The position numbers and the translations under genes are program-made. Under the pieces are notes generated by a model. That model did not search any database. It was not told where the DNA came from and saw only the letters and a list, made by a program, of their open reading frames with translations. From Macrostomum lignano (lineage: Eukaryota), in assembly GCA_002269645.1 (NCBI GenBank), contig NIVC01002648.1, positions 1 through 64,000 of the forward strand: a stretch of DNA of 64,000 bases, written 5' to 3'. This document shows positions 1-64,000 of the stretch, one piece after another (within the stretch, counting starts at the first letter, position 1; each line of letters starts with the position of its first letter).

Positions 1-55
1 GTAGCTACAGAGTAGTACTATCAGTTTAACTGAAATTTATTACAAAAACTCGCAG

Positions 56-292
56 CTTATTACGACGGCTCCTGGGATCGGCGCTACATTCGCGACTGCG
101 CCATCCATGGCGATATTGGCGCCGAGGAGGGTCGTGTGCATCGAACGATTGGGCACCCTGCCGCGTGAAAATGCGCTTCTGTCATTGCAATAATAGCACG
201 GCTGCAATGCCGCTTTTGCCGGTCCTAGCGTTGCTAGATTGCTTGTGCCCCTGCTTCTGTTGCTTACTAGCGCTACAAATTTTTTTGCCTAG
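56..292 (+). pseudogene. Terminal exon of a Ly6/uPAR three-finger (quiver/sleepless-like) GPI-anchored protein, with 3 apparent frameshifts
   Basis: Acceptor cgcag at 51-55. Joining frames gives YYDGSWDRRYIRDCAIHGDIGAEEGR / CIERLGT / RVKMRFCHCNN / HGCNAAFAGPSVARLLVPLLLLLTSATNFFA*. This has the C-x-C...GCN end motif of Ly6 domains and a hydrophobic GPI-signal tail; TAG at 290-292. Confidence 0.6.
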
Positions 293-2365
293 TTTGGATA
301 GTGCATAATTCTTCTCCAGCTGGCATTCATATAGCCTTAATGATGAGCGTGTCTTTAGCAAAGGCAAAATCGTTTTTATTAGTAAGACATGTTCTGTCAC
401 ACATTTAATCGCATTTCTTTAACTGCTTTGAAAGTAAGCAATGTGATTACTTTGATTGGCGTGGTTTAATTACTCGTTTGTCTTGTACTAATTTTACTCT
501 ATGCCAATCATTAAAGAAGCGAAATTAGCTAGTCTCTGTGTGTGTGTTGCAGTAGATACTGAGGTAATTCGAGAGTTGCGCATCTGTGTAGTAATTACCT
601 AAAAATGCCCCGCACTGAATGCTTTGTGTATCTGATATGCACAAGTTTTTATCAATCTTGAGTAGGTTTTTAAACATTTTTACAATCAGCTAAAGTCCCT
701 GGTCTATTCTGGTCTGTCTCGAGCTGTTTTTTCTGTTAAGCTTGGATGCACTTTTATTGTTTGATTTTTTGTGTCCTGTATATCATTCCCAATTGAGTAG
801 CAATTTCCTTTTGTTTTCAGCTGGCTGTGCGGAATATGTTTTATTACTTTACTTATTCCTAAGTCTAGTCTCAAGTTTTGGGACTAATTCTAATAATTTA
901 ATTAAAATTCTTGCTCTGTACTTTGTCAAATTTATCGCCTGATTGTATAGTTTCATTTCAAGCAATCCTTCTACCGAGTATATAATTTTATGCTAATTCT
1001 GCCGACTAGTTTAAATACATTCCCTTCAACGTTGCCGTTGCTACTAATTCAAGATTAATTGCTTTAAATATATCACACTGTCTTTAATCTTTCTATTGGC
1101 TATTCTCTAAAATGTTGTATAATAGATTGTAGTAAGTATAGATTAGGAAGCCAGTCGGTTTCAACTCAAATCCCATTGTAATCTTAAAAGTATATTGTAA
1201 TCGAAACTATTCATAGCTAGCATTTAGGCTGTTTAAGTTTTACGACCTCCAAATGTAAGTATCCTTTTTATGGCTAAAAATATTCTTATTCGCTGCCAAT
1301 CGCCTAATCGAATTACTTTGAATCATATTTTAGACTTAAGTGCTCAACATTCTATTCGTTATTTTAGTTTGGTGAGTTGATTTCTGCTGGTGTTTAAATG
1401 CTTTCTACATAATAAAAGTTGGTCACGCATTAACTAATACCGTCCTTATTCTACTTTTGCACAGATTTGTCGAGACCTACAGCTGAAGTGATTGCACTGA
1501 TTCAACATTTCACACATTGCAAAAAGCCATTAATGATAGCTAGGTATATTGTTTTAGGCTTCATTCACCATTATTTGAAACAGTATAAAACAAGCTTCTC
1601 TTATGCAAAAAGTCAGACTAAAAAAGTATTTTTTCTCCGATTGTCCAAATTTTATCTATAGTTGTTGAGAAACTCTCGTTTAACTTGAAGTTTTTAAACC
1701 TTTGGCTTGCTAGCAGCATGCTTTGGCAATCGACGCTTAAAATATTTGGTTTTTTTGTTTCTATGATTCCAAACTACCAATGGCACAAAAACCAACGCAA
1801 AGATTAAATGAGTCTTTGTATTCGTTTGATTCGACACCACAGGATAAGAACCCAGTTTATTTAGTCTTCTAACCTATATGCAAGTTTCACCCCAATAGTG
1901 TGCCAGCTTCGGAGCTGTACTTTGAAAGATTTTATTACTGCAAAAAGAACAGACATTACTCTCGTTAAAGTGCTTTTATCGGGTTCAGGGCCAAAATTGT
2001 TGACCAACAAGGACGGCTTCTGCATCGAATGTCGATGTGGCATTAATGAATGTCGCGTTAGTAACTTGGCTCGCCGTTTGGAGAGCAGCTCAAGAACGAC
2101 TGTCCAAACTATGCAGTTGAGGTCTCTTCGGTTTAATCAAAACTAAATCGCACAGCTACAGCCCGGCCACAGCCAATCATCGTTCGAAACTAAGTTTCTT
2201 TTCCGACTAACTGCAAGTTCAAGGCGGCGTATCGAGTGTATTGAATCGTAAGCAATCATTTAGTTTATGCAATGAAATTCAAATTAAAGCTGAGATATAT
2301 CAAAAGCGTTATTGTATCGATCATACATGCACAAATAAGTCAAAAGTTCATTTACTGTGGACTTA

Positions 2366-3457
2366 TACGAGGAGTTTACTGAACGTTTTGAGATGCACCG
2401 AAACCAAGAGTCAACAAAATTTAGTCGATTTTTCAAAGTAGTTGCCACCAGCTTGTACACATTTTCTCATCCGGTGAAACCACTGAGTCAGGCTCCAGTC
2501 TATTGTTCTTCTGACACTGCTGAAACCACTAACTGGAACTCGATTCTCGCTGCTTCCGGGTTCAGAACAAGTTCCACAAAGTTGACAACCAAAGGGAAGA
2601 GAAAGAAGTTGATGCTCCGTGGGGGAATATTTAACCAGCTGGACTCCATTCTCGGGTCAGAAATGCCATTGCCAATGTCGTAGCAGTCTGCGCACTGGCG
2701 TTGTGGTGCAGCAGCCTGGCTAAAAAGTCGCGACCATCTGCTTCCCGGACGCTGCGGGACCGCTTGACTTTTGTCGGGGTGGTACGAGTATCTTCCGGAA
2801 GGAGCCAAACGGCGGACTGCAGCTTGGTTTCCGGTCGTTCTGGTAGACCAGGTCTCATCACTTCTGATTATCTCCCAGACTCGCTTCATGCCAGAATGAA
2901 CTTGCACCAACGCACCCTGTCCGCCTTCTGGTACTCTATCAGGTTCCAGGAGGCTCCAAGCTTGTACAGGATGGTTCTAGCTACTGCCGATCCAATTTCA
3001 AGAGAGCCTCTCTGATCTTGGCACAGGTTACTCGCCGGTCCTAATCGATCATTCTCCGGACAGCAGCGATGTTTTCGTCGGTGACAGCAGTAGCTGGGCG
3101 TCCCGTGCGAGGCTCGTCATCGAGACTTTCGGCTCCACTTACACTACCACCGAAAGCTGACCAAGGGTTTTGGTCTCCGAAAGCAGCATGTAAACTCTTA
3201 AGCGCTTCTGCGTGAGACCATTTCGCTGGTCGTAAACGATCATAAGCACGAAAGTCGCAGTTTGTCAATTCCTTCAGAGCGAGTACAGCTTGGTAAGGGG
3301 TGTTAACTTTAAAGAGTGATCGTGAAAAATAGACAAGCACAGAGGCTGAAAATTTATACACAAGCATCTAAACTGTGGCTGAGTATGTACATGAAAAGAC
3401 GTGCAGTTGTGACTTATGAGTCAGTTGTATCTCAAAACTTTCAGTAAGCTCCACGTA
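2366..3457 (-). mobile_element. Defective Tc1/mariner transposon with both TIRs
   Basis: Left TACGAGGAGTTTACTGAACGTTTTGAGAT versus right (rc) TACGTGGAGCTTACTGAAAGTTTTGAGAT, TA at both ends. Frameshifted transposase pieces: SLDDEPRTGRPATAVTDENIAAVRRMID, SDETW, PETKLQSAVW...PTKVKRSRS. Confidence 0.9.
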
Positions 3458-5374
3458 TTTGAAACATTGCGGCTGAGTAGCGGAGCGATAACGCCTCCGA
3501 TTCGCACACCAAAGTGGGGTTAGGTTCCTGACGATGATCAAAAGTGGAATGAGATACGATAGAATGAGCTTGAGATAAGACCATGCAAAGCTATCTACTA
3601 CTTATCGCCCGTTAGGATTCTGGTTTGATTATTTACCAGTATTAGTACTACTGTTTATGATGAAATTTAAAGTTAACGTAAGAAATCGATAGCTTAGTAA
3701 ATTATTTCTGTCCAAAAAGGACAATTATTTTGGTCGGGACAGCAAAAGCGACTGTCGCTCATTTTACTATGTCGATTAGTTTAAGATGATTAAGAAGCCT
3801 CAGAGGTGTTTGCCATTTAGTCACTATTACTGATAGGGAACTGGTGCGTCATTTAATCAACTATACGTAGATTTTAAATGTTTTTAATTCAAGTAGGATT
3901 AAAAGTGAATGTCCTTTATTCTAACTACCTGAATTGACATTTTAAACCCTGATTTCACAGTGTGAGACACCTGCAGCTCAAGTCGAGTCGAACTAGCGGT
4001 CGTTGATCGGTCTTGCCAGCGTCAAAGTCGTTACCAAGTTCGTATCCGCGGTGACCAGAGATCTGCTTGGTGCTCAATGGATCAGTCGGATTTCATAATT
4101 TTATCTGCTGGGTTTAAGTGTTTGCTTACTAGCAGAACAAATATTGTGTGTTAATTGTACTTGCTAACTCTAAATCAAAGTATGGAATGGAAAAGAATCT
4201 TATTTTGCCGTCATATGTTCCTGCATAGTCTACTCGTACAAGATATGTGTGTATATATCTTAAGTAACACTATAGTTTATGAAAATAATGCTAAAAGTGA
4301 TTTTGGCGTCACCATAACGCCAGAGTTCAATAAATTACATTCGATATATTAATTCATAAGTAATACCGGCTCCGCATCGAGTGCACAGCTTTAAAAGGGG
4401 CTCACTTGACTGTCTGTCAGCAGGGGCGGTTGCATTCGCCCTTCGGAGGAGACTCCGAATTTTTGCCGAAATGCCGGCCTACCAGTGGGCCCTTTGTATC
4501 CCCCCTCACCTAAATCTCTGGTTGCGCCACTTATCAGTCAACTCTATAGCGTATTATCTGTGGCTAGGTAGTATTAAGAAGCACTGCTAATCGACTGGCT
4601 GCAGTTCGCCGTCGATCCTTGCACGGTCTCCAAAATCCTACTTAGTCTAGCCCTAAGAGCCGTTGAGAGTTTCTGAACTCGCGTCCACCGTTCTCAATCG
4701 CATATCAATTAACAAGCTAGACTTTGCCGAGTCTTATCGACTGAATGAAAGATCAGATCTAAGGTTGAAATATTCATCAGCTGCTATACATTATAGGGCT
4801 AAATATTAACTTTCAACTTCTATTTCCATCGGGCACTGCCTGTCTGCAGTTAGTAACTTTATTATCATCTGTCATCTGAGTAACTTCTGCATCGTCAAGA
4901 TGGCTTCGATCTTGGTAGTTATTGACTGTTAGAACGAAGAAATCATTGAGAACTATTATTTAAATTAATAATCGTAAAATTTGTAAAGTCGGTTTGAACT
5001 TGAAGGAAAAATATTCATATAGAGAAAGTACTTTTTACGAGCAATGAACCAATTACTGGTCATTGTCAGTAAAACCACTAGCCGGGCCGACAGTTTCGCT
5101 TTTGAGCGAAACAAATGGCTTACAATGGATACTGCACGTGTTGTAGGTACACACTGGGTCCTCGATTATGAATTTGAAGTTACTACTTGCAGGCAGTGCC
5201 CGTACGAAAAAAGTGGATCTTTTAAAACAGAAATTGCACACATTTGTTTTAGCGATTGGGGCTTTGGTTGAAGGTATATTGAGTTTACGATTCGTTTATG
5301 CCGCCATCGAAGGTCAGAGTGGCAAAAATTATGTTCGCACAATTTGCATGGCATTCGCCTGATGATACTCGTAC

Positions 5375-6478
5375 CCTCTCCTAGCTGCATGCCCTCTCAT
5401 CCTTCTTTATGCTACCCTCTAGCTGCCCTCAAACCCTTCCTTGTGATACCCTCTAACTGCCCTCTAATCCTTATGATACCCTCTAGCTACCCTCAAACCC
5501 TTCCTTATGATACCCACTAACTGCTCTCTAATTCTTATGATACCATCTAGCTACCCTCTAATCCTTCGTTATGATACCCTCTAGCTACCTCTAATCCTTA
5601 TGATACCCTCTAGCTGCCCTTATCATTTCTTATAATAATCTCTATAGCTACCCTCTAATCCTTCCTTATGATACCCTCTAACTGCCCTCTAATCCTTGAT
5701 ACCCTCAAACTGCCCTTATCATTTCTTAAAATAATCTCTATAGCTACCCTCTAATCCTTCCTTATGATACCCTCTAACTGCCCTCTAATCCTTATGATAC
5801 CCTCTAACTGCCCTTATCATTTCTTATAATAATCTCTAGCTACCCTCTAATCCTTCCTCATGATACCCTCTAGCTACCCTCTAATCCTTCGTTATGCTAC
5901 CCTCGGCCTCTAGCTGCCCTCTAAACCTTCCTTATGATACCCTAGCCTCTAGCTGCCCTCTCATCCTTCCTTATGATACCCTCTAGCTGCCCTCTAATCC
6001 TTCCTTATGATACCCTCTAGCTGCCCTCTCACCCTTCCTTATGATACCCTCCAGCTACCCTCTATTCCTTCGTTATGATACCCTCTAGCTGCCCTCTCAC
6101 CCTTCCATATGATACCCTCTAGCTACCCTCTATTCCTTCGTTATGATACCCTCTAGCTGCCCTCTCACCCTTCCATATGATACCCTCCAGCTACCCTCTA
6201 TTCCTTCGTTATGATACCCTCTAGCTGCCCTCTCACCCTTCCATATGATACCCTCTAGCTACCCTCTATTCCTTCGTTATGATACCCTCTAGCTGCCCTC
6301 TCACCCTTCCTTATGATACCCTCTAACTGCCCTCTAATCCTTATGATACCCTCTAGCTGCCCTTATCCTTTCTTATAATAATCTCTAGCTGCCCTCTAAT
6401 CCTTCCTCATGATACCCTCTAGCTGCCCTCTAATCCTTCCTTGTGATACCCTCTAATCCTTCGTTATGATACCCTCTC
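5375..6478. repeat. Minisatellite, about 34-bp unit ATGATACCCTCTAGCTGCCCTCTAATCCTTCCTT
   Basis: Visible degenerate tandem periodicity. Confidence 0.9.
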
Positions 6479-7687
6479 TATTCTTGAAAGTCTTACTGTA
6501 GTCTTCGTGTATTTTTCTGCGTAATTTACTCGGTTGATTTATTTGAATCAGTCTTGAAGAAAAATCGTACTATAAATTGCATTTAAGTACTTCCATCAGG
6601 TTTATTTTTAGTTTTAATCTTGAGGAACTCAGCATACATTTTATTGCCTTGGCTATACTGTCGTAAATAATGAAATAATGGGTGTCCAGTTTATTTATTG
6701 ACAATACTCTATCTTTGAAGTAATTTTTGAATAAAAGCAATAAACGTACTTTTACTCCAATGTACATTCTCACGTTTCTTGCATTACATTTATGTGTCTT
6801 CCGGTCCTATCACATTATTGTTCTGTTGAGGTCTCAGAAGGTAGTCACATTCACCATAAAAAATAGTATGTTAAAGGGCTACATATCACAGTTGCTTGGC
6901 TACAATGCCATAAGTTAACCTTTTTCTTGGCAGGTACTATTTTGCCTACTTTTAGTAGCAAGTAGTGCAGAATGTTTTTTAAACCCTTGGCTATTTGATA
7001 AAATATTGAGTCAGGTCGGGATCGCATTCCCGCTACCGTAATGACAGTATACGGTACTACCTGACGCTGTTCGAAGCAGAGTTGCATTTGCCAATTATTA
7101 TCTGGTTTATAATATACCTAGCTTGTTGAGTTAGATGTTTAGTTTCTTGTTTGAAAAAATATTTATTGTTGGCTATATATCCGTGTTCTGTCACAGCTTT
7201 TGCTTAGGCTATATTGTAGGACTGACTATATGCGAAAGGGCTGAATGATTTCACACATGGACAAAATATGACAATATCTTGAGGTGCAATTCACAGCTCT
7301 GAAACCAGAAAATATATATTATTGCGTCATAATATCAATATCACTAATCAAAGTTACGCATCAAATTCGAGCTTATGGAATTTCGAGCTATTATTGTGGA
7401 ACACCCGCTATGCCTAACAGTAGTTAGTATTGGGACATCAGTGTTAAATATATTTATCAAATTCAATCAGCGATTGTACTGTTATAAATAAGCGAACTTA
7501 ACTAATCTTTATATATACCATGTATATGGTTAGTAGATTAGTGATCTGTAGCGCTATTTTTAATTGGCTTTCTGTCGGCTTTAGAGTAAGAAAATTAGGC
7601 AAAAGTATTGTCATCGAAATAAGTCGAAAGTAATCAGTTTTAAATTCTATTAACTAAGAACTTATATAGTAAGTAAATATATTATAA

Positions 7688-7794
7688 AGGCTTGTTCACG
7701 CCGCCAATAAATTGAAAACGCTTTGTATGCAAAGTTCATGTATGCATCACTTCATAACTTTTATTGATTTCATTGATGGCGGTGTGAACGACCA
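7688..7794. mobile_element. PIF/Harbinger-type MITE, older copy
   Basis: Left end AGGCTTGTTCACGCCGCCAATAA; right end rc ATGGTCGTTCACACCGCCATCAA. Same TIR family as 18339-18468. Confidence 0.6.
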
Positions 7795-7847
7795 TTCAAC
7801 CAAATCTTGTTATTAGCGTACATATGTAATGTTATTGACTATAGCAC

Positions 7848-8595
7848 CATTCACAGCTTCCCCTACATTCACAGCTTACTTCTCTTCACAACTGGCCCTT
7901 CATTAACAGCTTCTCTGCTTTGCAGCTTCCCCTCCATTCACAGTATCCCCCATTTACAACTTCCCCTATTTACAACATCCTTCCAATCACAGCATCCCTT
8001 CATCCACAGCTTCCTGTTCCCAGCTTCCCTCCATTCACAGCATCCTTTCATTCACAGCTTTTGATTCACAGCTTCCCTCTGTTCACAGCTTCCCTGTATT
8101 CACAGCTTCCCTCTTTCACAGCTTCCTTCTCTTCACAACTGGCCCTCCATTCACGGCTCCTCTGTATTCACAGATTCTCTCTGTTCACAACTTTCTACTC
8201 TTCACAACTGGCCCTCCATTCACAGCTCCCCCCATTAACAGCTTCCCTGCATTCACAACTTCCCTTCCATTCACAGGTTCCACTCCATTCACAGCTTCCT
8301 GAATTCACACCTTCCCTCTATTTACAGCTTCCTCTCCATTTACAGCTTCCTCTCCATTTACAGCTTCCTCCCCATTCACATCTGCCGTTCCATTCACATA
8401 TTCCCCCATTCACAGCTTCTCTTTATTCACACCTTCCCTCTATTCACAGTTTCCTCTCTATTCACAGTTTCCTCTCCATTTACAGCTTCCTCCCCATTCA
8501 CACCTGCCGCTCCATTCACAGCTTCCCCCCATTCACAGTTTCCTCTTCATTTACAGCTTCTTTCTATTTACAACTGGCCCTCCATCACAGCCGCC
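7848..8595. repeat. Degenerate minisatellite with ATTCACAGCTTCCC core
   Basis: Repeated ATTCACAGCTTC motif; source of the spurious 243-aa ORF at 7920-8651. Confidence 0.85.
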
Positions 8596-8832
8596 CCTCC
8601 ATATTTGTGTGTTATTTGAATTGCTTCGCTATTGGCCAGGAAGGTTGCTAGGTTTCCTGTCTATAATGCTAGCTATATTAATTAGAATTGACATTTTAGT
8701 TATATTAATATACTAAACAGTTTTCCGTCACTGAGTTGTAAAAGTCGCATGTATCGTAAATATGACGCCACAAAGAATAAGCTAAATTTCAAAGTCTGAA
8801 CTACGAGCTAAATCCTCATTCGCTGCATATTT

Positions 8833-10914
8833 CTGGCAACCGAACAAAGACTTGAGTATTTTAAGTCGCTGGCCAGAGACGGCCTGATCGACTCAAATGG
8901 CGGCATCCGGGCGGCAGACTCGGTGCCGAAACTCTACGACAGAATGCTGTCGGCTAATAAACTCGTGGCCAAGGCCATCATGCTGAACGTGATCAAGTAC
9001 ACCGACCAGGCGGACAAGATGGCCGCGCTGTGCAAGAACGGTGGCTGGCAGCTGTTAAATCAGTGGCTAGCGGAGGCCCGGCGAGATGAGAACCGGGCCC
9101 TGGAGAAGCTGCTGCTCGAGGTGTTCCACCGCCTGCCCGTCACTCTGGACATGCTAAGGAGCAACGATTCAGCCAAGATGGTGAAGCAGATTGCCAAGGC
9201 CAAGAACCAGGCCGAGCTGTCTGACCTGGCCGCCAGCCTAGTTGACAAGTGGATGGACCAGATCAAAGCGGAACTGCCGCCTCAGCCGCAGCAGGCGTCG
9301 TTGCCGGCTAGCGAGAAAGGCACCGGTCCTTCCGAGCACAAGAGAAAACGGCTGGACAGCGGTGGCGAAGAGCAGCAGCAGCAGCAGCAGCGACGTTCAA
9401 CTGAGAAGCAGTCTGAGAAGAAGCAACAGCAGCCGCGTAAGATACCATCGACTGCCCGCACCGCTCCGTCGCATTTTCGCGACACCAACCTGCTCGCCTC
9501 GGACGAGCTGACATCGTCCTCGCCGTCGTCGTCGTCGTCATCCGGAGCTGGCGCCGCTGCTTCCTCGTCAAAATTTAAAAGCGAAGCCGTCGAAGGTCCG
9601 TCCGCGGCGAAACGGAAGCGACCGGACACGGACCTGGAGTCTATTCACGCGTCTATCAGCGTCAAGCCAACGCCGTCAGATTCTCCTAAAAGCATACCCG
9701 GCAGCAGCAACAACCAGCAGCAGCAGCAACAGCAGCAACAGCAAAAGAAACGGCCAGCCGGTGAGCTGCATCTGGACTCCGGCTTTATGGACTCGCTGTT
9801 CTCCAATGGCGGCCATTCTGGCGCTGGTGGCGGCACTGAGCAGCAGCAACAGCACGCAGCCGGTGGCTCCGCCAAGCTGGTGCGAAAACGGAAGAAGGAC
9901 AGCGGCGGCAACAGCAACGCAACAACGCCAACAACGCCCGAGCCGCCTGCGGTGCCGGCGCTGCAATCGACGACAGCTCAGCCTGACTCATCATCGGCGA
10001 CAAGCCCGAAGAAGCCTGAGTTAGCTGCTGCCGCCTCCTCCGGCAACAAGAAGTCCGGCCGGCGGGTCAGCTGGGCGCCAGCCGGCGAGCTGGAGCAGGT
10101 GTCCTACTTCGAGCTGGACGAAACCGAACGAGTCAATGTCAATCGGCAGAGCGTTGAAGAGATGTCCAAGCAGGAGCACGTCAGGGAGCGCGAATTGCTT
10201 AATAAGGCCCGCAAAGAGGGCCTGATGGACGGCGCCATGGACGATTCGTCGTCCGATTTGTCTTCAAGCAACCCGGCGGCTTCGCACCGTCTGCAGCTGG
10301 GCCGGCCGCCGCAGTGGTACCGGCCGCGGCCAATCAGCGACCTGCCGCCGTTCGCTGCCGAGTCCAATAGCGGCCGGAAATCCACCGAGCGGGCCCGCCA
10401 GGCCAAGCGCCAGGAGGCCATTCTGCAGGTGATTTATTTTAGCCGCGAAGCGGTGCCACCCAGTCCGGCTGAGCCTGACGTTGAGCATGCGGACGCTGAG
10501 GAGCCAAAAATTATCCCGCTCGAAGAGGTATCCAAGCCTGCGTCGCCGCCGCCTACGACTTCTGCAGCGACGCCTCAGCAGCAGGCAAAGCCAGAGCAAC
10601 AGCAGAAGCCGAAGCAGGAGCAACCGGTGGCTTCTAGTGCCGGTACTCCATCTGCTACTGTTTCTGCATCAATTCTTCCATCGCCGGATTCGGTCGCTGT
10701 GGCAGTGGCTGCGGCGGTATCTTCAACGTCTTCAACTTCGACAGCTGCACCAACGTCAGCAGCGCTGTCCTCAGCAGCGTCGTCGGCTGTTACAGCAACG
10801 TCGACATTGACTACGACAGCCGCCTCCACGGCAGCATCAGTGGCCAGCAGCGTCTCCGACCTTCTGATGACGATTAGCAGATCTTCGGACGGCGGTTTGG
10901 CTTTGAAAGACGAG
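8833..10914 (+). CDS. PPP1R10: PNUTS (PP1 regulatory subunit 10) coding exon 1; start position uncertain
   Basis: N-terminal TFIIS-N-like domain (GGWQLLNQWL...LPVTLDMLRSNDSAKMVKQIAK), RVxF-type motif KKSGRRVSWAPAGELEQVSYFELDETERVNV (human SVTW...YFELDETERVNV), later ILQVIYFSREAVPPSPAEPD. Donor GAG/GTGAGT at 10914/10915, phase 0. Confidence 0.9.
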
Positions 10915-10980
10915 GTGAGTCATTGCGAGAGCCGAATTAGCGAGGTCTATATTGTCAGGCTAGGAAGGGAACTAATAGTA

Positions 10981-11724
10981 GCTGGAAGCGGAAGCTGGAA
11001 GCGGAAGCTGGAAGCGGAAGCTGGAAGCGGAAGCTGGAAGCGGAAGCTGGAAGCGGAAGCTGGAAGCGGAAGCTGGAAGCGGAAGCTGGAAGCGGAAGCT
11101 GGAAGCGGAAGCTGGAAGCGGAAGCTGGAAGCGGAAGCTGGAAGCGGAAGCTGGAAGCGGAAGCTGGAAGCGGAAGCTGGAAGCGGAAGCTGGAAGCGGA
11201 AGCTGGAAGCGGAAGCTGGAAGCGGAAGCTGGAAGCGGAAGCTGGAAGCGGAAGCTGGAAGCGGAAGCTGGAAGCGGAAGCTGGAAGCGGAAGCTGGAAG
11301 CGGAAGCTGGAAGCGGAAGCTGGAAGCGGAAGCTGGAAGCGGAAGCTGGAAGCGGAAGCTGGAAGCGGAAGCTGGAAGCGGAAGCTGGAAGCGGAAGCTG
11401 GAAGCGGAAGCTGGAAGCGGAAGCTGGAAGCGGAAGCTGGAAGCGGAAGCTGGAAGCGGAAGCTGGAAGCGGAAGCTGGAAGCGGAAGCTGGAAGCGGAA
11501 GCTGGAAGCGGAAGCTGGAAGCGGAAGCTGGAAGCGGAAGCTGGAAGCGGAAGCTGGAAGCGGAAGCTGGAAGCGGAAGCTGGAAGCGGAAGCTGGAAGC
11601 GGAAGCTGGAAGCGGAAGCTGGAAGCGGAAGCTGGAAGCGGAAGCTGGAAGCAGAAGCTGAAAGCGGAAGCTGGAAGCGGAAGCTGGAAGCGGAAGCTGG
11701 AAGCGGAAGCTGGAAGCGGAAGCG
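10981..11724. repeat. 13-bp minisatellite GCTGGAAGCGGAA in PNUTS intron 1
   Basis: About 57 near-perfect units between donor 10915 and acceptor 11784. Confidence 0.95.
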
Positions 11725-11784
11725 AGCGTTAGTAGTAATTTCATAACCAACCGGAAAACTGAAACTCCATCCCCCACCTCGCAG

Positions 11785-12066
11785 GTGGCCGACATTCTCA
11801 AACAGGTCACCCGCAACCTCACCACGGCGTCCGCCGGTGTCCCGAACCAGCCGTCGCCCGCAGTTGACACCGCCGCCTCCGCCGCCGCCTCCACCTCTGC
11901 CACCGCTGCCGCCAACCAGACGCCCAAAGAGGCTCTTTGGCGACTGCTGCGTTCGAGGTATCCAGATTTGCACCTGCAGAGAACCGAGGATCTTACTGTG
12001 GATAGAATTCGAAGCCTGCTTGAACCGTTGAAAGAGGAATTGGCCGCCAGCGGCATGTTCCCGCAG
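11785..12066 (+). CDS. PPP1R10: PNUTS coding exon 2
   Basis: Acceptor cctcgcag, 282 nt phase 0-0 (VADILKQV...IRSLLEPLKEELAASGMFPQ), donor CAG/GTAATT. Confidence 0.85.
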
Positions 12067-12204
12067 GTAATTGGATGCTTAATTTTAACTCGGCCGATTC
12101 AGTGACCGCTATGCCAACTTTTTGAAGCGAAATCTGCCTTTGTCACATCTCAAAAAGAATTGCTGTGCACCAAATTTTGCTGCTTTTTTCCTGCGCTCTA
12201 CAAA

Positions 12205-13087
12205 CCCCATCAAATTCCCCAAGAATCGCCCATCAAATTCATCAAGAATCGCCCATCAAATTCATCAAGAATCGCCCATCAAATTCATCAAGAATCGCCC
12301 ATCAAATTCTCTAAGAATCGCCCATCAAATTCATCAAGTATCGCCTGTTAAATTCCCCAAGAATCGCCCATCAAATTCCCCAAGAATCACCCATCAAATT
12401 CATCAAGAATCGCCCATCAAATTCCCCAAGAATCGCCCATCAAATTCATCAAGAATCGCCCATCAAATTCATCAAGAATCGCCCATCAAATTCATCAAGA
12501 ATCGCCCATCAAATTCATCAAGAATCGCCTGTTAAATTCCCCAAGAATCGCCCATCAAATTCCCCAAGAATCGCCCATCAAATTCATCAAGAATCGCCCA
12601 TCAAATTCATCAAGAATCGCCCATCAAATTCATCAAGAATCGCCCATCAAATTCATCAAGAATCGCCCATCAAATTCATCAAGAATCGCCCATCAAATTC
12701 TCTAAAAATCGCCCATCAAATTCATCAAGAATCGCCCATCAAATTCATCAAGAATCGCCCATCAAATTCATCAAGAATCGCCCATCAAATTCTCTAAGAA
12801 TCGCCCATCAAATTCATCAAGAATCGCCCATCAAATTCATCAAGAATCGCCCATCAAATTCATCAAGAATCGCCCATCAAATTCATCAAGAATCGCCCAT
12901 CAAATTCATCAAGAATCGCCCATCAAATTCATCAAGAATCGCCCCTCAAATTCATCAAGAATCGCCCCTCAAATTCATCAAGAATCGCCCATCAAATTCA
13001 TCAAGAATCGCCCATCAAATTCATCAAGAATCGCCCATCAAATTCTCTAAGAATCGCCCATCAAATTCATCAAGAATCGCCCATCAA
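12205..13087. repeat. 23-bp minisatellite AAGAATCGCCCATCAAATTCATC in PNUTS intron 2
   Basis: About 38 tandem units. Confidence 0.95.
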
Positions 13088-13132
13088 TTTGAATCAATTA
13101 TTATAGAACTATTCCCCCCTTCTATTTCGCAG

Positions 13133-13498
13133 GTCCTGGCCAGCCTGCCCGCCTGTCAGCAGCAGCAGCAGCAGCAGCAGAATCTGCCTCATCCGCAGAT
13201 GCTGCCGCAGTCCTCATCGCTACCGCCGGCCTCCGCGTTCAGCCATCCGCCGCCCGGCGTAGCCTCCTATCCGTCCTACCGGCCGCCGCCTCAGCAGCCT
13301 CCGCAGCAACATCAACGGTATCCGCATCCGCCTCCAGTGCTGCACAGGCCGCCGCCAACGGGTCCGCCCAGGCAGCGGCATCACCGGCCTCCAGGGCCAC
13401 CCGGCCAGCAGCAGCAGGCTCCGCGAGGCGTCTGTCGAGCCTGGTTTTCCACCGGCGAGTGCCGACGAACCGACTGCAGATTCCGGCACCAGATGTGA
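13133..13498 (+). CDS. PPP1R10: PNUTS coding exon 3: Pro/Gln-rich region plus C-terminal CCCH zinc finger
   Basis: Acceptor tatttcgcag. VLASLPACQQQ...CRAWFSTGECRRTDCRFRHQM*; a terminal C3H finger is typical of PNUTS. TGA at 13496-13498. Confidence 0.88.
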   Translation, partial: VLASLPACQQQQQQQQNLPHPQMLPQSSSLPPASAFSHPPPGVASYPSYRPPPQQPPQQHQRYPHPPPVLHRPPPTGPPRQRHHRPPGPPGQQQQAPRGVCRAWFSTGECRRTDCRFRHQM

Positions 13499-13867
13499 TG
13501 GTTGGATGGTTGCAAATCAGATTATTATTATTATTATTATTACTATTATTACTAGTATAGCTGTAGTTGCTAGTGTCGGTAGTGACTTTACACTGCTGCT
13601 GTGTGTCTGTATCACTCTCCATCTCCATCTGCACCTCCGAATGCCTCTCAGTGTGTTACAATATATTGTAATTCCGCCTGTCTGGCCGAGTATTAATTAG
13701 TTGTCCCTGAGAATTTGCGCTCCTCTTCTACTGTGTTTTTAACTGCTTCTCTCTGAGCCTTTCTTTGCGATTGATTAACTTTGTGCGTCTCTGAATTTTG
13801 TTTATTTAGCGTAGCAGCTACTTACAGTAGCTAGTAGGCGCGGTTATATTAAAATGCAAATCTATTC

Positions 13868-13877
13868 AATAAATAAA
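13868..13877 (+). promoter_or_regulatory. Candidate polyadenylation signal of PNUTS
   Basis: Overlapping AATAAATAAA about 370 nt after the stop codon. Confidence 0.5.
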
Positions 13878-14854
13878 CCAGTTTAGTAGTACAAGGCTAA
13901 CATGGTAAGTAAAATATGCGTGCAAAATTAAGTAAGTATGCCAATATATACAGGCACTTTTCAATGACTGTTTGTCACAATTTGTCCTTGCATATAAAAA
14001 TATAAACCCCAAAAAATCTTACATGATTTGTTTAACTGTATGCCTATTGAAATTTGCAATTGGCACTGGAATATAATCAGCGAGTACTTATCATTTAAAT
14101 TCTGTGTTGATTTTATTTAATTTGTTTGATTTTGAACCAACTGAAACTTACTGGCCTACTTAGTAGCAGACTGACAGTAGTGTCAAAACTCAACAGGGTG
14201 TTTTTAAATCCGGTATATTTCTGGCTGGAGATTTTTCTAGTGATTAGTCAATCAACATCTGTAGATTAGCCACAGTAATTTGGGGCATAGAAGCTCAAGA
14301 CGCACGTGGCGCGCTTTTACATGAATGTGCTCCTGTGCTCTGGAGTCAGCGAAATGGGCGCAATCAGCGCTGGCTGTGGGACCCTGTCGCCGAAGGACGC
14401 TCTCTACACTAATTTATATCCATCTAGCTCTCGTATATGTAACTTTGGGCGCTTATTCAACCCCACCAGGATACGGTCAGTGACACTGCCAATCAATCAC
14501 ATACTTATCAAGTGTCACGTACTCCAGCCTTTGCGCACCTAACAACTAAGAATTGTAGTATTTGTTGTCGGGTGTATTATGTAGAAACGTCCAGCGTTCA
14601 CGGTTGTGTGGCCTTCAAGTGAGCTGTTTGTGGTGTCCGCCAATTTGTAAGTCTTGAGGACCGCCAGCAGTTTTCAAGTATACAGTGACACTAATTAGTC
14701 TGAGGGTCTGCACTGAATTTCCACTGTTTTAATGAATACGTGTGTAGGACTGTCTTTAGCATCGGTTTGCAATCATTTTAATGAGGTTTTCCTGCTCTGA
14801 TTTAGAGGAATGCTGGCCTTCTCGATTCTTCATCGTTTCTTTTTGTCGGCGTAA

Positions 14855-15525
14855 ATTCCATTTTGGCACCACCGATTCTACATTGGCGCTGACGCTTCCA
14901 TTTTGGCGCCGTCGATTCCATTTTGGCGCCACCGATTTCATTTTGGTGCAACCAATTCTTTTTTGGCTCCAACCGATTCAATTTTGGCGCCATCGATTCC
15001 ATTTGGCGCCGTCGATTCCATTTTAGCGCCACTGATTCAATTTTGGCGCCGTCGATTTCATTTTAGCGCCACTGATTCAATTTTGGCGCCGTCGTTTCCA
15101 TTTTGGCGCCATCGATTCCATTTGGCGCCATCGATTCCATTTGGCGCCGTCGATTTCATTTTAGCGCCACTGATTCAATTTTGGCGCCGTCGATTCCGTT
15201 TTAGCGCCACTGATTCAATTTTGGCGCCATCGATTCCATTTGGCGCCGTCGATTTCATTTTAGCGCCACTGATTCAATTTTGGCGCCGTCGATTTCATTT
15301 TAGCGCCACTAATTCAATTTTGGCGCCGTCGTTTCCATTTTGGCGCCGTCGATTCCGTTTTAGCGCCACTGATTCAATTTTGGCGCCATCGATTCCATTT
15401 GGCGCCGTCGATTCCATTTTGGCGCCGTCGATTCCATTTTGGCGCCACTGATTCTTTTCTAGCGCCGTCAATTCTTTATTGGCGCCGTCGATTTTTTTCT
15501 GGCGCTACGATTTCCATTTTGGTGC
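14855..15525. repeat. About 19-20-bp minisatellite TTTTGGCGCCGTCGATTCCA
   Basis: Tandem units, each with a GGCGCC or AGCGCC core. Confidence 0.9.
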
Positions 15526-17231
15526 CGTCCTTTCTGTTTTCGTCCGAGCACTCTTCCATAGGTATGCTAGTATAAAATTACGTATTGCGTCGCCTTTCAC
15601 ACTTCAATTCTCTCCTTAATTAAGCTTCAGGGCAATACGATGGCTAATTGGTACGCATAGCAAAGCCAGCTTTATAAAAATGTCGCTTGACAAGCCGATA
15701 AAACCGTTGTCATCTTGTTGTCAAGGCTCGCGCGTCCTCGTTCAAATACCCGTGGAAAGAAAAACATGCCGCATAGATAAAGTATAAATCTTCGATGGAG
15801 ATTCTTCGAATTCGCCCGGTTTAAGCGGGATTGGTTGCGCAAACAATTATCGCATGAAAAGGTCTTCGGAACTGCAATTTACATGCGTGTGTGGGGCCTG
15901 ATGGGTTATTAAGATAACGGATAATCAAAGTCTTATACGTATAGTCTCTGTTTCTAGGCAGTTGCTAGGGTAGCCATAACATTGGATTGAAAGTTGGAAC
16001 CGTTGCGTACTTCAGGGCTGGCTACAAAATAAGTCTTCATTCAAATGCTGGGTTTTCAACTTTGAAGTTTTGCACTTCTCGCATGAAATAGATGAGTTTT
16101 TCCGCCAAACATAATCAAGTCTCTACCCACATCTCTCTGCCTGTACCATATTCTCTCTTTTTACCCCCATTTTCCTCTTCTCTCCCCCTCGATGTACTCT
16201 AACTCCTTATTCTCCTCTCCTTCCCCTTCTCTCTTCCCTTCTCTCTTCTCTTCCCTCTAATTCTCTCTCTTCTCTATTCTCTCTTCTCTATCTCTCCTCT
16301 TCTCTTATCTTTTCTTTCTCAACCCCTAATCTCTTCTCTCTTCTCTTTCCCTCTTCACCTCTCCTATCTGACCTCCCTATGCAGAACTTTACGTCTGTAG
16401 ATCTGTATTAATCAAACAACATACTCAAATGTACCATATATATTAGTAGATAAGAAACGTTACTAACTTAAACAGTAATAATAACACCTACAGAGCATGT
16501 ATTATGGCATTATAGCAACTATTTTTTTATTTTAATAAACATCGAATCATTGTCGAGTCAGCAGGCTTTGCACCCGATCGAGACTGTTGGTTACAGCATT
16601 GCTGGTCGAAGGTTTTTTGATAGCAAAAAATAAAAGAAAATGTTTACAAATTCTATACAATAGAAGTGGAGCTAGCGACAAATAGCAGTTATTATAAAAA
16701 CTCACAGGCAATGCAGCAATACACTACACTATAACTATAAACAACAATAAATAATAATGCTACAATGCATGTTATTCAATAAGCATTCGATAGTAGCTAG
16801 CTGGCTACCAGCTATACGAGCGTACATCAAAACAACTAACTTAGCTATAACAAAATAGAAACTTATAAATACAGACAAATAGCTAAATAAATAAATAAAT
16901 AAACAAATAAACTTACAACAAATTAACAGACTCAAAAAAACTGATTGAAATAGAAGAATAGGGTATTTCCGCATGGATACTACTACATTAAATAGTACAG
17001 TACAGAACTGCCATTACTATACCAAATAAAAAATAAAACAGTCAATACAACCAGTTAAAATATTTTAGCAAACCATAGCATGCATAGTTAATGGAGCAGA
17101 CTGGATAATTTCCACAATAGATAGCTGGTGAAAAATGCGCGACTTTTTAAAACAAATTGGTTTTCTGAGAAATGCCAGGACCTGTGAAGATAAAAAGTTA
17201 CTTTTGTAACAGTTCTAGAAATGCTGTGGGC

Positions 17232-18197
17232 ATGGCAGAGCAGGCGGGGCTCCGAGCAGCGAGGCGTCCTGTCCGTGGCTCAGCAGCTCCTCGTTCTGCA
17301 GGAACAAGTTGAACACCTCGGGGCTCAGCTTGGTTGCCGGGTCGTCAGGACTCGGAGGGATCACAGTCGGCGGCTGCTGTGCCACCAGATCGTCCAAGTA
17401 GGTCACCGCGTACAGAATGTAGCCGCCATGAGCGCAGGGCACCACGATGACGTCATCCTTGCTGAGCAGGGCCAGCACCTCTTCGATTGATGAGGCTCTG
17501 GGAGGCTGGCCACGTCCTCCTTGCTGGCAAGAAGCTGCAGGTCCTTCAAGCCGGGCTGGCACCACCTGGCAGCCGCAGGCTTCTGGCCGCTGGGGGAGGC
17601 TGCACCACCAGCTGAGCTGCGAGATGAAGCTGAGAAGGCGGACACGTATGATGAGGATGAGGCACCGGAGGAGTCTGAGGATGAGGATCCGGTCAGGGAG
17701 CAGGGCGATGATCGCTGCGTATCATCTGGTGAGGTCGCGGACTCGTGCTTCAGTTTTTGGTCATCGTTGAGCACAGTGAGAGCGCTGGAGATGGCGGGGA
17801 ACAGACCGAGCAGATCCCGATCAGCTGATTCCCAAGTGCTCAGCTCAAAGATTCGCTCGTCAGCGTGTCTGCCAAGCCGCTTGATGAGATGCGACTCGGC
17901 TTTGCTGAACTGCTCGAATGGAGTCACTGCGGCTGGCATCGTGCAGGCAGAGATGCTGAAGTTAGCAGGGCTTTGGTGAAACTGCAGGTCAAACACCGTT
18001 GATGCTCTGTGCTTACTGGCAGCCTTTGGCCTTGGTGTAATTTGGAAGCCTTCGCTCGGATCGCAACTTTAATAGCCCTGCCCGCGCCCTCTGCCTGGGG
18101 GAGAGAGAGCGATTTTGGAACAGCGCGCCTGCCTGCCCTCCAACCCCCACCCCCATGGATCCGCCCAGCCAATGGGCGCGCGACCTGGCTGGCGGCC
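17232..18197 (-). repeat. Dispersed 966-bp cassette, copy A (CCAAT/GC/TATA-like motifs plus orphan ORFs); inverted copy at 62128-63093
   Basis: Hand alignment to 62128-63093 gave about 15 substitutions and no indels. ORFs 17403-17996 and 17215-17565 match 62329-62922 and 62676-63128. Confidence 0.9.
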
Positions 18198-18338
18198 GCC
18201 CATCACCCTCCCATTCTCCTCGGACTTTCTGCACTCTGAACTTGAACTTGGTCATTCAGAATTGGCGTTGGCGTTAACTCACTGGCCTGACTCGTCTCAG
18301 TCACTCGGACCGACATTGCGAAGGGTTCCACTAATTTA

Positions 18339-18468
18339 AGGCTCGTTCACACTGCCATCAAATAATACCAAATTAGGTTTGATCACACAATTTATACATC
18401 AAATTTGATTCCTTTGTAAATTGGTCGTGTGATTTGGTGGCTCGTTTGATGGCATTGTGAATGAGCCT
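18339..18468. mobile_element. 130-bp PIF/Harbinger-type MITE with TTA target-site duplication
   Basis: TIRs AGGCTCGTTCACACTGCCATCAAA and (rc) AGGCTCATTCACAATGCCATCAAA; TTA at 18336-18338 and 18469-18471. Confidence 0.85.
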
Positions 18469-18636
18469 TTAGCCCTACTCTTTCTGACCTTATGAACTGG
18501 GGGCCGGGAGGACGTGCAGAAAATAAATAATAATAGTATTTGATCGCTACACTGTATTGTTTCTACTTTTGACACGGATAGACTCAGACTTACACATCTA
18601 CAATAGTATTGAGCATAGAGCCACAGTATGCAGCCT

Positions 18637-20803
18637 CTGACATAATATAGAGTCGGGATCTGACACAATATAGAGTCGGGATCTGACATAATATAGAGTC
18701 GGGATCTGACATAATATATAGAGTCAGGATCTGACACAATATAGAGTCGGGATCTGACACAATTTAGAGTCGGGATCTGACACAATTTAGAGTCGGGATC
18801 TGACACAATATAGAGTCGGGATCTGACATAGTATAGAGTCGGGATCTGACATAGTATAGATTCGGGATCTGACACAATATAGAGTCGGGATCTGACACAA
18901 TATAGAATCGGGATCTGACACAATATAGAGTCGGGATCTGACATAGTATAGATTCGGGATCTGACACAATATAGAGTCGGGATCTGACACAATATAGAGT
19001 CGGGATCTGACACAATATAGAGTCGGGATCTGACACAATATAGAGTCGGGATCTGACATAGTATAGATTCGGGATCTGACACAATATAGAGTCGGGATCT
19101 GACACAATATAGAGTCGGGATCTGACACAATATAGAATCGGGATCTGACACAATATAGAGTCGGGATCTGACACAATATAGAGTCGGGATCTGACACAAT
19201 ATGGAGTCGGGATCTGACACAATATAGAGTCGGGATCTGACACAATATAGAGTCGGGATCTGACACAATATAGAGTCGGGATCTGACACAGTATAGAGTC
19301 GGGATCTGACACAATATAGAGTCAGGATCTGACACAATATAGAGTCGGGATCTGACACAATATAGAGTCGGGATCTGACAAAGTATAGAGTCGGGATCTG
19401 ACACAATATAGAGTCAGGATCTGACACAATATAGAGTCGGGATCTGACACAATTTAGAGTGGGGGATCTGACATAGTATAGAGTCGGGATCTGACATAAT
19501 ATAGAGTCGGGGTCTGACAGTATAGAGTCGGAGTCTGACACATTATAGAGTCGGGATCTAACATAGTATAGAGTCGGGATCTGACATAGTATAGATTCGA
19601 GATCTGACACAATATAGAGTCGGGATCTGACACAATATAGAGTCGGGATCTGACACAATATAGAGTCGGGATCTGACATAGTATAGATTCGGGATCTGAC
19701 ACAATATAGAGTCGGGATCTGACACAATATAGAGTCGGGATCTGACACAATATAGAGTCGGGATCTGACACAGTATAGAGTCGGGATCTGACACAATATA
19801 GAGTCAGGATCTGACACAATATAGAGTCGGGATCTGACACAATTTAGAGTCGGGATCTGACACAATTTAGAGTCAGGATCTGACATAGTATAGATTCGGG
19901 ATCTGACACAATATAGAGTCGGGATCTGACACAATATAGAGTCGGGATCTGACACAATATAGAGTCGGGATCTGACATAATATAGAGTCGGGATCTGACA
20001 CAATATAGAGTCGGGATCTGACATAATATAGAGTCGGGATCTGACACAATATAGAGTCGGGATCTGACACAATATAGAGTCGGGATCTGACACAATTTAG
20101 AGTCGGGATCTGACACAATATAGAGTCGGGATCTGACACAATATAGAGTCGGGATCTGACACAATATAGAGTCGGGATCTGACATAATATAGAGTCGGGA
20201 TCTGACACAATATAGAGTCGGGATCTGACACAATATAGAGTCGGGATCTGACACAATATAGAGTCGGGATCTGACACAATATAGAGTCGGGATCTGACAC
20301 AATATAGAGTCGGGATCTGACAAAGTATAGAGTCGGGATCTGACACAATATAGAGTCGGGATCTGACACAATATAGAGTCGGGATCTGACATAGTATAGA
20401 TTCGGGATCTGACACAATATAGAGTCGGGATCTGACACAATATAGAGTCGGGATCTGACACAATATAGAGTCGGGATCTGACACAATATAGAGTCGGGAT
20501 CTGACACAATATAGAGTCGGGATCTGACACAATATAGAGTCGGGATCTGACACAATATAGAGTCGGGATCTGACATAGTATAGATTCGGGATCTGACACA
20601 ATATAGAGTCGGGATCTGACACAATTTAGAGTCGGGATCTGACACAATATAGAGTCGGGATCTGACACAATATAGAGTCGGGATCTGACACAATATAGAG
20701 TCGGGATCTGACACAATATAGAGTCGGGATCTGACACAATATAGAGTCGGGATCTGACACAATATAGAGTCGGGATCTGACACAATATAGAGTCGGGATC
20801 TGA
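18637..20803. repeat. 23-bp minisatellite ACACAATATAGAGTCGGGATCTG
   Basis: About 94 units; source of all the SDPDSILCQIPTL ORFs. Confidence 0.97.
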
Positions 20804-21264
20804 CTCTATAGATTTAAAGTCTAGTAAAGTGTGTGACTTTTGAATGACAGATCTTAATTGTGATTTAAAACTGCATGGGTTTGTTTTAACATCTTAGATT
20901 TATATTAGCCATACATTTAGCTGCATTTGCAATTCGGTATATATGTATGCAGGCATGCAATTATAGAATCGCATCTGAAATCCTTGACTGCACATTGAAC
21001 AGGTGTCTATACCAGCTGGGTAAGGGGTTGCCACAATCTATATAGGAAAGCTTTTAAGTATAATATAGAATCGCAAGCCCCAAAATTGAATAATTAGTTA
21101 AGTCTTAAAGGTTCTCTAATAGGTTTCACCTGTAATTAAACCTGTATTTCGTCTACTTAGGCACAATCGCTTCGCTTGCCCAGTACATAATAAACCCTAG
21201 AATCAGGAATAATTTCTTAGAAGCGAATCCAACCCTCTAAAAGTTTTTTGGTCTTCCTACTCTT

Positions 21265-22172
21265 CCATAAACCAAGTTTGCATCTCATAAACCAATTTGG
21301 CGGCTCATAAACCACTTTGATCTTCCATAAACCAATTTGGCGGCTCATAAACCCCTTTTGTCTTCCATAAACCAATTTGGCGGCTCATAAACCCCTTTTG
21401 TCTTCCATAAACCAATTTGGCGGCTCATAAACCACTTTGATCTTCCATAAACCAATTTGGCGGCTCATAAACCACTTTGATCTTCCATAAACCAATTTGG
21501 CGGCTCATAAACCCCTTTGATCTTCCATAAACCAATTTGGCGGCTCATAAACCACTTTGATCTTCCATAAACCAATTTGGCGGCTCATAAACCCCTTTTG
21601 TCTTCCATAAACCAATTTGGCGGCTCATAAACCACTTTGATCTTCCATAAACCAATTTGGCGGCTCATAAACCACTTTGATCTTCCATAAACCAATTTGG
21701 CGGCTCATAAACCACTTTGATCTTCCATAAACCAATTTGACGGCTCATAAACCACTTTGATCTTCCATAAACCAATTTGACGGCTCATAAACCACTTTGA
21801 TCTTCCATAAACCAATTTGGCGGCTCATAAACCCCTTTGATCTTCCATAAACCAATTTGACGGCTCATAAACCCCTTTGGTCGTCCATAAACCAATTTGG
21901 CAGCTCATAAACCACTTTGATCTTCCATAAACCAATTTGGCGGCTTATAAACCCCTTTGATCTTCCATAAACCAATTTGACGGCTCAGAAACCCCTTTGG
22001 TCGTCCATAAACCAATTTGGCGGCTCATAAACCCCTTTGGTCTTCCATAAACCAATTTGGCGGCTCATAAACCCCTTTGGTCTTCCATAAACCAATTTGG
22101 CGGCTCATAAACCACTTTGATCTTCCATAAACCAATTTGACGGCTCATAAACCCCTTTGGTCTTCCATAAAC
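21265..22172. repeat. 40-bp minisatellite ATAAACCAATTTGGCGGCTC-ATAAACCACTTTGATCTTCC (two related 20-mers)
   Basis: About 22 units with alternating 20-bp halves. Confidence 0.95.
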
Positions 22173-22899
22173 TGGCGTCTCACAAACTTGATCAGTGCAG
22201 TGCCCTAATATATATTAAAAGTCAAAATGCCTCGAGATAAACACAGCTCAGAGCCCAATTTTGAGGTGTTTCGGGTGATAAAGGTAGCCAGGCGTCAAAA
22301 TCTCGGGAGAAACACTGAAACAATTCAAGGTAAATTTGATTTACTACGCTCGTATTATGTAGCCATATAAAATTGACCGTCTGTTTTAAACAGTAATTTT
22401 ATTTAGACTGAAATCGCACATCTGCTGCAAACTCTAATGATAATATTGCATAGGCTTGCGTAACTTATGAATAGAATACCTGTGCAATATTATAGCCCCT
22501 TGGGATGCTTGGTTCCTTAACGTGTAAACACACTGAGGTGCGAATTCTCGGCATTGCCTGTGGTGTGTGGAACAATGGCACCAACAACAGATCTTCGCTA
22601 ACTATAAATGCATCAAAATTGATTGCGTCATTGTCACCAATGCAACTTCTTCCAGCTGTATATACGGTAGATTGGAGCTTGTGTATTTTTTCAACAAAAA
22701 TTTAGCACCTTTCAATATCCTCGCATAAGGCAGAATTAGCAGTTCTGTTATAGTAAATAGAATAATAGGACCAATAGTTCACGGTCATATTGTTTAGGCG
22801 CAAGAAGTATTTAGCATGAAGCATTAGCATGAATGTGCCAAGCAAAATGTGCACTGAAAGATACTTGTACGTAATTGTATAGATTGTTTAAAATGTATA

Positions 22900-23500
22900 G
22901 AAAAGTGCAAAATTGGGTTCCTGCAGGGAGTACAAAAGTTTTTGCAGGAGCCTTCAGGAGTACGCAAGAATGCAAGAAGCGTCAAGTCAAAAATACTAGA
23001 AGTGTAATTTAAAAGTGTTTATGTCTTAATTGAGATGTCAAGGTTGGGGGGGATTGCTGAGATATCCGGAGAGTAAGGGGTGGGTGCGAGAGCAGCTCAA
23101 AAATTTGCCTGAGCCTCGATCGTCTCCTCTGTCGTCTTGGCCGCGTGGGGACGTGCGTTGTCGTGGTGCAAAAGGTACGGCTTCTCACCTGACCGACGCT
23201 TGTTCTGGATGTCCGACTTGAGTTTCTGATGATGATGATCTCTTGGAGTGCTTGTCGCGGTGAGCCTTGACCAGGGGATTGGATCCTCTTCTCGCCCAAA
23301 CACGGCGTCTCATCCCTTGTTTCAGGGTCAAAAATGGGATCCAGGTTTCATCCCTAGATATCGTCAGATTGGCATCCCTCGAGCGCTCTAAATTACAAAA
23401 CATAATTTTACCATAAAAAGTCAGTATAATTGGAAATGTATCTTGCATTTCGCCTGTACTACTAAGAAATTCACTCATTGGAAGCAGAAAGTCTTCACGC
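22900..23500 (-). mobile_element. Degenerate mariner transposase fragment
   Basis: RDETW, LLHHDNARPHAAK, and in a shifted frame HP...PYSPDIS; multiple frameshifts, no clear TIR pair. Confidence 0.8.
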
Positions 23501-24329
23501 ATGAAAGACGCAAAAGTTAACGATTTGAAACGTCATTTTAAAACTCGATTTCCAAGAACTTGTACGACAATTGTGTACGTCTTTAAAGACTACAATATTA
23601 GCTAACTCATGCACTGCAACCACACCGACAGGCAAAGTTAAAGTAAGTTTCTCAAAGAACAGGACCAATTATGATATATTTTTGTTAGTACAGAAAGTGA
23701 TGTGGCATATAATAAATAAATTCTTCAAGTCTATTTGAGGTAGATAATGCCAATGCAATGGTTTTTTTTACGATAGAATAGAGATAGAGGTTATAGAGCA
23801 GGCTTGAGGCCTCCAGATTCAGTTTTAAAAATAGTTTGTTTTATCTTTAACTTGTTTTGTTTTTTTGTAAAATATTTTTGGCTCAATCAGTTAAATCTAA
23901 ATTTTACTATAGTCAAAGATAAAAAATCTGGACCATACCATATACTAGGTCTATGATCTATCTATCAGTATCAGTCTAGATCTATGCTATGCCTATGCCT
24001 AGATCACTAGATGCTACATGCTTTAGTAAAAATAGAGCAATAAGAGTAATAGTTTCTTTGTTAGAATTCTATTTTTTAACATTTACATAAACCTAAAAGT
24101 TGAAACCTGGCTTGGATTTTTAGCAAAATTTCATAGACCCTAGTTTAGATCCTTTAGTTATAATGGTGTAGGGCTTAGTAGCAGGCTAGTAGCCAAGGTT
24201 GTCTACAGCTCAAAAACCTTTCAAAATATTAAAAATAACTTCTGTTGGTTTGAATTGTGTGCTCCTAGGTAGCAGCTAGGCAACTTCTGGATGCTGTCAG
24301 CAGGGCCAGATTTATATAGGCCCTAGGTC

Positions 24330-25112
24330 TTTTGCAATGCAGCTAACCTCACTAAACACAGTAAACAGGTTATCTAGGCGGGTGCAGCCCATTTCAATGA
24401 AGGAATTCTTTGGTGAAAGTGAATTTTTAGTTTAAAATATGGGCCTAGGTTGAAACCATCTAGACAATGGAAACAACACCTTGGAACTAGTTTTTAAGCT
24501 TTGGGAAAGGTCAAAATCATAAAGACTGAGGACTGACCCACCTGGCTATGACCTTCTGCAGTCTAAGATCTTGGATAAGGATCTAATGCACACTTGACAA
24601 GGGAATTCCATAGAATAGCTCTGTTATTCCTTTGCATTTCCAATGGTGATCAATGTTTAGCAGCCTCTGGATAAATTCAATGTTTAAATCTATGCAAGTT
24701 TCCTTTAGCCTTCCAAATTGTGGATCATCCTTGACATCAAAGCAGCTATTCTTGAATTTACTGTACTAGTTGTACATAGCTTACTGGCTTATCCTATTTG
24801 GCCCATGAGCTTGTAGCAACTGATGATGAACTTGAGCTGCAGGGACACCACAAAGGCATTCTGTTTTATTATAAGAGTGCTGCTCCAAGTTCAACAGAAA
24901 TTCTGATCAATCATTGTTAGCCAATGTTTAATTTAATATCTCACAAAATGTTCTTTAGAAAATAGCATTTGACAACTAGAATGCTAAAAACTTACTCAGA
25001 CATCCAAATTCCAAAATATGTTCATCTTTATTGTGGTCTAAGTGCTATAGTCCCAGAAGTTGTATATGGCACAAAACCATTCAATTGTTGAAACTTTTGG
25101 ATGACCCTTGTA
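24330..25112 (-). mobile_element. Old internally deleted mariner
   Basis: rc translation AAQVHHQLLQAHGP...FKNSCFDVKDDPQFGR...LSSVH*ILIQDLRLQKVIARWV joined directly to YDFDLFPKLK. TIR-like end TACAAGGGTCATCCAAAAGTTTCA (rc) at about 25089-25112. Confidence 0.65.
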
Positions 25113-26622
25113 TATATGTAAATTTATCATCTTTAAATGTAATTAAATAACTAAAACATCATATTAAACATAGATATTAGGCCTATTCAATAGGTAGGCC
25201 TATTTATAGCTATAATATTATCAAGTTAAGTATATTAATAGAAATTTTAAAATGCAATGTAATAGTATTAGTAAAACTAATAGCTTTTAGTCATATTGAA
25301 ATTAAATTCAAGACTAAGTAAGTGTCATTATTCTTTAGAATTATAAATATATTTAATCTATAATAATAATGACCTTTGCATTGATATTTATTATAACAGG
25401 GAAAGTACTATACAGTATAGTCACATTGAATAAAGTTACTATTTATGATCAGCAAAGATTTTTTGATGCCTTATCATAAGTATGAAAATATATTGTTAGA
25501 TACAAAAAATGGCTATAGATATAAAAAATTGACATAGCATTAAAAAGCAATATATTCTTTATGTTTATCAGTCTAACATACAGTCCAATTTTAAAGTACA
25601 AGGGTTGTCCTAGAAATAGTGGGAAAAACTGGTATAGAGGCTGACTGTGATATTTGAATTTGGTGCAACTTGCATCATAAGTTGAAAAAATCCAACAGTT
25701 GTTTTGCTTTTTAAATATGATAAAAATGTCAATTCATTCGAAGTTTGTGCCTGTAAATATTCGGTATTTGGTATTCGGTATTCAGTATTTGATATTCAGT
25801 ATTTGGTATTCATTATTCAGAAAGTTTATATATAAATATTTGGTATTCAGATTTGGTAAAATCTGATATTTGTTCCATCTCTAATAAATAATATTGAAAC
25901 TATGACTAAAAATTTGCAAGATGATATAAGTCATAGATAAATGCAAAAAACATTAAAAATTATTTGGTTACTACTATATGCCTATGCACTATACTAGAGA
26001 TAGCTTGTATATAGCTAACCCCAAGAGTTAAAAACTCATATAACACTTACAACAAATGCAAAAAATCCATGAATTATTACTGTAGCATTCAATATCTAAT
26101 ATCGTCCTAATAAATTCTTTGACTTTTTTTAAAAAGTCATTTTATCTATCAATTAACTAAAAGATGGCAAGGTGGAAAAAAGAAGAATCTAGCTTAGTCT
26201 AGGCTTGACCAAGTCCCAAACTTGAGGTCATATTTGAGAGGAATCCCCAATAATTTATGGACTCATCTGCAATGAATATCATTGTTTTATGACATATAGT
26301 TTTTGTTGTTTTTAGTTAAGCAGATAAAACTTACACCAATATATGTAAGTATATAATTTAAACATGTACTAATGAATAATAACTTTACAGCATTTGCTTT
26401 ATTCTACAAAGTATCTAATTGGAGACCTGTAAATATTTTTAATTATTTAATGCTTTAAATAATATCAACTTCAGTGACTGTTCAGGAAACTGTCTGTTCT
26501 ATACTCGGAAGTTCGAGTTACAAGCAGTACTCGCTTTAACTAGTGCTGTTGGTGGCACTGTACTGAAGATCTCATTTTCTGATTTCGTCAACACACCTAG
26601 TGGAAAGTGTTTAAATCAGACC

Positions 26623-26758
26623 ATGTCACAGAGGCAGCAACAACAGTCCACTGCTTCCACAGCTGATGATGAACCAGCCGAGTCCCAGAATCTTGTCGAC
26701 TATTTTTATGTTGTTGGCTTGGATCTGGAGATGGGACTGGAGCACTTCAATGCCACAG
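26623..26758 (+). CDS. DENND5: DENND5/Rab6IP1 exon 1 (start of uDENN)
   Basis: ATG at 26623; MSQRQQQQ...LVDYFYVVGLDLEMGLE (human FADYFVICGLDTETGLE); donor G/GTAGGA, phase 1. Confidence 0.85.
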
Positions 26759-26960
26759 GTAGGAGGGCTGGGTAATTTGTCAGGGCAGCTCAGGGGGGGG
26801 GAGTTGTGCGATTCACAGCCATGAGTGCCAACCCTGTGAGATTCGAACTGACAGTGTAGTGTAGGGTAGTGTAGTGTTTCTTGGAAAATCTTTCCATATT
26901 TGGCGCTTTAAATCTTGCCTGAAAGAGACTAGAATAAATAAACAATTTCTGTACCAACAG

Positions 26961-27088
26961 GCGAAGGCGATTCCGAAGCCGAGCTGCTGCGCACTCCACC
27001 CTTGGAACGGAGCTACAAGTGCAAAGTGCTGCATCATTTCCCCGAGCACACGCCCGGCAATCAGTTTGATAAGGATTCCATTGCCATG
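26961..27088 (+). CDS. DENND5: DENND5 exon 2
   Basis: PLERSYKCKVLHHFPEHTPGNQFDKDSIAM; accaacag acceptor, ATG/GTCAGT donor; phases 1-0 consistent. Confidence 0.9.
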
Positions 27089-27139
27089 GTCAGTATGGGC
27101 TGCTTGCTGTGCTCACTTCTGGGGAGTCTGGCTAATTCT

Positions 27140-27886
27140 CTGACAGACTGAGGGATGGGAACTGACCGACTGGGGGATGGGAACTGACAGACTGTGGGAT
27201 GGGAACTGACAGACTGTGGGATGGGAACTGATAGACTGTGGGATGGGAACTGACAGACTGTGAGATGGGAACTGACAGACTGTGAGATTGGGACTGACAG
27301 ACTGTGAGATTGGAACTGACAGACTGTGAGATTGGAACTGACAGACTGTGAGATTAGAACTGACAGACTGTGAGATGGGAACTGACAGACTGTGAGATGG
27401 GAACTGACAGACTGTGAGATGGGAACTGACAGACTGTGAGATTGGAACTGACAGACTGTGGGATTGGAACTGACAGACTGTGGGATTGGAACTGATAGAC
27501 TGTGAGATTAGAACTGACAGACTGTGAGATGGGAACTGACAGACTGTGAGATGGGAACTGACAGACTGTGAGATGGGAACTGACAGACTGTGATATGGGA
27601 ACAGACAGACTGTGACATTGGGACAGACAGACTGTGACATTGGGACTGACAGACTGTGAGATTGGAACTGACAGACTGTGAGATTGGAACTGACAGACTG
27701 TGAGATTGGAACTGACAAACTGTGGGATGGGAACTGACAGGCTGTGAGATGGGAACTGACAGACTGTAAGATCGGAACTGACAGACTGTGAGATGGGAAC
27801 TGACAGGCTGTGAGATGGGAACTGACACTGTGAGATGGGAACTGACAGGCTGTGAGATGGGAACTGACACTGTGAGATGGGAACTG
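27140..27886. repeat. 22-bp minisatellite GGGAACTGACAGACTGTGAGAT in DENND5 intron 2
   Basis: About 34 units, ending about 14 nt before the acceptor. Confidence 0.95.
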
Positions 27887-27901
27887 GCATCCAACCCGCA
27901 G

Positions 27902-28538
27902 ATGACGATGCCGCACGGCCTGACGCTGCGCACAGACCGCAGCACAGAGGCCGCCCATCCCGTGGCGCACCATTTCCTGATCACACGGGAGGACGGTACT
28001 CGAGTACACGGCGTGTGCATCATCTATTACGAGGAGGTGAGCGCCAGCCAGGTGACCAGCGCAATATCCACTCTGCAATCGATCTACTCTCAGGAGCGAG
28101 CCACCGGTTTTGTTGATTACGAATCTCGAGCCGCGATGGACACGGTGTCGCTGCACTCGTTGAACTGCTACAGCGAGACCTCCGACCGGCTGTTCGCCGC
28201 CAAAGCCGTCGGCCTGTTGACCAGAGCTCCTCTGTTGCACTCGCTCGAGCACTGGCTCTGGGATCTGCTATCGGCTGTCCGTTGGCCCAGGCCTCCGCCT
28301 CTGCCATTGGAGTCGTACGTGTACAACCTGCTGTTCGAGGTGCCTCTGCCGCCAGCCGGCCGTTCAGTTGCATTTCGCGGCGTCTATCGCGACCTGCTGG
28401 CGCACAGTCCCGGACAGCACGAGCTGCCGCCGTTCGAGTTCAGCCTGAGACACCTGGTTGATATGCTGCAGTTGGACAATCTGCTACAAGTGTACACCTG
28501 CGTACTGTTGGAGTACCGGGTTGTGCTGTTCTCCGAGG
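27902..28538 (+). CDS. DENND5: DENND5 exon 3 (uDENN/DENN)
   Basis: MTMPHGL...HFLITREDGTRVHGVCIIYYEEV...LESYVYNLLFEVPLPPAGRS...VYTCVLLEYRVVLFS; donor G/GTGAGT, phase 1. Confidence 0.92.
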
Positions 28539-28544
28539 GTGAGT

Positions 28545-29593
28545 TACGAAGGGTTGTCAGAAAAGTTCTGTGTATATTGTAATAACTTGAGAACGATAAA
28601 CAGTAGAAACATGAAAAGTTACAAATGTCTTCCTTAACATCTATTCACTCAAAGTATGAGCCCTCAGCTTTAATGCACTTCTCCCAACGCCGCACCAGCC
28701 CATCAATGCCTGCAGTCATGCCATTGTTCGTCACGGCGGCAATGCCAGCCTTGTAGGCCCGATTCACGTCTTCCTTTCGACTCCTTGATGCGAGGGAAGA
28801 GGAAAAAGTCGCATGGACTTAAGTCCGGGGAATAAGGCGGATGCGGAAGAATTTCCCACCCCCACGACTCGATCGTAGCCAGCATGCTTTGCTTTCGGTG
28901 CGGGGCTGCGTTGTCGTGAAGCAGAATCTGGCCAGCCGCGTGAAGTGCAGGTCTTTTGTCCCGAATGGCACGCCGAACTTTCACCAGAACCGACAGGTAG
29001 AAATCACCATTGACCGTCTGCCCCACTGGCACAGGCTGATCGAACAACAGACCCTCCCGGTCGAAGAAAGTCACGTGCATGACCTTCAGCTGGCCGATGC
29101 TCCGGGTGGCCTTTTGAGGTCGCGGAGAACCTGGCCTGCACCATGTGGCACTCTGCCGCTTCAACTCCGCCTCCCAAGAATGCGCCCAGGTTTCGTCGCA
29201 GGCAACGATCCTTTGCAAGAACGCCATGCCCTCCCGCCGACACCGCTGCAGGTTGGATGCGCACATGGCGACCCGCCGAGCCCGCTGATCGTCAGTGAGC
29301 AGATGCGGCACCCACTTGGCACAGACCTTGCGCATCCCAAGGTCCTCGGTCAGGATCTTGTGGACTGAGTCGTGGGACACCCATATGGCATCAGCCAGCT
29401 GCCTGGTGGTCAGTCTCCGGTCCTGCAACACGGCTGCCTCCATCTGACTCACCAGGCTGTCAGGCCGAGCACTCGTTGGTCGTCCACTGCGTGGCTTGTC
29501 GTCGAGGTCTTCTTGGCTAAAACCCCAAATCTTCAGCTATTCATAGAGCTGAGCTATTCTCTAATACACAGAACTTTTCTGACAACCCTCATA
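28545..29593 (-). mobile_element. Mariner (DD34D) transposon lacking the N-terminal part of the transposase, in DENND5 intron 3
   Basis: 25-nt identical TIR core GGGTTGTCAGAAAAGTTCTGTGTAT with TA ends. ORF 28703-29452 has WVPHLL, DETW, HDNAAPH and YSPDLSPCD, with 34 residues between the 2nd and 3rd Asp. Confidence 0.95.
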
Positions 29594-29934
29594 GTTTTGT
29601 GAGATGTGAATCATGTTTTTATCCCAATTTCCCTCTCCTACTTGCTGCCTCCCCGCTCCTCTCATCTATCTCTCATCTCTCTTGTCTCTTATCTCTCGTC
29701 TCTTCTCTTGATTCTTATCTTATCTCTTATTCTCATTTCTCTTATCTCATCTCTTATCTCCTTTCTCTCCCCTCTCTTATCTCCCCTCGTCTCTTCTTAT
29801 CTCTCCTCACCTTTCAGCTGCAGCCCATTTAGCTTACTTTATAAATTATCATTATAAATTACTTTATTATTACTGATTCTGAAATCCTTGTATTCATAAA
29901 TATCCCTATCTTGGTTTGGTTTGATAACTCGCAG

Positions 29935-30122
29935 ACTACCGCAATCTGATCCTGGTCGCCGAGTCCATCACTACCCTGCTATTTCCTTTCGTTTGGCCCC
30001 ACGTCTACGTGCCAATACTGCCGGCATCGTTGAAGCACTTCCTGGAGGCGCCCGTGCCCTTCATTATGGGACTCCGTCTGCGAGAGGACGAAGATCCTGA
30101 GGATGTTCACCTGCCTAGCGAG
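29935..30122 (+). CDS. DENND5: DENND5 exon 4 (DENN)
   Basis: DYRNLILVAESITTLLFPFVWPHVYVPILPASLKHFLEAPVPFIMGL...LPSE; phases 1-0. Confidence 0.93.
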
Positions 30123-30217
30123 GTGAGCGTCTAGTCTAAAATTCACTCTACACGAAGGGGGTAGCCTGCTTACTAAAAATACTGTGAGATTTTCACTCCC
30201 TGTCCCGCCCTCCCCAG

Positions 30218-31018
30218 GCAAACGTGTGCTTCGTCTACATCGACCAGCGCCGAGTGAAAGCTCCCGACGATCTGCCGAAGTTGCCAAACGAACGCGAACT
30301 GAAACAGGAGATCACTAACATCCTGAGACTGAACCCGGTGGACTGCGATGATCATCTAGCCTCTGATTGGCGGAACCAACTGCAGCAGCAACAGCAGCAG
30401 CAGCAGCAGCAGATGTCCAGGCTGTCTCTGGGCCCTTCAGGCGACACCGATCATCATCCAGCTGGTCCGTCCGGCGCCGAAGCCGCTGCCGCAGTCGGTG
30501 TTGCACCCGCGGCGGCGCCAGGCGGTATCGTCAAGTCGCAGAGTTTTGACGCGGACAGCGGCATGAGCTCCACTAGAAGCTCCTATCGGCACAGCGTACA
30601 GTCTGAAGCCAATCTGCAAGCCTCTGCGTCGGCATCCGCTGCCGCCGCCGCCGCCGCCGCCGCCGCTGACGGCTTCAATCGCAGCGACACCCTGGAGCAC
30701 GTGTACATGCTGGCTAGGACCGCTAATGTGTCGCTGGAGAATCTCACCGAACGGCTGGCGGCCGCGGCCGCTGCCAATGCCTCTTCCAATAACAACTCGA
30801 CTGGTGCCAAGACTGGCGCAGCTGACCCCGCGGCTGGCCGCCCCGGCGACTCGGCGACTCCGCCGCCATCTTCGACTGCAACGACGTCGTCGTCTCTGAT
30901 GATGAAAAAGTCGGCCTCCCCAGACGAGGAGATGTACGAGAAGCGCTACCATTCGATGCTGAAGTTTAACAATGCCATGCGAGAGATTTTCCTTAATCAC
31001 TTCGCCTTCCTGCTGCAG
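30218..31018 (+). CDS. DENND5: DENND5 exon 5
   Basis: ANVCFVYIDQ...LPKLPNERELKQEITNIL...FNNAMREIFLNHFAFLLQ; 801 nt, phase 0-0; includes polyQ and polyA tracts. Confidence 0.92.
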
Positions 31019-31084
31019 GTGAGTCGCAGTGTCTGCTGATAGTCGTAGTACAGGTCTATTTCATTTCGAATTTCTTTCCGTGTC

Positions 31085-31735
31085 TCTGGTTCAATCGCTC
31101 CAATCCAACCCTGAGAATCGCCCCAATCCAACCGTGAAAATCGCCCCAATCCAACCGTGAGAATCGCCCCAATCCAACCCTGAGAATCGCCCCAATCCAA
31201 CCCTGAGAATCGCCCCAATCCAACCGTGAGAATCGCCCCAATCCAACCGTGAGAATCGCCCCAATCCAACCGTGAGAATTGCTCCAATCCAACGGTGAGA
31301 ATCGCCCCAACCCAACCCTGAGAATCGCTCCAATCCAACCCTGAGAATCGCTCAATCCAACCCTGAGAATCGCCCCAATCCAACCCTAAGAATCGCCTCT
31401 ATCTAACCGTGAGAATCGCCCCAATCCAAGCCTGAGAATCGCCCCAATCCAAGCCTGAGAATCGCCCCAATCCAAGCCTGAGAATCGCCCCAATCCAAGC
31501 CTGAGAATCGCCCCAATCCAAGCCTGAGAATCGCCCCAATCCAAGCCTGAGAATCGCCCCAATCCAAGCCTGAGAATCGCCCCAATCCAAGCCTGAGAAT
31601 CGCCCCAATCCAAGCCTGAGAATCGCCCCAATCCAACCCTAAGAATCGCCTCTATCTAACCGTGAGAATCGCCCCAATCCAAGCCTGAGAATCGCCCCAA
31701 TCCAACCCTCAGAATCTCCCCAATCCAACCCTGAG
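31085..31735. repeat. 23-bp minisatellite TGAGAATCGCCCCAATCCAAGCC in DENND5 intron 5
   Basis: About 28 units. Confidence 0.95.
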
Positions 31736-32394
31736 GGCTGCTCCATGCTAGCCCTCCTATACAGTGCTTCAAGCAGAAAGAGGAAGAGTTCAATTAATTT
31801 TCCTCAGACAGTGGGATTTCAGATGTCCAGTGCGGTCTTAGAAAAATTTGGGCATGTGGTTTCAGGTCAATTCCATCTAGCTCAGGGAAGATCAGAGTTA
31901 AGCTGGTGGACACGGCTCTCTCTTAAATCATAACATTTTTCTAGCCATAATCTTCGCAATGCAGCCTCTCTAACTCTAAAGAAGTGTGCCCATCTGTCCT
32001 AAAATCAATGCTAAAGTACATAAGCAGCAGAATTTCTGCTTTCCATCCGCTTTTGTTTTCCTGCAAAGCTGGCGAGCTGGCAAAATTTCTGTTCACCAGG
32101 AAATTTGCGCAGTTCACGGGCTTTCCAAGTGTTTTATGCGACCCTCGATAGATTTTGTCTGTCTTGAAAACTGCTGATACCGTTCACGAAATGTGATCAT
32201 GTTTATGGCCTGCTTGAACTTTTAGATTTCTCTAGTCTTGTAAAGCCGGTCACCTGTTTTGCATTAGTCCGTTCGTCTGTAGCTGATTCTTTCTGGATTC
32301 CAGGATATTGATGAAGCACGGGGAATTTTAACAGAGTTGCTCTTAAGTGTTGAGTCTTAAGTCTTAAGTGTTGCTCTTGACTGTCAGTCTGTGC

Positions 32395-32451
<57 letters not shown>

Positions 32452-32550
32452 ATCCTAGTGTCTGTCTGCCTGCCTGCCTGCCTGTCTGTCTGTCTGTCTG
32501 TCTTAGTGTCGGTCTGTCAGCTCTGGCTGTCCTAGTGTCCGTCTGTCTGT
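32395..32550. repeat. (TCTG)n microsatellite
   Basis: Direct reading. Confidence 0.9.
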
Positions 32551-32663
32551 CTTTCTAAGAAACCGCCCAAACAAAGGACTCAGACAGTCTTAGTGTCTGA
32601 ATTGTGCTTATCTCTGAGCTTTTCCTCCAATCCGTCAGCACTCCTCATCCAACCGCCTTCAAG

Positions 32664-32997
32664 GACTACGACGAGTACGTAAAGGACGGCGAGCAGGACG
32701 TCAGCGACATGGTGTCCGGCCGGGACACGAACAAATTCGACAAGAGCGCCTTCGTCAACGACTTCCCCAACGCTTATCTCGCCTTCTTGTCGCCGTTTCT
32801 CGAGACGCAAATGTTTGCCACTCTGCTAGATTTGAAGATTTTGTCCAAGCTATCGAATCAGGAGGATTCGAACTTGCGACTATTTCACGATAGAATCGAG
32901 CAGCGCAAAATGCAGCAGCAGCGGCTTGAAGGCGGCCCTAACGCGGACCGGCTGGGTATGAAAATCTACCAGCCTGGGGCCTGCATACCCGAGTCTG
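32664..32997 (+). CDS. DENND5: DENND5 exon 6 (dDENN)
   Basis: DYDEYVKDGEQD...[32 protein letters not shown] (human [32 protein letters not shown]). Acceptor ccttcaag chosen because it restores human spacing; donor G/GTTAGT. Confidence 0.88.
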
Positions 32998-33681
32998 GTT
33001 AGTAGTAGTTTTGTGTCTACCGATATGTATAGAAAGTTATTATAGCGCAGATTGAACTTTTCCTTTTCATCTTTTTTATCCTAGTAGAGATTTGCAAAAT
33101 AAATTATGGATTCGGTGTCGCTTGCCTTTGAGTGATATATGGAGATTTATTGTTTGAAAAGGCAATGTTTGTGAGGTTTCGAGTCCTATGAGTCTAAGGA
33201 TGAGATTTTGGGTCAATTAATCTTTAGGTGAGATTTCAGACCTGTCTATCTATAGATGAGATTTTTTCATTTAAAGGAGAGATCTGTCTTTTTTATTTTG
33301 TAGAGAGATTTGTTGGGTTGTTAATCTTGGGGAGAGCAGTTTGCCACAATGTGTGGGGGATGTATGAAACCTTTTCTCCCCAAATTTCCTCAGTAGTGCA
33401 GAAAGAAATGGGAGACTTCAGACTTCCCTTTTTCAGACCCGAGCGTGTGTATAGGCGCAGTGTTGCTGTTGAGGTCATTCCAGGTCGGGGTCAGTCAGCA
33501 TCCATCATCAGGTTGCAAGCGCTGTCCCATTCTAAGCAACTTGCACGATAATACTCGTAATAATATTAATAAATATAATCTATCCTGCGGTCGCTTTGCG
33601 CCTGTTGTCAGGGGGTGAAAGAGCTTCGATAGAATGAATGATTGAATAGTAAAAAAATATAGGTTTCCTGTATGACTCGAA

Positions 33682-33706
33682 GTAAACGGCGGGAGTAACT
33701 ATGACT
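33682..33706 (+). other. 25-nt fragment of nuclear 28S rRNA (helix 69 region)
   Basis: GTAAACGGCGGGAGTAACTATGACT matches the near-universal LSU sequence just upstream of CTCTTAAGGTAGCC. Confidence 0.7.
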
Positions 33707-34750
33707 GTAGTAGATAATTAAACTGATTCGTCATATAAATATTCTCTTAGTTATTGTTAGAATACTATAGTTTTCAATGTTAGCTTAGCACAGTTCGATT
33801 TCCTAGCGTCTGTGGAATGTTTCATATTGGAAAACCCGCTTTTGCGCATCTGTTGCACCTACCTGAGGTTTTTTAGGTAAAGAGGAGGCTATGTAGCCTA
33901 TGCATATAGTCATTTTTTCAGCCTTCCACATTCGAATGAATTCGCAATTACTATATAGTAATAATATTGGATAAAAATAGAAACAGAACTTTCTCTTTCG
34001 CTTGGATAGATTAATATCTTGTTAGTTTTATAAATGGGTTCTGCCTCGCAGCAATTTACATATCCTTTGTTGACCATGCTCTGCTGTAGTGCATAGTCTA
34101 GTATTCCTAAATATTTCCTATCCCCAGTTTCTGCATTCCATCAGGTGACAAGCTATCCAATATATGCTAGTCCGTCTGACTACCGGGCTGATTCACCCTT
34201 AATTTTTTCAAAGGATTGCGAGAGGGTAGTAGTATAATTTGCGCATTGTTTAAAATTATGTGAAAAGAGGCTATTCTAAATTCAATATTGGTCTTTTTTC
34301 AAACAGGACGCTATTACTTCGGCATTTTATTTTTTATATGCCCTAGTAGTATTCTGTTATTTCACAAAGGTTTTTCTGGTTAAAAAAAGTGCTAAGAGGC
34401 ATTTTTATAATGCCGATATGTATCGAAAACTACTTTATAAAGGGCTAAATTATATGGACAAATTATTTTTTCAAGTTGAAATTACGTTGAAATATTTGAT
34501 GGCATATAGATTCATGACTATATAGGAATCGTTTTCTAACTTTTATAAAACCAATGGCCAAACTTGTGTTTTATACTTTTCCTCATTTCTGAACTAAGCA
34601 AGTTGTTATTCAAAATTCTATCTAAGAGTTGAGTTGATGCGATGGTATTTGGTATGGATCGATTATTGTGTATACAGAACTGATGAAATATAGACCATTA
34701 TAGAGAGGGAGGCAACGGGTGCTCAGATAAGACGGGGGATCGAAAGGGTC

Positions 34751-34783
34751 TATAAAAGCGAGTTTGTCTGAATGCATTTCATT
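34751..34783 (+). promoter_or_regulatory. Candidate TATA box plus initiator inside DENND5 intron 6
   Basis: TATAAAAG at 34751 and TCATT with its A at 34781, 30 nt downstream. Confidence 0.35.
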
Positions 34784-35141
34784 GCCGCTCCTATTTTATT
34801 TGGGACTTATCATCATATGAGCGTCTCCCCTAGGCCTTAGCTCAACTCGAGCAAATAGGGAAGCCAGGAATTTGCAAGGAAGAGGGAAGAGAACAACAGT
34901 GCAGCGAGCACACAGCGACCCGACTTTTGGACTTCAGGGATTTTCCCGGCTTATCTTTAGCTGAAAACTCGAACAGCAAAACGATACGAGAAATAAAGCA
35001 TATAAGAGCTAGCACTAGTACTATTAATATTGATGTTTTTATTGTCACAATAATTGCTGCTGCAGGATCTTCATTTATAGTATTCTCGGTCAGCATTATA
35101 AAGTAATACAACTTCTTTAAAAAATAGACCGTAAAAAAATT

Positions 35142-35223
35142 CGTCGCGAGCAGGATTCGAACCTGCGCGGGGAAACCCCATTGGATTTCGAGTCCAACGC
35201 CTTAACCACTCGGCCATCGCGAC
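35142..35223 (-). tRNA. tRNA-Ser(CGA)
   Basis: rc GTCGCGATGGCCGAGTGGTTAAGGCGTTGGACTCGAAATCCAATGGGGTTTCCCCGCGCAGGTTCGAATCCTGCTCGCGACG: 7-bp acceptor stem, anticodon arm TTGGA-CTCGAAA-TCCAA, long variable arm, A and B boxes, T7 terminator just downstream. Confidence 0.97.
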
Positions 35224-35346
35224 TTACTCGGTAGTTGAATGGAAGCGTCTATTTAATGGTGTTAATCATTTCACCTACTATAAGTAGAAAAGTAAACATA
35301 ATATAGCTTATTTTCAAGGTTATTTTAAATGCAAATTCTAATGCAG

Positions 35347-35606
35347 AGAGTCTATTAATCGAGAAGCGACGGCACCCGGATACGCAATGTCCGGCGCCGC
35401 ACCTATTGGAAGGTTTTCCATCCGGCTGGCAGCAGGCTGACCGCGTGCCCGGTCAGTTGGGAAAACTAAATGAAGATTTTCTGCGCCATCGGCCATTGTG
35501 CTCGCATCATTCGGTTCTGCAGACCAAAGATTGGAAGCGGGTGAAGCGGGTTAGTCAGCGAGTTCGAGCTGTTCAACATCTCAAGATCCTGTCCGAGCGA
35601 CGCGAG
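35347..35606 (+). CDS. DENND5: DENND5 exon 7
   Basis: ESLLIEKRR...PHLL...WKRVKRVSQRVRAVQHLKILSERRE, matching the human HPHLL...HTEHLRLDNDQRE segment; phases 1-0; donor GAG/GTATGT. Confidence 0.85.
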
Positions 35607-35807
35607 GTATGTAAACTTGACACTGATTTTACATTACAGTACTGTATTTAGTAATTTCATGTAGTTACCACGACTATGCACTCGGAAGGGCATGCTCACA
35701 CATGTTCACGCACAGTGTTCACTAGCCAGCGCGTGTCACTGTTTGCATTTATTATTTATTCACATGATGCTTCTTAGCGTTCACTTGTTCACTAACATAT
35801 TGCTATC

Positions 35808-36330
35808 CGTTCACCAACATCACAGCTATAATCTCACTGTTCACCAACATCACAGCTATAATCTCACTGTTCACCAACATCACAGCTAAAATCTCACTGT
35901 TCACCAACATCACAGCTATAATCTCACTATTCACCAACATCACAGCTATAATCTCACCGTTCACCAACATCACAGCTATAATATCACTGTTCACCAACAT
36001 CACAGTTATAATCTCACTGTTCACCAATATCACAGCTATAATCTCACTGTTCACCAACATCACAGCTATAATCTCACTGTTCACCAACATCACAGCTATA
36101 ATCTCACTGTTCACCAACATCACAGCTATAATCTCACTGTTCACCAACATCACAGCTATAATATCACTGTTCACCAACATCACAGCTATAATATCACTGT
36201 TCACCAACATCACAGCTATAATATCACTGTTCACCAACATCACAGCTATAATCTCACTGTTCACCAACATCACAGCTATAATATCACTGTTCACCAACAT
36301 CACAGCTATAATCTCACTGTTCACCAACAT
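35808..36330. repeat. 30-bp minisatellite GTTCACCAACATCACAGCTATAATCTCACT
   Basis: About 17 units. Confidence 0.95.
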
Positions 36331-36571
36331 CGTAGGTATTCACGGTGTGGTATTATCTGTTCCAGTTGAAGTTGCAACACAGTTCAAGTTGCCAGTTTCG
36401 TTTTGTTTGTATTGGTTGCCTTTACTTTAACAACATAATTGTTTAGGTTTGACTTAACTTTTGCTTTAAAGATTACCTTTCGTTTTGCTACCTAAAAATT
36501 ACAAGCCCGAACCATTTAATCAGTTTTGATTAACTTTGTTTACCTGTTTTCTAATTCAAATTCCTGTGCAG

Positions 36572-36607
36572 AAGGAATTGGCGGAAAAACACGCCAAGAT
36601 GTGGATT
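36572..36607 (+). CDS. DENND5: Candidate 36-nt DENND5 cassette microexon (KELAEKHAKMWI)
   Basis: Branch-like CTAAT at 36551, acceptor tcctgtgcag, donor GTAAGT; phase 0-0 fits exons 7 and 8. Confidence 0.6.
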
Positions 36608-36794
36608 GTAAGTCCCCGCGCTCTCCTTAATTATTTTGGCTTTTCTTCGTTGTATCTGTTTTATTTCTTTATTCACGACTTTTTCTGCTGCCGCTGGAGT
36701 GAGTACGTGTGTCCGCTTCCCGCCCTCCGTGTCACCTATGAGCCTTTAATCAGGTGTCAGGATGAATTGTTTTTACTCTAGAGCTCACTCAGTT

Positions 36795-37955
36795 TTCTCT
36801 TATCTCTCCTGTTTCTCCTGATATTTAGTCTCTTCTTCCCTCTCCTTTTCTTGACTTCCCTCGTTTCCCTCTTCTCCCCTTCCACCTCTTTTCTCCTCTT
36901 CCCCTCTTTTCTCCTCTTCCCCTCTTTTCTCCTCTTACCCTCTCTTCTCCTCTTCCCCTCTCTTCTCCTCTTACCCTCTTTTTCTCCTCTTCCCCTCTTT
37001 TCTCCTCTTCCCCTCTTTTCTCCTCTTCCCCTCTCTTCTCCTCTTCCCCTCTTTTCTCCTCTTACCCTCTTTTTCTCCTCTTCCCCTCTCTTCTCCTCTT
37101 CCCCTCTTTTCTCCTCTTCCCCTTTCTTCTCCTCTTCCCCTCTCTTCTCCTCTTCCCCTCTCTTCTCCTCTTCCCCTCTCTTCTCCTCTTCCCCTCTCTT
37201 CTCCTCTTCCCCTCTCTTCTCCTCTTCCCCTCTCTTCTCCTCTTCCCCTCTCTTCTCCTCTTCCCCTCTCTTCTCCCCTTCCCCTCTTTTCTCCTCTTCC
37301 CCCCTCTTCTCCTCTTCCCCTCTTTTCTCCTCTTCCCCTCTCTTCTCCTCTTCCCCTCTCTTCTCCCCTTCCCCTCTCTTCTCCTCTTCCCCTCTCTTCT
37401 CCTCTTCCCCTCTCTTCTCCTCTTCCCCTCTTTTTCTCCTCTTCCCCTCTTTTTCTCCTCTTCCCCTCTCTTCTCCTCTTCCCCTCTCTTCTCCTCTTCC
37501 CCTCTCTTCTCCTCTTCCCCTCTCTTCTCCTCTTCCCCTCTCTTCTCCCCTCTCTTCTCCTTCCCCTCTCTTCTCCTCTTCCCCTCTTTTTCTCCTCTTC
37601 CCCTCTCTTCTCCTCTTCCCCTCTTTTTCTCCTCTTCCCCTCTCTTCTCCCCTTCCCCTCTTTTCTCCTCTTCCCCTCTCTTCTCCTCTTCCCCTCTCTT
37701 CTCCTCTTCCCCTCTCCTCCTCTTCACCTCTCTTCTCCTCTTCCCCTCTCTTCTCCTCTTCCCCTCTCTTCTCCCCTTCCCCTCTTTTCTCCTCTTTCCC
37801 TCTCTTTCCCCTTCCCCCTCTTCTCCCCTCTCATTCTCTTCTCCGCCCCTCTTCTCACTTCCCCCTATTCTCCCTTCCCCTCGATCTTCTCCCATTTCCC
37901 TCTCTTTCCCCCACTCTTCTCCGTCTCCTCTCATCTCCCCCTCTCCTCTCACCCC
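36795..37955. repeat. About 1.15-kb polypyrimidine tract (unit about CTCTTCCCCTCTCTTCTC)
   Basis: Almost purely C/T on the + strand. Confidence 0.95.
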
Positions 37956-38214
37956 CTGTCCACTTTAAACGCATAATGCGTGTAACTGTTTGCCTATGCT
38001 ATGGTATTTGCTTGGGTGAAGTTCAACGTGTAAATAGAGTTTTTAGTTATCTGTTTGCTATATTTTTGCTAAGCTTATCCCCAATGAAAAATTAATATTT
38101 GCTAAACTTATTTGTTTAATTTATAGCATGTTTAACGAAGCCGAACTGTACTTCGAATTTAGCAGTGCATTTGATGGAGAATATTGCTCAAATACTCGAA
38201 TCATCCTACTACTT

Positions 38215-38250
<36 letters not shown>

Positions 38251-38534
38251 ATAATAATAATAATAATAATTAAAAATAATAGTAATAGTATAATAGTAAT
38301 AGCAAGCGAGTAATGATAAACTACTCAAGAACTACTAAAAAGCTAGTAGTAGTATCTTAAACTGTTTGCTTAATAAAATTAAAAGCTATGATTTCTTATT
38401 TTTTTAATTTACATTTTTTGTTATACACAGCCTGTTGTTGCTAGCCCGTACTTTATTTTTGCCGACTACTTGCGTAGGTATTATTAATCTATACATCCTA
38501 CACTCTCCTTTGCCTTTGTTTCGCCAACCTCCAG

Positions 38535-38660
38535 AAATACATGCAAGAAAATCGAGTGAAATCGTTGCGCCAGCCAAACTTGTCCGACATGGCGCCCTCG
38601 GTGATGGCGCAGACCAACTGGAAATTTGTGGAGGCCCTGCTCAAAGAGTGCAAGAGCAAG
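38535..38660 (+). CDS. DENND5: DENND5 exon 8
   Basis: [42 protein letters not shown] (human [31 protein letters not shown]). Confidence 0.93.
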
Positions 38661-38694
38661 GTTAGCCGCTCCCCATTTCTAACAATCACTTCCT

Positions 38695-40150
38695 CACCAG
38701 CTTCCTAGATCCCCATTTGTTATCAATTCCCCACCTTCCCAGATCCCCATTTGTTAATATCAATTCCCCACTAGCTTCCCAGATCCCCATTTATTAATAT
38801 CAATTCCCCACCGGCTTCCCAGATCCCCATTTGTTATTATCAATTCCCCACTAGCTTCCCAGATCCCCATTTGTTATTATCAATTCCCCACCGGCTTCCC
38901 AGGTCCCCATTTGTTATTATCAACTCCCCACTAGCTTCCCAGATCCCCATTTGTTATCAATTCCCCACCTTCCTAGATCCCCATTTGTTAATATCAATTC
39001 CCCACTAGCTTCCCAGATCCCCATTTATTAATATCAATTCCCCACCGGCTTCCCAGATCCCCATTTGTTGTTATCAATTCCCCACTAGCTTCCCAGATCC
39101 CCATTTGTTAATATCAATTCCCCACTGGCTTCCGAGATCCCCATTTGTTGTTATCAATTCCCCACTGGCTTCCCAGATCCCCATTTGTTAATATCAATTC
39201 CCCACTGGCTTCCGAGATCCCCATTTGTTAATATCAATTCCCCACTAGCTTTCCAGATCCCCATTTGTTAATATCGATTCCCCACCGGCTTCCCAGATCC
39301 CCATTTGTAATATCAATTCCCCACCGGCTTCCCAGATCCCCATTTATTAATATCAATTCCCCACCGGCTTCCCAGATCCCCATTTGTTAATATCAATTCC
39401 CCACCGGCTTCCCAGATCCCCATTTATTAATATCAATTCCCCACCGGCTTCCGAGATCCCCATTTGTTAATATCAATTCCCCACTGGCTTCCGAGATCCC
39501 CATTTGTTAATATCAATTCCCCACTGGCTTCCGAGATCCCCATTTGTTAATATCAATTCCCCACTGGCTTCCGAGATCCCCATTTGTTAATATCAATTCC
39601 CCACTGGCTTCCGAGATCCCCATTTGTTAATATCAATTCCCCACTGGCTTCCCAGATCCCCATTTGTAATATCAATTCCCCACTGGCTTCCGAGATCCCC
39701 ATTTGTAATATCAATTCCCCACCGGCTTCCCAGATCCGCATTTGTTAATATCAATTCCCCACCGGCTTCCGAGATCCCCATTTGTTAATATCAATTCCCC
39801 ACTAGCTTTCCAGATCCCCATTTGTTAATATCAATTCCCCACTGGCTTCCGAGATCCCCATTTGTTAATATCAATTCCCCACTGGCTTCCGAGATCCCCA
39901 TTTGTTAATATCAATTCCCCACTGGCTTCCGAGATCCCCATTTGTTAATATCAATTCCCCACTGGCTTCCGAGATCCCCATTTGTAATATCAATTCCCCA
40001 CCGGCTTCCCAGATCCCCATTTGTTAATATCAATTCCCCACTGGCTTCCGAGATCCCCATTTGTTAATATCATTTCCCCACCGGCTTCCGAGATCCCCAT
40101 TTGTTAATATCAATTCCCCACTGGCTTCCGAGATCCCCATTTGTAATATC
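38695..40150. repeat. 40-bp minisatellite CCCCATTTGTTAATATCAATTCCCCACTGGCTTCCGAGAT
   Basis: About 36 units starting about 40 nt after the exon 8 donor. Confidence 0.95.
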
Positions 40151-40265
40151 GATTCCAAAATGACTCTCGGATCCTCAATCTCAAGAGTTAAATTCCCAAA
40201 TGACCCACCTCATCATCGCATGCTACTCATTGTAAGCAGCGCCCTCGCCCATCATTGAATCCCAG

Positions 40266-40530
40266 ACTAAACGCATGGTGGTGGAAAAGATGGGACACGA
40301 GGCTCTGGAGCTCGGTCACACGGACATTGAGCTGAACGGGGTCGAAGAGAACACTCTGGTGGCGGGTCTGTGCGACCTGTTGGAGCGAATCTGGTCGCAC
40401 GGTTTGAGCACCAGGCACGGCAAATCTGCGCTGTGGTCTCACCTAAACCTGTTCTATAATAAGGAGATGGAGTTGACTAAACTGAAGCGGCAGATTCCCC
40501 AGCCTCAGCGAGTGCAGCAGCTTAATCCTG
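40266..40530 (+). CDS. DENND5: DENND5 exon 9 (start of RUN1)
   Basis: [18 protein letters not shown]...[23 protein letters not shown]...GKSALWSHL; donor G/GTAGGT, phase 1. Confidence 0.93.
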
Positions 40531-40624
40531 GTAGGTGTTTGGCTAATTTCTTTGTGCGTGCGGAAAATTTCTGTCACTCATAATAGCCATCTTTTACAAC
40601 CTGCGTCACCAGTCTGAGCCATTA

Positions 40625-41162
40625 AAACCTCTGGGTCATCGATCTGGCTCATTGGCATCTCTGGGTTATCGATATGGCTCATTGGCATCTCTGGGTCATC
40701 AATCTGGCTCATTGGCATCTCTGGGTCATCAATCTGGCTCATTGGAATCTCTGGGTCATCAATCTGGCTCATTGGCATCTCTGGGTCATCAATCTGGCCA
40801 TCAATCTAGCTCATTGGCATCTCTGGGTCATCAATCTGGCTCATCGGCATCTCTGGGTCATCAATCTGGCTCATCGGCATCTCTGGGTCATCAATCTGGC
40901 TCATTGGAATCTCTGGGTCATCAATCTGGCTCATTGGAATCTCTGGGTCATCAATCTGGCTCATTGGCATCTCTGGGTCATCAATCTGGCTCTTCGGCAT
41001 CTCTGGGTCATTAATCTGGCTCATTGGCATCTCTGGGTCATTAATCTGGCTCATCGGCATCTCTGGGTCATCAATCTGGCTCATTGGCATCTCTGGGTCA
41101 TCAATCTGGCTCATTGGCATCTCTGGGTCATCAATCTGGCTCGTTGGCATCTTTGGGTCATT
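40625..41162. repeat. 30-bp minisatellite TCATTGGCATCTCTGGGTCATCAATCTGGC
   Basis: About 18 units. Confidence 0.93.
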
Positions 41163-41444
41163 TGTTTGCTTATCGAAACAGTGTCATTATTAAAATTTCT
41201 GTTTAATAATCGAACTATCTTCAATTAAAATACCAGTAATTGCTTGCAATTTGTTTGTTATACTTAATTAGTAGCTCTTATAAAATCGGTGTCTATCATA
41301 CATTATACAATTTTTGTATACTTCTGCATTAGCACATGATTTCACAGACTTTCACTGCTGTATGTTCGTTCCTTTTCTCGCTACAAAGGTGTATTGGCAT
41401 TTGAACTAATTAAAATGAAATTAACAATATTAATAAATTTTCAG

Positions 41445-41528
41445 AAGCCAGTCCAATTAGGCACCGTGTTAAAGAGGCCCTGAGCAATATGGGCATGGAT
41501 CAGTACTCCGTGTTCAAATTCCTTAATG
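41445..41528 (+). CDS. DENND5: Candidate 84-nt DENND5 cassette exon (EASPIRHRVKEALSNMGMDQYSVFKFLN)
   Basis: Acceptor aattttcag, donor G/GTTGGT, stop-free, phase 1-1 fits exons 9 and 10; GC-richer than the AT-rich flanks. Confidence 0.5.
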
Positions 41529-41984
41529 GTTGGTCTATGATATTCGAAATTTATAGTCTCCGTTTTTAAGCACCTGTCGTAGTTTGTTTATTAGTTGCAC
41601 GATATGTTTGTTAATTATGTAATAATAACCGATTAGCTCATCCGCTAACGTGTCGGTGCAATACTAACCCCACATTTATGTAATTTTTTTACTGAGATGC
41701 CATTTATGAGCCTAGCCGGTTCTGGGTTCATTTTTTAGTTACTAACCAATACTAGTGTTTATTTCTTATACTTCAGTGCGGAATGCCTATACGAGTTAAT
41801 AGCTGCAATATGTCGTGCTTTTATTAGTATTTTTGCTCTCATCCGGTATTTATTTCGGTCGGCATTTTGATCATAATTAATGCTTTTTTACTTACTATTG
41901 ATAGTATTGTTACTAACAGTAGTGCTGTTTGGTTTGTGTTTTTATACAGAAATGCTTGGTTTTGTTCATCAATTTTTTTGCTTT

Positions 41985-42056
41985 ACCGAAACAGGATTCG
42001 AACCCCTGTCCTCCCAGACAATAGGACGAAGCGATACCCGCTCTGCCACGACTCCC
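41985..42056 (-). pseudogene. tRNA-derived SINE head or tRNA pseudogene
   Basis: rc contains A box TGGCAGAGCGG and B box GGTTCGAATCC, but no complete cloverleaf. Confidence 0.55.
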
Positions 42057-42091
42057 TCACCCAATCCACAAATAATTTTTTCAACTTTAAG

Positions 42092-42517
42092 ATGGCAGCT
42101 CATCAGGCCAACCAGACGCTGCCGTGCGCCGTGACCTCTATTCGTCCTTGAAGCGATCACGCGGTGGCAGCATGCGCGGCGGTGACCTTGCCGGCGTGTT
42201 CGGCCCGCCGCCAATTAACCTCATCGACGATATCCAACTGGTGCGCCAGCTCAAGGAGGTGCACACTGATGTTGGCAAATCGCGCGCATTCGTCCGGCTG
42301 GCACTGGAAAAGAAGCTGCTGCACGCTCATATTAAACGACTGCTCAGCGATTCTCACCTGCTCAGGGAACTTTACAAACGATTCGCTTTCCTACGCTGCG
42401 AAGAGGAGCGCGAACAATTCCTATTTCACTTGCTGTCGCTCAATGCTGTCGATTATTTTTCGTTCAGTTTGAGTTTGCCGGCTACTACTATGCTCTACCG
42501 CGTGTTTATTTACTCAG
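42092..42517 (+). CDS. DENND5: DENND5 exon 10 (RUN1)
   Basis: INLIDDI...TDVGKSRAFVRLALEKKLL...LYKRFAFLRCEEEREQFLFHLLSLNAVDYFSF; donor G/GTAAGA; phase 1-1. Confidence 0.93.
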
Positions 42518-43534
42518 GTAAGATTGACTCCTTTGGCATTACCGATATGTAGCGAAAAAGTATTGATAACTAGTGTTGATTTAATATCAGCTTTGCAACC
42601 AGTTAATTTCGGCAGGTATGTATCGAAACCTAATAACTGGTCAGCGATTTTCTTTTTGAGCCAGACAGACGCTCTTAGTTTTTGCCGATATGTATCGAAA
42701 ATCTAATAACTGGTCAGAGATTTTCTAGTAAGCCAGACAGACGCACTTAGTTTTCGCCGATATGTATCGAAAAATCAGTAACTAACAGCGATTAACTAAT
42801 ATGTATACTATTGAAGATTGGATCGATGTATGTGCGTGCTGAATAATTGTTGACTAATTAGTAACCGATATGTATCGAAACTCAACTGTCTAAAATATGA
42901 GAATCCACTCTAAACGTGACATGTCTTCATGCATGTCTCTAATGATGGGTTTTTTCAATCTATAAATGGAAGGATAGAGGATTTGAGCACATGTAAGGTC
43001 GGCTATGGTGGTTGGCACGCACCAGGGGGGCTGGGGGCTGTCCCCTCTGTCGGCTCAGCTAATAGAGCTCTAACATCTATTTTTTGTCACGAAATCCGAC
43101 CGCGCTCGATAAAGAAGCTTCAAGCACACCTGTCTGCCTGTCCTAGTCCCTAATTGACGTGGCTTGGAAGCTTCTCTCTCTATCTTGTCTGCTCTGGCCC
43201 GTTCGTCTCCCTGACCAGCTTAAGAGGCTCCGGATGATGAAGCTGGAGAGAGAAGAAAAGAAAGATAGATTGGAAGTTCGCGACCGTTCCTTTATTCCCT
43301 TCTCGCTGAACTGGGCCCCGGATCTGGGGAGGGAAAAATACTACTACGGAAATGGAGCCTGTTTCTCTTTGATCTTTGCCGCCAGCTGCTCATTTCTTCT
43401 TTGAGGGCCGAGAAACATCTATTTTTAAGCCATGGCTGGCGGTTTAACTTTGCACTTTTTGTCTTTGCTGTCTATTAATATATATCTGCTGCACATCTGT
43501 AAAGAATCTATTAACCTGTCAATCAATATATCAA

Positions 43535-44255
43535 TCTTCGACCCCATCAAATTTATCAACCTATCAAATCTACCAACCCATCAAATCTACCAACCCATCA
43601 AACCTGTCAACCCATCAAATCTACCAACCCATCAAACCTGTCAACCCATCAAATCTACCAACCCATCAAATCTACCAACCCATCAAATCTACCAACCCAT
43701 CAAACCTGTCAACCCATCAAATCTACCAACCCATCAAACCTACCAACCCATCAAATCTACCAACCCATCAAACCTGTAAACCCATCAAATCTACCAACCC
43801 ATCAAATCTACCAACCCATCAAATCTACCAACCCATCAAACCTGTAAACCCATCAAATCTACCAACCCATCAAACCTACCAACCCATCAAATCTACCAAC
43901 CCATCAAACCTGTAAACCCATCAAATCTACCAACCCATCAAACCTGTAAACCCATCAAATCTACCAACCCATCAAATCTACCAACCCATCAAATCTACCA
44001 ACCCATCAAATCTACCAACCCATCAAACCTATCAACCCATCAAATCTTATCAACCCATCAAATCTACCAACCCATCAAACCTGTAAACCCATCAAATCTT
44101 ATCAACCCATCAATCCTGTCAACCCATCAAATCTACCAACCCATCAAACCTGTCAACCCATCAAATCTTATCAACCCATCAATCCTGTCAACCCATCAAA
44201 TCTACCAACCCATCAAACCTGTCAACCCATCAAATCTACCAACCCATCAACCCAT
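43535..44255. repeat. 17-bp minisatellite AACCCATCAAATCTACC / AACCCATCAAACCTGTC
   Basis: About 42 units, ending about 12-17 nt before the exon 11 acceptor. Confidence 0.95.
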
Positions 44256-44268
44256 GCCGCCCCAATAG

Positions 44269-45209
44269 GCAAAAAGTACAGCGGCGCGAGCACCTCAGCC
44301 ACCGCCTGGTTCTGCCTCAACGGCCAGCTGGCCGACACGGGCCTGCTAGCCCTGCCTAAAGGCCAGATGCAATTCCAATTCGAGCACCCCAACCTGGGCG
44401 GCCTCACCACCCTGCGCATCGGTCACGACAACACCGGCATCTCGCCTCGCTGGTTTGTCGAATTCGTGCTGGTGCAGAACGCCTACACCGGCCACGTGTA
44501 CCGGTTCCACTGCGGCAGGTGGCTCGGCCGCGACGTTGATGACGGCAGCTCGGAGCGTCTGCTAGTGGCCGAACTGCTCCGCTCGTCCTGTCCCGGCCGG
44601 CCGTCCGGTTCTGTGTCCGGTGGCAGCGGCGGCGGCGGCACCCTTGGCCGGGAGCGCGGCCAGAGCGAGGAGCCAGCCGGAGGCGGCTTGTTCGACGGCT
44701 ACAGAACTCCACCCAGCCGCTGCCGCAGTCCCAGCCTGAGCAGGCGCGGCTCCACCGCCACCTCATCTGGGGAAGTCGGGCCTGGCGGAGGCGTCGGAGG
44801 CAACCCGGCCGGGCCAGCCGCCGCCGCTGCCTCGTCGTCCTCCTCTGCTGCCGCAGCCGCCGGAGCCACGGCCGAATCCGCCCAGCAAGGCCTTAGCGAC
44901 GCCGTCAATGCCGTTGTGAAGTTCTTCCACGGCCGGGAGTCTCCGCTGCACCAGCTGACCCTGCTGCTGTGCGGCGAGGCTGGCCTGGTGCCCGCCCTGG
45001 AGACCGCTCTGCATCTGGGCTTCCGGTCGGCCAGGTTCTTTCACATGCGCAAGCTGTACGTCTGGGATTTTGTTGACAAAGCTGTGCATCATTGTCTGGG
45101 CCAGCTGGTTACCATGGAGACGGGCAGGAAGCTGCAGGCTACCGTGTTCTGCCGATCGGCTAAACGGATTGATAATGCGGCCAGTCTGGGCAAGGATAGC
45201 AAATTGCAG
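44269..45209 (+). CDS. DENND5: DENND5 exon 11 (PLAT plus RUN2)
   Basis: NLGGLTTLRIGHDNTGISPRWFVEFVLVQN...FHCGRWLGRDVDDGSSERLLVAELL...LLCGEAGLV...SLGKDSKLQ; donor CAG/GTGAGA. Confidence 0.93.
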
Positions 45210-45231
45210 GTGAGAATCTGATTTATGCCGC

Positions 45232-46100
45232 TCTGTCTGCCTACCCAGCCTACCTATCTGCCTACCTAGCCTACCTATCTGCCTACCTAGCCTACCTATC
45301 TGCCTACCTAGCCTACCTATCTGCCTACCTAGCCTACCTATCTGCCTACCTAGCCTACCTATCTGCCTACCTAGCCTACCTATCTGCCTACCTAGCCTAC
45401 CTATCTGCCTACGTAGCCTACCTATCTGCTTACATATCCTACCTATCTGCCTACATAGCCTACCTATCTGCTTACATATCCTACCTATCTGCCTACGTAG
45501 CCTACCTATCTGCTTACATATCCTACCTATCTGCCTACGTAGCCTACCTATCTGCTTACATATCCTACCTATCGGCCTACCTAGCCTACCTATCTGCCTA
45601 CCTAGCCTACCTATCTGCCTACCTAGCCTACCTATCTGCCTACCTAGCCTACCTATCTGCCTACCTAGCCTACCTATCTGCCTACGTAGCCTACCTATCT
45701 GCCTACCTAGCCTACCTATCTGCCTACCTAGCCTACCTATCTGCCTACCTAGCCTACCTATCTGCCTACCTAGCCTACCCATCTGCCTACGTAGCCTACC
45801 TATCTGCCTACGTAGCCTACCTATCTGCCTACCTAGCCTACCTATCTGCCTACCTAGCCTACCTATCTGCCTACGTAGCCTACCTATCTGCTTACATATC
45901 CTACCTATCTGCCTACGTAGCCTACCTATCTGCCCACCCAGCCTACCTATCTGCCTACCTAGTCTACCTATCTGCCTACCCAGCTTAGCTAGCTGCCTAC
46001 CTATCTGCCTACCTAACCTACCTATTGTCTACCCAGCCTACCTCATCTGCCTACCTAGTCTACCTATCTGCCTACCCAGCTTAGCTATCTGCCTACCCAG
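45232..46100. repeat. 21-bp minisatellite CTACCTATCTGCCTACCTAGC
   Basis: About 40 units starting about 25 nt after the donor. Confidence 0.95.
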
Positions 46101-46435
46101 TCTATCCGTAGGGTCTACCTACCCTGTCTACCTGTTTGCATATCCAGTCTACCTATCTCCCTACCTAGTCTACCTATCTGCCTTTCAGCCTCCCTACCTA
46201 CCCAACCTTAGTTATCTTACCCACCCACGCACACACTACCCACTGTTTTCTACTTATCTGACCTACAATGTCTTCCCACCTTCCTTTTATAGATATGTAG
46301 TTTTGTTTCAGCATTTTAAGTTTAATAGGTTGGGTAGGTCAATAGTTTAAGAAGCTACTAATATGGAATAGAATGTCTGTCACTGTCTAATCTTGAATTA
46401 AATTATTTACGAATTAAAATTTCTTTCGCCCAAAG

Positions 46436-46642
46436 GTGTGGCTCTGTGTCGGCCTACGCGACCACCAACTATCCGGCTGGCTGTCGCTGCTGTCCGAGAG
46501 TCCGCACGCCGGCCAGTTCTACGAGCCGGGCAGTTTTATGCGCGACCCGGCTCTGCGCGATCAACTGTTGGGATTGTTGAACTCGCTGCGGGAATACCGA
46601 ATCCAGCTGGATCCTCAGCTAATGCGCGGAGTAGAGATTTGA
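46436..46642 (+). CDS. DENND5: DENND5 exon 12 (terminal)
   Basis: VWLCVGLRDHQLSGWLSLL...LDPQLMRGVEI* (human LGARDHLLHHWIALL...LETSLVKGIDI*). Confidence 0.93.
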   Translation: MWLCVGLRDHQLSGWLSLLSESPHAGQFYEPGSFMRDPALRDQLLGLLNSLREYRIQLDPQLMRGVEI

Positions 46643-46695
46643 ATTTTATTATTTTTCCGATTTTTCCGATCCGATTGAAATAGCAAATTAGTCTA

Positions 46696-46934
46696 TTTAT
46701 TCTACTGCTGACGTTATTAGCGAGTAGTATAAATATTGATTTAAATTACTAAGAAGTTTAATTTAATTTGCGCTTCATTAAAAGTAACGCAGAAATTCGT
46801 TTATTCTACTTATGACGTCAATGGCGAGTAGTATAATTGTTAATTTAAATGACAAAACCTTTGAATTTGCGTTTCGTTAAAAGTTAACGCAGAAATTCGT
46901 TTATTCTACTTTTGACGTCACTGGCGAGTAGTAT
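46696..46934 (+). repeat. About 2.4 tandem copies of a 100-104-nt hairpin-rich unit just after the DENND5 stop
   Basis: TTTATTCTACT...TGACGT...GCGAGTAGTAT recurs at 46696, 46800 and 46900. Confidence 0.85.
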
Positions 46935-47964
46935 TGTGTTGGAAAAAGTAGTAAAATTTTTATTTCAGTGGGCAATTTTATTCATTCGTTATTATTATAA
47001 ATAAGAAACCTTGATTTGACGTTGTGCTTTCTCTAATTGTATTTTATTTAGCGTAGAGATGAATGCTATTGTTGATGCTGACACAAAGAACAAACGACAG
47101 ACTACCCAGTACAGGTTTTTTATTTCTCTTACGTGTTTATAACAAAATTTCGGAATTTTTTACTTTGTTTCAATTCGTGCTTTTAAACAAACAACACCGC
47201 GCTTCATTCGCTGAAGTCGCTCGATCAGTATTCGAATTGCATGCTTAAATTATTTCTATTATAATCTTCTTGTGTAGAATATATGCTACTGATATACTAC
47301 TTTTACTGTCCGGCTTAAAAAGTTTATTTTTAAATGTACTTTGGGCAACAAATTTTATCAATGAATTGCATGTACATTGTAAAATTCTATCTTCTGTGTA
47401 GCAAGCTTTGTAATTGCTTATTTTACAATTCTGGGACAAATATTTTACATCTAATTAATTATTTATTGCATGCTTTGCTTAATACGCGTTTTATTGTGTC
47501 ATTTTAGTCAATCGCCTTAAGCATGCAGTAAACGGATAGATAGTGGCCCATTTGATTGTGAATTTATCTGTTCTATTGGTGCCCGTGCAATCGTTCTGCT
47601 TATGTTATGTTTATTGATGTAATATTTATAAATGATAATTTTTTATTAGATCATGATATTGGTTGCTATGCTCCACTAATACATTAATATTGCTTTTATT
47701 CTCTCGAACAGGCACTGAGTCTTGCTCGACTTGTTGGCCTATCAGCTATAAGAGGATTGATTGATTGTTAATTGACTTTTTATTTTCACTTTCTCTTTGA
47801 TTTGCAGCTGGGCCGCCGCCTCCCCACTGCTGCCACTCAGCATAGCCTTCCTCTTAGGGTGAAATGCTTGGTTTCCTGTCTATCGCGAAGTGGACAGACA
47901 CAGGCAGACATAATCTGAGACAGATAAGGCAGTCAGATTTATTGTAAACAGATAGACACTAAGA

Positions 47965-48117
47965 CAAACTTCGACAGACAGACAGACAGACAGACAGACG
48001 GACAGACACAGACAGACGGACAGACACAGACAGACAGACAGGCAGACAGACAGACAGACAGATTGACAAACAGACACACTAAGACGGACAGACAGTCAGA
48101 CAGACGGACAGACAGTC

Positions 48118-48173
<56 letters not shown>

Positions 48174-48190
48174 GGACAGACAGCCAGACA
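47965..48190. repeat. (GACA)n microsatellite
   Basis: Direct reading. Confidence 0.9.
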
Positions 48191-48443
48191 CTAAAGAGAT
48201 ACTCAAAGACAGGCAATGACTTCCCATACCGTACTCCTTGATAAAAGAGGATCCGTGTCCGCCTGCTTGGTCCAATGACAGGGCCTCCCCCAGCTACCTT
48301 CATCCGCGCCTCAATGGCCCCATTGGCTGTCTTGAGCTTGAGTAGCTACAAAACAGACGGAATTGTCCCAGCAACCGGGACTGCTTCTTCGCCAAATCTC
48401 TCAAACCCGCGCATAGAATCTCAAGCTAAAAGTTTAGCTAGCT

Positions 48444-48533
48444 ATGTCGGCTGTTCTGGCCATCGTCCTGCTGGTCGCTGGCTCTGCCCAAGCTTTCGTT
48501 CGACTCAATGGCAACTCTGACTTCTACGTCCAG
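48444..48533 (+). CDS. Secreted cysteine-rich precursor, exon 1 (signal peptide)
   Basis: MSAVLAIVLLVAGSAQA-FVRLNGNSDFYVQ with an AxA cleavage site; donor CAG/GTGACC; CCAAT motifs upstream at about 48272 and 48321. Confidence 0.78.
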
Positions 48534-48636
48534 GTGACCCTGCATTATTCATGACAGATTTTGACTGTTTTCATACCATGAACTCTGGTAAATACGGGGC
48601 TGATTTCTCAAAAATTGGCGTTTTGTAATCTTGCAG

Positions 48637-48721
48637 TGCGAAGCCGAGGGCTCGTACTGCGTGAGCGACAGCGGCTGCTGCGAGGGACTGCAGTGCGCCG
48701 TTGGCAACAGCAACCTGCAAG
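48637..48721 (+). CDS. Secreted cysteine-rich precursor, exon 2 (knottin-like module 1)
   Basis: Acceptor aatcttgcag; CEAEGSYCVSDSGCCEGLQCAVGNSNLQ; phases 0-1. Confidence 0.8.
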
Positions 48722-48741
48722 GTCGGTTCGATTATTCTATC

Positions 48742-49215
48742 CGTAGGGAATACCCCAGCCCTCCAAGCACCCTCACTAGGAATACCCCAGCCCTCTGAGC
48801 ACCCTCACTAGGAATACCTCAGCCCTCCATACACTCAGTAGGGAATACCCCAGCCCTCCATACACTCAGTAGAGAATACCCTAGCCTTTCAAACACTCTC
48901 AGTAGGGAATGCCCCAGCCCTCCAAGCACCTTCAGTAGGGAATACCCCAGCCCTTCAAACACTCAGTAGGGAATACCCTAGCACTCCAAGCACTCACTAG
49001 GGAATACCCCAGCCCTCCAAGCACCCTCACTAGGGAATACCTCAGCCCTCCAAGCACCCTCACTAGGCAATATCCCAGCCCTCCAAACACTCAGTAGGGA
49101 ATACCCTAGCACTCCAAGCACTCACTAGGGAATACCCCAGCCCTCCAAACTCTCAGTAGGGAATACCCCAGCCCTTCAAACACTCATCAGTAGGGAATAC
49201 CCCAACCCTCCAACC
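48742..49215. repeat. About 32-bp minisatellite AGGGAATACCCCAGCCCTCCAAGCACTCAGT
   Basis: About 15 degenerate units starting about 20 nt after the donor. Confidence 0.9.
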
Positions 49216-49779
49216 CCTACTTATTCGCCCGCCAATTGAGTCTCCCTTGGCTGCAGAAATTCGAGTTTCTGCTCTCTGGTGGAGCGGCTCTTTACTCTTA
49301 TACTCTTATAAATAGTGCAGAGCCAGCTGACCGCACGAGAACAAGTAGCCCAGCTTAAGCAGCCCGCCCTAGGGGACACTTCCCACTCTGGCCATCGGAC
49401 TCTCATTCCGGGTAATTCGAGGTAATTGAATTCGGTCGCAGGCGCTGCGGTGCCCCCACCCACTCTGGCGAACGGAGAGAGACGACACCGCGAGGGCTGT
49501 TATATTCCCCAATTGCCTATTCCCAATTGGGATTCCTCCTTCCCTTCCCCTCACTGCACCCTCTCCATCCTCTCCTATATATTTTTTCGCAGTTCGCAGA
49601 CTTCTGATTGACGGGGGAACTTGTCGAGTTCTAGCTGGGGTCGGATTTGCTAGTTAAATGTCTGAGCTATGAGCAAATGAGCAAATTCAACCATCACTGC
49701 TGATCAGCCAGCCTAGCAATGCATTTCGAACTTGATCGAATCTAATCGATTCATACACCCACGAGCTCGTACCCATGCA

Positions 49780-50795
49780 AATTCAAACATCTCCTTCCCG
49801 ACTCACACATCTCCTTCCCGATTCACACACCCACCCAATTCACACATCTTCCCGATTCACATCTCCATCCTGATTCACACATTACCCAATTCACACACCT
49901 AGCCGAAACACACATATCCGATTCACACACCTACCCGAAACACACATCCTCCAAATTCAAACATCTCCTTCCCGATTCACACACCTACCAAATTCACACA
50001 CTTACTGAATTCACACATCTCCTTCCCGACTCACACATCTCCTTCCCGACTCACATCTCCTTCCCGACTCACACATCTCCTTCCCGATTCACATCTCCTT
50101 CCCGATTCACATCTCCTTCCCGATTCACACACCCACCCAATTCACACATCTTCCCGATTCACATCTCCATCCTGATTCACACATTACCCAATTCACACAC
50201 CTAGCCGAAACACACATCCTCCAAATTCAAACATCTCCTTCCCGATTCACACACCTACCAAATTCACACACTTACTGAATTCACACATCTCCTTCCCGAT
50301 TCACACATCTCATTCCCGATTCACACATCTCCTTCCCGATTCACATCTCCTTCCCGATTCACATCTCCTACCCGATTCACATCTCCTTCCCGATTCACAC
50401 ATCTCCTTCCCAATTCACATCTCCTTCCCGATTCACATCTTCCAAATCCAAACATCTCCTTCCCGATTCACGCACCTACCTGATTCACGCAACTATACGA
50501 TTCACATCTTCCTTCCCGATTCACATCTCCTTCCCGATTCACACACCTATCCGATTCACACATCTGCTTCCTGATTCACACTTTTTCTTCCCGATTCACA
50601 TCTCCTTCCCGACTCACACATCTCCTTCCAAATTCACAACATCTCCTACCCGATTCACACACACACACACACACAGACACCTTCCCGATTCCTACAGCTT
50701 TCCAATTCACAACATCTCCTACCCAATTCACACACCTACCCGATTCACACATATCCTACCGGATTCACACACCTCCAACCCGATTCACACATCTA
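49780..50795. repeat. About 20-bp minisatellite ATTCACACATCTCCTTCCCG
   Basis: Degenerate tandem array running up to the exon 3 acceptor region. Confidence 0.9.
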
Positions 50796-50816
50796 CCTCT
50801 TTTTCATGCGCATCAG

Positions 50817-51193
50817 GCATGGGCGGCTTCTGTCGCCGACGCGGTCACGGCGATTCGTCGCCGCCCGTCTCCGCCGCCTCGTCATCCAGTTCGAGCTACG
50901 AGCTGCCGGCCCAGCCCAGCTTCCTGTCCCGCAGCTGCACCCAGGACTCGGACTGTCCGGCCGGCCAGTGCTGCAACCGCCGTCCAGTTGGATTCCGAGG
51001 CAGCCTTGTAGCCTCCTGCGACTCCGACTGCAACTATCAGGGCATTGACGACCTGCTTGGCGACTACTACAGCCGCTACTATCGCCGGGCCGCCCGAGGC
51101 AAGAAGTCGGCGAAGCATCACGGCCGCCATCACGACGAAGACAGTCACGGCAAGGACGAAGACAAGAAAAAGAAGAAGAAGGCCAGCAATTGA
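50817..51193 (+). CDS. Secreted cysteine-rich precursor, exon 3 (6th Cys of module 1, module 2, His/Lys-rich tail)
   Basis: Acceptor gcgcatcag, phase 1; GMGGFCRRRG...CTQDSDCPAGQCCNRRPVGFRGSLVASCDSDC...KKKKKKASN*. Confidence 0.8.
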
Positions 51194-51294
51194 GAAACAG
51201 TAGAAATTACCGATGCTCTGGCGGACAAACATTAATAACTGACGGAACACATTGATCGCGCTTTACTGAAACTCTGCCCCTTGACTATAAATAG

Positions 51295-51530
51295 CTAGAC
51301 GGACAGGTAGACAGACAGGTAGACGGACAGGTAGACAGACAGGTAGACGGACAGGTAGACAGACAGGTAGACGGACAGGTAGACAGACAGGTAGACGGAC
51401 AGGTAGACAGACAGGTAGACGGACAGGTAGACGGACAGGTAGACGGACGGTTAGACGGACAGGTAGACGGACAGGTATACGGATAGGTAGACAGACAGGT
51501 AGACAGACAGGTAGACAGACAGGTGGACAG
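51295..51530. repeat. 12-bp repeat AGAC(A/G)GACAGGT
   Basis: Direct reading. Confidence 0.9.
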
Positions 51531-51765
51531 ACTGGCGTTTACCATCTATATTTTTTACTTCAACCTCCGCAGCAGCGCGATGCAATCCAAGCGGCATATT
51601 TTACAGCTTCAGCCTCCTCCCCCCCCCCAGTTGATAAAATCCCTTGCAATCGCCCAAGCGAGCATCTAAACGCAGGGCACGACCGTCGGGTCCGCCGTTT
51701 GAGTAAATAAAACTAATCAATTGTTGAGCATATTACAACTGCATTTTCTTGACTTCTCTTTAAGT

Positions 51766-51821
51766 ATCCTTTTCCCGAAGTTACGGATCCATTTTGCCGA
51801 CTTCCCTTACCTACATTGTTC
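51766..51821 (-). other. 56-nt fragment of nuclear 28S rRNA
   Basis: rc GAACAATGTAGGTAAGGGAAGTCGGCAAAATGGATCCGTAACTTCGGGAAAAGGAT matches the conserved LSU segment GTAAGGGAAGTCGGCAA...GGATCCGTAACTTCGGG. Confidence 0.85.
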
Positions 51822-52204
51822 ATTTGCAGTCTTTGCCATGGAGGAGCAGCGCACGCCATCCGTTGGAATTCAGCTGTCTACTTCTCCCTCTCCCAATCTC
51901 CCTTGTCCCCTTCCTTTGTCCCTTGCGTTTGCACTTTTCCATTAACTGCAGAGAAAACAGCGCGCCAACTTTTTATAATTAGATTGGGATTGAGAAACTG
52001 GGCCCGCGCGTCTTCGGAATAGCAAATGAGGCACCAATTAAGCTCCAGAATCCCCAAGCAAAGGCACGCGACAGAAATCCTCTCTTGCCTGAAAATTGAG
52101 TCTATTGTCTTTTTTCTTTTTACCTCTCTGCCTCCTGCACCGGCTTCAACCTCAGAAAAAAGCAAGAGAAAAACTTAGAATGCTTTACCGTGAATTTCTT
52201 GACA

Positions 52205-52600
52205 GAATCAAGCCTAAACCATGGAGTTCTAGACATAGAATCTGGTTGAGGGAGCTGTTAGTGCTCAAGCCTAAACCATGGAGTTCTAGACATAGAATCT
52301 GGTTGAGGGAGCTGTTAGTGCTCAAGCCTAAACCATGGAGTTCTAGACATAGAATCTGGTTGAGGGAGCTGTTGTGCTCAAGCCTAAACCATGGAGTTCT
52401 AGACATAGAATCTGGTTGAGGGAGCTGTTAGTGCTCAAGCCTAAACTATGGAGTTCTAGGCATAAAATCTGGTTGACGGAGCTGTTAGTGCTCAAGCCTA
52501 AACTATGGAGTTCTAGGCATAAAATCTGGCTGGGGAAACTGTCAATGCTTAATTTAGTCTATGGAGTTCTAGACATAGAATCTGGCTTGGGGAAACCATC
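52205..52600. repeat. 57-bp minisatellite AAGCCTAAACCATGGAGTTCTAGACATAGAATCTGGTTGAGGGAGCTGTTAGTGCTC
   Basis: About 7 units. Confidence 0.9.
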
Positions 52601-52971
52601 TTCTACTCCATGTATACTTCTATATAGTATTTCACGATGAATAAAGCATTAGCGGGGCTTTTTCAGCTGCATTGCTGCTAGAAGTTCTCAGTTCTGCTCA
52701 GTGCACTGTTTTCATTGCAGCATCTCACATCTGCCAGTCTTCCAAGCTCTTGAAAATAGAAAATCGAAGCTTTATTTTGCTGCCAGCTAAAATAGAACAA
52801 TGCTGCTTGGCCACTGCTGCCTCTGCCTCAAGCCCCACTTCAAGGCTCTCCCTACCCTCGTTGCCATGAAAACTAATGGCGCCAATTCAAAGTTGAATGC
52901 GTAATTGGTTTCTTTTTTCTTGTTAGACAAGTTCTTTTAGAACAGCTGGTTTTTACAAATGCTTTCATATC

Positions 52972-53770
52972 GACTACACAGTTCCCCTTCCTTATTCACT
53001 CATTTCTCGCAATGCAGTCACACAGTTCCCCTTCCTTATTCACTCATTTCTCGCAATGCAGTCACACAGTTCCCCTTCCTTATTCACTCATTTCTCGCAA
53101 GGCATTCACACAGTTCCCCTTCCTTATTCACTCATTTCTCGCAATGCATTCACACAGTTCCCGTTCCTTATTCACTCATTTCTTGCAATGCAGTCACACA
53201 GTTCCCCTTCCTTATTCACTCATTTCTCGCAATGCAGTCACACAGTTCCCCTTCCTTATTCACTCATTTCTTGCAATGCAGTCACACAGTTCCCGTTCCT
53301 TATTCACTCATTTCTCGCAATGCAGTCACACAGTTCCCGTTCCTTATTCACTCATTTCTCGCAATGCATTCACACAGTTCCCCTTCCTTATTCACTCATT
53401 TCTCGCAATGCATTCACACAGTTCCCGTTCCTTATTCACTCATTTCTCGCAATGCAGTCACACAGTTCCCGTTCCTTATTCACTCATTTCTCGCAATGCA
53501 TTCACACAGTTCCCGTTCCTTATTCACTCATTTCTTGCAATGCAGTCACACAGTTCCCTTTCCTTATTCACTCATTTCTCGCAATGCAGTCACACAGTTC
53601 CCCTTCCTTATTCACTCATTTCTTGCAATGCAGTCACACAGTTCCCCTTCCTTATTCACTCATTTCTCGCAATGCAGTCACACAGTTCCCCTTCCTTATT
53701 CACTCATTTCTTGCAATGCAGTCACACAGTTCCCGTTCCTTATTCACTCATTTCTTGCAATGCATTCACA
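52972..53770. repeat. 44-bp minisatellite CACACAGTTCCCCTTCCTTATTCACTCATTTCTCGCAATGCAGT
   Basis: About 18 units; open in all three + frames, giving three spurious ORFs. Confidence 0.95.
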
Positions 53771-54319
53771 CCGGAATATTCACACAGCAACTCTAATCAT
53801 CAAACAGCCATCCTAGATCTCAATATTCAGACACACCTCTATATAACCAATAGCTGTAATAATTAATAACTTCTAGCAAATGTCCAAAGCAAGACAAATC
53901 TACTAATTAATGAATAATTAATTATATTTGCCATTTCACTGGTTGACCTTTCCTCCGTGCGTCACAGTCTTGAAGCCAGTCTTACTTTCGCCCATCAATT
54001 AGCTAATTCGCGATAGGGTAATTATCGGAAATATATAATCCTTGGGCTACATCCTGCTAATCCGCTGAAGTGTCATGCGCGCCGCGTTGTCATTTCATCC
54101 GCTTTGATGGCCACCTCGCCATGAGTTGAATTGTCAGAAAGACGGAAAAGTTGCAAGCTGAGCAGAGCTTCACGGGGCAATGGGGTCACATCGGACTTTT
54201 GCGATTTTTGAGTCACGTTTCTACAGGAAATTCTATACTCTAATGAACTCGAGGCAGAGGCTCACATATATAACTGAAATTCGAATAGTGAACATCTCTT
54301 ACAGCAGCTATTTCATCCC

Positions 54320-54675
54320 ACTGCATGAACGGAAGCAGATACTGACCACCCCACTGCATGACCGGAAGCAGATATTAATTATCCCCTCTGCATGACCGGA
54401 AGCAGATATTAACTACCCCACTGCATGACCGGAAGCAGATATTAATTACCCCACTGCATGACCGGAAGCAGATATTAATTATCCCCTCTGCATGACCGGA
54501 AGCAGATATTAATTATCCCCTCTGCATGACCGGAAGCAGATATTAATTATCCCCTCTGCATGACCGGAAGCAGATATTAATTATCCCCTCTGCATGACCG
54601 GAAGCAGATATTAATTATCCCCTCTGCATGACCGGAAGCAGATATTAATTATCCCCTCTGCATGACCGGAAGCAT
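54320..54675. repeat. 34-bp minisatellite CTGCATGACCGGAAGCAGATATTAATTATCCCCT
   Basis: About 10 units. Confidence 0.92.
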
Positions 54676-55742
54676 CTACTCACTGAGCAGAGGGTCGAGC
54701 TGGACAACTTACAATTTTCAAGCTATGATGATGCAGCGTTCCCTACTCTAGCCACTTGCATCTCTTTCGCCCGATGCAGCGCGCGCTTGAGCACATTTTT
54801 CCCCTCAAGTTGAGTCGCTCCGTCCTCACGCCTCTCGCAACAACAAGAGGGTGGAAATTGATTAACTCCCTTCTCGATGGGTTTAGGGGAAGTTGCTGGG
54901 GGATTGGAAAGAACTGGGACTCAGAAGTCCTAGAGGGCTGTCTGTTTATGCTAGGCAGTTTGTAATAATATCCGACTGTGGCCTCCCCTCTCCAACCCTC
55001 AGTCCCATGAGCTATCCAAGCCCTGTCAGTTATTGACTATATGGGCTACTCGTGCTGGCGCAATGAAGCTCTGGGGCTGCTCAGAGAGAGAGCCAGAATT
55101 AGCTCAGCAATTGCCTCGGAGCGCCTCCAGGAAGGGTTTGATTGCTCCTCTCACTTATGCGCTGCTGTTGCTGAGTCCTCCGTGCGACTGGCTGGGCTGC
55201 GAGCAACTGCTCACTCGGTGGGGATGGACATCCTAGAAAGGTCGAATGGGAGAGGCGTGAGAAGAGAGGAGAGAGGTGAGGGGAGAGAGGAGAGTGGAGA
55301 GAGGGAGACGAGAGAGAGGAGGGAGGGGAGGAGAGAGAGAGAGGGGAGAAGGGAGGAAAGAGACGAGAGGGGAGAGACGAAAGGAGAGAGGAGGGGAGAG
55401 CGGAAAGAGGAAATATGAGAGAAGTATCTTTTGTTGAATTGAAATGTGCCGCTAAATAATATAAATGTAACAAATTTCTCTAAACTAACAGAAGAATTTC
55501 CATTTTTGTCTAAAGGAAAGCCCAAACTCTAAAAATTAAAAGTAATTTCATAGAAGACATTCCTAAGATAACGCGCCGCGCTTCATACTACTTATAGGTT
55601 CTAATCTTTGCATACAGATTTACAGTCGAAGAAATCTAGCGACTTAAGCTTAAGCCCCAAGAGATTTTCTATAAAAAATGAATAGACTCAACCGACAGTC
55701 ACGCTTAGATTGATAAGCCTCTCGAGAAGGGCTTAATGCATA

Positions 55743-56100
55743 TCATGTGCATGTAGAGTGGCAGCCCATGTGCCTCATATATCGGAAATCGAGATGCAAA
55801 ATTTTCCATCTTTTTTTCATGCAGTTTGCTTCTCTCTCAACCGAATCGATCCGTGAGCGGATGTTTGTCTGTACCAAAGTAATCGGAGCGTGTAGCAACA
55901 GATTGGGATATTTTTCCCCCAACATGTATTTCCTTCCTTCTTCCTGCCTGGTCTGATATCCGAGAATTAATGTACAGCTTGTACTATATACGGGCTGCTT
56001 CTGATTTTTGCCCACAAGTATCGACCATGACTGTACTTGGATGAGGCTGCACTCCGAAAGTTTATACGAGTATCCACTGCCGCAGCCTCAACGGAACTTC
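55743..56100 (-). mobile_element. Possible degenerate PIF/Harbinger (DDE_Tnp_4) transposase remnant
   Basis: LGEKYP...RSRIDSVEREANCMKKRWKILH resembles the family motif LGDxGYP...RxxVERAFGxLKxRWRIL. Confidence 0.4.
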
Positions 56101-56321
56101 CTTTCATTCAAAATCTTAATCACTGGGAAATGATAAATGTCTAACAGATTCTATTCTAACTGTGCGCGGGAAATTTCGGAGCTTCTCAATCCCGCTGGGA
56201 AATCATCTGTAGCTTTTGCTGGGTAAGTTAAATGGCTAACAAACTTTTGTTAGATACGACAGGAAATAGTTCAAAGATGCTAAAAATACTACTCTCGGTA
56301 GTGCTAGAATCAAGAGAAGAT

Positions 56322-57026
<705 letters not shown>

Positions 57027-57704
57027 AAGGCACGTCAAGTAGATAAGCAATGAATTGGGGCAATAAATCAATCACCGTCACTTCTGAGCCCGTCATGAAC
57101 AAATAGGGTACAGGCAGCTTAAAGTTTCACCCAAACCTACACCTATATATGTTTCAATAGTCAATCGAAAGTAAAAAACCTGCCCACCCGAGCTGCAAAC
57201 AGTTCGTGTATCAGTTTTCCTCTCCAGCCTGCTATCGCAATAAATTGTCTTCGTTTGCGGACAGGCAGACAGACAGGCCCAGACAGTTGCGTAGAGCTGT
57301 GACGCAATGGGGTTCATGGGGTGCATGGGGTGCATGGGGTGCATGTCACACGTCAGACGAAACAAAGCAAAAAAAGTTTCTCGAATATAAAAAGAACCAA
57401 CAAGGAGCGACCAAGTGGCCTGCCCGTGTTTATGGACGCGAGTTTATTATTAATCTGCTTTAAGCTTGGGCTCGGTGGGCAATGCGCGAGTGATGCAATG
57501 CGCGAGTCAGCTGTCAGAAGCGCGTGTGGGCCTGTGACGCGAAATTTTATTTTAAAACAAATTTTTAATAATGCTGCGCCTACGTCAATGGGGACGGTAC
57601 TGAGCTCATTGCTAAGCTTATTGACCTTAACCTTATTAGCACCTTGATAATGCGATGTCAAAGGAGAATGCTGAAATTCGAAGCTAGTCAAGCAATCAGC
57701 GCCA

Positions 57705-57875
57705 CAAACTGAGAAATCGACGCCGCAGGATGAGAAATCGGCGCCACAAACTGAGAAATCGGCGCCACAAAATGAGAAATCGGCGCCACAAAATGAGAAA
57801 TCGGCTCCACTAAATGAGAAATCGGCTCCACTAAATGAGAAATCGGCTCCACTAAATGAGAAATCCGAAAAATGA
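57705..57875. repeat. 21-bp minisatellite TGAGAAATCGGCGCCACAAAA
   Basis: About 8 units. Confidence 0.85.
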
Positions 57876-58424
57876 GAAAATGAAAGCTACTCAAGTATCA
57901 CATTCTGCTACTATTCAAATACACAGTTGGCATCAGAAGTACTCCGAATTATTTGTTTTGTACTTTTATTGAAACCGTGCACAAGCCGAGCGCCAGAAAT
58001 TTCTACTTTCATTGCACTCGAAATGCACGCCTGGCACGAGGCCAAAAGTAATTAAGAAATTAATTTTAAACTCTTGAATGCTAATGGATTCCAGCTCTGC
58101 AGAAGTTCTGCATAAAAGACTTTTGGTATGAGGGACTGTGAGAAACACTGAAGCCTGGAACAGGAAAACCAGTCCGACACTCAGATGATGAGAGATTAAA
58201 GGTGGGCGGCGGTCTCGCTGACTAAAATCAGTTATTATAGATATTCTTTGCATTGCGGCTCTATACGAAAATAGGCAAGTTTTCCACCATGAACATTCAG
58301 CAATGAGATCGTTACGCAGGTGGATGTGTTGTTAAATGCTTGTCAGTCAGTCAGTAATTAGCAGAATCAGACAGACAAGACTCAATCTATAGGCTATAAA
58401 GTCCTGCCTGAAAAATGATCTCGC

Positions 58425-59030
58425 CATGTATGATTCTCACGCTTTGAATGAGAATCTCACTCTATGATTCTTTGAATGATAATCTCACTCTATGATTCTT
58501 TGAATGAGAACCTCACTGTATATGATTCTTTGAATGATAATCTCACTCTATGATTCTTTGAATGAGAACCTCACTGTATATGATTCTTTGAATGATAATC
58601 TCACTCTATGATTCTTTGAATGAGAATCTCACTCTATGATTCTTTGAATGAGAATCTCACTCTATGATTCTTTGAATGAGAATCTCACTGTATATGATTC
58701 TCACACTTTGAATGAGAATCTCACTGCATGATTCTCACACTTTGAAAGAGAATCTCACTGCATGATTCTCACGCTTTGAATGAGAATCTCACTGCATGAT
58801 TCTCACACTTTGAAAGAGAACCTCACTGCATGATTCTCACACACTTTGAATGAGAATCTCACTCTATGATTCTCATGCCTTGAATGAGAATCTCACTGCA
58901 TGATTCTCACGCTTTGAATTGAGAATCTAACTGCATGATTCTCACGCTTTGAATGAGAATCTCACTGCATGATTCTCACGCTTTGAATGAGAATCTCACT
59001 GCATGATTCTCACACTCTGATTATCATACT
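58425..59030. repeat. 28-34-bp minisatellite with an internal inverted repeat (TGAGAATC-N9-GATTCTCA)
   Basis: Unit TGAGAATCTCACTGCATGATTCTCACGCTTTGAA. Confidence 0.9.
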
Positions 59031-59777
59031 TTATGATTCTTGTGTTTCGAAGGAAATTGCAGAACTAAAAAGAGAATATATATGATTATTGACTAAAGAG
59101 AAATCAAAGCTCTGCACTTAACTGATGTAATCGATGCGACAACTTTGAAGCATTTCAACTTTGTTTTATTTTAAGCCAGTTCAAACAAAGTCTGTAGCAC
59201 ACTATCCGTGCAAGTTTTCACATATCTATTTCTAATGGGGTATACCGACCGTTTAACGAATACCTACAATTCAACTGAAAACCAAATCAGTCAGTTAATC
59301 AATCCATCATTTCTGACTGTTCGATTTGAGAATCGTGCTCATTTATTTTATTTTGACAAAAACCGTGACTCAAACTCATGGAAAGACAGGTTTGGGATTC
59401 GTTGTCAAGATGGGCCGTGCGTTGGCTATGGAAGTTCGAGTCACTGATCTTCATCAGACGCTAAAAAACGGGTTTTCGACTTTAGGAGGAAACTTTATTC
59501 CATGGCCTATAGCTATTCCCACCTTTGCATTGGCATTTGTTTGCTTTGGAGGGGATTTTTTCCCCGAATTCCCCTTACCCTGTGGTTGTGGCACGAATCC
59601 GGGCTGGGGACTGACTGACAAATATCTGATCGCTTGAATTTCATTTTACCAAATAGAGTGAAATCCAGGTCAACTAACAGGCCCCATCAGTAAGTCTTTT
59701 GGCATTGGCAGAGCTGTGATTTGGTGTGGCACCTGTCTAAATAAATTATTTATCACCTCTTAGATTTTTTCTTCCCC

Positions 59778-60207
59778 ACCTAGATTGGCGCTTATTAGAT
59801 TGGCAAACTCTAGATCGGCAACGCCTAGATCGGCAACCCCTAGATCGGCAACCCCTAGATTGGCAACCCCTAGATCGGCAACCCCTAGATCGGCAACCCC
59901 TAGATCGGCAACCCCTAGATCGGCGAACCCTAGATCGGCAACCCCTAGATCGGCAACCCCTAGATCGGCAACCCCTAGATTGTCAACCCCTAGATTGTCA
60001 ACTCCTAGATTGGCAACCCCTAGATTGGCAACCCCTAGATCGGCAACCCCTAGATCGGCAACCCCTAGATCAGCAACCCCTAGATTGGCAACCCCTAGAT
60101 CGGCAACCCCTAGATTGGCAACCACTAGATTGGCAACCCCTAGATCGGCAACCCCTAGATCGGCAACCCCTAGATCGGCAACCCCTAGATCGGCAACCCC
60201 TAGATCG
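59778..60207. repeat. 15-bp minisatellite CTAGAT(C/T)GGCAACCC
   Basis: About 28 units; the minus strand reads A(D/N)LGV repeats. Confidence 0.93.
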
Positions 60208-61150
60208 TAAATCGGCAGCTCCTGGCTATTGCGACTCGCCGCCTCAAGGTTGAAGCGCCTAAAATAATATATTAATAATAATTACGTGTATAATACGAGT
60301 ATAGGCCTTAGGGCGACTTAACATTATTTAAAATTTTTTTAGCTTTCAAAAACGAATAGTCGCGTGTATAGCAAAAGCCGAATGAGTCAGTCAGCCTTTG
60401 ACACTCGTTGGGCTTCAAGCTTTCGCACCTATAGGTTTTCTTGAGGTGGTGCAAAGGTGACAGTCGCGCTAATTACTTTACAAATTCTCTTTGTTTCTCA
60501 CGCGCTTAAGCCTCAAACTTTCGTGGCCTTTTGTTGGTTGGGTCCATTCGAATCAGTCGGGCCCACCCGCAGGGAATTGCATCCATGATGCTTGATATTT
60601 GACTTGCTTAATGACGACTTTAATATAATATCAATATTTATTCGATCATGATATAACTAACATATGATGCGCTGTGCACACATCTCTAGACACGACACTT
60701 TATTTGAGCCTTTAAACAAAACCTCATGAGTTAATCAAGGAAAGTTAATTATTCACTGCAAATGGTGTCAATGGGTCCATGGACAACTTACTTAGAAGGA
60801 CGCTTTTTTCTATAGAAGGGTTTTTCTCGACCAAATTTGTCTATGGCAAAACCCCATGCCATGAAGCGCTGGGCAAAAAAACAAATCTGTTATGAGAATT
60901 GCCATGCACTTTCTCCAGAATTGATAGTTTTTCTTGATAATAATAATAATAATAATTGATTACACCTGCCCCAATTGGGCCAGCTGTGCAACTGACAGCT
61001 CAGCCGCAGCTATTGCGCGGCGCATCTGAAGGCTGCGTACGGCTGTTCAGTCCAAGGTCTGGGGAGTATCGCAAAACACACCCTCAATTACCGCAGCTAA
61101 TGCTGGCACCCATTTTACAGCTCTTGCTCAAGGACACAAGTTGTTCCAGT

Positions 61151-61218
61151 GTGATCTGGAATCGAACCCCCGACGTTTAAGTCGTGAGTCCAACGTTCTA
61201 CGAGCGTAACTACAACCT
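61151..61218 (-). pseudogene. tRNA-derived SINE head or tRNA pseudogene
   Basis: rc has B box GGTTCGATTCC and a degenerate A box; stems are imperfect. Confidence 0.5.
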
Positions 61219-62127
61219 CGATAAACTTGAGAACCTCGGACGATGCTTGCTTCATTCATTTGGATTTGGAAATCCATAAGGTGAGATAAGCAATTTGACC
61301 CTGACATTCGAAGTAGTTTGCTCTGACATTCCCAAGTGGCTCCTTTGACATTCCTGACGTATTTACATGTAGTAAGCCCACAATATTTCACTTAGATATC
61401 TCATACGAACTACTAATAGTTAATCTACTAAATCCTTATAGAATACACGAGCATTTAGTATTATTATTACTTAGAGGAGTAAGAGGATCTGATCTAACCG
61501 AGAGAGCTAGGGGCGGGGTGGAACCAGGGGAATGGAATGGGATTGGGAATTGGGAATTGGGAAGGGTTGGGAATGAATATCTGAGGATATTCATGGCCGA
61601 AGCGCTGAATGTTTAGCTTAATGGGTCATAAAGGCACACGAGTTGCACAAGCCGCCAAGGCGATTGTCATGGCCTCTGGGGATTTTAAGGCATTCCTTCC
61701 TTCCCTCCATAGACCAGCATTTTATCCCCCCCCTTATTTCGTCTCCGACTCCCCTCGACACCCTCCCACCCAGGGAGCGAAGTGAAAATGATGTGACAAG
61801 CCGCCGGGTGGTTGGGGTGGGCGCAGCTGCCTTTGGTTTAGTTTTCATAGTAGTATTGTGTTCGTGGCGTATGTATAAGGACGGGACTAAACTAAAACTA
61901 TATAAGAGAGAAGACAACAAGGGACGCATTAGAGAAAGGGGAGGAGGCCGACTTGCGGCCGCGGCGGGGGGTTTAGTTACGCTAAATCAGCTTGCGCAAG
62001 TCCTCTTATGCAAGATGTGGTGGGTGAGAAGGCCTTGAGGGGAAAGGCAAGGCGCCGCCTGTTGGAACTTGGACGGCCGCTTGCGAGGTGTTGTCGGTTT
62101 GTTGGAGTAAAATGGGGTTGTGGGGTG

Positions 62128-63093
62128 GGCCGCCAGCCAGGTCGCGCGCCCATTGGCTGGGCGGATCCATGGGGGTGGGGGTTGGAGGGCAGGCAGGCGC
62201 GCTGTTCCGAAATCGCTCTCTCTCCCCCAGGCAGAGGGCGCGGGCAGGGCTATTAAAGTTGCGATCCAAGCGAAGGCTTCCAAATTACACCAAGACCAAA
62301 GGCTGCCAGTAAGCACAGAGCATCAACGGTGTTTGATCTGCAGTTTCACCAAAGCCCTGCTAACTTCAGCATCTCTGCCTGCACGATGCCAGCCGCAGTG
62401 ACTCCATTCGAGCAGTTCAGCAAAGCCGAGTCGCATCTCATCAAGCGGCTTGGCAGACACGCTGACGAGCGAATCTTTGAGCTGAGCACTTGGGAATCAG
62501 CTGATCGGGATCTGCTCGGTCTGTTCCCCGCCATCTCCAGCGCTCTCACTGTGCTCAACGATGACCAAAAACTGAGGCACGAGTCCGCGACCTCACCAGA
62601 TGATACGCAGCGATCATCGCCCTGCTCCCTGACCGGATCCTCATCCTCAGACTCCTCCGGCGCCTCATCCTCATCATGCGTGTCCGCCTTATCAGCTTCA
62701 TCTCGCAGCTCAGCTGGTGGTGCAGCCTCCCCCAACGGCCAGAAGCCTGCGGCTGCCAGGTGGTGCCAGCCCGGCTTGAAGGACCTGCAGCTTCTTGCCA
62801 GCAAGGAGGACGTGGCCAGCCTCCCAGAGCCTCATCAATCGAAGAGGTGCTGGCCCTGCTCAGCAAGGATGACGTCATCGTGGTGCCCTGCGCTCACGGC
62901 GGCTACATTCTGTACGCGGTGACCTACTTGGACGATCTGGTGGCACAGCAGCCGCCGACTGTGATCCCTCCGAGTCCTGACGACCCGGCAACCAAGCTGA
63001 GCCCAGAGGTGTTCAACTTGTTCCTGCAGAACGAGGAGCTGCTGAGCCGCGGACAGGACACCTCGCTGCTCGGAGTCCCGCCTGCTCTGTCAT
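62128..63093 (+). repeat. Dispersed 966-bp cassette, copy B (promoter motifs plus orphan ORF1/ORF2)
   Basis: ATTGG and GGGCGG boxes at about 62152-62165, TATTAAAG at 62251, ATG at 62386 (MPAAVTPFEQFSKAESHLIKRLG...); the second frame SIEEVLALLSKDDVIVVPCAHGGYILYAVTY... ends at 63128. Confidence 0.9.
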
Positions 63094-64000
63094 CAGTGAA
63101 GGCCAGACGCGGTGTTTATACTAAATAGTTTCCTGGAAATCCGAACATTATTTCTTAGAAAGCAGACAAGCGTACTTTAGGTATTTTTTAATAATTTGTT
63201 AAATCTGCCTATATCCAGAGACTTGGCTAGCCCGATCGGGAATAATATTGTATTCAAGCTTTTAATTTGTATAAGTAGCACCAGCATTGCCTGCAGGTTT
63301 CTAGCTTTCTAGCTAAACAGAAATTTCAACCACTTTTTATGTTTTTTAGCCCGTCGTTCGTTAAATTTAGTTATTTCGTTAGTTTTTATTGTTGGTATCG
63401 ATCGTTTTTGTCGTTAATTTTACTTATAATACTACTGCTAATAGTATTGATTTTTTATACTGTACTGTTATGTTTTAGTATTTATTCATATAGGCAAAAT
63501 CTCGGTTTGAGTAAACAATATTAAAATTATTTCAGATTGCACAAACTTGTTCTTATCCATTTTGTGTGAATAAGGACACGGTGTACTTGCTAATCTGTTC
63601 CTGTCTCTTACTTGCTTGCACTGGACTGGACTCGGGTTTATGTATAATTTCTTTTTACTTTGAAACTTTGTAGTTTCAAGTTTATTTTTTGCATTGCGTT
63701 TATATTAGCCACCTGCAGGTCTTCATGTGCTAAGATTTTCTAATAATTTTTCTATACTGAAAGTCTGAAACAACTGCCTTATTTTATTTCATGATCTGCG
63801 ATTTAAAGAAACATAAAAGGACAAAGAAGGTTGCTCCTTGACCAGATGGTTTATCTGGCTTAAACCTGATTTTTCTGTACAGCGTGTTTGTTTTAGTGCG
63901 TTACAATTTAGTTCTTGTGTGTCTGTGTACTTTCAATTTCATTTTTTTATGTTGATCCGTCAGTCTTTGTGTAGTTTTATAATATTCCCAAGTTTTATAT

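Follow-up and report, generated by a model that had tools for sequence, protein, structure and literature searches.

The window, a stretch of 64,000 nucleotides from contig NIVC01002648.1 of the flatworm Macrostomum lignano, carries on its forward strand a three-exon gene (Table 1) whose 552 coding nucleotides specify a protein of 183 amino acids and a stop codon. Both introns are of the GT..AG type and the reading frame is carried across them in phases 0 and 1, which confirms the exon structure, the consistent phases and the protein length given in the first-pass annotation. The protein features that it listed, namely two six-cysteine modules, an RRR site, a Ser-rich linker, a Tyr-rich segment with a terminal RR and a tail rich in His, Asp and Lys, were all found again in the sequence. 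The signal peptide was called by eye. The bulk of intron 2 consists of two minisatellite arrays, one with a 31-bp unit (48743-49213) and the other with an 18-20-bp unit (49781-50794).

Table 1. Coordinates of the Mlig032172 gene and its protein segments in the window.
Feature	Position	Residues	Strand	Remarks
AG acceptor	48436-48437		+	6 nt 5' of ATG; used in older gene model
Exon 1	48444-48533		+	90 nt; ATG at 48444; donor GTGACC; phase 0 at end
Signal peptide (predicted)	48444-48494	1-17	+	N-terminus MSAVLAIVLLVAGSAQA, then F; predicted cleavage between AQA and F
Mature N-terminal segment FVRLNGNSDFYVQ	rest of exon 1		+	follows predicted signal cleavage
Intron 1	48534-48636		+	103 nt, GT..AG
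Exon 2	48637-48721		+	85 nt; acceptor cttgcAG, donor GTCGGT; phase 1 at end
Module 1		31-64	+	C-x6-C-x5-CC-x4-C-x13-C
Module 1, Cys I-V, CEAEGSYCVSDSGCCEGLQCAVGNSNLQ	48637-48721 (exon 2)		+	Cys VI encoded in exon 3
Intron 2	48722-50816		+	2095 nt, GT..AG
Exon 3	50817-51193		+	377 nt; acceptor gcatcAG; stop TGA 51191-51193
Module 1, last loop and Cys VI	50817-50833	64 (Cys VI)	+	start of exon 3
Linker	50834-50935	65-98	+	starts with RRR (50834-50842, aa 65-67); Ser/Pro-rich
Module 2	50936-51031	99-130	+	C-x5-C-x4-CC-x14-C-x3-C; invariant core D-C-P-x-x-x-C-C
Conserved C-terminal segment NYQGIDDLLGDYYSRYYRR	51032-51088	131-149	+	ends in basic site RR
His/Asp/Lys-rich tail	51089-51193	150-183 and stop	+	unique to Mlig032172 paralog

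The gene had been taken for unannotated, an assumption that has to be withdrawn. An identical 183-aa protein has been deposited in GenBank under three accessions (PAA49197.1, PAA56235.1 and PAA92605.1) from three contigs of M. lignano, and the locus corresponds to BOX15_Mlig032172 (g1/g2), named a hypothetical protein in the public Mlig_3_7 genome. The GenBank models for this assembly were derived only from RNA-seq assemblies and TransDecoder (PMC5730564), and the splicing of Mlig032172 is thereby supported. Mlig032172 is thus a real gene of three exons, transcribed and already present in the public annotation. The exons of the three copies are 100% identical, intron 1 differs from that of the other two copies at 2-3 positions and by one gap, the lengths of the minisatellite arrays in intron 2 vary among the copies, and the unique non-coding sequence has diverged by about 0.4-0.6%, plus indels. 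We rejected the identity of the exons as proof of purifying selection; since the non-coding rate predicts only about 2-3 differences per copy pair, finding none is weak evidence.

Mlig032172 is one of at least seven paralog groups in M. lignano (at least six beyond itself) that are built on one three-exon plan and share the order of signal peptide, N-terminal motif, module 1, variable linker, module 2, L-x-x-x-YYS and basic site. The paralogs of Mlig032172 comprise Mlig005172, Mlig031025/019154, Mlig015013, Mlig016503, Mlig030832 and Mlig022787. Our hand-built models for six paralog groups are identical to GenBank proteins, letter for letter. At identities of 27-44%, the groups have kept all 12 cysteines, the exon structure, the intron phases and both the N-terminal and the YYS motif, and in every paralog module 1 is interrupted at the same position, by the phase-1 intron that separates Cys V from Cys VI. 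The N-terminal motif, [FY][IVLA][RG][ILT]xxG, comes right after the signal peptide in all seven groups and forms the mature N-terminus, about 10 residues ahead of module 1. G62, C64, Y142 and Y143 are invariant across the family, the last two within YYSRYYRR at aa 142-149 of the Mlig032172 protein. The linkers, of 14-39 residues, are unalignable between paralogs, and 0-8 residues follow the C-terminal basic site in the paralogs other than Mlig032172. The exact GenBank match, together with the exon plan and the 12 cysteines in six other groups, places the gene and its protein well beyond chance, and the proposal that three spliced exons encode a small and secreted two-module flatworm protein rich in disulfides is upheld.

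Relatives were found in M. lignano only. Searches of Pfam, the PDB and an index of 5.8 billion proteins with single sequences gave nothing significant, and no Pfam family reached its cut-off in any member; the best knottin families scored 14.8 and 13.9 bits where 27 and 21 were required, and both Conotoxin_I2 and Toxin_12 remained below their cut-offs. A phmmer search of 1.84 billion cluster representatives returned four matches, among them two M. lignano paralogs and a Tetrahymena protein of marginal score in which module-1-like knots occur twice; the top match, a Gly/Ala-rich repeat protein of 6326 residues with 0.1% Cys, was rejected as compositional. Profiles built from six and seven paralogs retrieved only M. 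lignano proteins in word-limited searches up to E 10. On these searches the protein does not fall within a well-known conserved family, with no Pfam cut-off reached and no relatives found outside M. lignano. Nor did a literature search return any paper linking Macrostomum to the terms knottin, prokineticin or ixodegrin. The automatic UniProt names of the paralogs include ixodegrin, ITG-like, WAP, prokineticin ('Prokineticin domain-containing'), disintegrin and calglandulin. These names contradict one another and have no support from family models, and they should not be read as family assignments since entries 1-2 residues apart carry different ones. We conclude that this is an ordinary but uncharacterised, lineage-restricted family of secreted proteins.

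The loops of inhibitor cystine knots (ICKs) follow a consensus of about CX3-7CX3-6CX0-5CX1-4CX4-13C. The spacing of module 1, 6-5-0-4-13 in Mlig032172 and 6-5-0-4-(10..14) across all seven groups, is within this approximate consensus. When a profile of module 1 was compared with the PDB, only ICK and ICK-like peptides were matched. The remipede toxin Xt3a, a double ICK, came first (E 3.8e-6, with per-domain values of 0.008 and 0.048), and the tachystatins came next (E 0.04-0.1); all matches other than Xt3a, DkTx included, were at E of 0.04 or above. Structures were predicted with AlphaFold2 from exon-3 translations and from an alignment of module 1, the alignments comprising six sequences only. 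In the model of a 51-aa piece with module 1, the core has pLDDT values of 71-84 and the strands span residues 31-34 and 45-49. Foldseek matched this model mostly to spider knottins, with target-normalised TM scores of 0.67-0.76 and rmsd values of 1.7-2.7 Å, all at E of 0.07 or above; Draxin and Dkk were also in the list. Tachystatin B could be superposed on the model over 46 columns with an rmsd of 1.9 Å. Cysteine spacing, profile matches and model are in agreement, and we infer, as had been suggested, that module 1 folds as an inhibitor-cystine-knot domain. The likeness may also have arisen by convergence on a spacing pattern, since the two-module Tetrahymena protein scores as well.

Module 2 presents a different picture. 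Loops 4 and 5 measure 14-20 and 2-8 residues in the seven groups, as compared with about 1-4 and 4-13 in the ICK, and the predicted beta hairpin (pLDDT ~82) is placed between Cys IV and Cys V, rather than between Cys V and Cys VI as in an ICK. The description of the protein as a double knottin is thus half right: it holds for module 1 and is not supported for module 2, because neither the loops nor the position of the hairpin fit. A second suggestion, that module 2 is prokineticin/Dickkopf-like, describes it better than knottin does, with scores that are all non-significant. The spacing C-x5-C-x2-G-x2-C-x14-C agrees with the consensus of the disulfide-directed beta-hairpin. The profile matches, to a granulin-type domain (E 0.04) and to mamba intestinal toxin 1 (MIT1; E 0.31), are weak, the latter aligning Cys for Cys over its N-terminal half. 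A Foldseek search with the exon-3 model gave no match below E 1, and the Pfam Prokineticin model gave none up to E 10 in any member. The top sub-threshold Pfam match was Dickkopf_N, with 15.5 bits where the cut-off is 25; depending on the family member, it falls on module 1 or on module 2. Module 2 weakly resembles the N-terminal half of a prokineticin/Dickkopf-type fold. In the same prediction the linker is disordered, with pLDDT below 50, and the segment at aa 131-149 is helical, with a pLDDT of ~59.

We favor, with somewhat more confidence than doubt, the hypothesis that the protein is a secreted two-module ligand that combines a knottin module 1 with a hairpin module 2 and is clipped at its C-terminus. 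The signal peptide would be removed after AQA and the protein secreted. Module 1 would take the knottin fold, and module 2 would form a disulfide-directed beta-hairpin like that of the N-terminal half of prokineticin or Dickkopf, closed by one extra disulfide. Both modules would normally stay together in a single chain, with a flexible tether between them, and a convertase would clip the C-terminal extension, here the His/Asp/Lys tail, at the basic site that follows the YYS motif in six of the seven groups (in group F, a single Arg terminates the protein at this point). The mature product may then act as an extracellular binding ligand for a receptor, a channel or a surface target. The paralogs may have different targets, given their divergence and modules that range from acidic to basic, and such divergence would suit defence, reproduction or other interactions with the outside better than a single conserved hormone axis.

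We also considered the possibility that the protein is a precursor cut by convertases at RRR and RR into two knottin peptides, which would serve as toxins or neuropeptides. The RRR triplet directly follows Cys VI of module 1, which means that the Mlig032172 protein itself may be cut in two, and an RR follows its Tyr-rich segment. Furthermore, an RR is present in the linkers of groups B and G, group E (and no other) has the C-terminus ...RRFGR, an apparent amidation signal, and module 1 is ICK-like. However, the modules are separated by a dibasic site in only three of the seven groups (A, B and G) and by none in the other four, so that processing into separate peptides, as the first-pass annotation had envisaged, is not supported as a general mechanism. 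The loop lengths and predicted hairpin of module 2 also argue against a second knottin, and we consider this reading unlikely. M. lignano feeds on diatoms, and a prey-capture toxin is therefore not expected.

Another, quite improbable, extension of the two-module idea is that heterotypic 'two-headed' ligands were born in the flatworms, a tethered knottin and half-colipase-fold hairpin binding two channel or receptor sites at once. Such ligands would have diversified in Macrostomum into secreted weapons or manipulators that act in defence, in mating conflict via the seminal fluid or against microbes. If so, no knottin-based effector family would have been described before them in free-living flatworms, and their bivalent architecture would be one built without repeats.

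Yet another hypothesis, by analogy with the tachystatins, which are ICK-fold antimicrobial peptides, is that of a host-defence protein that kills microbes or binds surfaces in the mucus or epidermal glands. The rank of the tachystatins as second-best profile matches to module 1 and the superposition of tachystatin B are consistent with such a role, as are the Lys/His-rich tail and the multi-copy, diverging and lineage-restricted nature of the family. Both modules of the Mlig032172 protein are, however, acidic (pI 4.1 and 4.6), and the cationic tail, which the other paralogs lack, comes after a conserved cleavage site. We find a defensive role of this kind very doubtful.

Reproductive secretions are typically small, secreted, lineage-specific and fast-evolving. 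A prostate-gland seminal-fluid protein, a protein of the female tract or an eggshell protein would accordingly agree with the hypervariable linkers, the several diverged paralogs and the lack of detected homologues outside M. lignano. Many transcripts of unknown homology that are limited to the prostate have been reported in M. lignano (PMC5977470). On the other hand, the gene identifiers were found neither in a literature search nor in the searchable supplements of M. lignano papers and the sequence contains nothing specific to reproduction, and we are just as doubtful of a reproductive function.

The weakest explanation, that the three exons form an alternative 3' end of an upstream DENN/RUN/PLAT gene (compare UniProt model A0A1I8IQR4), draws on P0012, a 563-aa model from an older assembly that fuses the two genes as ...QLMRG-LA-MSAVLAIV through the AG just ahead of the ATG, and is hardly credible, as the upstream gene terminates at a stop codon of its own (46640-46642) beyond which the DNA is A+T-rich, the 183-aa protein is annotated as a separate gene at all three copies by the RNA-seq-based GenBank annotation, a signal peptide inside a fusion protein would be senseless, the stand-alone plan is common to six paralog groups with different neighbours, and the old models also fused paralog B to another upstream gene. 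A polycistronic precursor or an artefact is the better interpretation of the fusion model, and the AG at 48436-48437 is a candidate spliced-leader trans-splice site, as inferred from PMC5730564.

If the proposed architecture of a secreted ligand with a knottin and a hairpin module holds, the family is a lineage-restricted addition to the few natural ligands composed of two disulfide-rich domains, with a knottin-type module in use by a free-living flatworm, and its biology would be accessible to in vivo tests because M. lignano is open to transgenesis and RNAi. Otherwise, it represents one more uncharacterised family of secreted proteins. In either case the record is corrected on two points, the existing annotation of the gene and the inconsistency of the automatic paralog names.

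The C-C-CC-C-C framework of module 1 is common to the arthropod knottins, including spider toxins, tachystatins and the Xt3a domains. Other knottin-like traits are a Gly two residues past the CC and a predicted two-stranded sheet around Cys V and Cys VI. Unlike the arthropod knottins, module 1 comes from a flatworm, is part of a 130-residue two-module protein and has a phase-1 intron ahead of its Cys VI. The ixodegrin and ITG-like peptides, after which paralogs B and G are named, are likewise small, secreted and Cys-rich, but belong to arthropods; they were not among the matches in the word-limited profile searches up to E 10, and the names show the weak best match of some pipeline.

Module 2 shares with the N-terminal sub-domain of the colipase fold, as found in Prokineticin, MIT1, the C-terminal part of Dickkopf and Draxin, a C-x5-C-x4-CC pattern followed by a hairpin. 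In contrast to the prokineticin/AVIT proteins, it has six cysteines in all seven groups, rather than ten, the second sub-domain and the AVITGA N-terminus are missing, and the module is internal. Dickkopf proteins combine Dickkopf_N with a colipase-fold domain, each with ten cysteines, whereas the family described here has six per module.

DkTx, Hi1a and Xt3a, of the 'SCREP' class (PMC6262176), likewise carry two disulfide-rich modules on one linked, secreted chain. There is no venom apparatus in the M. lignano case, and the SCREP toxins have short linkers, whereas the Mlig032172 family has a disordered linker and an extra conserved helix, both as predicted. The SCREP toxins also repeat one domain type, whereas the modules of Mlig032172 differ in spacing (6-5-0-4-13 versus 5-4-0-14-3) and in predicted topology. 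With two linked modules on one chain, bivalent binding would be possible.

The first-pass annotation read a real gene correctly but called it unannotated, which is wrong. Three exons with consistent phases, encoding 183 residues with two six-cysteine modules, were recovered on re-reading the sequence (90 + 85 + 377 = 552 nt), and an exact look-up found the identical product in GenBank on three contigs (PAA49197.1, PAA56235.1 and PAA92605.1), under the name 'hypothetical protein BOX15_Mlig032172g1/g2 [Macrostomum lignano]'. The gene is thus already annotated. The GenBank annotation of Mlig_3_7 is an RNA-seq-derived transcriptome (StringTie/TACO plus de novo assembly), in which transcripts were cut where trans-splice and poly(A) sites had been mapped by experiment and TransDecoder supplied the ORFs (PMC5730564). 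Since the published model derives from RNA-seq, the splicing of the three exons is supported. Two minisatellite arrays fill nearly all of the 2.1 kb intron 2, and the whole window is rich in tandem arrays with 12-60 bp units. The two 221-aa frames listed below had no Pfam match; they may represent either a gene duplicate or a repeat element.

Features of the window gene (Mlig032172), its product and the surrounding sequence
Feature	Position	Strand	Remarks
TFIIS/Med26-type helical domain gene	8812-13498	+	long Gln/Ser-rich stretches; in-frame 14-residue tandem repeat (GSGSWKRKLEAEA...); C-terminal CCCH-like motif
221-aa open frame	17403-18068	-	near-identical, inverted partner 44 kb away; overlapping long frames on both strands
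uDENN-DENN-dDENN-RUN-PLAT-RUN gene	27782-46642	+	DENND5/Rab6IP1-type architecture; multi-exon; stop 46640-46642; introns packed with minisatellites
Mariner-type transposase ORF	28706-29536	-	open, 277 aa; Pfam Transposase_1, E 5e-11; inside the DENN-domain gene, opposite strand
5' flanking array	47973-48190		(GACA)n, ~250 bp 5' of ATG; micro-/minisatellite, related to 3' array
Candidate spliced-leader acceptor AG	48436-48437		6 nt before ATG
Exon 1	48444-48533	+	ATG at 48444; donor GTGACC; 90 nt; ends phase 0
Exon 2	48637-48721	+	acceptor ...cttgcAG, donor GTCGGT; 85 nt; ends phase 1
Exon 3	50817-51193	+	acceptor ...gcatcAG; stop TGA; 377 nt
3' flanking array	51296-51532		(TAGACGGACAGG)n, ~100 bp 3' of stop; related to 5' array
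221-aa open frame	62257-62922	+	partner of 17403-18068; overlapping long frames on both strands
Signal-like N-terminus			MSAVLAIVLLVAGSAQA, predicted cleavage before F
Module 1	aa 31-64		C-x6-C-x5-CC-x4-C-x13-C
Linker			RRR after module 1, then Ser/Pro-rich
Module 2	aa 99-130		C-x5-C-x4-CC-x14-C-x3-C
Segment after module 2	to aa 149		...LLGDYYSRYYRR
C-terminal tail	after aa 149		His/Asp/Lys-rich; unique to window gene

The DENN/RUN/PLAT gene closes with a stop codon of its own that lies 1.8 kb 5' of the window gene. An older-assembly UniProt model splices it into the AG just before the window gene ATG, and the old models also join paralog B to another upstream gene (P0012 and P0005, both fusions). 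In M. lignano, polycistronic precursors that trans-splicing resolves make up about 7% of transcripts (PMC5730564). The fused models therefore suggest either such precursors, with trans-splicing of a spliced leader onto these acceptors, or prediction artefacts.

The window gene has three copies in the assembly (the window's own contig C2648, C44 and C3952), identical at 552/552 coding bases. Their unique non-coding sequence differs by about 0.4-0.6% plus indels, and intronic array lengths differ. If coding bases diverged as fast as non-coding ones, each pair of copies would be expected to show just 2-3 coding differences, so identical exons speak only weakly for selection. The copies fit the known recent polyploidy of M. 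lignano (PMC10733133). Six-frame searches of the genome (764.4 Mb, 5269 contigs) yielded further loci, among them six more paralog groups: B (C460, Mlig005172), C (C46, Mlig015013), D (C2116, Mlig016503), E (C4963, Mlig031025), F (C10, Mlig030832) and G (C1587, Mlig022787), most with two to four near-identical copies. Their gene models were built by hand, and in 6/6 groups the result was identical to a GenBank protein. A paralog of the TFIIS/Med26-type gene lies directly upstream of paralog B (46% identity, 121 aligned residues); hence groups A (the window gene) and B may sit in paralogous chromosome segments.

All groups share one architecture. The signal peptide and a motif [FY][IVLA][RG][ILT]xxG come from exon 1, which closes in phase 0; Cys I-V of module 1 come from exon 2, which closes in phase 1; exon 3 supplies Cys VI, the linker, module 2, L[LF]xxYYSxxx and basic residues. 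The paralogs are 27-44% identical to the window protein, with 12/12 cysteines invariant, as are G23, G35, G62, D104, P106 and Y142-Y143. Spacing is 6-5-0-4-(10..14) in module 1 and 5-4-0-(14..20)-(2..8) in module 2, and the linkers (14-39 residues) are unalignable.

Release of separate peptides at basic sites, as proposed earlier, is not supported as a family-wide event. The RRR directly after module 1 occurs only in the window paralog; an RR sits at another linker position in groups B and G, and C, D, E and F lack a linker dibasic site. A basic site lies 3-7 residues past the YYS motif in six groups, and the seventh, F, stops there on a single Arg. Because the C-terminal site is conserved and the linker site is not, trimming of the C-terminus is likely the conserved event; it would take off the window protein's His/Asp/Lys tail. 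Separation of the modules is probably not conserved. Group E ends in ...YENYYPRRFGR-stop; with its Gly donor and basic residue this may be an RF-amide signal at the C-terminus, and no other paralog has it.

From this architecture, our reading is of a putative secreted two-module binding protein in which both modules would stay mostly on one chain and the C-terminus would be trimmed. Its role may be toxin-like, antimicrobial, reproductive or hormonal.

Searched by phmmer with the mature protein, 1.84 billion cluster representatives gave only paralogs B and E, a marginal Tetrahymena protein and a fourth match discarded as a compositional artefact. With six- and seven-paralog profiles against 5.8 billion proteins, every match up to E 10 came from M. 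lignano. Automatic UniProt names in the family (ixodegrin, ITG-like peptide, WAP domain, prokineticin domain, disintegrin domain, calglandulin) differ even between entries one or two residues apart and thus are not family assignments.

The term 'double-knottin' is half correct, module 1 being the knottin-like half. The spacing of module 1 falls within the classical inhibitor cystine knot (ICK) consensus. A profile of six N-terminal pieces gave 18 matches among all PDB sequences, all ICK or ICK-like: both domains of Xt3a, a tandem-ICK remipede toxin (PMC9950431), came first (E 3.8e-6), followed by tachystatins (E 0.04-0.1), DkTx (E 0.2) and other spider toxins. Pfam knottin families all stayed below their cut-offs. 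An AlphaFold2 model from the six-sequence alignment (core pLDDT 71-84) has strands around Cys V and Cys VI. Foldseek mostly returned knottins (poecitoxin, psalmotoxin, hanatoxin, SGTx1, tachystatin B, a conotoxin, EETI-II; target-normalised TM-scores ~0.6-0.76, rmsd 0.9-2.9 A, all E >= 0.07); Draxin's cysteine-rich domain ranked first, and Dkk1 was listed too. We conclude that module 1 would work like an ICK domain; the similarity does not establish homology to any particular toxin family. A ciliate 'transmembrane protein' (P0004, Tetrahymena thermophila XP_001031946.2) carries two C-x6-C-x6-CC-x4-C modules, one clearing the Pfam Toxin_12 cut-off (22.1 bits vs 21), so the knottin-like pattern recurs widely.

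Module 2, by contrast, is not ICK-like in loop length or hairpin position. Its Cys IV-Cys V loop has 14-20 residues, against about 1-4 in the corresponding loop of ICK peptides. In the model of the exon-3 product this loop holds a confidently predicted hairpin (pLDDT ~82), a non-ICK arrangement. Foldseek with this model gave no match at E < 1. The spacing C-x5-C-x2-G-x2-C-x14-C fits the disulfide-directed beta-hairpin consensus and is shared by the N-terminal sub-domain of prokineticin-type proteins. The module 2 profile aligned weakly with mamba intestinal toxin 1, cysteine for cysteine over its first half (E 0.31), and matched a granulin-type domain at E 0.04. The suggested resemblance to prokineticin-type modules holds in spacing and in that alignment, but module 2 fails as a member of the prokineticin or the Dickkopf family on the number of its cysteines, on the N-terminus and on the family models. 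In bioRxiv 10.1101/485722 the colipase fold is treated as a pair of disulfide-directed beta-hairpin motifs. With low confidence, module 2 is best described as a six-cysteine, half-colipase-like hairpin module. As a lineage-restricted family that pairs its modules in an unusual way, the family holds modest interest.
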